Positions 1 to 64,000 of a stretch of DNA of 64,000 nucleotides are shown piece after piece. Below the pieces are notes generated by a model that was not told the DNA's origin, ran no database searches, and was given only the letters and a program-made list of their open reading frames with translations. A program made the translations under genes and the position numbers. The number at the start of each line of letters is the position of its first letter. The stretch's first letter is position 1. Source of the stretch: Candidatus Omnitrophota bacterium (GTDB lineage: Bacteria > Omnitrophota > Gorgyraeia > Gygaellales > Profunditerraquicolaceae); the NCBI GenBank assembly GCA_028712255.1, contig JAQTQJ010000001.1, positions 12,366 to 76,365 on the forward strand, read 5' to 3'.

Positions 1-21
1 CGGACAAGGGGAGCTGCAAAC

Positions 22-1023
22 ATGAAGATAACTTATAAAAATGCCGGAGTAGATATAAAAAGCGCAAGCAACTTTAAATCAAAACTAAAGCCTTTAGTGC
101 GTAAATCATTCCGCAAAGAAGTATTAACGGATATTGGAGGTTTTGGTAGTTTTTTTAAATTTGATAAAAATAAATACAAGGATCCGGTTCTGGTTTCATC
201 AAGCGATGGCGTGGGGACAAAGCTTGTAATTGCGAAATTAGCCAACAAGCATGATACCGTGGGCATTGACGCAGTGGCAATGAATGTGAATGATATCCTT
301 TGTACCGGAGCAGAATCATTATTTTTCTTAGATTATGTTGCTTTTACTAAAGTTAAGGAAGGAGTTTTACTAGATGTAGTTAGAGGGATAAATGATGGTT
401 GCGTTGAGGCGGGATGCTCTTTAATCGGCGGAGAGACAGCACAGATGCCCGGGATGTACCGGAAGGGTGAATATGATATTGCCGGTTTCTGTGTGGGGGT
501 TGTAGAGCGGAATAAAATCATTAACGGTGATAATATTGAGGTCGGTGATATAGTAATTGGCATCGCTTCTAGCGGCCTGCATTCTAATGGTTATTCTTTG
601 GTGAGAAAAGTTTTTGGGCCTCTTGAGCTTAAAAGGATGTCCGCCCAACTACTTAAGCCTACGCGAATTTATGTTAAACCCATCCTTGAGCTATTGCGTA
701 CGCATGGTAAGTCGGTACACGGAATCAGCCATATAACGGGTGGCGCATTTTACGATAAGATCAGCCGCATACTGCCAAAAAATATCAATGTGCATATTGA
801 GAAAAATTCCTGGAGGGTACCGGAGATATTCCGCCTTATTCAAAGTAGAGGCAATATCGAAGATAAGGAGATGTATCATACTTTAAACATGGGTATTGGG
901 TTAGTTCTAATTGTTAAACAGATTTCAGCCAGCGTGATAATGAAAAAATTATCCGAGCTAAACTTAAAATCTTGGATTATTGGCAAAGCAGTCAAAGGAA
1001 ATAAATCCGTAGAAATAGTTTAA
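22..1023 (+). CDS. purM: phosphoribosylformylglycinamidine cyclo-ligase (AIR synthetase)
   Basis: N-terminal YKNAGVDI motif, GVGTKL and PurM-type fold over 333 aa. Confidence 0.9.
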   Translation: MKITYKNAGVDIKSASNFKSKLKPLVRKSFRKEVLTDIGGFGSFFKFDKNKYKDPVLVSSSDGVGTKLVIAKLANKHDTVGIDAVAMNVNDILCTGAESLFFLDYVAFTKVKEGVLLDVVRGINDGCVEAGCSLIGGETAQMPGMYRKGEYDIAGFCVGVVERNKIINGDNIEVGDIVIGIASSGLHSNGYSLVRKVFGPLELKRMSAQLLKPTRIYVKPILELLRTHGKSVHGISHITGGAFYDKISRILPKNINVHIEKNSWRVPEIFRLIQSRGNIEDKEMYHTLNMGIGLVLIVKQISASVIMKKLSELNLKSWIIGKAVKGNKSVEIV

Positions 1024-1036
1024 TAGTAATTTCCTA

Positions 1037-1065
1037 GTGACAGTCACAAAAAACGTGACAGTCAC
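1037..1065. promoter_or_regulatory. direct repeat of the 11-bp palindrome GTGACAGTCAC (two copies 18 bp apart) immediately upstream of the SPFH gene RBS; candidate operator
   Basis: seen in sequence: agTGACAGTCACaaaaaacGTGACAGTCACttgatcacaaaGGAGG. Confidence 0.4.
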
Positions 1066-1087
1066 TTGATCACAAAGGAGGAGAGAG

Positions 1088-1957
1088 ATGGGTTTACTAG
1101 GAATGATAATTGTTGCTGTATTCGTAATTTTCTTAATGGGAATTAGAATTGTGCGCCCTACGCACCGCGGGTTAGTGGAAAGGTTTGGTAAGTACAATCG
1201 TTTTGCCAATCCCGGATTTAATTGGGTATTTCCGATAATTGAAGTTATCTATCAGATTAATATCACTGAGCAGATGGTTGATGCTGAGCCGCAGGAAATT
1301 ATTACTAACGATAACTTAAACGCCAAAGTCGATGCTCAGGTATATTTCAAAGTCAAGGCGGATGAAGCCGATGTTAAGAATTGCCAGTATAGCGTAAATA
1401 ACTATCAGTGGCAGATTGTAAATTTAGCGCGTACTACATTGAGAAATATTATCGGCACTTTGACTTTAAAATCCGCAAACAGCGAAAGAGGAAAAATTAA
1501 CGCTGAATTGCATAAAACTCTTTGCGAAGAAACCGCTAGTTGGGGCTTGGAGATTGTAAGGACTGAATTAAAAGAAATTGATCCGCCTAAAGATGTTCAA
1601 GAAACAATGAATAAAGTGGTAAAGGCTGAAAACGAGAAAATCGCGGCAATCGATTACGCTACGGCCACTGAAACCGCTGCTGACGGACAGAAGAGGGCGG
1701 AGATTAAGAAAGCCGAAGGAATTAAGCAGGCGCGCATATTAGAGGCAGAAGGTGAAGCTGCAGCGATTAAGCTAGTTAACGAAGCAGCAGAGCATTATTT
1801 TGTAGGTAATGCGCAGGTGCTACGTAAGCTGGAAGCGGTTGAGAAGTCATTAGTGAATAATGCCAAAATTGTTATCCCGGCAAATACTGAGCTAGTCAAC
1901 GTAATCGGCGAAATGGCCGGCTTTTTACCGATAAAGAATAAAGAAGAGAAGAAATAA
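1088..1957 (+). CDS. SPFH/band-7 (stomatin/prohibitin-like) membrane protein
   Basis: N-terminal TM helix, SPFH-domain-like core and an Ala/Glu-rich coiled-coil tail. Confidence 0.75.
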   Translation: MGLLGMIIVAVFVIFLMGIRIVRPTHRGLVERFGKYNRFANPGFNWVFPIIEVIYQINITEQMVDAEPQEIITNDNLNAKVDAQVYFKVKADEADVKNCQYSVNNYQWQIVNLARTTLRNIIGTLTLKSANSERGKINAELHKTLCEETASWGLEIVRTELKEIDPPKDVQETMNKVVKAENEKIAAIDYATATETAADGQKRAEIKKAEGIKQARILEAEGEAAAIKLVNEAAEHYFVGNAQVLRKLEAVEKSLVNNAKIVIPANTELVNVIGEMAGFLPIKNKEEKK

Positions 1958-1969
1958 TCTGAATAAATT

Positions 1970-2046
1970 CCCCTCCCCTTGTGGGAGGGGCTAGGGGTGG
2001 GGAGATTGAAGAATTCCCCCTTCCTAACCCTCCCCACAAGGGGGAG
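1970..2046. repeat. G/C-homopolymer palindrome made of two mutually inverted hairpins (CCCCTCCCcttgtGGGAGGGG ... CCCTCCCCacaaGGGGGAGGG); four consecutive G-tracts on + strand
   Basis: seen in sequence; strongly atypical composition for this AT-rich genome; intergenic between SPFH and cupin genes. Confidence 0.6.
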
Positions 2047-2057
2047 GGAATAAAACA

Positions 2058-2378
2058 ATGATGAATATTATCGAAGAAGTTGGGAGCCTAAATAATTTGG
2101 TAGATTATCAAGACGGCTCTGTTGTTAGTAAGGAAATTATCAGGAAGGACAAAGGGACAGTTTCGCTTTTTGCTTTTGATAAGGGGCAGGGGTTAAGCGA
2201 GCATACTGCGCCGTTTGACGCGTTAGTTTATATTTTTGATGGTCAGGCAGTAATTACTATTACTGGAAAGCAACATTCTTTAAAAGCAGGGCAGGTTATT
2301 ATTATGCCTGCAAATAAACCGCATTCTTTAAAAGCTATCGAACGCTTCAAGATACTTTTAGTAATGATTAAGGCTTAA
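2058..2378 (+). CDS. cupin domain protein
   Basis: small beta-barrel cupin_2-like pattern (G-x5-H..H...G, PANKPHSL) in 106 aa. Confidence 0.55.
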   Translation: MMNIIEEVGSLNNLVDYQDGSVVSKEIIRKDKGTVSLFAFDKGQGLSEHTAPFDALVYIFDGQAVITITGKQHSLKAGQVIIMPANKPHSLKAIERFKILLVMIKA

Positions 2379-2427
2379 TAAGAGCCTGGAAACAGTTTCC
2401 AAGCTAATCGGGAAATGGGGTAATCTG

Positions 2428-2802
2428 GTGAAAATTTTCAAGTTATGGGGGCCGGTAGTAGTTTGGGCGGGAGCTATTTTTTATTTCTCGAATATTCCTG
2501 ACTTAAAGACAAATCTTGAGTATGATTTTTTCTTAAGAAAACTAGCGCATATTAGCGAATATTTTATTTTAACTTTTTTTCTGTATAGGGCATTTAAGGG
2601 TTCATTCAATATAGATAAACTTGGCCTTTTTATACATCCGGCTGCTTTTTCGTTGATTTATGCTATATTGGATGAGATCCATCAGTATTTTGTTGTGGGT
2701 AGATATTGTTCCTCGGTCGATGTTTTGATTGATAGCATTGGAATCATCGGCTTCTATATTTTTATTAAATTCAAGAAAGGATGCTCATGTTTGACAAAAT
2801 GA
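2428..2802 (+). CDS. VanZ-like family membrane protein (GTG start)
   Basis: KLAHISEYFILTFF and three more hydrophobic helices typical of VanZ-like proteins. Confidence 0.45.
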   Translation: MKIFKLWGPVVVWAGAIFYFSNIPDLKTNLEYDFFLRKLAHISEYFILTFFLYRAFKGSFNIDKLGLFIHPAAFSLIYAILDEIHQYFVVGRYCSSVDVLIDSIGIIGFYIFIKFKKGCSCLTK

Positions 2803-3083
2803 AGGGTTTGTTTGAGATGCAGAAGAAGATGCAGGAGGTAAAGCGGGAATTGGATAACATGAGTTTTGATATTCAAAGCTCGGATGGTGTGGTTAAAATT
2901 ACCATGAATGGCTCTCAGGAAGTAAAAGAGGTCATAATTAAAGATAATCTCGGAGAATCAGAAAAAGGGCGCCTGAATAGTTCATTAAAAGATACCTTTA
3001 ACCGCGCAATCAAGCGTTCGCAGGAAGTGGCGGCACAGAAAATGAAGGATGTTACTGGTTTCAATATACCGGGGCTTACATAA
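2781..3083 (+). CDS. ybaB: nucleoid-associated protein YbaB/EbfC
   Basis: MKGLFEMQKKMQEVKRELD...GSQEVKEVIIKD matches YbaB/EbfC family; true start probably an internal ATG (approx. 2787-2799). Confidence 0.8.
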   Translation: MLMFDKMKGLFEMQKKMQEVKRELDNMSFDIQSSDGVVKITMNGSQEVKEVIIKDNLGESEKGRLNSSLKDTFNRAIKRSQEVAAQKMKDVTGFNIPGLT

Positions 3084-3391
3084 TGTTTATACTGTCTAAT
3101 TTTATATCCGCAGCTGCCAACATCCTGGAAGTTTTGTTAACTATAATATACTGGTTAGTGATTATCCGGGCGTTGGTTAGTTGGGTAAATCCTGATCCGG
3201 GTAATGCTATTGTGCAGTTTCTTTATAAAGTAACCGAGCCGATTTTAGAACCGATAAGAAGGCGCCTGCCTTTAAATTTTAGGTTTGGAATCGACATTTC
3301 TCCCATAATTGTAATTCTTGCGATTATGTTCTTAAAATCATTTTTAATAAAATCACTTTTTGATTTAAGTATGTGGATAAGATTTAAATGA
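3083..3391 (+). CDS. YggT family membrane protein
   Basis: LVIIRALVSWVNPDPGNAIVQFLYKVTEPILEPIRRRLP motif typical of YggT. Confidence 0.7.
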   Translation: MFILSNFISAAANILEVLLTIIYWLVIIRALVSWVNPDPGNAIVQFLYKVTEPILEPIRRRLPLNFRFGIDISPIIVILAIMFLKSFLIKSLFDLSMWIRFK

Positions 3392-4092
3392 TGAAGAAAG
3401 CATTCAAGAATATCTTTTGTGCCGCAGTAATGATTCTGTTTTCGACTGTATTGTTATGGGCAGGAAATTGGGAAAAGCAAGGGGATTACTATTTTCTTAC
3501 CAAAGATAACCGCGATAATTTCAGCCTGCAGGGCGCAGGGCCGAATAAATTTGCCCATAAATATTTGCAATACGATGGAATAAAATTTCTTGTTGCTGGG
3601 CCTGGCGATTGGCAAGATTACGGAAGGCTTAATCTTGAATATGACAATATGTTTAGCCTACCGATACATAGTGGGATAAAGGTTGATGAGGTGCATCTTT
3701 TGGCGGGAGGTAATTATAGTAATAGTTATGAACACGATGCATCAATGCGTTTATATGGAGACAAATATTTTTATGCTGTGCTTATGATAATTTTTATTTA
3801 CGAGGATGGTACTTATAAAGAACAATCTGTTCCGGTTTACTGGGATTGGTTTCACATTGGCCCTGGTACATGGCTTAAGGGTAATGCGCGAATTAAGTCT
3901 CTGGGTGAAAATCCGGTACGTAAAAATTGCAATATGTATCACATTAGTTTTATTAATCCTGCGCCTTCGGCACAGGTAAAGAATATATTGATTACAGATA
4001 GCTGGATAGGGGATCGGCCATTTTCTGATGTTTTTGCGCTGACTTTAAAGTCTTCTGATGAGATAGAAGTAGACAGTACCCCGCGTTTATAG
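3388..4092 (+). CDS. hypothetical secreted protein (signal peptide)
   Basis: N-terminal hydrophobic signal; no recognisable family. Confidence 0.4.
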   Translation: MMKKAFKNIFCAAVMILFSTVLLWAGNWEKQGDYYFLTKDNRDNFSLQGAGPNKFAHKYLQYDGIKFLVAGPGDWQDYGRLNLEYDNMFSLPIHSGIKVDEVHLLAGGNYSNSYEHDASMRLYGDKYFYAVLMIIFIYEDGTYKEQSVPVYWDWFHIGPGTWLKGNARIKSLGENPVRKNCNMYHISFINPAPSAQVKNILITDSWIGDRPFSDVFALTLKSSDEIEVDSTPRL

Positions 4093-4122
4093 CACCCGGC
4101 CCTTAATGGAATTGGGCCGGTG
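4092..4122 (+). terminator. GC hairpin CACCCGGCCC-TTAATGGAATTG-GGCCGGTGT (family with copy at 7542)
   Basis: seen in sequence directly after stop of 3388..4092. Confidence 0.5.
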
Positions 4123-4180
4123 TCCCCTTGTAGGGAGATTTGCGCGGGTGTGCCCTCGTGGGCAAAGAGAGGATAAGTAA

Positions 4181-5455
4181 ATGCGGATTTTAGTAGTAGG
4201 CTCTGGTGGCAGAGAGCATGCGTTAGTCTGGAAGATTAGCCAATCAAAATTAGTGGATAAGATTTTCTGCGCTCCCGGTAATGGCGGGATCAGCCAGCTT
4301 TCCGAATGCATTGATATAAAAGCTGAAGATGTGTTTGGTCTACTTAAATTTGCGCAAAAAGAAAAAATTGATTTGACCGTAGTCGGGCCGGAGGTAGCTT
4401 TATCATTAGGGATTGTCGATGAGTTTGAAAAAGCGCATCTGGCAATTTTTGGTCCAAATAAGTTAGCTGCGAATTTAGAAGCAAGCAAGATTTTTTCTAA
4501 GGAGCTGATGGCAAAATATAAAGTGCCCACAGCTAATTTTAAAATATTCGATAGTGCTGATGAGGCAAAAAAATATATTGAGAAGATCGGCGCGCCTTGC
4601 GTAGTTAAGGCAGATGGATTGGCCGCGGGCAAAGGCGTGGTTGTGGCTAAAACCGTTGATGAGGCAAAAGATGCCGTGACGGCGATGATGCAGGATAAGG
4701 TTTTCGGTGATGCCGGCAAAAGAATAATTATTGAAGAGTGCCTTACAGGCCAAGAAGCATCTATCCTTGTAATTACAGATTCAAAAGAGGTGGTGGCTTT
4801 GGCATCGGCACAGGACCACAAAAGAGTATTTGATAATGACCAAGGGCCTAACACCGGCGGAATGGGCGCTTATTCACCTGCGTCTATAGTTACAGCGGAT
4901 CTTTTTAAAGAGATAATGAAGAAAATAATTTATCCTACCATTGATGGCTTGGCTAAAGAGGGAATAGATTACCGGGGAGTGTTGTACGCCGGAGTAATGT
5001 TGACTAAGGATGGACTAAAAACCTTAGAGTTCAACGTTCGCTTCGGGGACCCTGAAACTGAGGCAATATTACCCAGATTAAAATCAGATTTAGTAGAGGT
5101 AATGTTAGCAACTAGCCAGGGGAAACTTTCAAAAATAAGGACTTTGGAATGGGACAGCCGTGCCTGTGTTTGTGTGGTTTGTGTCAGCGCAGGTTATCCG
5201 GGTAATTATACTAAAGATAAAGAAATCAGCGGGCTTGATCAGGCTGCTAAGTTAGATGACGTAATTGTTTTCCATGCCGGAACCAAGAAAGTCGGAAATA
5301 AAATTGTAACCAGCGGCGGTAGAGTTTTAGGAGTAACCGGTTTAGGCGCCACAATTAAGGATGCCATCAATCGAACGTATGCGGCGGTAGAAAAAATAAA
5401 TTTCGAAGGAATGCATTTTAGAAAAGATATAGGATCTAAAGCAGTAAAATTCTAA
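4181..5455 (+). CDS. purD: phosphoribosylamine--glycine ligase
   Basis: MRILVVGSGGREHAL start, ATP-grasp core; 424 aa. Confidence 0.9.
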   Translation: MRILVVGSGGREHALVWKISQSKLVDKIFCAPGNGGISQLSECIDIKAEDVFGLLKFAQKEKIDLTVVGPEVALSLGIVDEFEKAHLAIFGPNKLAANLEASKIFSKELMAKYKVPTANFKIFDSADEAKKYIEKIGAPCVVKADGLAAGKGVVVAKTVDEAKDAVTAMMQDKVFGDAGKRIIIEECLTGQEASILVITDSKEVVALASAQDHKRVFDNDQGPNTGGMGAYSPASIVTADLFKEIMKKIIYPTIDGLAKEGIDYRGVLYAGVMLTKDGLKTLEFNVRFGDPETEAILPRLKSDLVEVMLATSQGKLSKIRTLEWDSRACVCVVCVSAGYPGNYTKDKEISGLDQAAKLDDVIVFHAGTKKVGNKIVTSGGRVLGVTGLGATIKDAINRTYAAVEKINFEGMHFRKDIGSKAVKF

Positions 5456-5461
5456 GTATCT

Positions 5462-5543
5462 GTGTCATTGCGAGTCCGCCGAAGGCGGACGAAGCAATCT
5501 AATAAAAGATTGCTTCGTCGCTGTCGCTCCTCGCAATGACACC
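5462..5543. repeat. interspersed nested-palindrome element, full copy (GTGTCATTGCGAG-TCCGCCgaagGCGGAC-GAAGCAATCT aataaa AGATTGCTTC-...-CTCGCAATGACAC)
   Basis: seen in sequence; same termini recur at 12 or more other loci in this window. Confidence 0.85.
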
Positions 5544-5562
5544 AGATTTATAGGAGGTTCTT

Positions 5563-6045
5563 ATGAGTAAAATAAGCATAATTATGGGCAGCCAGTCGGA
5601 TCTGGAGACGGTGAATGAAACAATTAAGGTATTAAAAGAATTTAAAGTTGATTTTGAGGCTAAGATTTTATCCGCGCACAGGACGCCTAAAGAGGTGGCC
5701 CAATATGTAGAGGCAGCTCCTGATAAAGGAATAAAAGTTTTTATTGCTGCTGCCGGAATGTCTGCGGCTTTGGCCGGAGTGGTGGCTGCGCATACAATTT
5801 TACCGGTTATTGGTATACCTATTGAAACCAAAAATTTAAAAGGCCTGGATTCACTTTTATCAACCGTGCAGATGCCTCCGGGAATTCCGGTTGCCTGCAT
5901 GGCTATTGGTAAGAGCGGAGCAAAGAACGCGGCACTTTTCGCGTTAGAAATACTTGGCATAAGTGATACTAAAATCCAAGCCAAGCTTCTTAATTACAAA
6001 AAGCAGATGCGCCTTAAAATTAAGCAGACTAAAATCAAATTATGA
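5563..6045 (+). CDS. purE: N5-carboxyaminoimidazole ribonucleotide mutase
   Basis: SIIMGSQSDL...AHRTP...AAGMSAALAGVVAA motifs of PurE. Confidence 0.9.
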   Translation: MSKISIIMGSQSDLETVNETIKVLKEFKVDFEAKILSAHRTPKEVAQYVEAAPDKGIKVFIAAAGMSAALAGVVAAHTILPVIGIPIETKNLKGLDSLLSTVQMPPGIPVACMAIGKSGAKNAALFALEILGISDTKIQAKLLNYKKQMRLKIKQTKIKL

Positions 6046-7103
6046 GCCTGACAAAAGTTATAAAAATCAATCCTGTTTTACTTGATGAGGCGCATATTAA
6101 AGAGGCAGCTAAAGTTATAACTAGTGGCGGATTGGTGATTATCCCTACAGAGACTGTTTATGGAGTTGCTGCTAGCGCTTCAAACAATAATGCGCTGGAT
6201 AGGCTTTATGAAGTTAAGCAGCGGCCTAAGGATAAACCTTTTGCGTTACTAGTTGCGGATAATGAGATGGTAGAGGAGCTTGCCCGGGATATTCCCTTAG
6301 CCGCATATAAACTAATGCGTAAATTTTGGCCGGGGCCGTTGACAATTATATTAAATGCAGTTAAGGGAGGCAAGATTGGGTTACGTATGCCAGATAATCA
6401 GGTTGTTTTAGAGATTATTTATGAAGCCCAGGTTCCGCTGGCATGCCCTTCTGCAAATATCTCTGATCATTCTGCGCCGGTTGATTTTGCGCAGGCAATT
6501 AAAGATTTGGATGGCTTGGTGGATTTAGCCATCGATGCTGGCCAAACGAAATTAGGAGTAGAATCTACGGTAGTTGATTTAACCGTTGAGCCATTAAAGA
6601 TACTGCGAAGCGGTGCGATAAAAGATGACCAGATAATGGCAGCTGTGAAATCCAAAAAAATACTTTTTGTCTGTACCGGCAATTCCTGCCGCTCGGTAAT
6701 GGCCGAAGCGTATTTAAAAAAACTTTTAGCAAAACAGGGCAGGACTGATGTGGAGGTAAGTTCAGCCGGAATGATGGCGCTTGAGGGTATGGGTGCCAGT
6801 GAAGAAACACGTGAGGTACTGGCAAAAGATGGTATAGATGTCAGTGATCATCGCACCAAAAGAGTAACTAAGGAATTAGTTGATGGAGCGGATATTATTT
6901 TGGTGATGGAAAAAATACATGAAGAGAGGATTTTACAGCTTGCGCCAGAGGTTAAAAATAGGCTTTTTTTATTAAAGGAATTTGCTAGAATAAATGACAG
7001 TAACTTGAATATTGCCGACCCAATAGGAGGGTCTTTTGAGTTTTATCAGGAGATTTTCTATACCATTAAAGACGCTGTAGAAAGGATAAGTAAAATTATA
7101 TGA
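6042..7103 (+). CDS. L-threonylcarbamoyladenylate synthase (TsaC/YwlC, Sua5/YrdC domain) fused to a low-molecular-weight protein phosphatase (YwlE-like) domain
   Basis: N-terminal LVIIPTETVYGVAASA (YrdC/Sua5); C-terminal KILFVCTGNSCRSVMAEA (CX5R P-loop of LMW-PTP) and DPIGG. Confidence 0.75.
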   Translation: MSLTKVIKINPVLLDEAHIKEAAKVITSGGLVIIPTETVYGVAASASNNNALDRLYEVKQRPKDKPFALLVADNEMVEELARDIPLAAYKLMRKFWPGPLTIILNAVKGGKIGLRMPDNQVVLEIIYEAQVPLACPSANISDHSAPVDFAQAIKDLDGLVDLAIDAGQTKLGVESTVVDLTVEPLKILRSGAIKDDQIMAAVKSKKILFVCTGNSCRSVMAEAYLKKLLAKQGRTDVEVSSAGMMALEGMGASEETREVLAKDGIDVSDHRTKRVTKELVDGADIILVMEKIHEERILQLAPEVKNRLFLLKEFARINDSNLNIADPIGGSFEFYQEIFYTIKDAVERISKII

Positions 7104-7564
7104 GTAAAATATTAATTGCTTCGGATCATGCCGGGTTTACTTTAAAAGAAAAACTAAAAAATTTTCTTGAGAAAAAAGGAATCGGCGTAAAAGATTTGGG
7201 AACCTATTCCAAAGAGCGTTGCGATTATCCTGTATTTGCGTATGAGCTGGCTAAAGATGTATCCGAGGGTAAATCTACCAGAGGAATACTAATCTGTAAA
7301 AGCGGAATCGGTAATTCTATTGTTGCTAATCGTCTACCGGGTGTGCGCGCTGCGCTTTGCCATAATATTACTATAGCCAGATTAAGTCGGGAGCATAACG
7401 ATAGCAATGTTTTGGTGCTGGGTTCAGCTTTTGTGAAAGCGGATTTGGCAAAGAGGATTATTTCGGCATGGCTTAATACTAAGTTTTTAGGAGGAAGACA
7501 TCTTAAAAGATTAAAATTAATTAACCAGATTGATAAAAACATACGCGTAGACACCCGGCGCTAA
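7100..7564 (+). CDS. rpiB: ribose-5-phosphate isomerase B
   Basis: MSKILIASDHAGFTLKEKLK start, RpiB/LacAB family; follows ywlC/ywlE homologues as in Bacillus. Confidence 0.85.
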   Translation: MSKILIASDHAGFTLKEKLKNFLEKKGIGVKDLGTYSKERCDYPVFAYELAKDVSEGKSTRGILICKSGIGNSIVANRLPGVRAALCHNITIARLSREHNDSNVLVLGSAFVKADLAKRIISAWLNTKFLGGRHLKRLKLINQIDKNIRVDTRR

Positions 7565-7586
7565 GTGGAATTGCGCCGGTGTTGTC
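7542..7586 (+). terminator. GC hairpin CACCCGGCGC-TAAGTGGAATTG-CGCCGGTGT followed by small hairpin TGTCTAggtAGACA
   Basis: seen in sequence, overlapping the stop codon of rpiB; near-identical architecture to 4092-4122. Confidence 0.5.
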
Positions 7587-7601
7587 TAGGTAGACAAGGA
7601 G

Positions 7602-8855
7602 TTGTGCAAAGTGAAACATTTAAAGAAGACAGATCCGCAAGTTTACGCTGCAATCCAAAAAGAAATAAGGCGACAGAATGATAATTTGGAGATGATTGCC
7701 TCGGAGAATTTTACGTCGCTGGCGGTGTTAGAAGCGCAGGGCTCGGTGTTAACCAATAAATATGCCGAAGGATACCCGGGTAAGCGCTGGTACGGAGGAT
7801 GCGAAAACGTTGATATTGTTGAAACTCTAGCAATAGAACGGGCTAAAACAATATTTGGCGCAGAGCATGTAAATGTCCAACCGCATTCCGGCTCACAAGC
7901 CAATATGGCAGTTTATTTTGCGGCGATAAATCCGGGTGACACAGTATTAGCTATGGATCTAGCTGCCGGAGGCCATCTTACTCACGGCCATCCGCATAAT
8001 TTTTCCGGTAGATTTTTTAAGATGGTTGGCTACGGGGTAGATAAGAAAACTGAAGCTTTAGATTATGACGTAATTCAGGAATTAGCCAAAATCCATAAGC
8101 CAAGAATGATTTTAGCAGGCGCATCAGCATATCCCAGGACTATTGATTTTAAAAGATTCCGCCAGATCGCAGATAGCGTCGGGGCGTACCTCTTCGTGGA
8201 TATGGCCCATATCGCAGGCTTAATCGCAGCCGGAATTCATCCGTCACCTGTGCCGTATGCTGAATTTGTAACTTCCACTACACATAAAACTCTACGTGGT
8301 CCGCGCGGAGGTTTTATTTTATGTAAAAAAGAGTTTGCCAAAAAAATTGACAGCCAAATTTTTCCCGGAATTCAAGGTGGGCCTCTAATGCATGTAATTG
8401 CGGCAAAAGCTGTGGCATTTGCCGAAGCCCTAACCCCTGAATTTAAACAATATCAGATTCAGTTGGTTAAAAACTGCGCGGAGCTAGCTAATGCGTTAGA
8501 AAAAAAAGGTTTTCGTATTGTTTCAGGAGGTACGGACACGCATTTGATGCTGGTAGATCTAAACGCCAAAAATACTACCGGAGCAGATGCCTCAAGGATT
8601 TTGGGTGAAGTTAATATTACGGTAAATAAAAACTTGATTCCATTTGATGAAAAAGGCCCGCTAGTTACCAGCGGTATCCGCTTAGGAACTGCGGCGGTAA
8701 GCACGCGTAAAATGAAAGAGAAAGAAATGCAGAAAATTGCCTCTTTAATCAATGATGCCTTAGAAAATCAAACAGACCTGCAAAAATTAGCGCAGATTAA
8801 AAAAGAGACCATTGCCTTAACCAAGAAATTTCCATTATATCCGGAGCTGTTATAA
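7602..8855 (+). CDS. glyA: serine hydroxymethyltransferase
   Basis: [24 protein letters not shown] and [12 protein letters not shown] signatures. Confidence 0.95.
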
Positions 8856-8857
8856 AG

Positions 8858-9382
8858 ATGAAAAAGAAAACAATAATACATAAGCGTCCATCCGCCACTA
8901 AGGCGTTGGCGGAGGGCCGGCAAAACATTGATAGGGTGCGGCCGACCTGGGATGAATATTTTTTGGAGATGGCTCAGCTTGTTTCTAAAAGGTCAACCTG
9001 CTTGCGCCGCAGCGTGGGGGCAGTCTTAGTAAGAGACAAAAGAATTCTGGCTACCGGTTACAACGGAGCGCCTAGCGGCCTCAAGCACTGCATTGAAATC
9101 GGCTGCCTGCGCCAGAAATTAAATATTCCATCCGGAGAGCGCCATGAACTCTGTCGCGCGCTGCATGCGGAGCAAAACGCGCTTATCCAGTCATCATTGC
9201 ACGGAATAAGTGTCAAAGGCGCCACATTATATGCCACTACCCAGCCTTGTGTTATTTGCGCCAAAATGCTAATTAACGCCGGAATAAAAGAGATTGTGAT
9301 TACCCAAGGTTATCCGGATAAAATGGCGATTGGGTTATTGAACCAGGCAAAAATTAAAGTAAGGAAAATAGCAACAGCTTGA
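8858..9382 (+). CDS. comEB: dCMP deaminase (ComEB-type)
   Basis: HAEQNA...[14 protein letters not shown] zinc-binding CDA motifs, WDEYFLEMA start. Confidence 0.8.
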
Positions 9383-9399
9383 TTACCAGAAATATGACA

Positions 9400-9474
9400 G
9401 TGTCATTGCGAGCCCGAAGGGCGAAGCAATCTTTTAAAGGATTGCTTCGTCGCTGTCGCTCCTCGCAATGACAC
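9400..9474. repeat. nested-palindrome element, full copy (loop ttttaaagg)
   Basis: gtgtcattgcgagcccgaagggcgaagcaatcttttaaaggattgcttcgtcgctgtcgctcctcgcaatgacac. Confidence 0.85.
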
Positions 9475-9487
9475 AAATACAAAAAAT

Positions 9488-9955
9488 ATGAGATGCCCGT
9501 TTTGCGGATTTAAAGAAGATAAAGTTGTGGATTCCCGCGCTACCGGTGAAGAATCGGCGGTCAGGCGCAGGAGGCAATGCTTAAAGTGCGGTAAGCGCTT
9601 CACTACTTATGAATATATTGAAGAGAATTCTCTGCTGGTGATTAAAAAAGACGGCCGCCGTCAGGCATTTGACCGCAAAAAAATATTAGCCGGAATAATC
9701 CGCGCCTGCGAAAAAAGGCCGGTGGGTGTTGATAGGATGGAGGATGTAGTTACGCAGGTTGAGCGTGCCATCCAGAAAAAGAGCGACCGGGAGGTTTCAG
9801 CAAGCCGGATCGGTGAACTGGTAATGGAGAGGCTCAAATTAATCGATGATGTCGCTTACGTACGTTTTGCCTCAGTCTACCGCCAGTTCAAAGACGTCGG
9901 CCAGTTTATGGTGGAATTAAAAGATATTCTAGGTAAAGATAAGAAAAAGAAGTAA
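9488..9955 (+). CDS. nrdR: transcriptional repressor NrdR
   Basis: MRCPFCG...KVVDSR zinc ribbon followed by an ATP-cone. Confidence 0.9.
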   Translation: MRCPFCGFKEDKVVDSRATGEESAVRRRRQCLKCGKRFTTYEYIEENSLLVIKKDGRRQAFDRKKILAGIIRACEKRPVGVDRMEDVVTQVERAIQKKSDREVSASRIGELVMERLKLIDDVAYVRFASVYRQFKDVGQFMVELKDILGKDKKKK

Positions 9956-9977
9956 TTAACGGTTTCGCAATAGCACC

Positions 9978-10040
9978 AGTGTCATTGCGAGGAGTCCGAC
10001 AACGTTTCAGTGGCGGACGACGAAGCAATCTAATAAAGTC
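9978..10040. repeat. nested-palindrome element, left half only
   Basis: gtgtcattgcgaggagtccgacaacgtttcagtggcggacgacgaagcaatctaataaa. Confidence 0.8.
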
Positions 10041-10049
10041 AGTATAGGA

Positions 10050-10082
10050 GGGACCGTCCCACAAGGGACTGTCCCTTTTTTA
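10050..10082 (+). terminator. rho-independent terminator GGGACCGTCCC-acaa-GGGACTGTCCC + T-run (variant of the GGGGACGG hairpin family)
   Basis: perfect 11-bp stem followed by TTTTTTATTTT, downstream of nrdR. Confidence 0.75.
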
Positions 10083-10085
10083 TTT

Positions 10086-10126
10086 TGTTAGATTTTACCA
10101 CTTCCTTCGTCTATTGTAGTAGCAAG
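10086..10126 (+). promoter_or_regulatory. conserved motif TGTTAGAT-N14-CGTCTATTGTAGTAG (copy 1 of 4)
   Basis: near-identical 40-nt sequence also at approx. 17774, 31040, 51276, always upstream of a small regulatory gene. Confidence 0.5.
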
Positions 10127-10135
10127 TTAATAACC

Positions 10136-10164
10136 TTGACATAATATACCAAATATGGTATATT
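10136..10164 (+). promoter_or_regulatory. sigma70-type promoter TTGACA-17-TATATT overlapping a perfect 16-bp palindrome ATACCAAATATGGTAT (candidate HigA operator)
   Basis: seen in sequence about 15-45 nt upstream of higB-like start. Confidence 0.55.
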
Positions 10165-10179
10165 TTAAGGGAGAGAAGC

Positions 10180-10533
10180 ATGATTAAGAAATTGAATTTT
10201 GTAGGTTCATCTCAAGAAGATATTAAGGATTTTCCGGAAGAAGTACGTTTAGACATCGGTTATGCGCTCTTTGTAGCTCAGAGAGGGGAAAAGTCGGAAG
10301 CGGCAAAGCCTTTGAGGGGGTTTGGTGGAGCCGGAGTCTTGGAAATCGTTGAGAACTTTGAGGGTAATACGTATCGGGCAGTTTATACCGTGAAATTCTC
10401 CAATGCGCTGTATGTGTTGCATTGTTTTCAAAAAAAGTCCAAACACGGTATTAAAACGCCACAACAAGATATTAATTTAATTAAACAGCGTTTACGAACA
10501 GTAGAAGAAGAGTATAATATATATTATAAATGA
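10180..10533 (+). CDS. type II toxin, HigB/Gp49-like (RelE/ParE superfamily)
   Basis: 117 aa, YRAVYTVKFSNALYVLHCFQKKS...TPQQDINLIKQR pattern of phage Gp49/HigB killer proteins; followed by XRE antitoxin. Confidence 0.6.
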   Translation: MIKKLNFVGSSQEDIKDFPEEVRLDIGYALFVAQRGEKSEAAKPLRGFGGAGVLEIVENFEGNTYRAVYTVKFSNALYVLHCFQKKSKHGIKTPQQDINLIKQRLRTVEEEYNIYYK

Positions 10534-10545
10534 GGGGTATTTACT

Positions 10546-10878
10546 ATGAGCATTAATAAAAATATTCATAAAGGAAGTGGTAATGTTTTTGCGGACATCG
10601 GGCTTGCTTTTCCCGAAAGAGTCCAAGCTCGGGCTGAGATAATGTTACTCATTGCGGGAATCATCAAAAAACGCGGCCTGACCCAAAAACAAGCATCTAA
10701 GCTTTTAGGGATTCCTCAGTCCAAAGTTTCCTGTTTAGTCAATGGTAAGCTTAGTATGTTTTCTCTGGATCATCTTTTCCAGCTATTAAATTTATTAGGT
10801 AATGACGTCGAGATCACCGTAAAACCGAAAACTAAAGCTGAAAGAATAGCCACAACACACGTTTTACAACTGGCTTAA
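10546..10878 (+). CDS. HigA-like antitoxin, XRE-family HTH protein
   Basis: RGLTQKQASKLLGIPQSKVSCLVNGK helix-turn-helix; 110 aa directly downstream of toxin. Confidence 0.6.
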   Translation: MSINKNIHKGSGNVFADIGLAFPERVQARAEIMLLIAGIIKKRGLTQKQASKLLGIPQSKVSCLVNGKLSMFSLDHLFQLLNLLGNDVEITVKPKTKAERIATTHVLQLA

Positions 10879-10895
10879 GAATAACCTGATTCACT

Positions 10896-12728
10896 ATGCC
10901 TCAACCCAATTACATCTCTAACGAAATGTCCGCTTGCCTCAAGAGCTACTGGGGTTACACCCAGTTTCGGCCTTGGCAGGAGGATACTATTTTGGCCATT
11001 CTCGATGAGCGGGAAACCTTGACCATCCTACCCACCGGCGGCGGCAAATCGCTATGTTTTCAGCTTCCGGCTTTGTTAAAGGATGGTATGGCAGTAGTTA
11101 TCTCACCCCTAATTTCTCTAATGAAGGATCAAGTCGATGGCCTTAAAGATATGGGTATCTCCGCCGAATGCCTTAACTCCAGTCAGACCGCCAGCCAGCA
11201 GCGCGCGGTGATCGAGCGTATCCGCGACAGTCAGATTAAACTTTTGTATATTTCTCCTGAACGCCTGCAAACTGAAGAGACTATGGAGTTATTAAGATCA
11301 GCCACTTTGTCATTCTTTGTGATCGATGAAGCGCATTGCATTAGCCATTGGGGCCATGATTTTCGGGATGAATACCGCCAGCTCGGTAATATCAAAGATA
11401 ATTTCCCGGGAATAAATATTCATGCTTTTACCGCTACCGCCACCAAAGAAGTCCAGGAAGATATTCTTAGCCAGCTTAGGTTCGTTAGCCCGCGGATCAA
11501 CATCGCCTCAGTTGACCGTCCCAATCTGGCCTATCGGGTTATGCCTCGGCAGAGTATTATTCCTCAGCTGACTGAAGTTTTAGAGAAGCATTCTAAAGAA
11601 GCCGGGATCATTTATTGCCTGCGCCGCAAAGACGTGGATGATATTTCCCAAAAGCTAAATAAATTAGGATATAAAAATTTGCCTTACCACGCAGGGCTAA
11701 CCGACGAAGAGCGTCATGCCAACCAGGAGCGTTTTATCCGCGAAGAAGTCAATATTATCGTCGCCACTGTAGCTTTTGGCATGGGCATCGACCGTTCGGA
11801 TATCCGTTTTGTAATTCACGCCGCTATGCCCAAGAGTATCGAGCATTACCATCAGGAAACCGGACGCGCCGGCCGGGACGGTTTGCCTTCATACTGCTAC
11901 ATGTTTTACGGAGGGGGAGATTTCCGAGTCTGGGAATTTTTCTCCAAACAGTCTGCCAATCGCCAGGTCATGCTGGATAAATTAAGGATTATGTATAATT
12001 TTTGCACTCAGCCCCAATGCCGGCATAAAGTTTTCGTCAATTACTTTGGCCAGCAATATCAGCAGCCAACTTGTCAGGCCTGTGATTATTGCCTGGGCGA
12101 AGTGGATATGGTTGATGATCCGTTGCAGCTGGGCCAAACAATACTTAATTGTGTCGCCACCGTTAGATACGGCGATGACCAGGGTTTTGGCGCCGGATAC
12201 CTAGCTAATGTTTTAAAAGGAAACATCACCGACCAGATCACGAGATGGGGACACGATGCTCATCCAAATTTTGGTACAATGTCTAGCCAAACGCTTAATT
12301 TTATCCGCTACCTGATCGAACAGCTTATCGGCCAGGGTTTCTTGGAACGTCAGGGCGAATATGATACTCTTGGTTTAACTGATTTTGGCCAGAAACTTCT
12401 AAGCGGAGAGGTGGCTCCGATATTAGCCAAGCCACTAGTCGCTGAGAAAAAGAAAGCCATCAGCGCCCGCCAAAAAGCCAAAAAAGCCCAAGATTTCGCC
12501 GGGGTGGATGAGGAATTATTCGAATTACTCCGCGCCAAACGATCCGAATTAGCCAGAAAACAAGGCGTCCCCGCCTACATCATCTTCGGCGACAAGTCGC
12601 TAAAGGATATGGCCACCCGCAAGCCCACCACCCGAGCAGCCTTCTCCGAGGTCTTCGGGGTCGGTGAACACAAACTAAAAACCTACGCCGATCAGTTCAT
12701 AAGCGTGATCAAACAGCATATCAAATAG
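10896..12728 (+). CDS. recQ: ATP-dependent DNA helicase RecQ
   Basis: helicase motifs (TGGGKSLCFQ, DEAHCISHWGHDFR), zinc-binding C-x-C cluster, C-terminal HRDC-like region. Confidence 0.9.
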   Translation: MPQPNYISNEMSACLKSYWGYTQFRPWQEDTILAILDERETLTILPTGGGKSLCFQLPALLKDGMAVVISPLISLMKDQVDGLKDMGISAECLNSSQTASQQRAVIERIRDSQIKLLYISPERLQTEETMELLRSATLSFFVIDEAHCISHWGHDFRDEYRQLGNIKDNFPGINIHAFTATATKEVQEDILSQLRFVSPRINIASVDRPNLAYRVMPRQSIIPQLTEVLEKHSKEAGIIYCLRRKDVDDISQKLNKLGYKNLPYHAGLTDEERHANQERFIREEVNIIVATVAFGMGIDRSDIRFVIHAAMPKSIEHYHQETGRAGRDGLPSYCYMFYGGGDFRVWEFFSKQSANRQVMLDKLRIMYNFCTQPQCRHKVFVNYFGQQYQQPTCQACDYCLGEVDMVDDPLQLGQTILNCVATVRYGDDQGFGAGYLANVLKGNITDQITRWGHDAHPNFGTMSSQTLNFIRYLIEQLIGQGFLERQGEYDTLGLTDFGQKLLSGEVAPILAKPLVAEKKKAISARQKAKKAQDFAGVDEELFELLRAKRSELARKQGVPAYIIFGDKSLKDMATRKPTTRAAFSEVFGVGEHKLKTYADQFISVIKQHIK

Positions 12729-12757
12729 GGACTGTCCCCGAAGGGGACTGTCCCTAT
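12727..12757 (+). terminator. hairpin GGGACTGTCCCC-gaag-GGGACTGTCCC directly after recQ stop
   Basis: seen in sequence; same arm sequence as 10050 hairpin. Confidence 0.6.
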
Positions 12758-12768
12758 TCCGTATTCCG

Positions 12769-12832
12769 TCGTCATTCTGAGGGAGTCCGCCAACGTTCTG
12801 TGGCGGACGACGAAGCAATCTTTTTGGAACAT
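12769..12832. repeat. nested-palindrome element, left-half variant (GTCATTCTGAGG...GACGAAGCAATCT)
   Basis: cgtcgtcattctgagggagtccgccaacgttctgtggcggacgacgaagcaatct. Confidence 0.75.
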
Positions 12833-13062
12833 TACTGCTACCCGGAAACTGTTCTAGCGTTTTCTTTTTTCGATTCCATGGTATAATAAAACACATAGAA
12901 AGATAATGATTGACTGAGTAAAATAAAATGATAGAATCAAAAATGAAAGTCAGGTGTGGTACGTTTGAAGGGGGAATCTGCCACGTTAAAATAATCCAAA
13001 CCTTCGCTAAAAAGAGCGGAGGTTTTTTGTTTTTAGGCTCGTTCTATTCGTAAATTTGTAAT

Positions 13063-13509
13063 ATGGGGTTAATCATGAAAGCTTGTATAAAAGAAATCAT
13101 CGTTGATAAAATAAATAAATCTGAATGGTGGCATGTGCCGCCTCAGGATTCCAGGGCATATAGTAAACGTGGTAAGTTTTTGGCATCGACTTATCAACAG
13201 GCAGAATTTTATGGAAGGCCAAGTGATACTCCTGAGAGTGTATTCATTTCTAATCCTATCTATGGTTTTTCCGAACGAGAAATTCTTATGCAATTGTTCC
13301 CGAATGGGCATAATATGCAATTGCTTGACCAATTGGAGAATGAAAAATTCTGGTATCAGGAAAGGATAGATTTAGACGCTAAGATGTTTGAGAGAGCTAA
13401 ATTCCTAGGTTACGATGCCATTGTTCTTATGACTCCGTCTGGAAAAAAAGATCTTAAAAAGAATAGAAAACCACGTTCGATCGAACTTAATTTATTATGT
13501 ACTCAATAA
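13063..13509 (+). CDS. hypothetical protein, first gene of R-M-like operon
   Basis: 148 aa, no recognisable domain; 4 nt before the Dam-like MTase gene. Confidence 0.3.
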   Translation: MGLIMKACIKEIIVDKINKSEWWHVPPQDSRAYSKRGKFLASTYQQAEFYGRPSDTPESVFISNPIYGFSEREILMQLFPNGHNMQLLDQLENEKFWYQERIDLDAKMFERAKFLGYDAIVLMTPSGKKDLKKNRKPRSIELNLLCTQ

Positions 13510-13512
13510 TTC

Positions 13513-14454
13513 ATGGAATATAGAATGATTACGGCGTTAAAGCAAGCTAAGCCGTTTCTAAAATGGGCAGGAGGTAAGGGGCAGCTCCTCAACCAATTTA
13601 AGACATATTTTCCTCTGGAACTAAACGGCAAGGGGATTATTAAACATTATTATGAGCCATTTCTAGGCAGCGGAGCTGTTTTTTTCTGGGTCAAACAAAA
13701 TTGTAAACTGAAAGACGCTTTTATTAACGAATTTAACCCTGATATATATTTGTGTTATGCGGCAATCCAAAACAGTGTTGAGAAAGTAATTAAGTCGTTG
13801 CGAGCATTGGAGAAAAAATATTATTCTTTTGATAGTGTAGCCCAAGAAGAATTATATTATGAAATTAGGCACAAGTATAATGTTACGAGAAAGAATATAG
13901 ATTTTAAGCATTCTCAGGTTAAGAATTATCTTAATCGAGCCGCATCAACTATTTTTTTAAATCGTACTTGTTTTAATGGATTATACAGGGTTAATTCCAA
14001 GGGAGATTTTAATGTTCCTTTCGGCAGGTATAAAAATCCAACCATTTGTAATGATGATAATCTTAGGGCAGTAAGTGAGCTTTTGCAGGGAGCAGTAATA
14101 ACTAATGATGATTTCGGCGTAGTCGAGCGGCAAATCAAAGCATCATCTTTTGTTTACTTCGATCCCCCGTATAGGCCTTTGAATAAAACATCCAATTTTA
14201 CTTCATATTCTGCCAGTGAGTTTAATGATAGTGAACAGCAACGTCTTTCTGCTGTGTTTAAAAAGTTAAATAACATTAATGGCGTAAAACTTATGCTTAG
14301 CAATTCTGACCCTAAGAATGAGGATAAGGACGATAATTTTTTTGATAAGCTATATAGTGGTTTTCGCATTGAGCGTCTAAAAGCTCGAAGAATGATAAAC
14401 TGTGATGCTTCAAAACGGAGCGAGATTAACGAGATTCTGGTCATGAATTATTAA
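13513..14454 (+). CDS. Dam-family (alpha-class) DNA adenine methyltransferase
   Basis: LKWAGGKGQLL...EPFLGSGAVFF (motif I) and FVYFDPPY (motif IV) in Dam/D12 order. Confidence 0.8.
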   Translation: MEYRMITALKQAKPFLKWAGGKGQLLNQFKTYFPLELNGKGIIKHYYEPFLGSGAVFFWVKQNCKLKDAFINEFNPDIYLCYAAIQNSVEKVIKSLRALEKKYYSFDSVAQEELYYEIRHKYNVTRKNIDFKHSQVKNYLNRAASTIFLNRTCFNGLYRVNSKGDFNVPFGRYKNPTICNDDNLRAVSELLQGAVITNDDFGVVERQIKASSFVYFDPPYRPLNKTSNFTSYSASEFNDSEQQRLSAVFKKLNNINGVKLMLSNSDPKNEDKDDNFFDKLYSGFRIERLKARRMINCDASKRSEINEILVMNY

Positions 14455-14465
14455 ATCAAAGGTAT

Positions 14466-15032
14466 TTGAACATTGATAAGGAGCTATGTATGAAAACTGG
14501 TGGTTTAGGCGGAGCAAAAACATTAACAGGCCTGCATTTTGAAAGAAAAGTTGATTTTCAGCAGCTTATTGGCGATATTGCAGGCTATGAAGTTAAAACA
14601 GCCCTGGGAAAATCCGGAAAGGGAGTTTTCTTTGAGGGGAAGTTGGTTGCGAGATGTTTTAGGAAATATGAATTTTATAAATTTTTAACCGAGTCTAATG
14701 TTGATTGGAAAAAAATGATTGCAAAGAGACTTTTGCCCGATGACGCATTATTGGTTATTGTCCGTGAAACCCTATTTATTATTGAGGTTAAGTATCAACA
14801 AGTTGGTGGTTCAGTTGATGAGAAATTACAGACTTGTGACTTTAAGCGTAAACAGTATTTTAAGCTGGTTTCTTCACTTGGGTTAAAAGTAGAATATGTT
14901 TATGTTTTAAATGATTGGTTCAGAAAACCGGAATATAAAGATGTATTAGATTATATACATAGCGTGAATTGTCACTATAGGTTTAATGAGCTTCCTATGG
15001 CATGGCTTGGATTACCACTCAAAAAAGCATAA
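14466..15032 (+). CDS. putative PD-(D/E)xK nuclease, candidate restriction endonuclease
   Basis: PDDALLVIVRETLFIIEVKYQQ fits the D-x(n)-ExK catalytic pattern; sandwiched between two MTase genes; no nameable family. Confidence 0.4.
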   Translation: MNIDKELCMKTGGLGGAKTLTGLHFERKVDFQQLIGDIAGYEVKTALGKSGKGVFFEGKLVARCFRKYEFYKFLTESNVDWKKMIAKRLLPDDALLVIVRETLFIIEVKYQQVGGSVDEKLQTCDFKRKQYFKLVSSLGLKVEYVYVLNDWFRKPEYKDVLDYIHSVNCHYRFNELPMAWLGLPLKKA

Positions 15033-15818
15033 ATGGAAAACAAGTGCGAGCAGGATGATTTAGAGCTTCAGACTACAACAGTATGGTCATTCCCCAATCG
15101 CGGTAAATGGTTAACGCATAACGCTAAGTATCGTGGTAATTGGGCCCCTCAAATCCCCAATAATCTCATCCGGCTTTATTCTAAAGAAGGCGACACTGTT
15201 TTAGACCCAATGGTTGGCAGTGGTACTACAATGATTGAAGCAAAATCATTGGGCCGGAGAGGAATAGGTTTTGATATCCATCTCGAAGTTATCAAACTTG
15301 CTCAGGAATCATGTAAATTTGATTGTGACAAATGTTATGAGTCGGTCATTAAACACGGGGATGCCCGGGATCTAAAATCCGTAGAAGGCGAAAGCATTGA
15401 TTTAATTACTACTCATCCCCCATATTTAAACATTATTAAATATGGTGATAAAGAAATCGAAGGCGATCTCTCTGCAATTTACAGTCTTTCGAAATTTTGT
15501 GATGAGATAGAAAAAGTCGCTCTGGAATGTTATCGTGTTCTCAAGTCTGGTAAATATTGTGCAATCCTCATAGGAGATACGCGTCGTAGGCGGCATTATG
15601 TTCCGCTTGCCTTTAATGTTATGAACCGTTTTCTTAAGGCTGGGTTTATTCTCAAGGAAGACATTATAAAGCTTCAGCATAATTGTTCCACAACTAAGTA
15701 TTGGAACGCGCAGGAAAAAGATTTCTTACTCATTATGCATGAGCATCTATTTGTTTTTCGTAAAATAGGGAAGGAAGAACAGAGTGGCATCTTTAAGGAT
15801 AGTAGTGCGATTAATTGA
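15033..15818 (+). CDS. SAM-dependent methyltransferase, gamma-type (DPMVGSGTT ... TTHPPY), second MTase of the cassette
   Basis: FxGxG SAM motif about 75 residues before an (D/H)PPY catalytic motif; UPF0020/N6-N4 MTase-like. Confidence 0.55.
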   Translation: MENKCEQDDLELQTTTVWSFPNRGKWLTHNAKYRGNWAPQIPNNLIRLYSKEGDTVLDPMVGSGTTMIEAKSLGRRGIGFDIHLEVIKLAQESCKFDCDKCYESVIKHGDARDLKSVEGESIDLITTHPPYLNIIKYGDKEIEGDLSAIYSLSKFCDEIEKVALECYRVLKSGKYCAILIGDTRRRRHYVPLAFNVMNRFLKAGFILKEDIIKLQHNCSTTKYWNAQEKDFLLIMHEHLFVFRKIGKEEQSGIFKDSSAIN

Positions 15819-15833
15819 GAAGTATGCTGTTGG

Positions 15834-16406
15834 GTGAGGTTAAAAATGGTTAAAGAAAAATTACCAGATATGAGTTTTAAAAGAGAGGGGTTAATTCATC
15901 AACCTTTAAAGACGTTTAAGGTCAATGGTTCTACAATTATCGCTGTCTATCGGGGTACATTGAGTACGCTTGATATATTGATAAAATATAGACAGAAGTC
16001 AAAGGATAAGAGGATGTGGTCTCGGATTAGAACCCCGAAGCATATTCATTGGACTGTTGATATTTTGATGAAAATGCAATCTTATGGAGATTTAACTAAA
16101 GAATTCATGGATTTTTTCGTCAGTATCTGGAATAAAACCGTTCCTCTTAAAAATGAAGTTGAAAGGCAATCATTAGATCTTGAAGGAATGCTGAATATTA
16201 GTAGAGTGGAAATAGGAAAATTCCAGAAGTTAAGCGAAAAGGGAGAGTATAGCGTAAGATTTTTGATACTCTTGGCTAAATTGTTAATGTTGCAAGAAAA
16301 AACAAATAGAGCTGATGCATATATGTTTAAACGCGTTTTGGACGGTTTAAGGAAGGAAGAAGATTTATTCCATATTCTGGCTACTGCTACCTTGGGCAAA
16401 AGATAG
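15834..16406 (+). CDS. hypothetical protein (last gene of R-M-like operon)
   Basis: 190 aa, no recognisable domain. Confidence 0.3.
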   Translation: MRLKMVKEKLPDMSFKREGLIHQPLKTFKVNGSTIIAVYRGTLSTLDILIKYRQKSKDKRMWSRIRTPKHIHWTVDILMKMQSYGDLTKEFMDFFVSIWNKTVPLKNEVERQSLDLEGMLNISRVEIGKFQKLSEKGEYSVRFLILLAKLLMLQEKTNRADAYMFKRVLDGLRKEEDLFHILATATLGKR

Positions 16407-16475
16407 GTAAAGGGAATTTTGGGTCCACAGAATTGCAAAATTGATAGTTTTTAAAGTGTTTCGCTAGATAAAAAA

Positions 16476-17117
16476 TTGATGTTTTCAGAATTAAGTCTCA
16501 ATAAAATAATTATGAAGAAAAGTAAAAAAATAAAACAAGAACGTTTCCATTACTCTTTGCAAATGGAGATGGCTGCTTGGGAACTTTATGGTATGAATAA
16601 GCGGCATGGAATGGCAAGCGCGTTTCAGAACTGTTCCTTCTTTAAGAAAGAGTGTAAAAATTTTATGAACAAAATTAGAAAGAGAATAAATCAGATAGTT
16701 ACCACGGATGAACTCTTCCGAGAAAATTTGAATGCTGATCTTGATAGTATAGAGAGAGAATTAAAATATTGTTCTAAAAATAATAATAACGATATTGATA
16801 TAATTGGTAAATTAATTAGTTTAGTTTCGCATCTTTTGGGTTGGGATCATTATGAGGGTGATTTTTATAGAACGCCGATGTTTTACCAGACAGAGGATCA
16901 GAAAGAAAAATCATTAAGAATTGTTGCTAAGCAAGGAGTCCCAAGCGAAACCGCGTTTCGCAGAAGAAATATTATTTTGCAATTACACAAAGAAGGTCTT
17001 TCATACCAACAGATTGGATTGATACTCGGTATTACTGATTCATGTGCAAAGCAGCTAGAAAAAGCAAGTCACTTAGATAAGTGGCATGAAGAAGAATTAA
17101 AAAGAAAGTCTCATTAG
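16476..17117 (+). CDS. hypothetical protein with C-terminal sigma-region-4/LuxR-like HTH
   Basis: LSYQQIGLILGITDSCAKQLEKAS helix-turn-helix near C-terminus. Confidence 0.3.
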   Translation: MMFSELSLNKIIMKKSKKIKQERFHYSLQMEMAAWELYGMNKRHGMASAFQNCSFFKKECKNFMNKIRKRINQIVTTDELFRENLNADLDSIERELKYCSKNNNNDIDIIGKLISLVSHLLGWDHYEGDFYRTPMFYQTEDQKEKSLRIVAKQGVPSETAFRRRNIILQLHKEGLSYQQIGLILGITDSCAKQLEKASHLDKWHEEELKRKSH

Positions 17118-17171
17118 TAAAATAAGACTAAGTGAGGCTTCTAGGTTGTTCATTCGTTAAAAGTAATCTAA

Positions 17172-17588
17172 ATGTCCGTCTACATATATTGCATTAGAGA
17201 AAATTATCGGTATCAATCCTCAATAACCGGACGGGAATTTGAGAATGAGTGGGTTAAGTTGGCTCTGGATGGCGCGATTATTATAAAGGGAACAAATTCC
17301 CAAGGGTATGCTTGGGATGGGTGCAGTCCTAAGTTTAAAATAAAAGATATTTATATTGGTGTTCCTGAGGCGGTGTTGAATTTTGGCACTGGGCAGAGTA
17401 AAACTTATTATGCTTCTTTAGTTCATGATGTATTCTATCAATTTAGCAAAAAGGTTAGGTTATTTATTAAGCGTAAGGAAGTTGATAGAGAGTTTTATGC
17501 TATTTTAAAAAGGGATGGTTTTAGGTTTGCGGGGTTGTATTATTTTTTTGTGCGCTTGTTTGGGTGGGTATGGTGGGGGAGGAGATAA
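17172..17588 (+). CDS. DUF1353-like phage-associated protein
   Basis: WDGCSPKF and LVHDVFYQ motifs reminiscent of DUF1353; weak. Confidence 0.3.
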   Translation: MSVYIYCIRENYRYQSSITGREFENEWVKLALDGAIIIKGTNSQGYAWDGCSPKFKIKDIYIGVPEAVLNFGTGQSKTYYASLVHDVFYQFSKKVRLFIKRKEVDREFYAILKRDGFRFAGLYYFFVRLFGWVWWGRR

Positions 17589-17610
17589 GTATTTAAGTAG
17601 GGCGTCAATT

Positions 17611-17753
17611 AGATTGCTTCGTCGTCCGCCACAGGGCGTTGGCGGACTCCTCGCAATGACACAGGAGGATGGCGGACTTAGAATGACGGAAGAACAGGTG
17701 GCTCAGAATGACGGGGGGATGTATACATAATCAGTTGTGAGCTTAGAATGACT
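17611..17753. repeat. nested-palindrome element right half followed by degenerate tandem GAATGAC units
   Basis: agattgcttcgtcgtccgccacagggcgttggcggactcctcgcaatgacac ... ttagaatgacgg ... ctcagaatgacgg ... cttagaatgactg. Confidence 0.75.
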
Positions 17754-17773
17754 GAAGATATATAGAAATTTTC

Positions 17774-17813
17774 TGTTAGATTTTGCCTTTTCTTGCGTCA
17801 GTTGTAGTAAGAG
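17774..17813 (+). promoter_or_regulatory. conserved motif TGTTAGAT-N14-CGTCAGTTGTAGTAAG (copy 2 of 4), upstream of bro-N gene
   Basis: seen in sequence. Confidence 0.5.
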
Positions 17814-17844
17814 GATAATAATAACGCAGGAAAAGGAGGATAGC

Positions 17845-18669
17845 ATGGAGACGAAGATGGCGGTATTTAAAGGAAAAGGGATACGGAAAGTCATTTATAA
17901 TAATGAATGGTGGTTTGTGATTGAAGATGTAGTTATTGCTCTTATTGATTCAGGTGATCCTAAGCAGTATGTTCAAAGAATGAAACAAAGAGATCCGGAA
18001 CTGGCTAAAGGGTGGGTACAAATTGTACATACCCTTGAAATTCACACAGAAGGTGGAAAGCAAAAGATGAATTGCGCTAATACAGAAGGAGTTTTTCGTA
18101 TTATTCAGTCAATACCATCTCCCAAAGCAGAGCCGTTTAAACGTTGGTTGGCTAAAGTTGGTTATGAGCGAGTGCAGGAAATTGAGAATCCGGAGTTGGC
18201 AACCAAACGGACAAGGATGCTCTATAAACTCAAAGGATATCCCGATAGCTGGATTGAAAAACGTATGCGCGGTATTGCTATTCGTGAAGAACTTACGGAT
18301 GAATGGCAGAAACGCGGTGCGCAAGAAAAAAAGGATTACGAAATTTTAACTTCAGAAATATCAAAAGCTACCTTTGGGATTACGCCTGGCCAGTATAAGA
18401 AGATAAAACGGTTAAAACGTGAAAATCTGCGTGACCATATGGATGATTTTGAGCTTATCTTTACAATGCTTGGAGAAAGGTCAACTACCGAAATTCATCG
18501 CACTGAAGATTCGCAAGGTGTGCCGAAGCTTAAAAGCGATGCCAAGGCCGGAGGAGATATTGCCGGCAATGCCAGAAAACAATTGGAAAAAAGAATAAAA
18601 AGGCCGATTGTTTCAAGAGATAATTTTTTGGAGCAATCTAAAAGAGTCAAAAATTTGCCTTATAAATAA
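17845..18669 (+). CDS. phage antirepressor-like protein, Bro-N domain with KilA-C/ORF6C-like C-terminal part
   Basis: N-terminal FKGKGIRKVIYNNEWWFVIEDVVIALI (Bro-N); phage-type C-terminal domain. Confidence 0.6.
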   Translation: METKMAVFKGKGIRKVIYNNEWWFVIEDVVIALIDSGDPKQYVQRMKQRDPELAKGWVQIVHTLEIHTEGGKQKMNCANTEGVFRIIQSIPSPKAEPFKRWLAKVGYERVQEIENPELATKRTRMLYKLKGYPDSWIEKRMRGIAIREELTDEWQKRGAQEKKDYEILTSEISKATFGITPGQYKKIKRLKRENLRDHMDDFELIFTMLGERSTTEIHRTEDSQGVPKLKSDAKAGGDIAGNARKQLEKRIKRPIVSRDNFLEQSKRVKNLPYK

Positions 18670-18678
18670 CCAAATCAA

Positions 18679-18706
18679 TAGCGGATTCAGAATGACTGAA
18701 GATATA
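18679..18706. repeat. fragment of nested-palindrome element (TTCAGAATGACTGAAG)
   Basis: seen in sequence. Confidence 0.5.
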
Positions 18707-18776
18707 TAGTACGGCAATCTTTCCTTTTGCTCCCTATTTCTTAAACCTCAATAACAATAAAAAGGTTAGTTATAAA

Positions 18777-20666
18777 ATGGCGTTTATCAGTTTACAGGAA
18801 GTTAATCTTGCGTTTAGCGGGCCGCTGATTTTTAATGGTTTAAATTTACAGCTGGAGCAGGGGGAACGTATTGCCCTGCTTGGCCGTAATGGCGCGGGAA
18901 AGACCACCTTAATGAAGGTGATGATTGGCCAGCAGCCGGTTGACGCGGGTACAGTTATCACGCAAAAAGGAATTCAGGTTGCTCATCTGCCGCAGGAGGT
19001 GCCTGTGGATATCACCGGGAATGTTTTTGATATCGTTCTTTCGGGGCTGGGCGCGCGGGCTGAACTTTTAAGCCAGCACCACCGCCTTACCCAGCGTCTG
19101 CAAACAGAGCAGACTCCGGAATTATTGAGGCAGCTTGATACTCTCCAAGATAAACTTAACCATACTGATAGTTGGGATGTGAATAATCAGGTAGAAGAGG
19201 CTATTGCCAAAATGAAACTGGATCCGGATAGCGATTTTTCCCTGTTGTCCGGAGGGCAGAAACGCCGGGCGCTTTTGGCTAGGGCTTTAGTGCTTAAACC
19301 GGAGGTTTTACTGCTGGATGAGCCGACTAACCATTTGGATATTGATTCCATGCTTTGGCTGGAAGGATTTTTGCTCAATTACCCGGGTACGGTTTTCTTT
19401 GTGACCCATGACCGGATGTTTATGACGCGTTTAGCTACTAGGATCATTGAGCTTGATCGGGGAAGGATATATAGTTGGTCATGCGACTATAAGACATTTC
19501 TTGAACGTAAACAAGCAGCTTTGGATATGGAGGAAGCCCGGGATAGCCGTTTTGATAAAAAATTAGCAGAAGAAGAGGTTTGGATTCGTAAAGGAGTTAA
19601 GGCGCGCAGGTGCCGCAATGAAGGCCGGGTTAAGGCGCTGGAGCGTTTACGTGAGGAGAAGAAGCAACAGCGTAAGGCAATCGGAGAAGTACGCATGCGC
19701 GCGCAGAAAGTTGACCCTTCGGGCCAGCGGGTGATTAAAGTCGCGCAACTTGGATTTAGTTTTGGGGAGAAATGCCTGGTTAGGGATTTTTCCACCCAAA
19801 TAATGCGGGGCGATAAGATCGGCGTGATCGGGCCCAACGGCAGCGGCAAGACAACCTTGTTACGGCTTCTGTTGGGGCAGCTTGAGCCGCAAAAAGGCAA
19901 GGTAACCTTGGGAACGAATTTGCAGGTTGCTTATTATGACCAGCTGCGCGAGCAACTGGATGAGGATGCAACTGTGGCCGAAAACGTCAACGGAGAATCT
20001 GACGCCATCGTGATTAACGGTAAACCCAAACATATCATCGGATACTTGCAGGATTTTTTGTTTACTCCGGACCGGGCGCGCACTCCGGTTAAGGTGCTTT
20101 CAGGCGGGGAGCGTAACCGTCTTTTTCTGGCGCGGTTATTTTCCAAGCCTTCAAATGTTTTAGTCATGGATGAGCCGACCAATGACCTGGACATTGAAAC
20201 TCTTGAGCTTTTGGAAGAATTATTGCTGGAGTATCCGGGAACCCTGCTTTTAGTAAGTCATGACCGAGTTTTTTTGAATAATGTAGTTACCTCGACTATG
20301 GTTTTGGAAGGGGATGGCCTAATTAATGAATATGCCGGAGGCTATGATGATTGGTTAAGCCAGCGAAAATTCGCCCAGCAGCCCGCGGTAAAAGCAAAAC
20401 CGAAAAAAGAAATTATCCGCCCCAAAAAACCGGTAGTCCCGCGTAAACTTACTTCTAAAGAACAGCATGAACTTGATAGCCTTGCTTCGGTAATCGAGAA
20501 AATAGAGAATGAGCAAAAACAGATATATGCTCACCTAGCGGATTTTAAATTTTACGAGAAGGATCCTGCAGAGATCGCCGGAACCAAGGTCAGATTAGAA
20601 TTATTATCAGATGAACTGGAAAAGGCCTACGCGCGCTGGGAGTATTTAGAGGAATTATCGGAATAA
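18777..20666 (+). CDS. uup: ABC-F family ATPase (Uup/EttA-like), two ABC domains
   Basis: two Walker A (GRNGAGKTT, GPNGSGKTT) and two LSGG signature motifs, C-terminal coiled coil. Confidence 0.85.
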   Translation: MAFISLQEVNLAFSGPLIFNGLNLQLEQGERIALLGRNGAGKTTLMKVMIGQQPVDAGTVITQKGIQVAHLPQEVPVDITGNVFDIVLSGLGARAELLSQHHRLTQRLQTEQTPELLRQLDTLQDKLNHTDSWDVNNQVEEAIAKMKLDPDSDFSLLSGGQKRRALLARALVLKPEVLLLDEPTNHLDIDSMLWLEGFLLNYPGTVFFVTHDRMFMTRLATRIIELDRGRIYSWSCDYKTFLERKQAALDMEEARDSRFDKKLAEEEVWIRKGVKARRCRNEGRVKALERLREEKKQQRKAIGEVRMRAQKVDPSGQRVIKVAQLGFSFGEKCLVRDFSTQIMRGDKIGVIGPNGSGKTTLLRLLLGQLEPQKGKVTLGTNLQVAYYDQLREQLDEDATVAENVNGESDAIVINGKPKHIIGYLQDFLFTPDRARTPVKVLSGGERNRLFLARLFSKPSNVLVMDEPTNDLDIETLELLEELLLEYPGTLLLVSHDRVFLNNVVTSTMVLEGDGLINEYAGGYDDWLSQRKFAQQPAVKAKPKKEIIRPKKPVVPRKLTSKEQHELDSLASVIEKIENEQKQIYAHLADFKFYEKDPAEIAGTKVRLELLSDELEKAYARWEYLEELSE

Positions 20667-20782
20667 GAATAATTGCGCGGTGCATCTAGTTTTTCTTGAT
20701 AACTGGCATATTCGGACTTATAATACTTAGCTAATAAGTAAGTTGGTATTGCGGGTGATTGATGGGGTAATAAGTAGTTTAA

Positions 20783-20879
20783 AAGATTGCTTCATCGCTT
20801 CGCTCCTCGCAATGACACCGGCTACTTTTCGCAAGGACACGGCTACCTCGTAATGACACAGTTACTTTGTAATGACACG
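20783..20879. repeat. nested-palindrome element right half plus three degenerate AATGACAC units
   Basis: aagattgcttcatcgcttcgctcctcgcaatgacac ... cgcaaggacac ... cgtaatgacac ... gtaatgacac. Confidence 0.75.
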
Positions 20880-20890
20880 CTTACACGGGA

Positions 20891-21307
20891 GTGATGATGA
20901 TTGAAATGGAGTTGAATAAGATTGTGATTGATGAGAAGAGGCATGATCAGTTGATTGCCCTAAAAGAAAAGGGCGGCAGCCGGATGTTGCCGATTGTGAT
21001 TGGTTTAAATGAGGCATCGGCTATAAAATTAAAAATCAGCGGGTTTAATCCTCCGCGGCCTCTGACGCATGATTTAATTTTTACTTTGCTTGGCGATCTG
21101 GGGGCAACCGTGGAGAAGGTTGTCATCGATAAAATGGAGGAGAATACCTTTTATGCCAAGATCCTCATTAAAACTGCTGACGGCCAACAAAAAAGTATCG
21201 ATGCCCGGCCAAGCGACAGTATTGCACTGGCCGTGAGGAGTCATGCGCCGATTTTTGTTGAAGATGCAATTCTTCAGCAGTATGAAATGTTCAATAAAGA
21301 TAAGTAA
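20891..21307 (+). CDS. bifunctional nuclease family protein (BFN/DUF151)
   Basis: LPIVIGLNEASAI...RPLTHDL...ARPSDSIALAVR pattern of DUF151. Confidence 0.7.
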   Translation: MMMIEMELNKIVIDEKRHDQLIALKEKGGSRMLPIVIGLNEASAIKLKISGFNPPRPLTHDLIFTLLGDLGATVEKVVIDKMEENTFYAKILIKTADGQQKSIDARPSDSIALAVRSHAPIFVEDAILQQYEMFNKDK

Positions 21308-21343
21308 TAAATGGAACCGCTCTCTTTGCCATACCTGATAAAT

Positions 21344-21404
21344 AAAGGGGACAGTTCTATTTTTGGTTGAAAGAAAAATGAGAAAAACAGAACCGTCCCC
21401 TTTA
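21344..21404 (+). terminator. long hairpin AAAGGGGACAGTTCTATTTTT ... AAAAACAGAACCGTCCCCTTT (GGGGACGG hairpin family)
   Basis: seen in sequence between BFN gene and cca. Confidence 0.7.
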
Positions 21405-21409
21405 TTTCT

Positions 21410-22855
21410 ATGCTTCAATTTAGCCTAAAAGAAAAAAATATTTTAAAGCCGATTTATAATTTTGCCAAATTAAAAAAGGTGAAATTATATTTAGTCGGCG
21501 GAGTCTTGCGTGATTTAATCTTAAAGAGAAAAAAAGAAAATCCTGATTTTGATTTTTGTTTGAAAAAGGGAGCCTTAAATTTTGGCCGGCTTTTGTCTAA
21601 GCAGCTCAGGGCTGCTTATGTAGTTTTGGATGCTGAGCATGGGGCTTGCCGCCTTGTAAAGAGGATAGATGGTAAACTTTACACCTTTGACTTTACGGAT
21701 TTCCGCGCGCCAATTCTGGAAAAAGATCTTTTGCACCGGGATTTTACGATTAATGCTATGGCTCTTACGCTGAGCGATGTTTTCTCAGACAAAGATTTAA
21801 ATGCATTGATTATTGATCCGTATTTTGGAAGAAGTGACCTTGAGCGTAAAATAATTAAGGTTGTTGGCCTAAGTTCATTTAAAGAGGATCCTTTAAGGAT
21901 CCTACGCGCGTTTAGTTTTAGCTGCATGCTTGGGTTTAGTTTGGATAAAGAGACCTTACGCCTGGCAAAAAAAGAAAAAAGCAGGATCATCGCGGTGTCC
22001 AGCGAACGTATTCGTGATGAGTTGTTTAAGATTTTTGATAGTGTCACAACTTATGATTCTTTAGTTATTTTGGATAAGCTAAAGATTTTAGAGATACTAT
22101 TCCCGGAAATAAAGCCGATGCGCCATATCGGGCAGGGGCCTTATCATCATCTGGATGTCTGGCAGCATACTTTAGAAACATTAAAGCAGTTTGAATTGAT
22201 TTTAAAATTAGTTAAACATAATCCGCAGATAAATAATTATCTTGAGCAGGAGGTTTCTAGCTTTCATAAAAGATCAAGCCTTCTAAAGTTAGTTTGTATA
22301 TTGCATGATGTGGGTAAGCCTGCTGCTTTACGCCGGGAAAAAGGGAAAATTATTTTTCACGGCCATGAGAGGGTAGGTTTAGGGCTGACCAGAGTAATCT
22401 GGCGCAGGCTAAAATTATCTAATGAGGAGGGCCGCTCTTTAGAGAAGATTGTGCTCTGGCATTTACGCCCCGGATATCTGGCAGATTACCAAAACCCTAC
22501 TCAGCGGGCAATCTTTCGTTATTTTCGTGATACAGGTAATGAGGCATTGTCTGTGCTTTTGTTATCGTTGGCTGACCAGCGCGCCACTAAAGGCCCGCTG
22601 GCTACCGCACTTTCGCGTGTACGGCATGAAAAATTAGTTAAGTTGTTAATTCATAAGTTGCTAAAAAAACAAAGCGAGAAGAAAGTTATTCGCCTGATTA
22701 ACGGCAATGATATTATGAATAAATTTAAGTTGAAGGCATCTCCATTAATAGGCACAGTTCTTGAAGCGTTGGAAGAGGCTCAGGCGCTTGGTAAGATTAA
22801 GAATAAAAAAGAGGCTTTGGAGTTAGCCGCTAAAATAATTAAGAAAGAACAATGA
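21410..22855 (+). CDS. cca: CCA-adding tRNA nucleotidyltransferase / poly(A) polymerase family with HD domain
   Basis: LVGGVLRDLIL head domain, HD motif (LHDVGK), 481 aa. Confidence 0.8.
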   Translation: MLQFSLKEKNILKPIYNFAKLKKVKLYLVGGVLRDLILKRKKENPDFDFCLKKGALNFGRLLSKQLRAAYVVLDAEHGACRLVKRIDGKLYTFDFTDFRAPILEKDLLHRDFTINAMALTLSDVFSDKDLNALIIDPYFGRSDLERKIIKVVGLSSFKEDPLRILRAFSFSCMLGFSLDKETLRLAKKEKSRIIAVSSERIRDELFKIFDSVTTYDSLVILDKLKILEILFPEIKPMRHIGQGPYHHLDVWQHTLETLKQFELILKLVKHNPQINNYLEQEVSSFHKRSSLLKLVCILHDVGKPAALRREKGKIIFHGHERVGLGLTRVIWRRLKLSNEEGRSLEKIVLWHLRPGYLADYQNPTQRAIFRYFRDTGNEALSVLLLSLADQRATKGPLATALSRVRHEKLVKLLIHKLLKKQSEKKVIRLINGNDIMNKFKLKASPLIGTVLEALEEAQALGKIKNKKEALELAAKIIKKEQ

Positions 22856-25290
22856 AGAAATTTATTATAATTACGCTAATTTTGCTTTTGATCCTTACTG
22901 GAGGCATAATCTATTTAAATAAAGTAGTGCTTCCCGTAAGAATAAAAGCACTTGTTATTTCAACGCTGAAAAAACAGACCGGAAAAGATGTAACCTTAAA
23001 ATCGCTGGAGTTTAGCATATTTAAGGGGTTGATTTTGCAAGATTTGGTTATTTCCGATACGCAGAATGTAATTTTAAGCACGCGCCAGGCAAGCTGCTCC
23101 GTTTTTATCTGGCCTATCCTCAAGAAGCAAATCATTATCCCGGGAATAACCCTTAAAAGCCCATATATTTTCTTAGAGCGCAAAGCTGATGGCAGTTTTA
23201 ATCTACAGGACCTTTTTCCTGCAGCCGTAGTCCCTGCAAAGAAATCTGAATTCAGTGTTTCTGTTCTTAAAATATGTGTCGTATCGGGCAATGTTGCTTT
23301 TCAAGATGATACTCTGGCTACTAAATTCAAAAAAGAGATTAAGAATATTCAGTTTAATCTGTATTTGGGCCTGCCGGCAAGCGTAAAGTTCAATTTTAAG
23401 GGTGAGATGCCGCAGAATCCTACTGTTTTTATCAGCGCCTCAGGGCAATATAAAATTTTGACCCGGGAGTTTTCCGGAAATCTTGCAGTTAAAAACTTAT
23501 CATTGGCTGAGTTTGGGGCCTATTATAATAATTTAAACCAGTTGGTTTCAGGCAGTATCGATTTAGAAGCTCAGATTAGTTTTAAAGACCAGTTATTGCA
23601 GGCTAATATTAACGCCAAGGGAGAGAATTTAGTTTTGGAAAAAGACAAATTAAAAGCCAAATTGAATTCCGGGGTGCAAGCTAAAGTTGAATATAACCTG
23701 CAAACTAAGAAAACTGCTTTCGATGGTTTTTGTAATATTTGGCAGGCTGATATAACAGGAATAGATTTCTTGGGTGAAATCAAGAATCTTCGCGGCACGT
23801 TTTCTTTTAACCAGCGCTCGTTAGTTGCAGATAGTTTGAAGGCGCAGTTATTGGGTGTACCTTTTGCAATCAAGCTGGGGATTAAGGATTTTAAGACTCC
23901 GGTATTAAGCATTAATACTAATTTAGACCTTAGTATTCTGCCGCCTATTGCCAAAGAGAAATTTAATTTTAACCTGATTAATTCAGCTAGTGGCCAAGCT
24001 GCTTTAACGATTAAAGCGCATCCGGATGCATTAGGCGTTTGGGGAGTGGATGGTGAAGTTGGTATAACCGGCGCGAGTTTAAAATTAGATAAGCAAGATA
24101 TTCCTGTAGAAGATATTGTTTCTGTTATTGAATTTAGCCAACAGGGGTTTAACTGGAAAGATACTAAATTTAAGTATAAGGGGCTAGATTATCAGAGTAG
24201 CGGAACATTTTCTGATTTTAAAGCGCCAAACATTAAACTGAAACTTTTTTCCCAGGATCTCTCGTTGACCTCGGATTTTAACTTATTAGGTAAGAAAGTA
24301 AAGATTACTCAGCTTAATGGTAAATATCTTGATTCGCAGTTTACAGTAACCGGCGATGTTGATAATTCGGATTCTGCCAATTTGCAGATTGACCTGAGCG
24401 GTAAGTTTAATTTGGAGTTGGGTAATTTAAGCACGATACTGGATAAACAGTACCCGGCGATAAAATCTATTCGGCCGGCCGGGCAATTGGATGCGCAATT
24501 TAAGTTAAACGGTAATCCGTCGCGCTTTAAGGATTGTTATTTACAGGCAAAACTTAAGAGCAATAATTTTTCTCTCTATGGTTTCAGTACGCAGAGTTTA
24601 TCCATGGATTTTCTGTTGGATCAAAAAATAGTAAAGATACCAAATTTACGTATTGCTATTTATGATGGATCAATTGAAGGATCTGGCGCCTTAAACCTTG
24701 ATACTACTGATTTTCCTTATCAACTGGAGTTAAAAGCCGATGGAATTAAATTAGAAAAACTTAAAATGGATACTGCATCCAAAAATAAAAATATATCTGG
24801 AACTTTGCTTGGAGAACTTAAACTTAACGGATTTTCAACAGATATGGGTAAGCTTAGCGGAGCCGGTAGCTTTAGTGTAAAAGAGGGAAGGCTTTGGGAA
24901 TTAAATTTGTTTAAGGGTTTGGGTAAGATATTGTTCACCAAGGATTTGGGTAGCATTGAACTTTCAGAATGTGATTGTGCTTTCTTGATAAAAGATAAAT
25001 TTTTCTCTACGGATAAGCTGCAAATAAAGGGTAATATTGCTAACCTAACCGGGCCGTTAAAAATTGGTTTTGATGGATCTTTGGAAGGCGCTTTAAATGT
25101 GGATATTTTAAGTGACATGGTTCCGGTGAGCGGGACATTAAAGGATCTTACTACTGCAATTATCGGCCAGTCTGGAAAATTCGCGGTGATTAAATTAAGC
25201 GGTACACTTGCCGAGCCAAAATATAGTTTTAAAACGGCGGTAAACAATATTTTAAAAGGTTTAACCGATGTGCTTTTCGGGAAACAGTAG
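22852..25290 (+). CDS. AsmA-family outer-membrane biogenesis protein
   Basis: single N-terminal TM helix then an 800-aa beta-rich, low-complexity repeated region typical of AsmA/DUF3971 proteins. Confidence 0.5.
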   Translation: MKKFIIITLILLLILTGGIIYLNKVVLPVRIKALVISTLKKQTGKDVTLKSLEFSIFKGLILQDLVISDTQNVILSTRQASCSVFIWPILKKQIIIPGITLKSPYIFLERKADGSFNLQDLFPAAVVPAKKSEFSVSVLKICVVSGNVAFQDDTLATKFKKEIKNIQFNLYLGLPASVKFNFKGEMPQNPTVFISASGQYKILTREFSGNLAVKNLSLAEFGAYYNNLNQLVSGSIDLEAQISFKDQLLQANINAKGENLVLEKDKLKAKLNSGVQAKVEYNLQTKKTAFDGFCNIWQADITGIDFLGEIKNLRGTFSFNQRSLVADSLKAQLLGVPFAIKLGIKDFKTPVLSINTNLDLSILPPIAKEKFNFNLINSASGQAALTIKAHPDALGVWGVDGEVGITGASLKLDKQDIPVEDIVSVIEFSQQGFNWKDTKFKYKGLDYQSSGTFSDFKAPNIKLKLFSQDLSLTSDFNLLGKKVKITQLNGKYLDSQFTVTGDVDNSDSANLQIDLSGKFNLELGNLSTILDKQYPAIKSIRPAGQLDAQFKLNGNPSRFKDCYLQAKLKSNNFSLYGFSTQSLSMDFLLDQKIVKIPNLRIAIYDGSIEGSGALNLDTTDFPYQLELKADGIKLEKLKMDTASKNKNISGTLLGELKLNGFSTDMGKLSGAGSFSVKEGRLWELNLFKGLGKILFTKDLGSIELSECDCAFLIKDKFFSTDKLQIKGNIANLTGPLKIGFDGSLEGALNVDILSDMVPVSGTLKDLTTAIIGQSGKFAVIKLSGTLAEPKYSFKTAVNNILKGLTDVLFGKQ

Positions 25291-25299
25291 GGGGCTGGT

Positions 25300-25716
25300 A
25301 TGAAAGTTTATACTCAGGAGTTATTCTTTAATACGAAGAATCGCCAGGAGTTTATTAATATTACGGATCAGCTAGAGCAGGTTTTGGTTAAAAGTGGAAT
25401 TAAAGAGGGTTTGTGTTTGGTAAATCCCATGCATATTACTGCCAGTGTCTTTATTAATGATGACGAAAGTGGGCTGCATAAAGATTTCTCCGCCTGGCTT
25501 GAGAAATTGGCTCCGTTTGGGAAAGATAAATATCAGCATAATCTTACCGGTGAGGATAATGCGGATGCACATTTAAAGCGTACGATTATGGGCAGAGAAG
25601 TAGTGGTGGCGGTGACCGGAGGCAAATTTCATTTTGGTCCTTGGGAGCAGATTTTTTACGGCGAGTTTGACGGTCAAAGAAAAAAGCGCGTTTTAGTTAA
25701 GATAATCGGAGAATAG
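25300..25716 (+). CDS. yjbQ: YjbQ/UPF0047 family protein (secondary thiamine-phosphate synthase-like)
   Basis: [12 protein letters not shown]...NADAHLKRT...[13 protein letters not shown] pattern. Confidence 0.7.
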
Positions 25717-25730
25717 TAGATATAAATTAA

Positions 25731-25817
25731 AGTCATTCTGAGGAGTGCGCCGTAGGCGCGCGACGAAGAATCTAAAAAGAGATCCTTCGTCCGCCTGAAG
25801 CGGACTCAGGATGACGG
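25731..25817. repeat. nested-palindrome element, full copy, TCATTCTGAGG / CTCAGGATGAC variant
   Basis: agtcattctgaggagtgcgccgtaggcgcgcgacgaagaatctaaaaagagatccttcgtccgcctgaagcggactcaggatgacgg. Confidence 0.8.
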
Positions 25818-25833
25818 AAATTTAAGGGTAATT

Positions 25834-26826
25834 ATGAAAATAAAAAATACAGAAATTAAGGTAGTAATGAGTGATATTACTGAAATAAAGGCTGATGCTA
25901 TTGTTAATGCCGCTAATAATGAATTGGTGATGGGAGGGGGAGTTGCCGGGGCAATTAGGCGCAAGGGTGGTAAAATTATCGAAGATGAGGCAGTAAAAAA
26001 AGGCCCGATTAAAATTGGAGAGGCAGTTGCTACCGGCGCAGGAAAATTGCCAGCAAAATATGTAATTCACGCTGCTACGATGGGGATAGGTTTTTCCCGC
26101 CAATCAAATAAATCATCAGGCGGGATCCCGCCTGAGCTTTGTAAGAGCTGGGCGGGAAAGACGGATGAGATTAAAATTCGTGATGCTTGTAGGAGCTCAT
26201 TAAACTTGGTTAGTGAATTAAAGATTGGTTCAATTGTTTTTCCGGCTTTAGGTTGTGGTACAGGAGGATTTCCATTGCTTGCTTCAGCTAAAATTATGGC
26301 TCAGGAGGTTTTAAAGCACCTGCGTCAGCAGGAGTCGCCCCTTAAAGAAGTAATTTTTTGTCTGAATAATCAGGAGGCTGTTACTATTTTTAATAAAGGC
26401 GTATTGGGCTATCTGGAATATGTAACGACTAAATTGTCCGGTGGGCCTTATGTTACCGTGGATGCGATTATTGAATTACCCGAAGGAATTGTAATTATTC
26501 AGCGTAGTAATCCGCCTTTTGGCTGGGCGCTGCCAGGAGGTTTTGTAGATTACGGCGAGAGCTTAGAAGATGCGGTAATAAGAGAGGCAAAAGAAGAGAC
26601 TAATCTTGATTTGACCGAGGTTAAACAGTTTCATACCTATTCTGCTCCTAACCGTGACCCCAGATTCCATACAGCCGGAACAGTATTTATTGCCAAAGCT
26701 AAAGGAATCCCTAGAGCCGGAGATGATGCCGCAGGCTTAAAAGTTATTAAATTAAATGAAATAGAGAAGATGCAATTTGCTTTTGACCATAAAAAGATTC
26801 TTCAGGATTATCTAAATTCAAAATAA
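25834..26826 (+). CDS. Macro domain (MacroD/YmdB-type) fused to NUDIX hydrolase
   Basis: N-term [23 protein letters not shown] macro signature; C-term Nudix box [24 protein letters not shown]. Confidence 0.75.
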
Positions 26827-26827
26827 A

Positions 26828-26890
26828 AGGGACCGTTTCTGTTTTTCTACCTTTTAAGTTTAGAAAAACAGAAACGGTCCCTTTTATTTT
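26828..26890. terminator. bidirectional terminator: perfect 25-bp hairpin AAAAGGGACCGTTTCTGTTTTTCTA / TAGAAAAACAGAAACGGTCCCTTTT
   Basis: seen in sequence between convergent genes, flanked by T-runs on both strands. Confidence 0.85.
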
Positions 26891-26892
26891 AT

Positions 26893-28773
26893 TTATCCTT
26901 CGCGCAGCTGTTTTTCGGCGTCTACGATGTCGCGGTTAATTACGCGGATGGTTTCTTTGATTTTATCTTTAAGTAGGTAGGAGGCAATCGGGGCGCTGGC
27001 AATCTCCCTTAAGACCTGCACACTCATTCTAAAATACCTCACTACTTCACCTTCATCGCAATCAGTCATCTGTAAAGTTTTATCAAAGCTTGTGCCGCGC
27101 AGCCATGCTTCCATGCAGGAGCACAGGTGAAAGTAGGGTAGTTTGCTAAAAGGGTAAATTTTATAACGGCGCTCTTTATCTTTTATTCTGTCATAAATTT
27201 CTTCACAGGATCTTTTGATCATGCGGCTGGATTTGGATACCGATAGCGGCATGCGCTGATTTTTGCGTGGATCAAAAACTATTGCCGCAGCCACTACTCC
27301 TAATCCAAATTCATCTAATTGTTCAAGCATATTCTGGTCATATAATTCTGCCAAAACCAATTCATAACCATAAATTGTTTTGGCAAATTTCCCTTTTTCT
27401 GTAAGTTTACCTTCGTGAATATAGCCTGTATCTTTGAGCAATCTTAGTTTTGCATTAAGGAGGCTTAAAGCCTGTTTTTGTTCATTTTTACGCGACTGAA
27501 AATAATGCAGAGAAAGAGGATAGATCTTAAATAAATCCTCCTGATATTTTTCGTAAAGATTAAGCAGTGTAGCATAAGATGTGTTGAGTTGGCTTTTTAC
27601 CTCTTCGGGTTTGCCAAAAATTATCCTGTGTACTTCATCAAAGGTCATTCTTTGGGAATTAACCCGGGTGTAAACAAAGCCTTCTTTATCTATACCGCGC
27701 CTGCCTGCTCGCCCGGCCATCTGATAGAAATCGCGCGTTTTTAAATTACGCACATAGGTGCCGTAAAATTTACGCAAGCCGTCAAACATAACCGAGCGGC
27801 TGGGCATATTTATTCCTAAGGCAAATGTCTCGGTAGTAAAGATAACTTTAAGCAGGCGGCTGGTAAAGAGCCGTTCGATTACTTCTTTTAATGTAGGCAG
27901 CATGCCTGCGTGGTGATAGGCAATGCCGCGTTGCACTAAAGGATAAAGAATTTGCGCAGACTGTTCATTTTTTAAATCGAATCTTTCCAGCAGGTCTTCG
28001 TATAATTGGGTGATTGCGCGGGATTCTTTAGCATCTAAGAATTTAAATCCATATAACTCCTGGGCAAGCTCTTCGGCGCGCTTACGGGAAAAAACAAAAT
28101 AAATTGCCGGTAGCCCATCATTGTTGCGTAGATAATCAATTAGCGTACTTAATCTATTGGGTTTGCTTGAGCGAATACGCCGAAGTTGCTCTATTTTATT
28201 GACGATTTCATTTTGGCACTGGAAGAGAAAATGCAGTGGTACGGGGCGGTTTTCTTCAATTACAACCTTTACAGTTTTATCGTGAATAGATTCGATCCAT
28301 TTGGCAAACTGTTCAATATTAGGGATTGTCGCTGATAATCCTAAAAGATGCATGTGTTTAGGTAAGAAGATTAATGATTCTTCCCAGACTGTACCGCGCT
28401 CGGGATTATCAATGTAGTGAATCTCATCAAAAATAATCCAGGAATATTTATCAAGGCTACGCGGCTCATCCAGTATTTTGTTACGGAAGATTTCGGTAGT
28501 CATAATTAATATCGGAGCCTGCGGATTAATGGAAACGTCTCCGGTTAAGATTCCGATATGATCTTTAAATTGTCCTTGAAAGTCACGGAATTTTTGATTG
28601 GAGAGGGCTTTGATCGGAGCAGTGTAGATTACTCCCAGATTGTTGCAAATAGCTTCGTTAATAATGTGTTCGGCAATCGCAGTTTTGCCGGCGCCGGTAG
28701 GAGCAGAGACAATTACCGAGTGCCCGTTGTTTATGTGGTCAATTGCCTCCTGTTGAAAGCGGTCATAAATCAT
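26893..28773 (-). CDS. Ski2-like (HelY/Mtr4-type) superfamily-2 helicase with DSHCT-like C-terminal domain
   Basis: SAPTGAGKT, DEIH, SAT, QMAGRAGRRG helicase motifs; C-terminal region resembling DSHCT. Confidence 0.75.
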   Translation of the reverse strand: MIYDRFQQEAIDHINNGHSVIVSAPTGAGKTAIAEHIINEAICNNLGVIYTAPIKALSNQKFRDFQGQFKDHIGILTGDVSINPQAPILIMTTEIFRNKILDEPRSLDKYSWIIFDEIHYIDNPERGTVWEESLIFLPKHMHLLGLSATIPNIEQFAKWIESIHDKTVKVVIEENRPVPLHFLFQCQNEIVNKIEQLRRIRSSKPNRLSTLIDYLRNNDGLPAIYFVFSRKRAEELAQELYGFKFLDAKESRAITQLYEDLLERFDLKNEQSAQILYPLVQRGIAYHHAGMLPTLKEVIERLFTSRLLKVIFTTETFALGINMPSRSVMFDGLRKFYGTYVRNLKTRDFYQMAGRAGRRGIDKEGFVYTRVNSQRMTFDEVHRIIFGKPEEVKSQLNTSYATLLNLYEKYQEDLFKIYPLSLHYFQSRKNEQKQALSLLNAKLRLLKDTGYIHEGKLTEKGKFAKTIYGYELVLAELYDQNMLEQLDEFGLGVVAAAIVFDPRKNQRMPLSVSKSSRMIKRSCEEIYDRIKDKERRYKIYPFSKLPYFHLCSCMEAWLRGTSFDKTLQMTDCDEGEVVRYFRMSVQVLREIASAPIASYLLKDKIKETIRVINRDIVDAEKQLREG

Positions 28774-28831
28774 GGGACTTATTATAATCTAAAAAGATTG
28801 ATTTATCTAATAAAAATAATATAATAAAACT

Positions 28832-29383
28832 ATGGGGTATGAAGTTGCGTTAAAAAAGTCTTGGGAGGATTTAGCTAACCTTAAGGCGCCCAAGAATTTA
28901 TCTGTAAAGTTTTTGGCGGATGAGTATAGTGTAGATAGCGTAGCCAAGAATATTCTTTCTTTATCCTGTAATGCGCCGGCCAAGGATTTTGTGAGTATTC
29001 TAATTTTACATTATCTGGCGCAAAGAATAAAAGGACTGCCTATATTAGGCGGCCAGTGGCTTACTTTTAGGGAGCTCTCTGGGGTTGAAGGCTATTACGA
29101 TGCATATCATAAGCGTTCGATTGAACCGATAATTCGCAAATATGGCAAGAATCCCGATGCGATTAAAGATATTTTAGGCAGGTTACCGGGAAAAATTTCA
29201 GAAGGCGGGGATGTAAGTATTATTATTGAGGCTTTTGCAAATGTTCCGGTGCTGATTAAATTATGGAAACAAGATGCGGAGTTTGGTCCGGATGCCAATA
29301 TGTATTTTGATGCAAGCATAAAGAATATTTTTTGTACCGAGGATATTGTAATGTTGGCACAAATGGTCGCCAGTCAGTTATGA
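28832..29383 (+). CDS. hypothetical protein (possibly DUF3786-like)
   Basis: 183 aa; only weak recollection of DUF3786-type pattern. Confidence 0.3.
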   Translation: MGYEVALKKSWEDLANLKAPKNLSVKFLADEYSVDSVAKNILSLSCNAPAKDFVSILILHYLAQRIKGLPILGGQWLTFRELSGVEGYYDAYHKRSIEPIIRKYGKNPDAIKDILGRLPGKISEGGDVSIIIEAFANVPVLIKLWKQDAEFGPDANMYFDASIKNIFCTEDIVMLAQMVASQL

Positions 29384-29390
29384 GGGAAAA

Positions 29391-29900
29391 ATGAGCAAAA
29401 AGATTGTCCTATTATTATTTCTGGTAGTTTTAGTTATAACGGGTTGTCAGGCATCGAGTGGTAAAGGTTATGATTATAGTAATATTTTGATAACTCGAGC
29501 AGTAGATGGAGATACGCTGGTATTGGAAAATAAGGAGCGGGTACGTTTAATCGGTATCGATACTCCAGAGATGCACGAATCGAATAAACTTAATCGTGAT
29601 GCTGCGCGTTCAGGCCAAGATGTTGAGGCAATTAAGCAACTAGGCAGGCGTTCTTATGAATTTACTAAAAAACTTGTTGAAGGTAAACGAGCAAGATTAG
29701 AGTTTGATGTAGACAGATATGATAAATATAAAAGAATCCTGGCCTATGTTTATCTGGAAGACGGAACATTTGTAAACGCCAAGATTGTGGAGGAGGGGTA
29801 TGCTTCGCTGATGACTTATCCACCGAATGTAAAATACGCGGATTTGTTTTTAAGATTAAACCGTCAAGCCAGAGAGAATAAGAGAGGATTGTGGGAGTAA
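29391..29900 (+). CDS. thermonuclease (staphylococcal nuclease homologue) lipoprotein
   Basis: lipobox LVITGC, VDGDTLVL...RVRLIGIDTPE SNase catalytic pattern. Confidence 0.75.
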   Translation: MSKKIVLLLFLVVLVITGCQASSGKGYDYSNILITRAVDGDTLVLENKERVRLIGIDTPEMHESNKLNRDAARSGQDVEAIKQLGRRSYEFTKKLVEGKRARLEFDVDRYDKYKRILAYVYLEDGTFVNAKIVEEGYASLMTYPPNVKYADLFLRLNRQARENKRGLWE

Positions 29901-29904
29901 GATC

Positions 29905-29975
29905 TAAATAAGCCTTAGCTTTAAGTGGTAAGCTATAAGCCGTAAGCTTACAACTTATAACTTACAGCTTATAAT
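29905..29975. repeat. TAAGCT/CTTA-rich heptad-periodic repeat (AGCTTAC AACTTAT AACTTAC AGCTTAT) upstream of aroC
   Basis: seen in sequence; 27/32 identical to block upstream of clpP. Confidence 0.6.
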
Positions 29976-30004
29976 TTAAATAGAATTTAATACAGGAGGC
30001 ATTC

Positions 30005-31045
30005 ATGTTAAGGTGTTTAACTGCAGGTGAATCACATGGAAAAGGGATAGTTGCTATTTTAGAAGGATTTCCGGCTGGATTTCAGGTGGATCTTGCTGCG
30101 ATAAATAAAGAATTAAAACGCAGGCAAGCAGGATTTGGCCGTGGCAAGCGTATGCAGATAGAGAGTGACTGGGCCGAGATCGTCTCTGGCTTAAAAAATA
30201 ATTTTACCCTGGGTAGCCCAATTACCCTGTTAATTAAGAATAAAGATGCTAGTATTGAAAAGTTGCATAAAATTCTGGCTGCTCGTCCAGGACATGCGGA
30301 TTTAGCCGGGTTATTGAAATATGGTTTTACGGATATCCGGGAAGTATTGGAACGTGCTTCGGCGCGCAGCACGGTAGCGACGGTGGCAATAGGAGCAATA
30401 TGTAAGGGGCTGCTTAAGGAGTTTGGAATTGTTCTTACCAGTAATGTTTTGTCGGTGGGAGGAGAATTTACCAAAAATGGCATAGAGGCTAAAATAGCCG
30501 AGGCGATTAGTAATAAAGATACAGTCGGTGGGATTTTTGAGGTAGTTGCTAAAAATGTACCGGTTGGTCTTGGCAGCTATGTGCAGGCTGATCGCAGGCT
30601 GGATAGCCGGCTGGCCGCAGGAATTATGGCTATTCCGGGAATTAAATCCTTTGAAGTAGGGTTAGGATTAGGATATGCGGTTAGTTTTGGTTCAGAAGTG
30701 CATGATGCGATTTATTTTAATAATAAAAAAGGCTATTTTCGCTCGACTAATAATGCAGGCGGTATTGAAGGCGGGATATCTAACGGCCAGGAGATTGTTT
30801 TACGCGCCTGCATGAAGCCGATCTCTACACTCATGAAACCGCTTGATTCGGTGAATATCCAAAGTAAAAAATCTGCTAAGGCTGCGGTTGAGCGTTCAGA
30901 TACATGCGTAGTTGAATCTGCCGGTATTGTGGCTGAATCTGCGACTGCCTTTGTTTTAGCTGAGGCATTCTTAGAAAAGTTCGGCTCTGATTGTTTAAGA
31001 GACATAAAAGAAAGCTATAAAAATTATTTAAAAAGAATCTGTTAG
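30005..31045 (+). CDS. aroC: chorismate synthase
   Basis: AGESHG start, RSSARET-like and GGISNG motifs. Confidence 0.9.
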   Translation: MLRCLTAGESHGKGIVAILEGFPAGFQVDLAAINKELKRRQAGFGRGKRMQIESDWAEIVSGLKNNFTLGSPITLLIKNKDASIEKLHKILAARPGHADLAGLLKYGFTDIREVLERASARSTVATVAIGAICKGLLKEFGIVLTSNVLSVGGEFTKNGIEAKIAEAISNKDTVGGIFEVVAKNVPVGLGSYVQADRRLDSRLAAGIMAIPGIKSFEVGLGLGYAVSFGSEVHDAIYFNNKKGYFRSTNNAGGIEGGISNGQEIVLRACMKPISTLMKPLDSVNIQSKKSAKAAVERSDTCVVESAGIVAESATAFVLAEAFLEKFGSDCLRDIKESYKNYLKRIC

Positions 31046-31080
31046 ATTTTATCAACTCCTTCGTCTATTGTTGTAAGAAG
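31040..31080 (+). promoter_or_regulatory. conserved motif TGTTAGAT-N14-CGTCTATTGTTGTAAG (copy 3 of 4), begins at aroC stop codon, upstream of spoVG
   Basis: seen in sequence. Confidence 0.5.
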
Positions 31081-31094
31081 GGGGTGATTAGAGG

Positions 31095-31352
31095 ATGGAA
31101 GAGAACGCAATCAGCGTCAGCCGCATATACAAGCTGGATACCGATTCCAAGCTTAAAGCTTTTGCGGATGTAACATTTTCGGGAGTTGTGATCAAAGGTT
31201 TTAGTGTGGTAAACGGCGAAAAAGGGTTATTTGTGAGTATGCCGCGCCATCAAGGCAAAGATGGGAAATGGTATAACACAGTTTATCCTTCGACCAAAGA
31301 ACTAAAGCAACAGTTAAGTGAAGTTGTCCTGGAAGCGTATAAAGGCAGCTAA
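31095..31352 (+). CDS. spoVG: SpoVG family protein
   Basis: 85 aa; VSRIYKLDTDSKLKAFADVTF...GLFVSMP matches SpoVG. Confidence 0.75.
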   Translation: MEENAISVSRIYKLDTDSKLKAFADVTFSGVVIKGFSVVNGEKGLFVSMPRHQGKDGKWYNTVYPSTKELKQQLSEVVLEAYKGS

Positions 31353-31356
31353 AATT

Positions 31357-31410
31357 AGGGGACGGTTCTATTTTTCTAGAACTGTACCGAGAAAAATAGA
31401 ACCGTCCCCT
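31357..31410 (+). terminator. perfect 21-bp hairpin AGGGGACGGTTCTATTTTTCT / AGAAAAATAGAACCGTCCCCT
   Basis: seen in sequence after spoVG. Confidence 0.8.
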
Positions 31411-31420
31411 AGATTTAAAA

Positions 31421-31918
31421 ATGAATATATATTTAGTGGGATTTATGGGGACGGGAAAAACTACTGTTGGCCGGCTCTTGGCTGCACAGAAGAAATGGAA
31501 CTTTGTTGACCTGGATGAACTGATTGAATTGAAAGAGCAACGCAGGATTGTGGATATTTTTGCTAAAGAGGGTGAGCGGTATTTTCGTAAAATTGAGAAA
31601 AAATTATTAAAGCAAATTTCCACCCAGAAGAAATTCGTGGTGGCTTGTGGGGGTGGTGTAGTTTTAGATAAAGATAATATTAAATTGATGAAAAAAACCG
31701 GAATCCTGATTTGTCTTTGCGCTAATTGTGAAGAAATCCTGAAGAGAGTTTCATCCAGTACGCATCGGCCAATTCTAAATGTAGAGAAGCCCCGGGAGCG
31801 CATTGAGTTTTTACTAAAGATGCGTGCCCCTTATTATATGCAGGCCGATAAAATGATCGATACTTCGGGTCTTTCAGTTAAGCAGGTAGTCCAGAAAATT
31901 CTCAAGGTCACCAAGTAA
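31421..31918 (+). CDS. aroK: shikimate kinase
   Basis: NIYLVGFMGTGKTTVGRLLA P-loop, 165 aa. Confidence 0.85.
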   Translation: MNIYLVGFMGTGKTTVGRLLAAQKKWNFVDLDELIELKEQRRIVDIFAKEGERYFRKIEKKLLKQISTQKKFVVACGGGVVLDKDNIKLMKKTGILICLCANCEEILKRVSSSTHRPILNVEKPRERIEFLLKMRAPYYMQADKMIDTSGLSVKQVVQKILKVTK

Positions 31919-31957
31919 GAAAACAAGGCTCGTCATCACTGGTGAACAAAGTGCCCC

Positions 31958-32050
31958 GCGTCATTCTGAGCCCGAAGGGCGAAGAATCTAAAAAAGCGAG
32001 ATCCTTCCCCTTCGCTCCGCTCAGGGTCAGGATGACAGGAATGAGGGCTT
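31958..32050. repeat. nested-palindrome element, full copy, GTCATTCTGAG / CAGGATGAC variant plus AGGATGA tail
   Basis: gcgtcattctgagcccgaagggcgaagaatctaaaaaagcgagatccttccccttcgctccgctcagggtcaggatgacagg. Confidence 0.8.
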
Positions 32051-32053
32051 AGG

Positions 32054-33157
32054 ATGATAGAAAAAATGACTGAACTGGAAGCATTTGTTGGATTAAATTT
32101 AATTTCTAATATTGGCAGCGTAAGGCTGAGTAAATTATTGGAAGTTTTTGGCAAACCGCAAGAAATATTTAGCGCAAAGTATGAACATTTGGCTTCTATC
32201 TCTGGGATAGGAGGCCAAATTGCCTCTGACATTGTTGCTTTTAAAAAAGAGAATATAGAAAAAGAGCTTTCTTTTGCCAATAAGCGCGGGATTAAAATTC
32301 TTACCTTAAACGATGATAGTTATCCGAAGAATTTAAGGCAGATTCCTGGAGTGCCAATTGTACTTTATGTTTTGGGTAACATAACTGAGCAGGATGATTT
32401 GGCTTTTGGCATTGTTGGCTCACGCAGCGCTTCATTTTATGGTTTAAGTAGTGCAGGAAAATTTGCTGCTGAATTATCCGCTTACGGGATAACCATAGTT
32501 TCGGGGATGGCCCGCGGTGTGGATACCTACGCACATCGTGGAGCGCTGAAAGTGAAAGGGCGCACCATTGCGGTGATGGGTAGTGGTTTTAACAATATTT
32601 ATCCTGCAGAGAACGCGGATTTAGCCAAAGAAATCAGTTTATCCGGAGCAGTAATCTCTGAATTTTCTATGGAAACAAAACCATTGGCGCAGAATTTTCC
32701 CCGCCGTAACCGGCTCATCAGCGGGTTAAGTTGCGGCGTTTTAATTACTGAGGCAGCCAGAAATAGTGGGGCATTAATTACCGCAGATTTTGCTTTGGAA
32801 CAAGGCAGGGAAGTTTTTGCTTTACCGGGTAGGATTGATTCAGCCGGTTCAATTGGGGCAAATGAGTTGCTTAAGCAAGGAGCAAGATTGGTTACTTGTT
32901 GTGATGATATTCTTGAGGAATTAAATTTAGTTACTGTTAGTAAAAAAGAAGCGGTTTTGCCGCAAGAGAATCAAAAGGTTGCATGTACCGATGATGAAAA
33001 CATGCTTTATGAATGTATAAGCCGGCAACCTGTGGCAATAGATGATTTAGTGGAGAAGACCTCTTTATCTAGTAGCAAGATTTTAAGTTTAATTTTAAAA
33101 TTACAATTTAAAAAATTAATCAAAGAGTTGCCGGGCAAACAATTTATGAGGAATTAA
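32054..33157 (+). CDS. dprA: DNA-processing protein DprA (Smf)
   Basis: GIVGSRSAS...GMARGVDT...LPGRIDS Rossmann-like DprA core, N-terminal SAM-like domain. Confidence 0.85.
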   Translation: MIEKMTELEAFVGLNLISNIGSVRLSKLLEVFGKPQEIFSAKYEHLASISGIGGQIASDIVAFKKENIEKELSFANKRGIKILTLNDDSYPKNLRQIPGVPIVLYVLGNITEQDDLAFGIVGSRSASFYGLSSAGKFAAELSAYGITIVSGMARGVDTYAHRGALKVKGRTIAVMGSGFNNIYPAENADLAKEISLSGAVISEFSMETKPLAQNFPRRNRLISGLSCGVLITEAARNSGALITADFALEQGREVFALPGRIDSAGSIGANELLKQGARLVTCCDDILEELNLVTVSKKEAVLPQENQKVACTDDENMLYECISRQPVAIDDLVEKTSLSSSKILSLILKLQFKKLIKELPGKQFMRN

Positions 33158-35157
33158 TGAGCAAAAATCTGGTCATTGTTGAGTCACCGACTAAAGCAAA
33201 AACTATAGGTAAGATTCTGGGAAGTAATTATACCGTGGTTTCTTCGATGGGGCATATTATCGACTTGCCTGCTAAAAAACTGGGCGTAGATGTAGAAAAT
33301 AAATTTGAACCGGAATATGTGGTTATTCCTGCCAAGAAAAAATTATTAACACAATTAAGAAAAGAAGCAAAGACAAAAGAAAAAATATACATTGCTACCG
33401 ACCCCGACCGGGAAGGCGAGGCAATCGGCTGGCAGATAAAAGAGAAGGTATTTAAGGGCAAGGATGTTTTACGCGTAAGTTTCCATGAGATTACTCCCGG
33501 CGCAGTTGCCCAGGCTTTTAAAAATGCGCGCGATTTTAATATTAAGATGATTGAAGCTCAGGTTGGCCGTCGGGTGCTCGACCGGCTTGTCGGGTATTTT
33601 TTAAGCCCTTTACTGTGGAAAAAGCTTGCTCGTGGTTTAAGCGCAGGTAGGGTGCAATCCGTGGGGCTAAGATTAATTGTGGAAAGGGAGCGGTTGATTC
33701 AAAAGTTTGTCGCCAGTGAATATTGGGAGATTGTTGCGGAATTATTCAAGCCTAAAATTTCCGGCCAGAGTAATTTTTCTGCCAAGCTTGAAAAAGTTGA
33801 CGGAAAAAAAGCAGAGATTAAAAATGATAAAGATGCTCAAGCTATTTGCGAACAGTTAAAGGATAAAGAATTTAAAGTTTTAGAGATTAAGAAAACAGAA
33901 AAAAAGCGTTATCCTGCGGCGCCTTTTATCACCAGCACGATGCAGCAGGAGGCGTTTAATAAACTACGATTTAATGCTTCAAAGACTATGTTGGTGGCTC
34001 AGCAGCTTTATGAAGGTATTGACATCGGCGAAGATAATCCAGTAGGCTTAATTACTTATATGCGTACGGATTCTCCGAATGTTGCTAGTGTTGCAATTAT
34101 TGAGGCGCGCGAACATATCGGTAGGATTTTTGGCAAAGATTTTTTACCAAAGGAGCCAAATGTTTTTAAGGCTAAGAAATCCGCTCAGGAAGCGCATGAG
34201 GCGATTCGTCCAAGCTATGTTTCCCGTTCACCGGAAAGCCTAAAAAGTTTTCTTAATCATGATCAGATACGCCTTTATGAGCTTATCTATAATCGTTTCC
34301 TGGCCAGTCAGATGAAACCGGCAGAGTTTTTGGCGACTTCTGTGGATATTATTGCGGATAAATATTTATTTGTTGCTAACGGCAGCCACTTATTGTTTGA
34401 AGGATTCCTGGCGGCTTACAACAAGATTGAGGATGAAGATAAGGAAGAGGAGGAGGAAAAAGAAAAGGCTAAAAATGTAATTCCTCCGCTTGAAGAGGGT
34501 GAAATTTTAGGGTTAGAGAAACTTACTCCTTCGCAGCATTTTACTAAACCGCCGCCGAGGTATTCAGATAGCTCTTTAATCAAGGCGCTTGAAGAGGAGG
34601 GCATCGGCCGGCCTTCGACATATGCGCCGATTATCTATACGATTATTATGCGCGATTATGTGCGCCGGATAAAAGGTTATCTTAATCCTACGGAGCTGGG
34701 GTTTAAGGTGTGTGATATGTTGGTGGAATATTTTCCTAAAATTCTTGATTTTAAGTTTACTGCGCTCATGGAAGAGAAGCTGGATGAGATTGAAGAAGGC
34801 ACACTTAACCGTTTAAAAGTTTTGGAAGATTTTTACGTGCCTTTTAAAGAGAGCTTGGATTTTGCCCAGGCAAATATTGTCAAGGAAGTTATAACTACTG
34901 ATCAAGTTTGCGATAAATGCGGTAAGCCTCTAATAGTAAAATGGGGTAGGCGCGGTAAATTTTTAAGTTGCTCTGGTTTTCCGGAGTGTAAGAATTCTAA
35001 GTCTATTACCTCAGGGGTTAAGTGTCCTGCAGAAAATTGCGGAGGTGAACTTATTGAGCGCCACTCCCGGCGGGGGGTTTTCTACGGCTGCTCCAATTTC
35101 CCCAAGTGTACCTTTACCTCGCGTACTTTACCAGAGGATAAAGAGGGGGATAGTTAA
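33157..35157 (+). CDS. topA: DNA topoisomerase I with C-terminal zinc ribbons
   Basis: LVIVESPTKAKTI Toprim start, active-site tyrosine region, C4 zinc-ribbon repeats. Confidence 0.95.
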   Translation: MSKNLVIVESPTKAKTIGKILGSNYTVVSSMGHIIDLPAKKLGVDVENKFEPEYVVIPAKKKLLTQLRKEAKTKEKIYIATDPDREGEAIGWQIKEKVFKGKDVLRVSFHEITPGAVAQAFKNARDFNIKMIEAQVGRRVLDRLVGYFLSPLLWKKLARGLSAGRVQSVGLRLIVERERLIQKFVASEYWEIVAELFKPKISGQSNFSAKLEKVDGKKAEIKNDKDAQAICEQLKDKEFKVLEIKKTEKKRYPAAPFITSTMQQEAFNKLRFNASKTMLVAQQLYEGIDIGEDNPVGLITYMRTDSPNVASVAIIEAREHIGRIFGKDFLPKEPNVFKAKKSAQEAHEAIRPSYVSRSPESLKSFLNHDQIRLYELIYNRFLASQMKPAEFLATSVDIIADKYLFVANGSHLLFEGFLAAYNKIEDEDKEEEEEKEKAKNVIPPLEEGEILGLEKLTPSQHFTKPPPRYSDSSLIKALEEEGIGRPSTYAPIIYTIIMRDYVRRIKGYLNPTELGFKVCDMLVEYFPKILDFKFTALMEEKLDEIEEGTLNRLKVLEDFYVPFKESLDFAQANIVKEVITTDQVCDKCGKPLIVKWGRRGKFLSCSGFPECKNSKSITSGVKCPAENCGGELIERHSRRGVFYGCSNFPKCTFTSRTLPEDKEGDS

Positions 35158-35168
35158 TTTTTTCTTAG

Positions 35169-35551
35169 GTGTCATTGCGAGGATGCGCCGTAGGCGCAGA
35201 CGAAGCAATCTTTTAAAGGATGCTAACCAAGCAGTACTACGTTTATTTTTTAACGAATTGGGATCATAAAGTTATCTATGTTGGCGTAACAGACGATTTA
35301 AAGCGCAGGATTTATGAGCATAAGAATGGATTAATTGATGGATTCACATGGAAATATCATGTGCATAAATTGGTCCATTATGAGATATGCGAAGAGATCC
35401 AGGGAGCTATTTTAAGAGAAAAACAAATCAAGGGCGGTTCTCGGCAGAAGAAAGTTGGACTGATTAACAAATTTAATCCTGAGTGGGATGATTTGTGGAG
35501 TAAGTTATAAAAAGATTGCTTCGTCCGCCTTCGGCGGACTCGCAATGACAC
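35169..35551 (+). mobile_element. composite element: nested-palindrome left half (35169-35219) + GIY-YIG nuclease gene (35220-35510) + right half (35511-35551)
   Basis: gene occupies exactly the loop position of the 80-bp repeat; start ATG is fused to the TTTTAAAGG loop and stop TAA abuts AAAGATTGCTTCG. Confidence 0.65.
35220..35510 (+). CDS. small GIY-YIG nuclease (UPF0213/YhbQ-like)
   Basis: YYVYFL...IYVGVTDDLKRRIYEH GIY-(10)-YVG motif, 96 aa. Confidence 0.75.
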   Translation: MLTKQYYVYFLTNWDHKVIYVGVTDDLKRRIYEHKNGLIDGFTWKYHVHKLVHYEICEEIQGAILREKQIKGGSRQKKVGLINKFNPEWDDLWSKL

Positions 35552-35609
35552 TGGGGAAACAATAGGGAGGCTAATCCGAATTGGGTTGATTTATGGACGT
35601 CAATTATTT

Positions 35610-35662
35610 GAGATCCTTCAGCTTCGCCTCAGGATGACAGGAATTTGACTCAGAATGACGGG
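35610..35662. repeat. fragments of nested-palindrome element (right-half variant + CTCAGAATGACGG)
   Basis: gagatccttcagcttcgcctcaggatgacagg ... ctcagaatgacggg. Confidence 0.6.
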
Positions 35663-35669
35663 ATAGGTT

Positions 35670-36539
35670 ATGGAAAAGTACATCGAAAAATTTGTGCGGT
35701 ATTTGGAGATTGAGAAGAATTATTCTGCGCATACGATTATAAATTATAAATTAGACCTCCAAGGTTTTAATAAGTTTATCGCAGGCACTGACCTTGAAAA
35801 AATAGATTACCTGATGCTTAGAAAATATTTGGCGGTCTTAAAGGAGAAAAATTTAGGATTGCGTACTGTGGGCCGGCGGCTTTCATCACTACGCAGCTTT
35901 TTTAGGTTTCTTTGCCGTGAGGGGTATATTAAAACTAATCCTATGCTTATGCTCTCTAGCCCTAAATTGGATAAACACTTGCCTTCTTTTATGACTGAGG
36001 AGGAGGTTTATAAATTAATTGAATCGGCGCATAGCAGGAATAAAGATGATTTGTTAGGTTTACGCGATCGGGCAATCTTAGAATCATTTTATTCCAGTGG
36101 CTTGCGTATCTCGGAGTTAGTGGGATTAAACTTAGAAGATATTGATTTTATCAGTGGTATTCTTAAAATAAGAGGTAAAGGCAAGAAAGAAAGAATAGTA
36201 CCGATGGGTGAAACTGCACTTTTGGCTATCCGTAAATACCTGGATAAAAGAAAAAAACAAACAGACGCCATATTTTTGAATAATAACAGCCGGCGGATTA
36301 CTACGCGCGGGGTGCGTTTTGTATTGGAAAAGTATTTAAAGGCAGCAGGGACTAAGCCGGGGGTTTCTGCCCATACCTTTCGTCATTCTTTCGCTACGCA
36401 TCTTTTAAACCGCGGCGCAGATCTGCGTACAGTACAGGAGCTCCTGGGCCATGCGAATTTATCCACCACGCAAATTTATACGCATTTAACTACCGAAAGA
36501 TTAAAAAATGTTTATGATAAGGCGCATCCGCATGCCTGA
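35670..36539 (+). CDS. xerC: tyrosine recombinase XerC/XerD
   Basis: N-terminal SAM-like domain, R..HxxR..Y catalytic residues (HTFRHSFATHLL, LGHANLSTTQIYTH). Confidence 0.85.
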   Translation: MEKYIEKFVRYLEIEKNYSAHTIINYKLDLQGFNKFIAGTDLEKIDYLMLRKYLAVLKEKNLGLRTVGRRLSSLRSFFRFLCREGYIKTNPMLMLSSPKLDKHLPSFMTEEEVYKLIESAHSRNKDDLLGLRDRAILESFYSSGLRISELVGLNLEDIDFISGILKIRGKGKKERIVPMGETALLAIRKYLDKRKKQTDAIFLNNNSRRITTRGVRFVLEKYLKAAGTKPGVSAHTFRHSFATHLLNRGADLRTVQELLGHANLSTTQIYTHLTTERLKNVYDKAHPHA

Positions 36540-36548
36540 GGTAAAAGT

Positions 36549-37880
36549 ATGTTTATAATTTATGATTTAATATTTATGATTTTTGCGTTTCTGTATTTAC
36601 CGTTGTATTTATTAGGCGGAAAATTTCATCAGGGATTCGCCAGGCGTCTGGGTAGCCTGCCGGAGGATTTAAATCTGGATAGGCCGATTTGGATTCATGC
36701 GGTAAGCGTAGGTGAAGTTATCTCTATAAAAGAACTAGTTACCCAGTTAAGAAAAATATATCCGCAGAAAAAAATAGTTATTTCTACGGTAACTGCTACG
36801 GGAAATAAAATTGCAAGAGGCTTGGTTAATAAAGAGGATTTTTTAACTTATCTTCCTTTAGATTTTAGTTTTATTATAAGTAAGGTACTTAAAAGGATTA
36901 ACCCCTGTGTTTTCATTATTGCTGAAACCGAAATTTGGCCGAATTTGATCAGCTGCTTGTATAAACACAAGATACCGGTAGTTACGGTTAATGGCAGGAT
37001 TTCAGATAATTCTTATGGAGGGTATCGGGCGATTAAATTATTTATTCGTCCGGTTTTAAACAAGGTTAGCCAATTTTGCTTGCAATCGGATGTGGATGCT
37101 TTACGATTACAAAATTTAGGAGTCAGAAAAGAAAATATCCAAGTTACGGGGAATGTAAAATTCGATATTAATTTGGAAGCTGCCGTTGGGATTAATGCTT
37201 CAGTTTATCGGCAAAAACTTTTCTTTGACCAGGATGATAAACTATTAGTCTGCGGAAGTACGCATCCTAAAGAGGAGGAGTCTATATTTAAAGCTTATCA
37301 AGAGATTTTGGTTTCATACCCTAAATTTAAACTTCTTATTGCTCCTCGGCATCCGCAGCGCAGTAAAGATATTGGAAACTTAGCAACAGATAATGGTTTT
37401 ATGCCGATTTATATTTCAAGTATTAGCGATTCATGCCCCGTTAGAAGTGGCGACCCGCGCCGCGGGACTTCTAACGGGGCGAGCCCGGCTTGTATTAATA
37501 AATCGGTATTTATTCTTGATGTTATGGGAGAATTGTTTAATTATTATGCTGCGGCGGATATTGTTTTTATGGGTGGTAGTTTGGTTAAGAGAGGCGGCCA
37601 TAATATCCTTGAGCCGGCAAGCCTGAAGAAACCGGTAATTTTTGGGCCGTATATGTTTAACTTTCGGGATATCAGCGAACTGTTTTTGAAAAATAAAGCC
37701 GCTAAAATGGCGCATGATCAAAATGAATTAACTATTAAAATAAAAGAAATTCTTAGTAATCCTGTTGCAGCTAAAGAAATGGCTGAACGTGCCTATGGAT
37801 TGATTATTGCCAACAGAGGTGCTACTATAAAGAATATTCAGGTTATTCAGCAAGTAACCTGGAAACTGTTTCGCAGCTAA
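36549..37880 (+). CDS. waaA: 3-deoxy-D-manno-octulosonic acid (Kdo) transferase
   Basis: N-terminal TM, IWIHAVSVGEV motif, GT30 C-terminal domain; carries an in-frame GC-rich palindromic insertion at approx. 37436-37490. Confidence 0.8.
   Translation: MFIIYDLIFMIFAFLYLPLYLLGGKFHQGFARRLGSLPEDLNLDRPIWIHAVSVGEVISIKELVTQLRKIYPQKKIVISTVTATGNKIARGLVNKEDFLTYLPLDFSFIISKVLKRINPCVFIIAETEIWPNLISCLYKHKIPVVTVNGRISDNSYGGYRAIKLFIRPVLNKVSQFCLQSDVDALRLQNLGVRKENIQVTGNVKFDINLEAAVGINASVYRQKLFFDQDDKLLVCGSTHPKEEESIFKAYQEILVSYPKFKLLIAPRHPQRSKDIGNLATDNGFMPIYISSISDSCPVRSGDPRRGTSNGASPACINKSVFILDVMGELFNYYAAADIVFMGGSLVKRGGHNILEPASLKKPVIFGPYMFNFRDISELFLKNKAAKMAHDQNELTIKIKEILSNPVAAKEMAERAYGLIIANRGATIKNIQVIQQVTWKLFRS
37436..37490. 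repeat. GC-rich palindrome CCCCGTTAGAAGT-ggcgacccgcgccgcggg-ACTTCTAACGGGG inside waaA reading frame
   Basis: perfect 13-bp inverted repeat; local GC far above genome average; translated as PVRSGDPRRGTSNGASP without breaking the ORF. Confidence 0.6.
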
Positions 37881-37918
37881 TCGGGAAATGGGGGTCTAAG
37901 TATTCATGGGAGGCAAAT

Positions 37919-38389
37919 ATGTCTGGAGATATTTATCTGACGCAAGAAGGTTATGAAAGATTAGTTACTGAGTTGGAACAATTAAAAACAGTTAAGCGCC
38001 GGCAGCTCTCTCGCGCAGTGGGGGAAGCTAGGAGTCATGGGGATATCAGTGAGAATGCTGAATATGATGCGGCTAAGGATGCACAAGCTCACAATGAGAA
38101 GCAGATTATGGAACTAGAGGATAAACTGGCGCGCGTGCGTATATTGGATAAGGATATGCCTAGTGATGAAGTTTTGATTGGTGCTACGGTAAAATTAAAG
38201 GATATGGATACTGACGAAGAACTTGAATATACTTTGGTTTCGGAGTTGGAGGCTGATTATAACCAGAATAAGATTTCCGTTACTTCTCCGGTTGGGCAGG
38301 GGTTATTGGGGCATAAGGAGAATGAAGTTGTAGAAATAAAGATTCCTGCTGGGATCTTAAAATATAAAGTAATCAAGATATCACGGTAA
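37919..38389 (+). CDS. greA: transcription elongation factor GreA
   Basis: YLTQEGYERL...HGDISENAEYDAAKD coiled-coil plus FKBP-like C-terminal domain. Confidence 0.9.
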   Translation: MSGDIYLTQEGYERLVTELEQLKTVKRRQLSRAVGEARSHGDISENAEYDAAKDAQAHNEKQIMELEDKLARVRILDKDMPSDEVLIGATVKLKDMDTDEELEYTLVSELEADYNQNKISVTSPVGQGLLGHKENEVVEIKIPAGILKYKVIKISR

Positions 38390-38420
38390 ATTTGTAATAG
38401 TTCAGTTTTAAGGAGTAGTT

Positions 38421-38503
38421 GTGTCATTGCGAGGAGCGATAGCGACGAAGCAATCTAAAAAAAGATTGCTTCCCCTTCGCTTCGCTCAGGGTCGCAATGA
38501 CAC
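38421..38503. repeat. nested-palindrome element, full copy
   Basis: gtgtcattgcgaggagcgatagcgacgaagcaatctaaaaaaagattgcttccccttcgcttcgctcagggtcgcaatgacac. Confidence 0.85.
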
Positions 38504-38546
38504 TCGTCTGGTACCTCCAAGAGCTGAATGATTACTTAAATTTTAA

Positions 38547-38708
38547 ATGCAAGAGAAGATTGGCCATTTAAAAGTAGATATTTTCAAGATTAAGAATAGG
38601 GCAGGATTTGCGGCTGTGTGTTTTGAGCATCTTACTGAAGGTAAAACTCCTCAGGAAGCCTACGATCGTATGATTAAGGCTTTACGCAGGAGCAACCGTA
38701 AGCAGTAG
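38547..38708 (+). CDS. possible small ORF (53 aa) not in the ORF track
   Basis: MQEKIGHLKVDIFKIKNRAGFAAVCFEHLTEGKTPQEAYDRMIKALRRSNRKQ reads like a folded small protein; no obvious RBS. Confidence 0.2.
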   Translation: MQEKIGHLKVDIFKIKNRAGFAAVCFEHLTEGKTPQEAYDRMIKALRRSNRKQ

Positions 38709-38721
38709 ATAATAGAATATT

Positions 38722-39210
38722 TTGGATAAAAAAATAAGAAATCAGGATTTAAAATTTATGCGCCTAGCGATAGATATAGCTAGGGAAGGGATAAAGAAAG
38801 GCCAAACTCCTTTTGGCGCATGTATTGTAAAAAATAATAAAGTTATTGTCTGTGACCACAATGTTGTCTGGAAAGATACGGATATCACTGCTCATGCCGA
38901 GATTATCGCGATTCGCCACGCCTGTGATTTGTTAAAAAGTATAGATTTATCTGGATGTACCATTTATTCTACATGCGAGCCCTGCCCGATGTGTTTTTCT
39001 GCCTGTCATTGGGCCAGGATTTCACGTATAGTCTTTGGATGCTCAATAAAAGATGCCAAAGATTTTGGCTTTAATGAACTGGTTGTATCTAATTTGAAGT
39101 TAAAGCAATTGACTAAGAGTAAGATTGATATTACTTCGGGTTTATTGGTAAAGGAAAATATCGCGCTTTTTGAATTTTGGCAGAAGCAGTCCGCAGGTAA
39201 AGCTTATTAG
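38722..39210 (+). CDS. tadA: nucleoside (tRNA adenosine/guanine-type) deaminase, CDA fold
   Basis: HAEIIAIRHAC ... CEPCPMC zinc-binding motifs. Confidence 0.65.
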   Translation: MDKKIRNQDLKFMRLAIDIAREGIKKGQTPFGACIVKNNKVIVCDHNVVWKDTDITAHAEIIAIRHACDLLKSIDLSGCTIYSTCEPCPMCFSACHWARISRIVFGCSIKDAKDFGFNELVVSNLKLKQLTKSKIDITSGLLVKENIALFEFWQKQSAGKAY

Positions 39211-39219
39211 GAGGGGTTA

Positions 39220-39603
39220 ATGTATAAAGCAGAAGTTACTCATAATTCAGATTTTGCTTTTACGGTTAAAACAGGTGAAAGTGAATTTATAATCGACGCC
39301 AAGGGTAAGGGATTGACTTCGTTAGATGCGCTTTTAGCCGGATTAGGCAGTTGTATTGGTGTGTATATTCGTAAATACTCGCAAGGGGCAAAATTAAACC
39401 TGGAGAATTTTAAGGTAAATGTTTCCGCAGAGCTTTCTGCTCAGGCTCCGTTTTCTTTTAGGGAGATTAATGTTGATATAGATTTAAAAAATTGCCAGTT
39501 AGATGAACGTAGGCAGAAGGCATTACTTGAATTTATCAAGAATTGCCCTGCGCATAACACTTTAAAAAGTAGCCCTCAAATCGAATTCAAGCTGATATGC
39601 TAG
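39220..39603 (+). CDS. OsmC/Ohr family peroxiredoxin-like protein
   Basis: LDALLAGLGSCIGVYIRKY with conserved Cys pair spacing of OsmC-like proteins. Confidence 0.7.
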   Translation: MYKAEVTHNSDFAFTVKTGESEFIIDAKGKGLTSLDALLAGLGSCIGVYIRKYSQGAKLNLENFKVNVSAELSAQAPFSFREINVDIDLKNCQLDERRQKALLEFIKNCPAHNTLKSSPQIEFKLIC

Positions 39604-40319
39604 ATATAAAAGTAAGACAATCCGGAAATATTGTGATTTTAGATTTGAGTGGCCGCATAGATGCAGATTCGGCGAATCTTGTGGAGGTAGTCGGCCAATG
39701 TGTGCGTGATGGGTATGTGGATATCCTTTGTAATCTTGAAGACGTTGAGTTAATAGATTATATGGGTATTTCGGTAGTAGTTATTGCCTATAAAGAAGTA
39801 GTTAATCATCAGGGGAGGATAAAATTTGTGAATGTTCCAGTGCATCTTAGAGGAGTATTTGCGATTTCCGGTACCGATAGGGTAATTGAGATTTATGCCA
39901 GTGAGGAGCAGGCTCTGAACAGTTTCAAGGAAGATAAGATTATCGAAAATATCAAGAAAATGCAGCTGCGCCGTAGGTTTAAGCGTTTACCGATTGACTT
40001 GAAAATAGAATTGAAATCTAAGAAAGATGATTCTTCTTCATGCCTAAAAGTTGATATCCTTAACTTAAGCGCAGTAGGGGCTTTCATATTTGGCTGTGGT
40101 GAATTTAAGCTTGGCGATGAAGTAGTGCTTAAGATGAAACTTGCTCCGAAACAGGAGGAACTAGAGCTTAAGGCGCGTGTTGTTTGGGTTCCGGATAAAG
40201 AAGTTCAGAGGCATGAGTATCCGGGAATCGGAGTAGAGTTCAGTAATATCTCTACAGCTAATCAGCAAAAACTAATCGAATTTATCGAGCGCAATTTTTC
40301 TTTTATGTCTTCGGATTAA
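39597..40319 (+). CDS. STAS (anti-sigma-factor antagonist) domain fused to PilZ domain
   Basis: N-term IVILDLSGRIDADSANLVEVV (SpoIIAA-like); C-term RRxxR ... D-x-S-x-x-G (RRRFKRLPIDLKI...LNLSAVGAFI) PilZ c-di-GMP motifs. Confidence 0.6.
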   Translation: MLDIKVRQSGNIVILDLSGRIDADSANLVEVVGQCVRDGYVDILCNLEDVELIDYMGISVVVIAYKEVVNHQGRIKFVNVPVHLRGVFAISGTDRVIEIYASEEQALNSFKEDKIIENIKKMQLRRRFKRLPIDLKIELKSKKDDSSSCLKVDILNLSAVGAFIFGCGEFKLGDEVVLKMKLAPKQEELELKARVVWVPDKEVQRHEYPGIGVEFSNISTANQQKLIEFIERNFSFMSSD

Positions 40320-40478
40320 AATACCTATCTTATTGCAATTCTTAAGTTTTTATCCTTGAAATCATTTGCCTCTGTATCCCTTGTGTGATATCATATTTCT
40401 TTAAAGCGAGTATATCTTAGAGCACTCCGCGCTTAAGGGTGTTGCGCAGGTTTTCCTCTGCGGGAAGGAGAATTAGCT

Positions 40479-40751
40479 ATGGATTGGAAAGTTTTTGTTG
40501 CTACTTTTGGAGCGGTATTTTTTGCGGAATTAGCGGATAAAACTCAGTTAGTTGGGATTGGTATGGCTGCCAAAACTGGTAAGCCTTTATCTGTCTGGAT
40601 GGGGTCAGTTAGCGCTTATATTCTGGTTACATTGATTTCGGTCTTTTTAGGGGCAATTATGGCAAGATTTATCAGGCCGGAGTTAATTCGTTATATCGGT
40701 GCATCTATGTTTATCCTTATCGGATTCTTAATGCTGCTTAAGGTGATTTAA
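40479..40751 (+). CDS. UPF0016/GDT1 (TMEM165-like) cation transporter half-unit
   Basis: E-LAD-K-T-Q motif (ELADKTQL) in first TM helix, 90 aa with 3 TM helices. Confidence 0.6.
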   Translation: MDWKVFVATFGAVFFAELADKTQLVGIGMAAKTGKPLSVWMGSVSAYILVTLISVFLGAIMARFIRPELIRYIGASMFILIGFLMLLKVI

Positions 40752-40754
40752 GCC

Positions 40755-41798
40755 ATGCTCTCACAAAGAGAATATCTTTACAATTTGGTTACCGGCAAGA
40801 TAAAAGGGCCTGTCGCGGTATTTTTAAGGCTATTTTTATTTATGCTTTCACTTATCTATGGTTTAGCTGTGGTTAGCTTAGTGGCTTGTTATAAAAGAAG
40901 GTTTGTGCAGCTGGGCGCCAAAGTTATTAGCGTGGGTAATATCACTTTGGGTGGTACAGGTAAAACTACCTTTGTTGAATATCTATCTAATTTATTAAGT
41001 TTGCAAGGTAAAAAAGTTGCTGTATTAAGCCGGGGTTACCGCCGGGCTCAGGGCATAGGAGATGAGCCGGCAATGCTACAGAGAAAACTTCCCTTTGTCC
41101 ATGTAATTGTAAATAAGAATAGAATTGAGGCTGCAGATGAGGCAATCAGGCAGTATGCAGCAGATACGCTGATATTGGATGATGGTATGCAGCAGTGGAA
41201 AATATTCAAAGATTTAGAGATTGTGACGATTGATGCCGGAGACCCTTTTGGTAACGGCCGTATGCTTCCGGCAGGATTTTTACGCGAGCCACTAACTGCT
41301 TTAAAGCGCGCGGATATTTTTGTATTGACCCAGGTTGGTTTAGCCAAAGATACCAGTATTCTTACTGATAAATTAAAGCGCATAAATTCCAAGGCTTTGA
41401 TTATTGAATCAATCCATAAGCCCGATGGGTTTAACAGTGTTTCTAATCCGGGTGAATTTTTAGAGCTAGATGCGCTTAAGGAAAAAAGCGCATTGATATT
41501 TTCCGGTATCGGTAATCCCCAGGGGTTTGAAAATTGTATTGATGAACTGGGAGTTAATATTACAAAAGCTTTAAGATTCGCTGATCACCACGATTATACG
41601 CAGGCAGATATTGATGATGTTATTAAAGAGGCGCACCAATTAAATTTAGATGCCATTATTACAACGCATAAGGATGCTGTAAAGATAAAGGAGTTTCAAA
41701 TCAAAGGGGCTAAGATATTAGCCTTGAACATAAAACTGAATATAACCAAAAATGAAGCAGAATTTAATCGCAGACTACTTAAGCTGTATTCTCTTTAG
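40755..41798 (+). CDS. lpxK: tetraacyldisaccharide 4'-kinase
   Basis: VISVGNITLGGTGKTTFVEYL P-loop after N-terminal TM helix. Confidence 0.85.
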   Translation: MLSQREYLYNLVTGKIKGPVAVFLRLFLFMLSLIYGLAVVSLVACYKRRFVQLGAKVISVGNITLGGTGKTTFVEYLSNLLSLQGKKVAVLSRGYRRAQGIGDEPAMLQRKLPFVHVIVNKNRIEAADEAIRQYAADTLILDDGMQQWKIFKDLEIVTIDAGDPFGNGRMLPAGFLREPLTALKRADIFVLTQVGLAKDTSILTDKLKRINSKALIIESIHKPDGFNSVSNPGEFLELDALKEKSALIFSGIGNPQGFENCIDELGVNITKALRFADHHDYTQADIDDVIKEAHQLNLDAIITTHKDAVKIKEFQIKGAKILALNIKLNITKNEAEFNRRLLKLYSL

Positions 41799-43719
41799 GG
41801 TTTTGAGTTTTTTTACCTCTTTCATACCCCTAGATTTTAGCCTTTTTTTAGGCAGGAGGCTGGGGGATCTTATTTATCTATTCGATAGGCGGCATCGGGT
41901 AATTGCCTACGCTAATATCAGAAAGACTGTTGCAGATAAACTTGATTGCGCATCTAGCGCAAGGATTACACGCAGGGCTTATCAGGCATTTGGACAGAAT
42001 CTTATTGAAATTTCTTTTATCCCGCGCATAAATAAGCGGTATCTTAAAAAATATATTCAGATTGAAAATGAGGATTGTATACAGAAGGCTTTTAATAGAG
42101 GTAAAGGTGTAATTTTCCTCATTGTGCATGAGGGTAACTGGGAGTTATCCAATATTATTTGCGCGAATTTAGGTTTTCCTTTTCTTCTGTTTGTGCGTGA
42201 TCAGGGTTTCCCGAAATTAAATGCCCTACTTAACTCTTACCGGCTTAAACAGGGAGCGATGATTATCCATAAAGAAGGTGGCCTGCGTCAGCTGGTTGAG
42301 GCGTTAAAGAGTAACCAGGCAATTGGGATGACCGTGGATCAGGGTGGTAAGAGCGGAGAGATTGTTAAATTTTTCGGTAAAGAAGCTTCCATGTCGGTTG
42401 GCGCGGTAAAGTTAGCAATAAAATTCGATTGTTCAATAATTCCAGTTTTTTATACACGCATTAAGGGCCCATATACCAAAGTAATTCTGGACCAAGTTTA
42501 TACAGCAACTAGAACTAATAATCCTGAAAGTGATTTAAGGGAAAATTTACAAAGATTAATTAACGTTTACGAAGGGTATATCCGTAAATATCCTCATGAA
42601 TACCTCTGGACTTATAAAATCTGGAAGTATGGTTTGGAAAGAGAAATCTTGATTCTTTCTGACGGAAAGACCGGGCATCTGCGCCAATCGCAAGGTTTAG
42701 CTAAATTAATTGGGCAACAGTTGGCTAACCGCGGCATAAAATATAATTTATCTATTCAGGAGGTAAAATTCCACTCAAGGCTATCTGAATTTATATTTAA
42801 TTGGGCACCTGTGGTTTGCATCCGTTGCCTGTATCATGTTTTAACTAATGAGAGCTGGCAGAGTTTGGTGAGTTTTAATCCAGATATAATAATTTCTGCC
42901 GGAGGATCAATTTCCCGGGTCAATTATCTTCTGGTAAAAGAAAATTATGCCAAATCCATTGTTTTGATGCGCCCAACCAATATATCTTTAAAGAAATTTA
43001 ATCTAGTAATTATACCTGAACATGATTGGCCACAAGGCCATGGTTTGGCCTCCTTTGGCCAAAGCCACAGGCCGGTTAAAAGGGAGAATGTGGTATCTAC
43101 TGAAGGCGCGCTTAATTTAATCGATTCAGATTACTTAAAAGAAAAATCTATTAGCCTAGAGCAGTCTAATCTTTTAAAAGTCCGTTTGTCCACTCCATGT
43201 ATTGGAGTTTTAATCGGAGGAAATACTAAGAAGTTTTCTATTGATACACATGATATAATAGAATTATCTGGTCAAGTCAAAAAAGTATCCGAAGAATTAA
43301 ATGCAGATATACTTATTTCTACTTCCAGGCGTACCAGTGTTGCAGTAGAGCGGGTTTTGAAGGATGAGTTCAGCACTTATACGCGTTGTAAGCTTTTGGT
43401 TATTGCCAATGAAAGTAATAACCCTGATGTTGTTGGCGCAATACTGGGATTAAGCAATATAATTATCTGTTCGCCGGAAAGTATCTCGATGATTTCTGAA
43501 GCTGTCTGCGCAGAAAAGTACGTCGTAGTATTTAAGGGGCGCGGCCTTAGCAAAAAACATGAATGTTTTTTAAAGAACTATCAGGATAAAGGATATATAT
43601 ATTTAAATAAAACAAATGATTTAGCAGACGGCATTAAAGAAATATGGCTAAATAAACCCAAGATAAATATTCCTCAGGATAATTTAAAGGTAGCTGAGGC
43701 GTTGAATAAAATACTATGA
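41752..43719 (+). CDS. lipid A late acyltransferase (LpxL/HtrB family) fused to a GT-B-like domain (ELM1/DUF1022-like or LpxB-like)
   Basis: N-term HEGNWE acyltransferase motif; C-term begins ILILSDGKTGHLRQSQGLAKLI; cannot discriminate ELM1 vs LpxB by eye. Confidence 0.55.
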   Translation: MKQNLIADYLSCILFRVLSFFTSFIPLDFSLFLGRRLGDLIYLFDRRHRVIAYANIRKTVADKLDCASSARITRRAYQAFGQNLIEISFIPRINKRYLKKYIQIENEDCIQKAFNRGKGVIFLIVHEGNWELSNIICANLGFPFLLFVRDQGFPKLNALLNSYRLKQGAMIIHKEGGLRQLVEALKSNQAIGMTVDQGGKSGEIVKFFGKEASMSVGAVKLAIKFDCSIIPVFYTRIKGPYTKVILDQVYTATRTNNPESDLRENLQRLINVYEGYIRKYPHEYLWTYKIWKYGLEREILILSDGKTGHLRQSQGLAKLIGQQLANRGIKYNLSIQEVKFHSRLSEFIFNWAPVVCIRCLYHVLTNESWQSLVSFNPDIIISAGGSISRVNYLLVKENYAKSIVLMRPTNISLKKFNLVIIPEHDWPQGHGLASFGQSHRPVKRENVVSTEGALNLIDSDYLKEKSISLEQSNLLKVRLSTPCIGVLIGGNTKKFSIDTHDIIELSGQVKKVSEELNADILISTSRRTSVAVERVLKDEFSTYTRCKLLVIANESNNPDVVGAILGLSNIIICSPESISMISEAVCAEKYVVVFKGRGLSKKHECFLKNYQDKGYIYLNKTNDLADGIKEIWLNKPKINIPQDNLKVAEALNKIL

Positions 43720-45809
43720 AAATACTGCAAATATTACCTGAGCTTAGTGTAGGGGGAGTTGAAACTGGTACATTAGATCTCTCCAAATATTTGGTGCGCC
43801 TGGGGCATAAGTCAGTAGTTGTTTCTGCCGGCGGTTCCTTAGTTAAAGAGTTGGAAACTGCCGGCGGTAAACATTATACGCTGGCAGTAAATAAAAAATC
43901 CATTATCTCAATTTTTAAATTAATTCCGGTATTGGCAGAAATAATTAAAAAAGAAGAGATTGATATCGTGCATGCCCGCTCTAGGGTCCCTGCTTGGATT
44001 GCCTATTTTGCCTGTCGAAAGACTAAAGCGGTATTTATTACTACCTGTCACGGTTATTACAAAAAACATTTTTTTAGCTCGGTAATGGGCTGGGCAAAAA
44101 GGGTGATTGTTTTAAGTAATGTGATTGCCAGGCATATGATTGAAGATTTCTCTGTGCCGCATGAGCGCATTAGGCTTGTGCCGCGCAGTGTGGATTTGGA
44201 AAGATTCAAATATCTTGATCCTAAAGCAAAAAGGAAAGAAGATTTTAATGTCGCAATAATTGGCAGGATTACTCCTTTAAAAGGGCATCTGCATTTTATT
44301 AAGGCTATGGCGCGAATTTCTAGGTTTTTACCGCGGCTCAAGATTTGGATTGTAGGTGATGCTCCTGCATCCAAGGAGGCGTATAAAGAAGAGGTTCAGG
44401 TTTTGGTGCGACGCTTAGGGCTTTGGCATTGCACGGAATTTCTGGGTACGCAACGGGATATTCCCGGAATACTCGCCCATTTAGATTTGGTGGTTTTAGC
44501 CACAACAACTCATGAGGCTTTTGGAAGAGTGGTTGTTGAGGCGATGGCTGCCGGGGTTCCGGTAGTTGCTACTAAAGTCGGTGGTGTAGTCGATATTATT
44601 GAAGACGGCAAAAACGGCCTCTTAGTACCTCCGGCAGATTCTAAAAGCATGGCAGATGCTGTAATGCGTATTTTTAAGGATGTGGAATTAGCTGTTCAGC
44701 TGGCAGAGAATGCTTACTTAAAAGTTAAAGAGAAATATAACGTAGAATTGATGGTTAAGAATACGCTGGATGTTTATCGCGACGCAATAAGTAATTTTAA
44801 AATACTGATTATCAAATTTAGTTCTTTAGGGGATATAATTCTGACTACGGCGGCATTAAGGGCAATCCGGGAGAAATTCAATAAAGAAAATTTTAAAATA
44901 AGTTTTTTGACTTCCGAAGGATCCAAGGATATTCTTTTGAGAAGCCCTTATATTGATGAGTTATTGGTTTGCGATTTGAAAAATAAGGATAAAGGTGTAA
45001 CTGGTTTATTGGGAGTTGGGAAAATTTTAAGAAATAAGAATTTTGATATCGTTATTGATTTGCAGAATAGCCGTAGAAGCCACCTGTTGGCTTATTTAAG
45101 CGGTTGTATTAATCGTTATGGTTATAGTAATAAGAAGTTTGCTTTTTTACTTAATCATACTGTTGAAAACCAGAAGTCTCCAATTGACCCGGTAACTCAT
45201 CAGTTTCGAATCTTAAAGATGCTCGGGATTGACCTTTTGGATAACCGCCTGGAAATTTGGCCTTCTGGCGAAGACGTAAAAGCAGTAGATGAACTTTTGA
45301 ATGCTCAATGGTTGAGCCAGGCTCAGAAGATTGTAGGAATTAATCTTAGCGCATCCAGAAGATGGATCACCAAACGTTGGCCGCTGGAGCATTTGATTCG
45401 TTTGTGTGAAGAACTGGAATTAAAAGATATTCGGGTAATTGTTACTGGTACTCAAGATGATTTGCCTTTTGCGAATATGCTTTTTAGTTCTTTGAAGAAT
45501 ACCAAGATTATTAATGCCTGCGGTAAAACTACTATAAATGAGTTGGCGGCCTTGATTAAGAAGTGCCAGGTATTTATATCTGTAGATTCTTTTCCTTTGC
45601 ACATTGCTTCTGCAGTTGGCACTGCATTTATTGCTTTATTCGGGCCAACTGACCATCACCGGCATCTGCCGCCTGGTAAAGATTATACTGTGATTAACAA
45701 AGGCTTAAATTGCAGTCCCTGTTACAAAACTAAATGCCGCTCTAAGCGTTGTATGATTGCAATCAGTCCTGATGAAGTATTGGAAGCAGTGGAGAAGTTA
45801 TTAAAATAA
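43716..45809 (+). CDS. glycosyltransferase family 4 fused to family 9 (heptosyltransferase-like) domain
   Basis: N-term ILPELSVGGVETGTLDL (GT4) ... C-term FKILIIKFSSLGDIILTTAALRAI (GT9). Confidence 0.65.
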   Translation: MKILQILPELSVGGVETGTLDLSKYLVRLGHKSVVVSAGGSLVKELETAGGKHYTLAVNKKSIISIFKLIPVLAEIIKKEEIDIVHARSRVPAWIAYFACRKTKAVFITTCHGYYKKHFFSSVMGWAKRVIVLSNVIARHMIEDFSVPHERIRLVPRSVDLERFKYLDPKAKRKEDFNVAIIGRITPLKGHLHFIKAMARISRFLPRLKIWIVGDAPASKEAYKEEVQVLVRRLGLWHCTEFLGTQRDIPGILAHLDLVVLATTTHEAFGRVVVEAMAAGVPVVATKVGGVVDIIEDGKNGLLVPPADSKSMADAVMRIFKDVELAVQLAENAYLKVKEKYNVELMVKNTLDVYRDAISNFKILIIKFSSLGDIILTTAALRAIREKFNKENFKISFLTSEGSKDILLRSPYIDELLVCDLKNKDKGVTGLLGVGKILRNKNFDIVIDLQNSRRSHLLAYLSGCINRYGYSNKKFAFLLNHTVENQKSPIDPVTHQFRILKMLGIDLLDNRLEIWPSGEDVKAVDELLNAQWLSQAQKIVGINLSASRRWITKRWPLEHLIRLCEELELKDIRVIVTGTQDDLPFANMLFSSLKNTKIINACGKTTINELAALIKKCQVFISVDSFPLHIASAVGTAFIALFGPTDHHRHLPPGKDYTVINKGLNCSPCYKTKCRSKRCMIAISPDEVLEAVEKLLK

Positions 45810-45881
45810 ACTCTGTACCTTCAGATATTCAGTTTTAAAAGGTAGAGGGTTTCAAAGAATTAGTAAAGGAGAAGGTGCGAG

Positions 45882-46970
45882 GTGAACATACTTTTCATCG
45901 CTAACCATCTTAACGTAGGAGGGGTATCTAGCTATTTGTTTACTTTAGCTAGCGAATTAAAACAAAATGGCTTTAATGTTTATGTGGCCTCAAGCGGTGG
46001 CCAATTAGTTGAGAAATTTGTTGCTTCAGGTATAGTTCATATAAAAGTTTCCCTAAGGACGAAAAATGAGCTTAGCCCTAAGATCATTTTTAGTTTCTTT
46101 AAATTAAGAAAAGAGGCCAAGAGATTAAAAATTGATTTGATACATTCTAATAGCCGCACTACTCAGGTTTTAGGAAATTTATTAAGCCGCGCTTTGGGTA
46201 TCCCGCATGTCTTTACCTGCCATGGATTTTTTAAACCCAAGCTATCGCGGCTGTTGTTTCCCTGCTGGGGTGAAGGTGTGATTGCTATAAGCCAGGAGGT
46301 CAAAGAGCATTTAATAGCCGATCTTAAACTAGATGAAAAAAAGATAAGCGTAATAAATAATGGTATTGATACTAATAATTTTGGAGATTTTTCAGCAAGA
46401 AAGAAGGTGCGTAAAGATTTAAGTATAGGCCAGGAGCCTTTGGTTGGTATTATTGCCCGCTTATCCGATGTCAAAGGCCATGTCTACCTTATTCGGGCGA
46501 TGAAAAAAGTTATGATGAGTTTTGCCTCTGTTAAGTTGTTGATTATCGGTGAAGGCAAGATGAAAGAAATATTAATTAAAGAGGTGGAGGCCCTGGATAT
46601 TAAGAACAATATTTTGTTTATTCCTGAAGCCAGGGTAAGCCAGGAGTTACTTGGGGCAATGGATATTTTTGTTATGCCTTCATTACAGGAGGGATTGGGC
46701 TTAGCACTTATGGAGGCGATGGCTCAGGGGCTTGCTGTGATAGGCTCGAAGGTCGGAGGGATTAAAACTTTAATTCAGGACGCAGTTAATGGCTTATTAA
46801 TTGAGCCGGCTGATGTTGAAGGTTTAACTGCGGCAATCATAAGATTGCTTGCTGATAGTAATTTACGCCGTTCTTTAGGAGTAAACGCGCGTAAATTTAT
46901 TATCGACAATTTTTCTAAAGAAAAAATGGTTGATAATACGCTAAGGGTCTATAATCAATGTCTAAAATAA
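45882..46970 (+). CDS. glycosyltransferase family 4 (GTG start)
   Basis: NHLNVGGVSSY start and E-x7-E C-terminal motif region (EGLGLALMEAMA). Confidence 0.75.
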   Translation: MNILFIANHLNVGGVSSYLFTLASELKQNGFNVYVASSGGQLVEKFVASGIVHIKVSLRTKNELSPKIIFSFFKLRKEAKRLKIDLIHSNSRTTQVLGNLLSRALGIPHVFTCHGFFKPKLSRLLFPCWGEGVIAISQEVKEHLIADLKLDEKKISVINNGIDTNNFGDFSARKKVRKDLSIGQEPLVGIIARLSDVKGHVYLIRAMKKVMMSFASVKLLIIGEGKMKEILIKEVEALDIKNNILFIPEARVSQELLGAMDIFVMPSLQEGLGLALMEAMAQGLAVIGSKVGGIKTLIQDAVNGLLIEPADVEGLTAAIIRLLADSNLRRSLGVNARKFIIDNFSKEKMVDNTLRVYNQCLK

Positions 46971-47743
46971 AAAAATTAATTGTTGTTTTTTTCTTGGCAA
47001 TTACCGTAGCCTTTCTTATCTGGCTGCGTGGCCAGTATATATTGCCGATCGTGATGTATCATTCGGTTACTCCGGAGGCTAGAGTGGAGAATCGCCTCCA
47101 GGTCTCCGATACTTTATTTAAACGCCAAATGGAATTTTTAAAAAGCCATCATTACAATGTGGTTTCATTGGAGGATGCAGGCAGGATGATTAAGGAACAC
47201 GGGAAAGTTCCTGCTAAAACCATTGCCATAACTTTTGATGATGGTTACGAGGATAATTACATCTACGCCTATCCGGTTTTAAAAAAACTTAAGATTCCGG
47301 CGACAATATTTGTTATTGTTAATCGAATTAAGGTGGGCCCTGGTAAGGATATTTTAAGTTGGGATCAGATTAAGGAAATGCAAGCATCCGGTTTGATTAC
47401 TTTTGGTAGCCATACTTTAGACCATGCATATTTGCCCGAAGTTAAATCTGAGGAAGAATTGAGAAGGCAGATATTTGAGTCTAAAAAAACACTTGAGGAA
47501 AAGTTAGGCGTTCCGATTAATACTTTCTGTTATCCGGCGGGTAGATTTGACGCGCATGTAAGAGATTTAGTCGCTCAGGCAGGATATAAATTGGCGGTTG
47601 CTACTGGCCTTGGTAAGAGGTTTTCTAATCAGGATGTGTATTTAATTAAAAGAGTACGTATTTCTGAAACGGATAATCTTTTTGATTTTTGGGTAAAAAC
47701 CAGCGGTTATTATAATTCATTTCGTAACCATAATACTAGATGA
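46958..47743 (+). CDS. polysaccharide deacetylase (CE4)
   Basis: ITFDDGYEDNY and HTLDH motifs. Confidence 0.75.
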   Translation: MSKIKKLIVVFFLAITVAFLIWLRGQYILPIVMYHSVTPEARVENRLQVSDTLFKRQMEFLKSHHYNVVSLEDAGRMIKEHGKVPAKTIAITFDDGYEDNYIYAYPVLKKLKIPATIFVIVNRIKVGPGKDILSWDQIKEMQASGLITFGSHTLDHAYLPEVKSEEELRRQIFESKKTLEEKLGVPINTFCYPAGRFDAHVRDLVAQAGYKLAVATGLGKRFSNQDVYLIKRVRISETDNLFDFWVKTSGYYNSFRNHNTR

Positions 47744-48777
47744 ATAAAAAGCATTCTGAAAAACGTATCCTAATTTTTAATGTTAATTGGCTTGGAGATG
47801 TTTTGTTTTCCAGTGCCGCGATCAGGAATATTCGCAGGAACTATCCGCAAGCCTACCTTGCCTGTATAATCCCCAGCCGTTGTTATCAGATACTAAAAGA
47901 TAATCCTTATTTAGATGAGGTAATCATTTTTGATGAGAGGGATAGGCATAAAGGGGTGATTTCTAAGCTTAGTTTTATTAGCCTGCTTAAAAGCAAAAAA
48001 TTTGATACTGTATTTTTATTGCATCGATCATTTACGCGCGCCCTTATTTGCCGGCTTGCCGGAATTCCTGAGAGGATTGGGCATTATACGAAGAAGCGTT
48101 CTTTTCTTCTGACTAAAAAAATCATTCCACCCAAAAGAGATTCACTGCACCGCATAGATTATTATCTGGATGTGATTGAAAAAGCGGGCCTGCGGATTGA
48201 AGACAGATACCTGGATTTCTTCTTTACATCTTTAGATGAGGAGTATGTTGAGAATTTTTTAAATAAAAATTCTATTGGTAAAAGTGATTTTTTAGTAGCA
48301 ATAAACCCCGGAGGCAACTGGCTGCCTAAGCGCTGGCCCGTCGATTATTGGGCGCAGCTAGCCGATAAATTAATCAATGAATTGGGTTTAAGAGTAATAA
48401 TCACCGGTAGCGCTGCTGATTCAAAGTTAGCACTTCAAATTAAAGAAAGAATGAAGGAACTCCCATTAATTGTTTGTGGGGCTTTCAATATCAAGCAGCT
48501 CGGCGTACTGGCAAAAAGGGCAGATTTGTTCATTACTGCCGATACTGGTCCAATGCATATTGCCAATGCCGTAGGGTGCAAAAATATAATTGCAATTTTT
48601 GGGCCAACATCCAAAGAAGTTACTGGGCCGTATCCTGCTAATAATGTCGTTATACTGCAAAAGGATGCAGGTTGTCCTATACCGTGTTATAAGCTAAATT
48701 GTCAGGACAGGCGTTGTATGAAGGCGGTCACTCCCAGTGATGTTTTGGCAGAAGTTAAGAAAATAAGAAAGCTATGA
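47740..48777 (+). CDS. glycosyltransferase family 9 (ADP-heptose:LPS heptosyltransferase-like)
   Basis: RILIFNVNWLGDVLFSSAAIRNI and GPMHIANAVG motifs. Confidence 0.75.
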   Translation: MNKKHSEKRILIFNVNWLGDVLFSSAAIRNIRRNYPQAYLACIIPSRCYQILKDNPYLDEVIIFDERDRHKGVISKLSFISLLKSKKFDTVFLLHRSFTRALICRLAGIPERIGHYTKKRSFLLTKKIIPPKRDSLHRIDYYLDVIEKAGLRIEDRYLDFFFTSLDEEYVENFLNKNSIGKSDFLVAINPGGNWLPKRWPVDYWAQLADKLINELGLRVIITGSAADSKLALQIKERMKELPLIVCGAFNIKQLGVLAKRADLFITADTGPMHIANAVGCKNIIAIFGPTSKEVTGPYPANNVVILQKDAGCPIPCYKLNCQDRRCMKAVTPSDVLAEVKKIRKL

Positions 48778-50861
48778 AAATACTTTTTATAACTTTAAGT
48801 AATATTGGAGATTGTGTTTTGACCCTGCCGGTTTTAGACGCCTTGCGCCAGGAGTATCCGCAGTCTAGGATTACCTGCCTTGTACCTGAGCGCCCTAAAG
48901 AGATCTTTATTAATAATCCTGTAATTGAGAATGTTGTTATTTTTGATAAACATGCCAAATTAATCGATAAGATTAAGTTATTTATTTCTTTAAGCAAGGA
49001 GAAATTTGATTTAGTTATCGATATGCGTAATAGTTTTTTTGGAGTTTTTCTACCTGCTAAAAAAAAGAGTACGCCTTTACGTATAATTCCTTCTAGGATT
49101 AAACATATGAAGGACAGGCATCTTTTTTGGGCGGGTTTTACCGATTATTCTTATAAGAATAAAGATTACCAATCATTGGTTATTACTCCTGGAGATTTTG
49201 ATTATGTCGATAATATCTTTAATGGGCAGGGACTAGCTAAAAGTGAAAAATTGATTGTAGTTGCGCCTGGTTCTAGAAGCCAGGTTAAATGCTGGGATAA
49301 GCATAATTTTAGCCAACTTTGTAACCAGCTTAAAAAAGAGGGCAAGGATATAGTTTTAGTTGGAGACAAAGGCGATCAATCTATATGTTCATATGTGCAA
49401 CAAAATTCTTCTCCTGGAATTTTTAACCTTTGTGCAAGGACAACGCTAGGGCAACTTGGCGCTTTGTTAAAAAAATCCCAGCTTTTAATTACCAATGATA
49501 GCGCAGTGATGCATTTGGCAAGTTATTTGAATGTTCCTGTTGCTGCTATCTTTGGGCCGACGGATGAAAAGAAATATGGGCCTTGGTCGCAGAAGAGCAT
49601 AGTTATAAAGAAGGATATCTTCTGTCGTCCCTGTGAAAAAGCGCAATGCCATTTTGGTACACTGGCTTGTTTGAGTTGTATAAAGCCGCTAGATGTGTTA
49701 AAGCAGATTAAATCCTTATTGTGTCATTGCGAGGAGTCCGCCATTGGTTCAGTGGCGGACGACGCCTGCCCGCCAACGGTTCAGTGGCGGGAAGCAATCT
49801 TTGCAACTAAAAGATTAAAGGAAAAAAGTAAACAATACCGCAGGATTCTTATTGCACGCACTGATCGTATCGGGGACGTGCTTTTATCTACGCCGGTAAT
49901 CTATGCTTTGAGGAAAAAATTTCCACAGGCATATATTTCTATGATGGTTGCCCCTTATGCTTTGGATATTATAGAAGGTAACCCTTATCTGGATGAGGTT
50001 ATTATTTATGATAAAGACCAAAAACATAAGAGTTGGTGGCGTTCTTTTAAATTTTCTAATAGGCTTAAGAAGAAAAAATTTGATTTGGCAATTATTTTAC
50101 ATCCGACAAACCGGCTACATTTAATAACTTTTTTAGCCGGAATTCCGCATCGACTGGGTTATGATTGTAAACTTGGTTTTTTGCTTAATCTGCGCAAAAT
50201 TCATACAAAGCAGGAGGGTTTGCGGCATGAGGCAGAATATAATTTGGATTTAATTTCTGAATTAGGTATAGCCGGTAATCCAGAAGATTTATTTATGCCC
50301 ATTAAAAAGGAATCAGAGCAATATGTCGAGGAGCTGTTTAGAAAAGAAGGTATTAGTAAGACAGATAAAATATTAGCGATTAATCCTGGAGCAAGCTGCC
50401 CTTCAAAGATTTGGCCACATGAGCGTTTTGCGCAAGTTGCCGAAAAGCTATCTAAACGATATGATTTTAAAATTCTGATTCTAGCCGGGCCAAAAGAAAT
50501 GTATTTAGCAGATAAGATTGCCCATGAAATTAAAGATAAGGTGGTAAATCTGGCAGGGAGGACTTCAATAAGCCAGTTAGCCAGCATCCTTAAAAGGTGC
50601 ACCCTATTTATTTCTAATGATTCCGGTCCGGTGCATATCGCTTGCGCCTTAGGCACGCCGGTTATCTCAATTTTTGGCCGTAATCAAGCAGGCCTTAGCC
50701 CGCGGCGCTGGGGGCCTTTGGGCAAACATGGGAAATATCTGCACAAGGATGTAGGCTGTATTCAGTGCCTGGCGCATAATTGTAAAAAAGAATTCACCTG
50801 CCTTAAGGCAATCAGCGTTGATGATGTAGTCTGTGCCGCTGAATCGATTTTAAATAGGTAG
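48774..50861 (+). CDS. tandem double GT9 heptosyltransferase-like protein with a nested-palindrome repeat copy in the linker
   Basis: two complete GT9 units (ILFITLSNIGDCVLTLP... and ILIARTDRIGDVLLSTP...) joined in frame across the repeat at 49720-49800. Confidence 0.6.
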   Translation: MKILFITLSNIGDCVLTLPVLDALRQEYPQSRITCLVPERPKEIFINNPVIENVVIFDKHAKLIDKIKLFISLSKEKFDLVIDMRNSFFGVFLPAKKKSTPLRIIPSRIKHMKDRHLFWAGFTDYSYKNKDYQSLVITPGDFDYVDNIFNGQGLAKSEKLIVVAPGSRSQVKCWDKHNFSQLCNQLKKEGKDIVLVGDKGDQSICSYVQQNSSPGIFNLCARTTLGQLGALLKKSQLLITNDSAVMHLASYLNVPVAAIFGPTDEKKYGPWSQKSIVIKKDIFCRPCEKAQCHFGTLACLSCIKPLDVLKQIKSLLCHCEESAIGSVADDACPPTVQWREAIFATKRLKEKSKQYRRILIARTDRIGDVLLSTPVIYALRKKFPQAYISMMVAPYALDIIEGNPYLDEVIIYDKDQKHKSWWRSFKFSNRLKKKKFDLAIILHPTNRLHLITFLAGIPHRLGYDCKLGFLLNLRKIHTKQEGLRHEAEYNLDLISELGIAGNPEDLFMPIKKESEQYVEELFRKEGISKTDKILAINPGASCPSKIWPHERFAQVAEKLSKRYDFKILILAGPKEMYLADKIAHEIKDKVVNLAGRTSISQLASILKRCTLFISNDSGPVHIACALGTPVISIFGRNQAGLSPRRWGPLGKHGKYLHKDVGCIQCLAHNCKKEFTCLKAISVDDVVCAAESILNR
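49720..49800. repeat. nested-palindrome element, left half with duplicated GC hairpin, inside CDS
   Basis: gtgtcattgcgaggagtccgccattggttcagtggcggacgacgcctgcccgccaacggttcagtggcgggaagcaatct. Confidence 0.8.
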
Positions 50862-50900
50862 TTACCAACAGCGCCTTGTTTTTTAGCTAGTAGTTGTTTC

Positions 50901-51224
50901 ATGGGTGGAGAAGTTTATAGGGTTTTAGTGGGGGCGAATATGAACGTTAAGAAAATCATAGCTAGAGAGGGTTTGATTCTATTGGGAATCGTAGTCTTGG
51001 GACTGATTGTGTATTTTATAAGTAGGCACTTAAATGACATTTATTTGAGGGGACATTGGGAGGCTAAATTTAAAGTTATAAAAAATATGAAATATTCCTT
51101 GATAGGTTATACCCCATATATAAGAATGATGTCTTTGGGTTTAAATATAGCTGTATTTGGTTATCCTGTTGTTGCTCTTATCCGTTTTATCCTCTGGTCG
51201 GCAAGGATATTAAGGGAAAAATAA
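50901..51224 (+). CDS. small hypothetical membrane protein
   Basis: two predicted TM helices, 107 aa. Confidence 0.3.
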   Translation: MGGEVYRVLVGANMNVKKIIAREGLILLGIVVLGLIVYFISRHLNDIYLRGHWEAKFKVIKNMKYSLIGYTPYIRMMSLGLNIAVFGYPVVALIRFILWSARILREK

Positions 51225-51245
51225 GATTAAAAACGAAAGAAATAA

Positions 51246-51266
51246 AAGGGGACGGTTCTATTTTTA
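51246..51266. repeat. solo half-copy of GGGGACGG hairpin family (AGGGGACGGTTCTATTTTT without partner arm)
   Basis: 19/19 identical to left arm of hairpin at 31357. Confidence 0.6.
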
Positions 51267-51275
51267 GTAAAATTA

Positions 51276-51316
51276 TTGTTAGATCTTGTTACCTCCTACG
51301 TCTATTGCAACAGGAG
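51276..51316 (+). promoter_or_regulatory. conserved motif TGTTAGAT-N14-CGTCTATTGCAACAGGAGG (copy 4 of 4), upstream of ORF6N gene
   Basis: seen in sequence; contains ACCTCCT...AGGAGGT inverted repeat overlapping the RBS. Confidence 0.5.
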
Positions 51317-51323
51317 GTAAAAG

Positions 51324-51839
51324 ATGAAAATTATTATTCCGGATGAAGTAATTGAGCAAAAGATATTCTTGATACGTGGACACAAAGTTATGTTGAGTAA
51401 TCATCTTGCTCAGCTTTACGGAGTTAGTACTAGCGCATTGACGCAGGCAGTTAGGCGTAATATTGAAAGATTCCCTGAAGATTTTATGTTTTTATTGAAG
51501 CGGGAAGAAATTATGAACTTATCACAATTTGTGATAAGTTCTAAACTAAAACATGCTCCTAATGTTTATGCTTTTACTGAACAAGGAGTGGCAATGCTCT
51601 CAAGCGTTTTACGTAGTAAAAAGGCTATACATGTCAATATCGCCATTATGCGGGCATTTGTGAAACTACGTCAGATTCTATCTTCGCATAAGGAATTAAT
51701 ACATAAATTAGAAGAGTTGGAGCAAAGAATTGGAAAGCATGATGCAGCAATAAAGGATATTTTTGGAGTGATCCGTCAACTAATGGAACCGCCTAGTCTA
51801 AAAGAAAAAGTAATAGAAGGTTTTCGTGCTCCAAAGTAG
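51324..51839 (+). CDS. ORF6N domain protein (phage antirepressor/KilA-N-related)
   Basis: IIPDEVIEQKIFLIRGHKVMLSNHLAQLYGVSTSALTQAVRRNIERFPEDFMF is the characteristic ORF6N N-terminus. Confidence 0.6.
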   Translation: MKIIIPDEVIEQKIFLIRGHKVMLSNHLAQLYGVSTSALTQAVRRNIERFPEDFMFLLKREEIMNLSQFVISSKLKHAPNVYAFTEQGVAMLSSVLRSKKAIHVNIAIMRAFVKLRQILSSHKELIHKLEELEQRIGKHDAAIKDIFGVIRQLMEPPSLKEKVIEGFRAPK

Positions 51840-51901
51840 GATTTCAAATAAGCTTTTGAAAGTGTCAAGAAGGATCACTTAGGGATAAAAGATAGAATAC
51901 T

Positions 51902-52378
51902 TTATGGTGTGTGTTTTTGAAGACCCGCTATCCCTATTAGTATAGCGATAATACCAAGAGCTACTGGTATAAAAAATAATAGAAATTTAAAATGGGAGCG
52001 CATAGTTTTTACTTCGGTATCGTTATCTTTAATTATGTTTTCTAACCCTGAAATCTTTTTATTGAGTTCATTAATTTCTTTAAGGGCGTTATCTCTTTCT
52101 ATAGTAATTTGAGTATTGTTTGGATGTGTATGGAGATAATTAAGTATTTTTGTTATTGTTTCACTCAAGCTAATTATACCTTTTCCATAAATCTCAAATC
52201 CGTCAATTATCCAATTAAAGAATCCTAATAACCCCCAAATTACTACTATGGTAGAAGACGTAAATACAGATGCTAATAAAAACAACCTCAACGAGGAGTA
52301 CATGGGGATAATTGTAATTACAATCCAAATGATTACTAGAATAATAAAAATTATTGGTTTCGGTGGTTTTATTTTCAT
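51902..52378 (-). CDS. hypothetical membrane protein (2 N-terminal TM helices, coiled coil, C-terminal TM helix)
   Basis: 158 aa on opposite strand to all neighbours. Confidence 0.35.
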   Translation of the reverse strand: MKIKPPKPIIFIILVIIWIVITIIPMYSSLRLFLLASVFTSSTIVVIWGLLGFFNWIIDGFEIYGKGIISLSETITKILNYLHTHPNNTQITIERDNALKEINELNKKISGLENIIKDNDTEVKTMRSHFKFLLFFIPVALGIIAILIGIAGLQKHTP

Positions 52379-52494
52379 TCCTTAATTATACTCTTAAAAA
52401 ATGATTATACCAAGGAAAAAAGTTGGTATATTTTTGATATTGTGAAACAGATGAGAAGATGGAATAAATAGGAATGTTTTTTATTCTAACGGAT

Positions 52495-52644
52495 GGCGAG
52501 CCTTGGTTTCTGGCAGCATCTCAAAAATTCGAGCGGGCACGGTTGCCCGCAATAAATGTCCCGGCAGAGCGAGAATTTTTGCCGAAGCGAAGATTTTCCA
52601 CGCTGGGGAAAATCGAGCGGTGCGGCCAGAAACCAAGGCTCGAC
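52495..52644. other. GC-rich structured element: 20-bp terminal inverted repeat GGCGAGCCTTGGTTTCTGGC / GCCAGAAACCAAGGCTCGAC enclosing three internal hairpins; candidate ncRNA or MITE
   Basis: seen in sequence; internal hairpins GCGGGCAcggtTGCCCGC and GATTTTCCacgctggGGAAAATC; GC content far above local average. Confidence 0.4.
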
Positions 52645-52711
52645 AGGACCCGCGTAAGCATCATAAATATCTATTTGATTTAGCGCTAAATTATGATAAA
52701 ATCATTTCTCT

Positions 52712-53641
52712 ATGATTAATCTAAAGAAGGTTAAAACATATTCGGTCAAGAACCGCCTAAGCAAGGTGAATAAGGCGGATTTTGCGCTTAAGCCTGCCAA
52801 AGGTAAGAGCTTTAGTGATTTCCTGGGCTCTTTGCCTAATATCTTAAAAGCAAAAGATTTATGCGCGGTTTCAACTGATATTGTGGCTGCCCGTAAGAAG
52901 AATAAAGGGGTAATCTTTATGGCCGGAGCCCATGTGATTAAGTGCGGGCTTAATCCGGTATTAATTGAGCTGATCAAGAAAAAAGTAATTACCTGTATAT
53001 GTTTAAATGGTGCAGGGATTATCCATGATTTTGAGATTGCTTTTCAGGGGAAGACCTCTGAAGATGTCGCTGAAAATCTTAAAACCGGAAGGTTTGGTAT
53101 GGGTAAGGAGACTGCGGACTTTTTAAACTGCGCAGCCTCGGAAGGGGTAAAGAAAGGTTTTGGGTTAGGATATGCCGTGGCTAATGCGATTGCCACAACA
53201 GATTTAACCAATAGAGATTTAAGCCTGCTTTATAATGCGTATAAATATAAGGTACCGGTTTGTGTTTTTGTCGGGATCGGTACAGACATAATTCATCAGC
53301 ACCCTTCATTTGACGCTGCTTCTACAGCTACTGGTTCTTTGCGTGATTTCCATATTCTCGTAAATAATATTGCTTCTCTAAATAAAGGGGGAGTAGTTTT
53401 GAATTTCGGTTCGGCTGTTATGCTACCTGAAGTATTTTTAAAAGCATTGAATCTTACCCGTAATCTGGGGAATAAGGTTAAAGATTTTACCACGGCAAAT
53501 TTCGACATGATCCATCATTACCGTCCGTCTCAAAATGTAGTTTCCCGGCCGACTTTATCAGGCGGTCGAGGCTATTACATTATCGGCCACCATGAAATAA
53601 TGTTGCCCATGTTAGCCCAAAGTGTAATTGAGAAGATATGA
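52712..53641 (+). CDS. deoxyhypusine synthase-like (DS family) protein
   Basis: GAHVIKCGLNPVLIELIKKKVITCICLNGAGIIHDFE resembles the DHS core GAMVSAGLRE...VDVLVTTAGGVEED; assignment by pattern only. Confidence 0.4.
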   Translation: MINLKKVKTYSVKNRLSKVNKADFALKPAKGKSFSDFLGSLPNILKAKDLCAVSTDIVAARKKNKGVIFMAGAHVIKCGLNPVLIELIKKKVITCICLNGAGIIHDFEIAFQGKTSEDVAENLKTGRFGMGKETADFLNCAASEGVKKGFGLGYAVANAIATTDLTNRDLSLLYNAYKYKVPVCVFVGIGTDIIHQHPSFDAASTATGSLRDFHILVNNIASLNKGGVVLNFGSAVMLPEVFLKALNLTRNLGNKVKDFTTANFDMIHHYRPSQNVVSRPTLSGGRGYYIIGHHEIMLPMLAQSVIEKI

Positions 53642-54651
53642 AAAATCTAAAGAATATAATCCGTAGATTCAATAAAGCAAAAATTTTGGTAGTTGGTGAC
53701 CTGATTCTTGATGAATATATTTGGGGTAGCGTTGATAGGATTTCTCCTGAAGCGCCTGTTCCGGTTGTTTGGGCAAATAAGCGTACCTTTGTGCCGGGTG
53801 GGACCGCCAATGTGGCTAATAATATTAGTTCATTCGGAGCAAGAGTTTCCTTACTTGGAGTTACGGGTGATGATGCCAACGCTAAAATTTTACTTAATGA
53901 GTTAAAAAAAAGAAAAATTAGCTCCCAAGGGATTTTTGTTGAGAATAACAGGCACACAACTGTGAAAACCCGGATCTTGGCTGGCCATCAGCAGGTGGTT
54001 AGGGTTGATTGGGAGCATACGCATGCTCTTGCTGAAGAATTAAATGCAAAAATTTTAAAATATATTGAGAAAAATATCAAGTCTTTCGATGCAATTATTA
54101 TTGAAGATTATGGTAAAGGCGTAATTAACGTGGCGCTGCTTAAGGAACTCATTTCTCTGGCCAAGATCAATAAAAAGATTATTACCGTAGATCCTAAAGA
54201 AGAAAACTTTCGGTATTATCATGGAGTTACTGCGATTACTCCTAATCGTAAGGAACTGGAGAATGCCATTAGGAATCTTAAGATACAAGACACGGCTAAC
54301 CGCTTTAGAATAAATACCGATAAATTATTCACGGATAAGGATGTGGATATAGCGGCACGGGAGATCTTGGAATATTTAAATTTGGATTCTATTCTTATTA
54401 CTTTAGGCGAACAGGGTATGAAATTGCTAGAAAAAGATGGCTATCTTACGCATATACCGACGCAAGCCCAGGAAGTTTTTGATGTATCGGGGGCAGGGGA
54501 TACGGTAATTAGTATTTTTACGCTAGCCCTTTGTGCCGGTGCTTCAAAATTAGAGGCAGCGCATATAGCGAATTTTTCCGCAGGTATTGTAGTTGGTAAA
54601 CTGGGAACAGCAGTTACAAATCAGGCAGAACTTTTAGAAAGAATAAAATAA
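53638..54651 (+). CDS. hldE: D-glycero-beta-D-manno-heptose-7-phosphate kinase (HldE domain I / RfaE1, PfkB family)
   Basis: KILVVGDLILDEYIWGSVDRISPEAPVPVV and GAGDT motifs. Confidence 0.8.
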   Translation: MKNLKNIIRRFNKAKILVVGDLILDEYIWGSVDRISPEAPVPVVWANKRTFVPGGTANVANNISSFGARVSLLGVTGDDANAKILLNELKKRKISSQGIFVENNRHTTVKTRILAGHQQVVRVDWEHTHALAEELNAKILKYIEKNIKSFDAIIIEDYGKGVINVALLKELISLAKINKKIITVDPKEENFRYYHGVTAITPNRKELENAIRNLKIQDTANRFRINTDKLFTDKDVDIAAREILEYLNLDSILITLGEQGMKLLEKDGYLTHIPTQAQEVFDVSGAGDTVISIFTLALCAGASKLEAAHIANFSAGIVVGKLGTAVTNQAELLERIK

Positions 54652-54652
54652 A

Positions 54653-55393
54653 ATGGATGTAATCGGAGTTATACCAGCTAGGTATTCATCTACAAGATTT
54701 GCGGCTAAAATGCTTGCTGATATCATGGGTAAACCAATGTTGCAGCATGTTTGGGAGCGTGCTAAACAATCACGCATGCTGGATGATTTGATTATTGCCT
54801 GTGATAATGAGATTATCCTCAAGGCTGCTAAAAAATTCGGAGCAAAAGCTGTAATGACCTCCAAGCAGCATACCTGCGGTACAGATAGAATTAGCGAGAT
54901 TGTCAATCCTCTGGAGGTAAAGGTCATTATTAATATTCAGGGAGATGAGCCTTTGATTCACCCGATGATGATTGATAGTGTTGCCAGGGCATTATTAGAA
55001 GACAGGATTCTCAACATGGCAACACTGATGAAAAAGATCGAAGATGTTCGGCAAATTACCGATCCTAATGTGGTAAAGGTAGTGGTAGATAAAAATAGTT
55101 TTGCTCTGTATTTTTCCCGCGCACCAATTCCATTTTTAGCTGCGAATGCTGAAATCGAGCAAGTGAATTATTATAAACATATAGGTCTTTATGGGTATAC
55201 CAAAGATTTCCTTTTTACTTATAAGAATCTTCCTGCCTCTAACCTTGAGAAAACGGAGAAATTAGAACAGCTGCGTGTTTTGTCAGCCGGGTTTAAGATT
55301 AAAGTAATTGAGACTCCATATGACACTATCGGAGTGGATACTCCTGAAGACTTAGAAAGAGTAAAAGAGCGATTGCAAAAGGGGATAAGCTAA
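54653..55393 (+). CDS. kdsB: 3-deoxy-manno-octulosonate cytidylyltransferase
   Basis: VIGVIPARYSSTRF...GKPM start and IQGDEP motif. Confidence 0.9.
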   Translation: MDVIGVIPARYSSTRFAAKMLADIMGKPMLQHVWERAKQSRMLDDLIIACDNEIILKAAKKFGAKAVMTSKQHTCGTDRISEIVNPLEVKVIINIQGDEPLIHPMMIDSVARALLEDRILNMATLMKKIEDVRQITDPNVVKVVVDKNSFALYFSRAPIPFLAANAEIEQVNYYKHIGLYGYTKDFLFTYKNLPASNLEKTEKLEQLRVLSAGFKIKVIETPYDTIGVDTPEDLERVKERLQKGIS

Positions 55394-56205
55394 TGCATCA
55401 AGTTAATGTAAAAAATATAAAATTTGGGGATAAATTTCCACTTGTGCTTATTGCCGGCCCTTGTGTAATCGAATCGGAGAGTTCTGCTCTTTGCGCCGCC
55501 AGGAAAATTAAGGATATCGCGCAAGGCCAAGGTATACCATTTATATTTAAATCCAGTTTTGATAAAGCTAATCGGCTTTCTATTAGTTCTTATCGTGGTC
55601 CGGGTTTAAAAAAAGGCCTGTTGATTTTGAAAAAAGTAAAAGATCAGCTTAAGGTTCCTATTCTCAGTGATGTGCATTGTGTAAAAGATATGGCTCTAGC
55701 AGCTGAAGTATTGGATATTATTCAAATTCCGGCATTTTTGTGTCGTCAGACGGATATTGTGTTGGCAGCTGCGGCTACTGGTAAGGTGGTGAATATTAAA
55801 AAGGGACAGTTTCTTGCTCCTTGGGATATCTTGCCAATAATTGAGAAGGTCGAATCAACGGGCAATAAACAAATTTTGATTACGGAAAGAGGGGCTAGTT
55901 TTGGGTACAATAACCTGGTTACTGATTTACGTAGTTTAAAAATTATGCGTGATTTTGGGTACCCTGTAATTTATGATGCTACGCATAGTGTGCAACTTCC
56001 CGGAGGTAAAGGCACTTGTTCCGGAGGCCAAAGCGAGTTTGTTGCAGGGTTATCCCGAGCGGCAGTAGCCTTTGGTTGCGATGGTTTATTTTTAGAGGTA
56101 CACAGTGACCCAAAAAATGCGCCTTGCGATGGGGCCAACATGATTAATTTTAAGGAGTTGGAAGATCTTTTAAAACAGATAAAAAAGATTAGGCAGGCCT
56201 TATGA
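55393..56205 (+). CDS. kdsA: 2-dehydro-3-deoxyphosphooctonate aldolase (Kdo-8-P synthase)
   Basis: LIAGPCVIES, KSSFDKANR, DATHSVQ motifs. Confidence 0.9.
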   Translation: MHQVNVKNIKFGDKFPLVLIAGPCVIESESSALCAARKIKDIAQGQGIPFIFKSSFDKANRLSISSYRGPGLKKGLLILKKVKDQLKVPILSDVHCVKDMALAAEVLDIIQIPAFLCRQTDIVLAAAATGKVVNIKKGQFLAPWDILPIIEKVESTGNKQILITERGASFGYNNLVTDLRSLKIMRDFGYPVIYDATHSVQLPGGKGTCSGGQSEFVAGLSRAAVAFGCDGLFLEVHSDPKNAPCDGANMINFKELEDLLKQIKKIRQAL

Positions 56206-57170
56206 AGATGAATTTAATTAAACGGGCAAGAGAAGTTTTGGAGATTGAGGCGCAGGCAATAAAGTCACTCCAGGGCCGCCTGGATAAAGATTTTATTAAA
56301 GCCATAGAATTAATTCTTAAATGTAAGGGTAGGGTTGTTGTCAGTGGAATGGGGAAGACCGGAATAATCGCACAAAAATTTTCGGCTACTTTAGCTTCTA
56401 CTGGGACCCCAAGTTTATTTTTACATACCGCAGAGGCAATTCATGGAGATTTGGGTAAAGTTACTGGAGATGATGTCGTAATTATTCTTTCTAATAGCGG
56501 TTCGACTGAGGAAATGAAACAGCTTTTGCCTATACTTAAAAAAATAGGCTCTCCGATAATTTCTCTTACCGGTAATCCAAAATCAATTCTTGCCAGATAC
56601 AGTGATGTAATTTTGGATGTTTCGGTTAGAAAGGAAGCCTGTCCATTAGGCCTGGCTCCTACTGCTTCAACTACCGCAAGCCTTGCTATGGCTGATGCTT
56701 TAGCGGTATGTTTATTGGAGAAAAAGAGTTTTAAAGAAAAGGATTTTGCATTTTTTCATCCCGGAGGAGCTTTAGGCAGGCGGCTGTTTTTAACCGTAGA
56801 AGATATTATGCGCCGGGGGCAAGCAAATGCAATTGTCCAGGAGGATAAAAAAGTTTCACAGGTCTTATTTGCTATAACACGTGCCCGCGCCGGTTCGGCG
56901 ATTGTTGTCGATAAGCATGGAAAGCTAAAAGGGATTTTTACCGATGGAGACTTAAGACGGCACTTAGAGAGCGATCAGAATTTACCGAATCGCCAGATCC
57001 GGGATGTAATGACTAAAAATCCTACGGTAGTAAAAAAAGATATGTTGGCTGCCGAGGCAATGCGTATATTGCAGGCTAAGAAAATTGATGAAGTTCCGGT
57101 AGTGGATAAGTTTATGCGGCCGCTTGGATTATTGGATGTGCAAGATTTACTTAAAGCAGGATTAGTTTAG
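56202..57170 (+). CDS. kdsD: arabinose-5-phosphate isomerase (SIS + tandem CBS)
   Basis: GRVVVSGMGKTGI SIS motif and C-terminal CBS pair. Confidence 0.85.
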   Translation: MKMNLIKRAREVLEIEAQAIKSLQGRLDKDFIKAIELILKCKGRVVVSGMGKTGIIAQKFSATLASTGTPSLFLHTAEAIHGDLGKVTGDDVVIILSNSGSTEEMKQLLPILKKIGSPIISLTGNPKSILARYSDVILDVSVRKEACPLGLAPTASTTASLAMADALAVCLLEKKSFKEKDFAFFHPGGALGRRLFLTVEDIMRRGQANAIVQEDKKVSQVLFAITRARAGSAIVVDKHGKLKGIFTDGDLRRHLESDQNLPNRQIRDVMTKNPTVVKKDMLAAEAMRILQAKKIDEVPVVDKFMRPLGLLDVQDLLKAGLV

Positions 57171-57710
57171 ATGGCTCAGCTTAGCGAAGAAGAATTAAAA
57201 GCGTATTTTAAAAGAATTAAGTTATTATTACTGGATGTAGACGGAGTTTTAACTGACGGCAGGATAATTTATGATTCCCGCGGCCGTGATTCCAAGTTTT
57301 TTGATGTGCATGATGGTTTAGGTGTTTTTGTATTGCATAAATGCGGGATTAAGACTATTCTTATTACAGCAAAAAGCTCCAAAAGTATCTTGCCGCGGGC
57401 AAAAGATATGCATGTCGCGGAAGTTTTTGCCGATATTTTTCCCAAGACAGCTGTAATAGAAAAAATTTTAAAGAAATACAATGTAACTTTAGATGAAATT
57501 TGTTTTATGGGGGATGATCTGGTAGATTTGTCGCTTATGCGTAAGGTTGGTTTGCCTGTTGCAGTTGCCAATGCTTCTGGCGAAATAAAAGAGGCAGCTC
57601 TTTATGTGAGTAATCGTTTGGGCGGCCGCGGTGCAGTTAGGGAAGTGGCAGAATTGATTCTTAAATCACAAGGTAAATGGAGAGATATTTTAGGATTTTA
57701 TGGGGCTTAA
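57171..57710 (+). CDS. kdsC: Kdo-8-phosphate phosphatase (HAD superfamily)
   Basis: LLLLDVDGVLTDGRIIYD HAD motif I, GDDLVD motif. Confidence 0.8.
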   Translation: MAQLSEEELKAYFKRIKLLLLDVDGVLTDGRIIYDSRGRDSKFFDVHDGLGVFVLHKCGIKTILITAKSSKSILPRAKDMHVAEVFADIFPKTAVIEKILKKYNVTLDEICFMGDDLVDLSLMRKVGLPVAVANASGEIKEAALYVSNRLGGRGAVREVAELILKSQGKWRDILGFYGA

Positions 57711-58614
57711 AAGGATAGTTTTAGTTTTTATATTTTTATTTCTTGTTTGTACTAGCCTCATAGCAGAAGAAGCTGAAGAAACAAATACCGTTACTTCGCC
57801 TAAACCTACCAATGGATCTCCTCAGCAGATTGGAGATTTTACACTTTCTGGTTCTGGTGACAAAGGGAAGAAAGCTTGGGATTTAGCAGGAAAATCAGCC
57901 GATATTTATAATGATGTAGTTAAGCTTAAAGAGGTAGTCGGTAATCATTATGGGGAAAATAATGATAACATAAATTTGACTGCCGATAAGGGGGATTTTA
58001 ACAAGGGTAGCGGAGTAGTGCATCTGGAAAAGAATGTGGTAATTACTACATCTGGCGGAGCAAAGCTCACTACGGATTCTCTTGATTGGGATCGTAAGCA
58101 GCAGATGCTTAAAACCCTGGATAAAGTTAATCTGGCGCGTTCGGATATGAATCTTTCCGGAGAAGGAGCGCTGGGCCAAACCGCTTTAAAGCAGGTTATG
58201 CTGGAAAAAAATGTACGTTTGGATATTCAGCCTTTGGATAAACAAACCAACAAGAAAGAAAAAATTGTAATCACCTGTGATGGTCCTCTGGATATCAATT
58301 ATGATAAAAACATTGCCGTATTCAATAATAATGTTAAAGTGGTAAAATCGGATTTAACAATTTTTAGCGATAAGCTGAAAGTTTATTTTACCCCTAAACA
58401 GGATGACGGTAAAAAGGATCAGAGCTCGATTGCAATGTCTAGCTCTATTAACAAGATTCTTGCTTTAGGGAATGTGCGTATTTTGCGCGGTGAAAATATT
58501 TCTTATAGCCAAGAGGCAATTTATACTGCGCTAGATAAAAAGATAACGCTAACCGGAAGGCCACAGATAATTATCTATCAAACGGAGGGTATGAGTGCGG
58601 CTTTTGGAAACTAA
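57700..58614 (+). CDS. LptA/LptC (OstA-like) periplasmic LPS transport protein
   Basis: signal/TM start, beta-jellyroll-like repeats; position between kdsC and lptB as in the E. coli yrbG-lptB locus. Confidence 0.5.
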   Translation: MGLKRIVLVFIFLFLVCTSLIAEEAEETNTVTSPKPTNGSPQQIGDFTLSGSGDKGKKAWDLAGKSADIYNDVVKLKEVVGNHYGENNDNINLTADKGDFNKGSGVVHLEKNVVITTSGGAKLTTDSLDWDRKQQMLKTLDKVNLARSDMNLSGEGALGQTALKQVMLEKNVRLDIQPLDKQTNKKEKIVITCDGPLDINYDKNIAVFNNNVKVVKSDLTIFSDKLKVYFTPKQDDGKKDQSSIAMSSSINKILALGNVRILRGENISYSQEAIYTALDKKITLTGRPQIIIYQTEGMSAAFGN

Positions 58615-59317
58615 AGGATTAGCCAAATCCTATGATGGTAGAGCAGTTGTAAAGGGGGTTGATATAACGGTCAAGCGTGGGGAGATCGTTGGCCTCTTGG
58701 GCCCAAATGGAGCCGGCAAGACTACGACTTTTTATATGATTGTAGGGATAGTCCCTCCAAATCGCGGCACGATTGTTTTCGATAATCATGATATTACTAA
58801 CCTGCCAATTCATGAGCGGGCGCGTTTTGGCATTGGGTATCTTTCTCAGGAGGCTTCAATCTTTCGTAAACTTTCAGTCCAAGATAATATAAACGCGATA
58901 CTAGAAACTTTGCCTTTAACTAAAGCGCAGAGGAAACGTAGGTTGGTTTCTCTCTTAGAGGAATTAAATATTGCGCATTTAGCAAAAAATAAGGCATATA
59001 CCTTAAGTGGCGGAGAAAGAAGGCGCCTTGAAATTACCAGAGCGCTGGTAACTAATCCTTCTTTTATACTTTTGGATGAGCCATTTTCCGGAATTGATCC
59101 GATAGTGGTTAATGAAGCACAGGAAATTATCAAAGAATTAAAAGCAAAAGGTTTGGGGATTTTATTAACTGATCATAATGTACGTGAAACTTTAGCCATA
59201 ACGGACCGGGCATATTTGATCTCAGACGGCTCAATTCTTATAACAGGCACGGCGCATGAACTGATTAATCATCCTCAGGCGCGCCAGGTTTATTTAGGTG
59301 AGAAGTTTCATATGTGA
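58595..59317 (+). CDS. lptB: LPS export ABC transporter ATP-binding protein LptB
   Basis: GLLGPNGAGKTT Walker A, LSGGERRRLEI signature, 240 aa. Confidence 0.85.
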   Translation: MRLLETKGLAKSYDGRAVVKGVDITVKRGEIVGLLGPNGAGKTTTFYMIVGIVPPNRGTIVFDNHDITNLPIHERARFGIGYLSQEASIFRKLSVQDNINAILETLPLTKAQRKRRLVSLLEELNIAHLAKNKAYTLSGGERRRLEITRALVTNPSFILLDEPFSGIDPIVVNEAQEIIKELKAKGLGILLTDHNVRETLAITDRAYLISDGSILITGTAHELINHPQARQVYLGEKFHM

Positions 59318-59491
59318 TTTCGCCTGCATTTTGGCGAGGCGAAATCATCCTCGAACGTTTTAATCGGGGATCCATTATGATTCTGAGTAGTGTAATAGAT
59401 TCCCGCTGGAGTTTACCCTCGAATGGTTTAATCGAGGGCGGAATGACAAATTATGTGTTTGATGTAAAAATTGATACAAAAGGGAGAACAA

Positions 59492-60367
59492 ATGAAAATT
59501 GAAGTTAAGAAACTAGATGATGTAAAATGCCAGATTAATGTAGAAGTAAATGGGGAGCAGGTAAAGAATAAATTTGAGGAAGTATTTTCTCAGATTGCAA
59601 AAGAAGCAAAGGTGCCGGGTTTTCGCCCGGGGAAAGCGCCAAGAGATGTTTTAGAGAAACATTATGGGACGGTTGTACATGAGCAGGTTTTGAAAGAAAT
59701 GGTTCCGGATGTCTATAATCAGGCAATTTCTGCCGAGAATATTGATGTAATTGAGCTCCCACAGATAACTGATGTGAAACTTGATCGCAGCAGCCTTTCT
59801 TTTAAGGCGGTTGTGGAGGTAACTCCAGAAATTACGATTAAAAATTATAGGAACCAGAAGATAAACTTTAAAACAATTACGGTTTCAAGCGAGGAAATAA
59901 AAAGGCAGATTGATTCTGTTAAAGAGTCGCGCAAAGCAGAAGTTTTGGATGATAAATTTAGCCGTTCTTTAGGTTATCCTAATTTAGCGGAATTAGAGAA
60001 GGCAGTGGAGAGGCAGATTTATATTAATAAAGAAAATCAGGAGCGTACGCGTATCGAAAATGAATTAATTGATAATTTGATGAAGGGTTTGGAATTTAAG
60101 TTACCGCAAGGATTAGTTGCGCGTCAGACTCAGGATATGCTGCGGCAATCAAAGATTGATTTAGCGATGAAAGGGGTACCGCGAGATAAAATTGACGAAC
60201 AGGATAAATTACTATTGGAAGGTATTGAGCCTGAGGCAAAGAAGCAGGTTAAGGTGTATTTAGTTTTATCCCAGATTGCAAAAAAAGAGAATATTCCTGT
60301 AGATGACCATATGCCTGCTAAAGTTATGGAGTTTTTATTAAGAGAAGCCGATTGGGTGTTAGCTTAA
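59492..60367 (+). CDS. tig: trigger factor (short form, about 292 aa)
   Basis: MKIEVKKLDDVKCQINVEV...GFRPGKAPR ribosome-binding N-domain signature; start moved to ATG after GGGAGA RBS. Confidence 0.65.
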   Translation: MKIEVKKLDDVKCQINVEVNGEQVKNKFEEVFSQIAKEAKVPGFRPGKAPRDVLEKHYGTVVHEQVLKEMVPDVYNQAISAENIDVIELPQITDVKLDRSSLSFKAVVEVTPEITIKNYRNQKINFKTITVSSEEIKRQIDSVKESRKAEVLDDKFSRSLGYPNLAELEKAVERQIYINKENQERTRIENELIDNLMKGLEFKLPQGLVARQTQDMLRQSKIDLAMKGVPRDKIDEQDKLLLEGIEPEAKKQVKVYLVLSQIAKKENIPVDDHMPAKVMEFLLREADWVLA

Positions 60368-60410
60368 AATGAGATCAAACAATAAATCCGAAACACTAAA
60401 CTCAAATTAA

Positions 60411-60465
60411 AGATTAGCTGTAAGTTATAAGCTTTAAGCTTATAACTTAAGACTTATGGCTTATT
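60411..60465. repeat. CTTA heptad-periodic repeat (AGCTTAT AACTTAA GACTTAT GGCTTAT) upstream of clpP
   Basis: 27/32 identical to block at 29940-29972 upstream of aroC. Confidence 0.6.
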
Positions 60466-60497
60466 TGGGGTTTAGAGTTTTCAAAGGAGGAGAAAAG

Positions 60498-61124
60498 ATG
60501 AGTATAAAAAATCAAATTTTAGTACCTATGGTAATTGAACAGACCCCGCGGGGTTTTGAACGTGCTTATGATATTTACTCGCGTCTTTTAAAAGACCGTA
60601 TTCTATTTATTGGCACTCCCATTGATGATTATGTAGCAAATCTGGTGATTGCCCAGCTACTTTTTTTGCAGATGGAAGATAAGGATAAGGATATAAATGT
60701 TTATATTAATTCTCCTGGAGGTTCAGTTACTGCCGGCCTTGCAATTTACGATACAATACAATTTATAAAATGTGATGTAGCTACTTATTGTGTGGGCCAG
60801 GCAGCAAGTATGGGGGCGGTTTTATTGTGCGCAGGTACTAAAGGAAAACGTTTTGTACTTCCTAATTCCCGGGTAATGATACATCAGCCATGGGGAGGAG
60901 TTCAGGGAGCCGCCGCTGATATATCGATTCAGGCTAAAGAGATTTTAAAATTGCGTGATCGGATTAATGAAATTTTAGCCTTTCATACCGGCCAGTCTTT
61001 AGAAAAAATACAGAAGGATACAGATCGAGATTATTTTATGTCTTCCCAGGAATCAAAAGATTATGGTTTGGTTGATGAAGTAATCTTACCGGAACCAAGA
61101 AGGAAAGAGAGGAAAGAAAAATGA
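60498..61124 (+). CDS. clpP: ATP-dependent Clp protease proteolytic subunit
   Basis: [16 protein letters not shown], active-site region GQAASMGA and HQP; start placed at ATG after AAAGGAGGAG RBS. Confidence 0.9.
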
Positions 61125-62257
61125 GAAAAGAATATTTATTAACACCAGGGCCTACTCCTTTACCACCGCAAATAAGCCTGGCAATGGCTCGGCCGATTAT
61201 TCATCATCGTACACCGCAATTTCAGGCAATTTTGAAAGAGGCAAGTACTGGATTAAAATGGGTATTTCAGACGGAAAATGATGTTTTTATTATATCTTCT
61301 TCAGGAACCGGGGCGATGGAGGCGGGGGTAATAAATTTACTTTCATGCGGTGATACCGCTTTGGTAGTACAAGGAGGAAAATTCGGAGAAAGATGGACTG
61401 AGATTGCTCGAGCCTATGGGATCAATGTTGAGGTTATTGATGTTGAATGGGGAAGAGCGGTTAGCCCGCAGGAGATTGGTAAAAGATTAAAATCCAATCC
61501 CCAGATAAAAGTGGTATTTACTACTCTTTGCGAAACTTCAACTGGAGTAGATAATGATATTGCTGCGATTGCTGCAGTAGTCAAAGACACTAGCGCCGTT
61601 TTAGTCGTAGATGCAATCAGCGGCTTAGGAGCTGTTGATATAAAAACAGATGCCTGGGGGGTTGATGTGGTGGTTGCCGGTTCGCAAAAAGGATTGATGC
61701 TTCCTCCGGGATTAGGTTTTATTTCAGTTAGCCCTAAGGCATGGAAATTGGTAGAGTTTTCAAAAAGCGGCCGTTATTATTTAGATCTAAGAAAGGCAAA
61801 GAAAGCTTATGATAAAAACGATACACCGTTTACATCATCAATTACTTTAATTGATGCTTTAAATGAAGCTTTAAAGATTATGCAGAATGATGGTTTAGAG
61901 TATATATTTAAGCGCCATAAAACTATGGCCGATGCAACGCGCGCCGCAATGAGGGCTATTGGCCTTGAATTATTTGCTCCGACTGCATCTAGCGATGCTG
62001 TTACGGCAGTAAAGGTGCCTGGTAGTATTGATGGTGAAAAGTTAGTTAAGACTATGCGTGATACTTATGGGGTTACAATTGCCGGCGGCCAGGATGAATT
62101 AAAGGGCAAGGTTTTCCGTATTGCGCATATGGGCTATATTGCTGAAAGCGATATCATTACCGGTTTGTCTTGTTTGGAAAAGGTGCTTACTCAGATGGGG
62201 TATAAATTTACTTTAGGTGCCGGAATAAGGGCAGCGCAAGAGGTATTTTTAAGATAG
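61121..62257 (+). CDS. class V aminotransferase (SerC-like phosphoserine / serine-glyoxylate aminotransferase type)
   Basis: LTPGPTPLP start, SGTGAMEA and SQKGL (lysine) motifs; sits directly upstream of serA. Confidence 0.7.
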
Positions 62258-62276
62258 AGATAGGTAATTTCCCGCC

Positions 62277-62338
62277 TCATAAAATATGCCAAAATTCTCT
62301 TCGATAATTTTGGCATATTCGGCGGGATTAATTCGCGC
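62277..62338. other. long imperfect hairpin TCCCGCCtcatAAAATATGCCAAAATT-ctcttcgat-AATTTTGGCATATTCGGCGGGA in serA leader
   Basis: seen in sequence. Confidence 0.5.
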
Positions 62339-62395
62339 ATTAATTTACTCACACTATCGTGTTCGTAAGTTAAGCGCTCATTAAGGAGTAAAAAA

Positions 62396-63982
62396 ATGAT
62401 TAAAATTCTAGTTAGTGACGCATTGAGTGAGGAAGGACTCAAAGTATTTAAAGAGTCAAAAGAGTTAACCGTTGACGTAAAAACAGACCTTAAGCCTGAT
62501 GGCTTAAAAGAAATAATTAAGGACTATGATGCTTTAGTAGTACGCAGCGCAACTAAAGTAACTAAGGAGATAATTGCGGCAGCTAAAAAATTAAAGGTTA
62601 TCGGCCGTGCCGGAGTGGGGCTGGATAACGTGGATTTAGAGGCGGCTACGCAAAAAGGAATTATCGTCATGAATACTCCGGCGGGAAATACTATTTCTAC
62701 CGCTGAGCATACTTTTAGCATGATCTTGGCTTTATCCAGGAATATCCCTCAGGCAAACGCCTCAATGAAAAAAGGAGAATGGAAGCGTTCAAAATTTATG
62801 GGGGTTGAGTTATATAATAAAGTTTTAGGAATCGTTGGATTCGGTAGGATTGGTTCAGAAGTTGCCAAAAGGGCAAAATCATTCGGCATGAGAGTCCTGG
62901 CATTTGATCCTTTTTTATCCGTAAAAGTAGCTGAGAGTATTGGTGTTGAAATCGCAGAGCTAAAAGAGGTGCTGCAGGAATCCGATTATATTACTGTGCA
63001 CACCCCTTTGACTGAAGAAACAAAACATATGATTTCAGATAAGGAATTTGGCATGATGAAAAAAGGCGTGCGGATTATAAACTGCGCGCGTGGTGGAATT
63101 ATTGATGAAGTGGCTTTAGCTAAGGCAGTAGGAGAAAGTAAAGTGGCCGGAGCAGCAATGGATGTCTTTGAGAATGAACCACTGGCTGTAGATAGTGGGC
63201 TCTTAAAACTTGATAATGTTATTACTACTCCGCATCTTGGGGCGTCAACTGAGGAAGCGCAGGTAAATGTAGCCATTGAGGTTGCCGAAATTGTACGTGA
63301 TGCTCTCTTGGGAAAAGGAATCCGCAATGCCGCAAATTATCCTTGTTTAGACGCGGAAGTTTGCAAAATCTTAAGTCCTTATATTAATTTAGGAGAGAAG
63401 CTAGGAATGTTTGCCGGGCAATTAGTAGAAGGCAGATTTTTGGAGCTAGTAATAAGCTATAGCGGCCAGATTACTAAATATGATTTAAGCCCAGTGACTA
63501 TGGCTTTAGTTAAGGGTATACTTACCCCTATATTAAAGGAAACGGTTAATTTTGTTAATGGTATATCTTTGCTGAAAGAAAGAGGGATAAAACTACTTGA
63601 GTCTAAATCCGGGCAGGAAGGTGAATTTGTAAATCTTATTCAATTAGAGATTAAAACGGATAAGGAAACTAAGTCGATTCTTGGAACGCTTTCTGGTAAT
63701 AAGCAACCTAGAATTGTTAAGATCGATGATTATTATTTGGATCTATACCCTGTTGGTGAGATGATCTTTATCCGTAACCTGGATAAACCCGGTTTAATCG
63801 GCAACCTTGGAACCCTTATGGGTAAAAATAGCATAAATATTGCCGCTATGGCCTTGGGCCGCAATAAGCCTGGCGATAAAGCAATCAGCGTATGGAGCGT
63901 AGATAATCAGGTTGGTCCGGAAATTCAGGATAAGATAAAACAATTAGAAAATATTTTAACGGTAAAAGTTATTAGGACATGA
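62396..63982 (+). CDS. serA: D-3-phosphoglycerate dehydrogenase with ACT domain
   Basis: GxGxxG NAD fold (GIVGFGRIG), catalytic RGG..D/H region, C-terminal ACT. Confidence 0.9.
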   Translation: MIKILVSDALSEEGLKVFKESKELTVDVKTDLKPDGLKEIIKDYDALVVRSATKVTKEIIAAAKKLKVIGRAGVGLDNVDLEAATQKGIIVMNTPAGNTISTAEHTFSMILALSRNIPQANASMKKGEWKRSKFMGVELYNKVLGIVGFGRIGSEVAKRAKSFGMRVLAFDPFLSVKVAESIGVEIAELKEVLQESDYITVHTPLTEETKHMISDKEFGMMKKGVRIINCARGGIIDEVALAKAVGESKVAGAAMDVFENEPLAVDSGLLKLDNVITTPHLGASTEEAQVNVAIEVAEIVRDALLGKGIRNAANYPCLDAEVCKILSPYINLGEKLGMFAGQLVEGRFLELVISYSGQITKYDLSPVTMALVKGILTPILKETVNFVNGISLLKERGIKLLESKSGQEGEFVNLIQLEIKTDKETKSILGTLSGNKQPRIVKIDDYYLDLYPVGEMIFIRNLDKPGLIGNLGTLMGKNSINIAAMALGRNKPGDKAISVWSVDNQVGPEIQDKIKQLENILTVKVIRT

Positions 63983-64000
63983 AAATCAGTAGAACTATAG

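Follow-up and report, generated by a model that had tools for sequence, protein, structure and literature searches.

A palindromic repeat unit in frame within the pre-existing linker of a two-module GT9 protein of Omnitrophota

The window, that is, the whole 64-kb stretch of Omnitrophota DNA that was analyzed, contains an open reading frame (ORF) with an ATG start (positions 48774 to 50861, + strand) encoding a 695-residue, two-module protein of the GT9 (heptosyltransferase) family, as assigned on the basis of Pfam, full-length homologues, and gene order. Module 1 (amino acids 1 to 315; 48774 to 49718, +) ends with a C-terminal helix (residues 305 to 317 of the structural model), and module 2 (amino acids 356 to 695; 49839 to 50858, +) lacks its own start codon. 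An ATGA overlap links the start of the double gene to a separate upstream GT9 gene encoding 345 residues (47740 to 48777, +). The first-pass annotation had reported two complete GT9 units in the 695-residue ORF, and profile searches bore this out. PF01075 matched the ORF in two stretches (Pfam, 254.6 bits versus a gathering cutoff of 22). Both halves were full length, since module 2 alone (residues 356 to 695) matched positions 1 to 338 of the 339 positions of TIGR02195 and module 1 alone (residues 1 to 316) extended to the C-terminal end of the heptosyltransferase profile. The TIGR02195 scores were 172.5 bits for module 2 alone and 129.0 bits for module 1 alone, for a curated cutoff of 134.6 bits. 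An alignment of one module with the other spanned both from end to end (28% identity, E = 1e-39), and module 2 matched the structures 3TOV (E = 6e-43) and 1PSW (E = 2e-40) of the PDB.

All of the invariant residues of the family are kept in the 695-residue ORF. Comparison with locus L001, the closest relative, gave dN/dS ratios of 0.105 for module 1 and 0.100 for module 2, indicating that purifying selection acts on both modules. The AlphaFold2 model comprised two confident GT-B modules, with a mean pLDDT of 81.7. Residues 319 to 351, which coincide with the repeat-encoded stretch located between these modules, had pLDDT values below 50 and are predicted to be disordered and to occupy a structurally permissive position. 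The double gene belongs to an LPS-core, Kdo, and Lpt gene cluster, and the gene order around it matches that of loci L001, L004, and L010. Together, these results predict that the ORF encodes a genuine, bifunctional-looking enzyme made of ADP-heptose:LPS heptosyltransferase-like GT-B modules.

A complete repeat copy of 80 nt (49721 to 49800, +) lies in frame and stop free between the two modules, and its translation, CHCEESAIGSVADDACPPTVQWREAIF, which had been read correctly in the first-pass annotation, corresponds to residues 317 to 343. The copy begins with the L-box GTGTCATTGCGAG (49721 to 49733, +; translated as (L)CHCE), which is followed by the GC-rich hairpin segment GAGTCCGCCATTGGTTCAGTGGCGGACGAC (49734 to 49763, +), assigned by alignment to a subfamily that also includes three intergenic copies, namely 9979, 12770, and 17662 (the last on the − strand). 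Next come a 27-nt (9-codon) near-duplicate of the hairpin (49764 to 49790, +), which was found in no other copy of the family, and the R-box GAAGCAATCT (49791 to 49800, +; translated as EAI(F)). The copy had been described as a left half with a duplicated hairpin. The duplication is genuine (90% identity between the hairpins at 49738 to 49758 and 49770 to 49790), but the copy is a complete single unit of the family and not a left half. Downstream from the R-box, positions 49801 to 49816 (+) contain the loop TTGCAACTAA and the first bases (AAGATT) of a truncated right arm. Direct reading of the sequence confirmed the lack of any ATG, GTG, or TTG in this frame between position 49801 and the block RRILIARTDRIGD; the only such codons, TTG at 49719 and GTG at 49752, are located at and inside the repeat, respectively, and both lack a Shine-Dalgarno sequence. 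The RNA of the linker region is predicted to fold strongly (−47 kcal/mol, z = −5.0), and a fold of this strength partway through an ORF may have some effect.

The linker copy belongs, by sequence comparison, to a repeat family of the window, which we designate family A. The left end of the linker copy is identical over 24 nt to the copy at 17640 to 17663, and 91% identity over 44 nt was found with the copy at 9979 to 10022. The canonical unit has 51 nt (17 codons) and consists of the L-box, a variable GC hairpin, and the R-box GACGAAGCAATCT. The 20-mer GTCATTGCGAGGAGTCCGCC had four matches with at most three mismatches in the 64-kb window (0.01 expected), and 13 units with an L-box and an R-box were detected. 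Of the 12 family-A loci of the window, 11 are intergenic and located between + strand ORFs; the copy at 49721 to 49800 is the only one inside a real coding sequence. Single units in both orientations and inverted dimers are both present. The dimers, which are all intergenic, are located at 5462 to 5542 (a full palindrome taken as the reference copy), 9400 to 9474, and 38421 to 38503, and their termini are the inverted repeats GTGTCATTGCGAG and CTCGCAATGACAC. Intergenic single units of the hairpin subfamily of the linker copy occur at 9979 to 10031 (+), 12770 to 12821 (+), and 17611 to 17662 (−), and additional intergenic single units occur at 20784 to 20818 (−), 35169 to 35211 (+), and 35513 to 35551 (−). 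Single units of family A are stop free in 34 of 39 sense frames. A search of the whole window with Rfam at gathering thresholds matched no family, the box sequences retrieved only unrelated primer matches from the literature, and tblastn detected no homologue of Y1_Tnp (RAYT) in the 64 kb. A Y1_Tnp gene adjoins the orthologous gene in locus L005 (Pfam, E = 1.6e-5) and is bordered by half-sites of a second palindromic family (family B), not of family A. These data support the view that family A is a REP/BIME- or MITE-like element, usually intergenic, which is tolerated in frame within a coding sequence, as the first-pass annotation had suggested for REP/BIME-like elements.

The fusion of the two modules was not confined to the repeat-containing ORF. 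The best 120 homologue clusters were all (120/120) of double length, with 100% coverage, and more than 100 clusters from Omnitrophota displayed 57 to 81% identity and mostly 668 to 675 residues. The fused ORF was present in 72 of 80 GTDB Omnitrophota species, including Ca. Velamenicoccus archaeovorus, and a start codon for module 2 was absent from all fused homologues. In GTDB, at least 593 Omnitrophota loci carry this gene. The linker was free of repeats in 79 of the 105 classified homologues. In L001 (81% identity, 672 residues), the same flanks surround a continuous, repeat-free ORF, the linker of which reads ...MLAGNVQGILTSEAKQYRRILI... with no stop codon and no Met. The core linker contains 12 residues in this relative versus 35 in the window. 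The repeat-free closest relatives P0002 to P0006 also carry the fused ORF (75 to 81% identity). The repeat-free linkers share one pattern, A-[GD]-[NK]-x3-[IV]-[SP]-x-x-x-x-[KQ]-Q-Y, and are therefore ancestral. The possibility that such "empty" linkers are decayed family-A repeats, in which case an old repeat would have made the fusion, was considered and rejected, as 67 short linkers matched the L- and R-boxes no better than shuffled controls (z between −1.4 and 0.1; 0.14 and −0.77 for the repeat-free linkers). Separate adjacent genes, with a stop codon, a 15- to 147-nt spacer, and an ATG, were found only in seven distant Omnitrophota species, in all of which a clear ATG is located immediately 5′ of (K/R)ILI. 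Thus, gene fusion or fission did occur in the phylum long before the arrival of the repeat copy. In these seven species, both genes are in the same frame (7/7); this is attributed to a ranking bias, because in-frame pairs yield one long tblastn match, and nothing is inferred from it. A literature search for tandem GT9 proteins returned nothing relevant. On these sequence comparisons, a large clade of Omnitrophota inherited the GT9-GT9 arrangement in one ORF from its ancestor, and the fusion predates the repeat copy. Since relatives have a fused ORF without the repeat and the linker of L001 is short, the repeat amounts to an insertion or replacement, in frame, within a linker that was already there. 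It is not a simple addition, as about 9 of the old linker codons are missing by comparison with L001, and no target-site duplication was found, with no direct repeats flanking this copy or those in intergenic regions.

Repeats were also found in the linkers of other species. Peptides encoded by family A were present in the linkers of 9 of 105 homologues and peptides encoded by family B in 15 of 105, with both families in 1 of 105. A motif search had flagged P0099 as a tenth family-A carrier, which looks like a false positive. Tandem repeats were also found in GT9-GT9 linkers. In total, about 24% of the homologues, or about a quarter, have a repeat-expanded linker, and the DNA itself was checked in seven loci. 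The carriers do not group together but alternate with repeat-free relatives that are 0.09 to 0.17 distant, in a tree obtained by UPGMA on pairwise distances, the topology of which is approximate only. The repeat peptides are confined to the linker zone, showing that the linker is the sole repeat site of the GT9-GT9 protein and that its occupation recurs across species. The family-A copies of the linkers are all in the sense orientation, and their junctions recur across distant lineages. Locus L003 contains a full palindrome in a different frame and with different junctions, and the left junction and the frame are also different in L004 and L008. For L004/L013, L005, L007, and L008, stretches of 8 to 23 kb contain no family-A copy other than that of the linker. 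The linker copies of L007, P0072, and P0073 are visibly decaying.

Several explanations may account for the presence of a repeat at this site. It had first been proposed that the repeat landed on an intergenic spacer, removed the stop and start signals, and thereby fused two heptosyltransferase genes in this lineage. The separate gene pairs of the seven distant species, with their short and often palindromic spacers, and the accumulation of palindromic and tandem repeats in a linker that is probably a former intergenic spacer are in line with this scenario, which is nevertheless extremely improbable because the closest relatives and most of the clade have the fused ORF without the repeat. Alternatively, the locus might function as two genes, with translation of module 2 from a non-canonical start (ATT at 49845 or 49851) or with mRNA processing at the hairpins. 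An AGGA sequence (49842 to 49845) followed by in-frame ATT codons and the strong fold of the linker RNA could be taken as indications of such an organization, but the repeat-free homologues are also startless in this region and yet conserve KQY-RRILI in frame, and the genuine separate genes all start with a clear ATG before (K/R)ILI. The ATT codons following AGGA were rejected as starts because this junction is kept in frame even in homologues that carry no repeat. The search for an internal start revealed neither a canonical start codon nor a ribosome-binding site for module 2, and a scan of positions 49500 to 50000 detected no terminator and a single weak promoter-like site, located within module 2 and at chance level. 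The non-canonical start suggested by the first-pass annotation was therefore not retained, and a two-gene organization is highly improbable. An assembly artifact is also very improbable. Short-read assemblies are error prone at multicopy repeats, the protein forms a single-member cluster, and the sequence comes from one contig of one metagenome-assembled genome (MAG), so that the assembler may have misjoined or misbuilt the region at the repeat, perhaps including the duplicated hairpin. Against this, the two flanks correspond exactly, in syntenic position, to the halves of a single conserved gene, the length is divisible by three with no stop codon, and independent assemblies of other species carry repeats at the same site.

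The remaining alternatives concern the origin and the role of the copy. Instead of a recent transposition, the copy could be an old resident allele moved between lineages by recombination, the left part of which was homogenized by gene conversion with the current intergenic copies of the genome. The copy looks chimeric. Its L-box and hairpin agree with the subfamily of its own genome, but its 3′ loop and tail (49801 to 49816) correspond codon by codon, at 81% identity, to the copies in the linkers of L004 and L008. This segment also resembles metagenomic palindromes and is unlike the loops found in the intergenic copies of the window. The segment located after the R-box is 81% identical to that of the L004 linker copy. 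Since this segment is closer to the linker copies of other species than to copies of its own genome, the copy may be older, or chimeric. The recurring junctions and uniform sense orientation in distant lineages, the isolation of several linker copies from any other family-A copy, and the replacement of old codons without target-site duplication point in the same direction. However, a metagenome pattern scan showed that 22 family-A palindromes located elsewhere than in GT9 genes share this type of loop (YARYTAA and then AAGATTGC). The presence of this loop type in non-linker palindromes of unrelated contigs implies that common descent is not proven, and the shared 10-nt loop was accordingly not decisive as proof that the linker copies arose only once. 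In addition, the junctions or frames of L003, L004, and L008 differ, requiring at least three separate events in any case. We consider an old resident allele to be a possible but doubtful origin. It is unlikely that the linker is a preferred landing site rather than a merely permissive one, as would be the case if this translated former intergenic spacer were still recognized by the machinery spreading intergenic palindromes or if its alleles were exchanged by recombination. On such a view, the linker was overwritten in frame in about a quarter of the lineages, with recurring junctions and in one orientation, by two or more palindromic families and by several tandem repeats, and the translated hairpins might in addition tune the expression or folding of both modules. 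Finally, the insert might be functional by lengthening or tuning the inter-module linker or, as an mRNA structure, by pausing ribosomes between the modules or altering transcript stability. The frequency of repeat-expanded linkers, the strong RNA fold, and the proposal that many REPs act as RNA elements (Di Nocera et al., PMC3733652) would fit such a role. A function is nonetheless quite improbable, since the inserted peptides are mutually unrelated (two palindromic families, several frames, and tandem repeats), some copies are decaying, most lineages including the closest relative lack an insert, and the segment was modeled with low confidence.

We regard it as likely that one repeat unit came to lie in frame in the old linker of the GT9-GT9 protein, where it is most probably neutral, tolerated selfish DNA. 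A single family-A unit (51 nt) with a 27-nt hairpin duplication would have come to occupy the pre-existing linker, replacing about 9 codons and lengthening the protein by 23 residues. Transposition, or recombination or gene conversion from another copy, presumably brought it there. The copy would persist because its length is a multiple of three, its frame is stop free, and it is positioned between independently folding modules. We infer that translation does yield the linker peptide, in the form of a disordered spacer, and that this peptide is without function.

The attractive fusion story is corrected by these results, as the repeat did not create the fusion. Omnitrophota and an uncharacterized, widespread repeat family (GTCATTGCGAG ... 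GAAGCAATCT) join the short list of cases in which palindromic selfish DNA lies in frame in a gene of an essential pathway. This kind of event is already known from Rickettsia palindromic elements and intragenic REPs, and the present case is a new example, made more interesting by the fact that one linker is used recurrently. One 15-residue linker of an LPS-core enzyme has been rewritten repeatedly by repeats of the intergenic type, and the 650 flanking residues never. These linkers provide a natural series for studying repeat movement, the tolerance of a linker to arbitrary sequence, and gene fusion or fission in relation to intergenic repeats. For annotation purposes, the CHCEE...EAIS and KGDGSLFQSIEHEKRTVPGIL peptides in Omnitrophota proteins should be considered as translated repeats, not as motifs.

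Each module of the protein resembles the single-module GT9 enzymes WaaF/RfaF (1PSW and 3TOV) in having a full-length GT9 GT-B fold. The solved and characterized GT9 enzymes contain one module of about 320 to 350 residues, whereas two are present per chain here and, unlike in the single-module case, a third GT9 module is encoded directly upstream of the double gene. With respect to the repeat, the family-A dimer is similar to the MITEs Correia (Neisseria) and ERIC (enterobacteria) in its terminal inverted repeats (13 nt here) and RNA fold, and co-transcription with neighboring genes and translation as part of these genes are possible for both. Family A differs from MITEs by the lack of target-site duplication and by single half-units, which appear to be a stable form; no cognate or parent IS with the same termini was seen in the window. 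Similar to REP, BIME, and REPIN sequences, family A consists of short GC-hairpin repeats mostly located between genes of the same strand (PMC3733652, PMC3116915) and includes inverted dimers as well as single units (Di Nocera et al. 2013; Bertels and Rainey 2011). REPs sometimes lie within ORFs and then encode 20 to 30 residues, and different REPs occupy about the same site of one gene in Xanthomonas recB (PMC3733652). REP palindromes are simply tagged by GTAG or CGTC at one end (PMC3733652), whereas the family-A hairpin sits between two boxes that are strongly conserved, GTCATTGCGAG and GAAGCAATCT. In 10 of 13 units, the hairpin directly adjoins GACG, which reads CGTC on the opposite strand; this tetranucleotide is in an internal position followed by the conserved R-box, not in a terminal one. 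In further contrast to REPs, no RAYT gene flanked by family-A repeats is present in the 64-kb window. Rickettsia palindromic elements (RPEs), which have been linked to CGTC-tagged REPs (PMC3733652), are the classic case of in-frame selfish palindromic DNA in protein-coding genes (PMC10969869). Like the linker copy, they are multicopy palindromes that lie in frame and stop free in otherwise conserved, functional genes, adding a peptide at a permissive place, with related species lacking the insert. The phylum and the element are different, and the likeness is in the kind of event. RPEs have about 100 to 150 bp versus 51 to 80 nt for the unit described here, and they are often intragenic versus 1 of 12 loci in the window. 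Unlike with RPEs, one and the same linker was hit repeatedly by two families across species.

The ORF at positions 48774 to 50861 (plus strand, ATG start, 695 aa) was matched twice by Pfam Glyco_transf_9 (E = 1e-75). When scanned alone, residues 356 to 695 covered positions 1 to 338 of the 339-position TIGR02195 profile and residues 1 to 316 extended to the end of that profile, while modules 1 and 2 aligned with each other along their entire length (28% identity, E = 1e-39), indicating that the ORF contains two complete GT9 units, as proposed in the first-pass annotation. Comparison with L001, the DNA of the closest relative, gave dN/dS values of 0.105 and 0.100 for modules 1 and 2, respectively, and the gene is intact, with constraint on both modules. 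An AlphaFold2 model built from a 26-sequence alignment (mean pLDDT, 81.7) predicted two GT-B modules; the repeat-encoded residues 319 to 351, flanked by the final helix of module 1 (305 to 317) and the initial strand of module 2 (357 to 361), had pLDDT values below 50. The solved GT9 structures 3TOV and 1PSW are single modules, whereas this protein carries two on one chain; a literature search for tandem GT9 proteins gave nothing on them. A third, separate GT9 gene (47740 to 48777) overlaps the start of the GT9-GT9 gene by ATGA. Farther upstream, positions 43716 to 45809 encode a conserved 697-aa GT4-GT9 fusion protein, and the cluster is thus rich in fused glycosyltransferases.

The repeat copy located between the modules consists of an L-box, GTGTCATTGCGAG (49721 to 49733), a GC hairpin segment (49734 to 49763), a 27-nt near-copy of the hairpin (49764 to 49790), and an R-box, GAAGCAATCT (49791 to 49800). 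Its in-frame translation is CHCEESAIGSVADDACPPTVQWREAIF, and no in-frame ATG, GTG, or TTG codon is present between it and RRILIARTDRIGD, exactly as initially described. A 20-mer of this copy occurs four times in the window (0.01 expected), and units with both boxes number 13 in 64 kb, indicating that the copy is not a chance match. Its identification as a repeat therefore stands, although not its designation as a left half, since it is one single unit of the palindromic family A. The basic unit of this family (33 to 53 nt) comprises the L-box, a short variable GC hairpin, and the R-box. Units are found singly in both orientations and as inverted dimers separated by A/T loops of 6 to 8 nt (5462 to 5542, 9400 to 9474, and 38421 to 38503). 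Eleven of the 12 family-A loci in the window are intergenic, the linker copy alone lying within a real gene. Alignment of family-A copies (A2) placed the L-box and hairpin of the linker copy in the subfamily of units 9979, 12770, and 17662 (minus strand), which are 52 to 53 nt long with a leading GT (51 nt, or 17 codons, from GTCATT to AATCT); the linker copy has an extra 27 nt (9 codons). Single units are easy to translate, since 34 of 39 sense frames lack stops. The linker RNA has a strong computed fold (-47 kcal/mol, z = -5.0), and scanning of the linker region revealed no terminator-like or promoter-like signal. Elements with this pair of boxes are also present in numerous unrelated contigs from metagenomes (22 of the first 120 pattern matches), which argues that family A is widespread. 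Scanning of the window gave no matching Rfam family and a full-text literature search with the box sequences returned nothing relevant; as far as could be found, the family is undescribed.

A search of 5.8 billion proteins gave 850 matches, and the best 120 of these were examined. All were double-length proteins from Omnitrophota MAGs (57 to 81% identity), with 100% coverage in nearly all cases and lengths mostly of 668 to 675 aa. In an alignment of 26 of these homologues, both modules were highly conserved and the linker was the sole strongly length-variable region. The core linker has 35 aa in the window protein (...LLCHCEES...ATKRLKEKSKQYRRILI...; 695 aa) and 12 aa in P0002 (...MLAGNVQGILTSEAKQYRRILI...; 672 aa), the closest homologue among the matches listed (81% identity). 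Collinearity between L001 and the window extends to both sides of the linker, and the neighborhood is syntenic with relatives throughout, from the lipid-A acyltransferase-like, GT4-GT9, GT4, deacetylase, and GT9 genes upstream to the DS-like, PfkB, KdsB, KdsA, KdsD, KdsC, LptC/A, and LptB genes downstream. A GTDB scan with one genome per species provided 80 Omnitrophota loci. Both modules share a single stop-free frame in 72 of them, one being from the complete genome of Ca. Velamenicoccus archaeovorus, versus two genes in 7 loci from distant species, with a stop, a 15- to 147-nt, often palindromic spacer, and an ATG directly before (K/R)ILI; L092 was left unclassified due to an aberrant alignment. 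Gene fusion or fission has thus occurred in the phylum. In all seven two-gene loci (L067, L082, L083, L084, L087, L088, and L091), both genes share one reading frame, which probably reflects biased ranking in the locus search. Module 2 does not begin with a Met in any fused homologue examined. In the clade of the window, the fused gene is much older than the repeat copy. The first-pass annotation had suggested that the repeat fused two adjacent genes or that the second unit uses a noncanonical start; neither proposal was borne out, and the genes are not separate in the repeat-free orthologous locus (P0002/L001).

Classification of 105 full-length homologues revealed repeat-free linkers of about 21 aa with a common pattern in 79 (including P0002, P0015, and P0086), family-A peptides (CHCEE..., SHCEE...EAIS, or VSLRANE.SEAI) in 10 by motif, 9 of which are convincing, the flag for P0099 being probably a false positive, peptides of the second palindromic family, B (AAAGGGGACGGTTC...GAACCGTCCCC, in frame as KGDGSLFQSIEHEKRTVPGIL), in 15, and both families in P0100. 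Linkers were verified at the DNA level in seven loci. The frame in which the repeat is read differs among in-gene copies: L003 carries a full family-A palindrome in a different frame, and L004 and L008 carry a single unit entered five codons later, with the L-box also in a different frame. The L005 linker contains family A followed by family B, that of L006 contains family B, and that of L007 contains a decaying family-A copy. Carriers adjoin repeat-free relatives at small distances (P0018 and P0015, 0.09; P0071 and P0086, 0.10; P0012 and P0013, 0.10; P0007 and P0009, 0.12; the window protein and P0002, 0.17). Repeat-type peptides are confined to the linker zone, which has been rewritten in many relatives, and in more distant species, short tandem DNA repeats make up the linker. 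Thus, the linker behaves as intergenic DNA, the sole constraints being maintenance of the frame and avoidance of stops. Such tandem repeats are translated in frame in L033, L036, L038, and L039, the last with four copies of GTCACAAAG. P0107 has a 29-aa insertion within GT9 module 1 (columns 187 to 215 of alignment A1; LIHSAAFKNMPPQYQSLSKPQVLAQGVGG).

In every repeat-bearing allele, 4 to 12 old linker codons were replaced, rather than the repeat being simply added; no target-site duplication was visible in these linkers, and the junctions are recurrent. Family-A linker copies are all sense oriented, and several relatives have no family-A copy other than that in the linker within 8 to 23 kb. An old linker allele could have been refreshed by gene conversion, or linker alleles could have been exchanged by recombination, in keeping with the apparently chimeric structure of the window copy, whose left two-thirds belong to the subfamily of its own genome and whose loop and tail are 81% identical to the L004 linker. 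However, the shared loop is not proof of such an origin, since the same loop type occurs in non-linker palindromes elsewhere. That repeat-free linkers are decayed family-A copies was rejected because they retain no trace of the repeat boxes. No Y1 transposase gene was found within the 64-kb window; one adjoins the orthologous GT9-GT9 gene in L005, but within a family-B site. This IS200-like gene (L005:5092-5760; Pfam E = 1.6e-5), directly downstream of the orthologue, lies inside a split family-B palindrome, and its coding sequence contains an in-frame GC hairpin (GGGGCAACCACGAGGGTTGCCCC) that is found again just upstream of the gene.

In the window, family B (AAAGGGGACGGTTC...GAACCGTCCCCTTT) is located just 3' of genes, at the intergenic positions 21340 to 21411, 26820 to 26890, and 31350 to 31417 and at 51245 to 51265. 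The ~1.8-kb segment that separates the GT9-GT9 gene from the DS-like/PfkB/Kds/Lpt genes (50862 to 52711) is missing from the closest relatives and contains a small membrane-type ORF (50901 to 51224), an ORF6N-domain gene (51324 to 51839), and a membrane-type ORF on the minus strand (51902 to 52378). An ORF6N gene occupies this position in L005 and L007 as well. A conserved motif of ~45 to 54 nt (TGTTAGAT...TTCGTCTATTG...AGG) closely precedes several genes, the ORF6N genes among them (51274 to 51320, 10071 to 10124, 17759 to 17812, 31025 to 31078, and L005:5774-5815), and might serve as a common leader or promoter. Positions 29922 to 29972 and 60413 to 60463 hold two A/T-rich segments of 51 nt, inverted relative to each other and composed of TAAGCT/ATAACTTA-like short repeats.

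The initial interpretation is supported in part, for a tolerated in-frame repeat but not for a repeat-made fusion or a cryptic second start. The frequency with which the linker has been hit lends the finding moderate interest. Palindromic DNA carried in frame within functional genes is the defining trait of Rickettsia palindromic elements; such inserts have been catalogued in several phyla for GTAG- and CGTC-tagged REPs, as has repeated insertion at about the same site of one gene (PMC10969869, PMC3733652). The case described here works in the same way. It differs in the host phylum, in the organization of family A, with two conserved boxes flanking a variable hairpin and no terminal tag, target-site duplication, or identified RAYT, and in the repeated use of one intermodule linker by two families.
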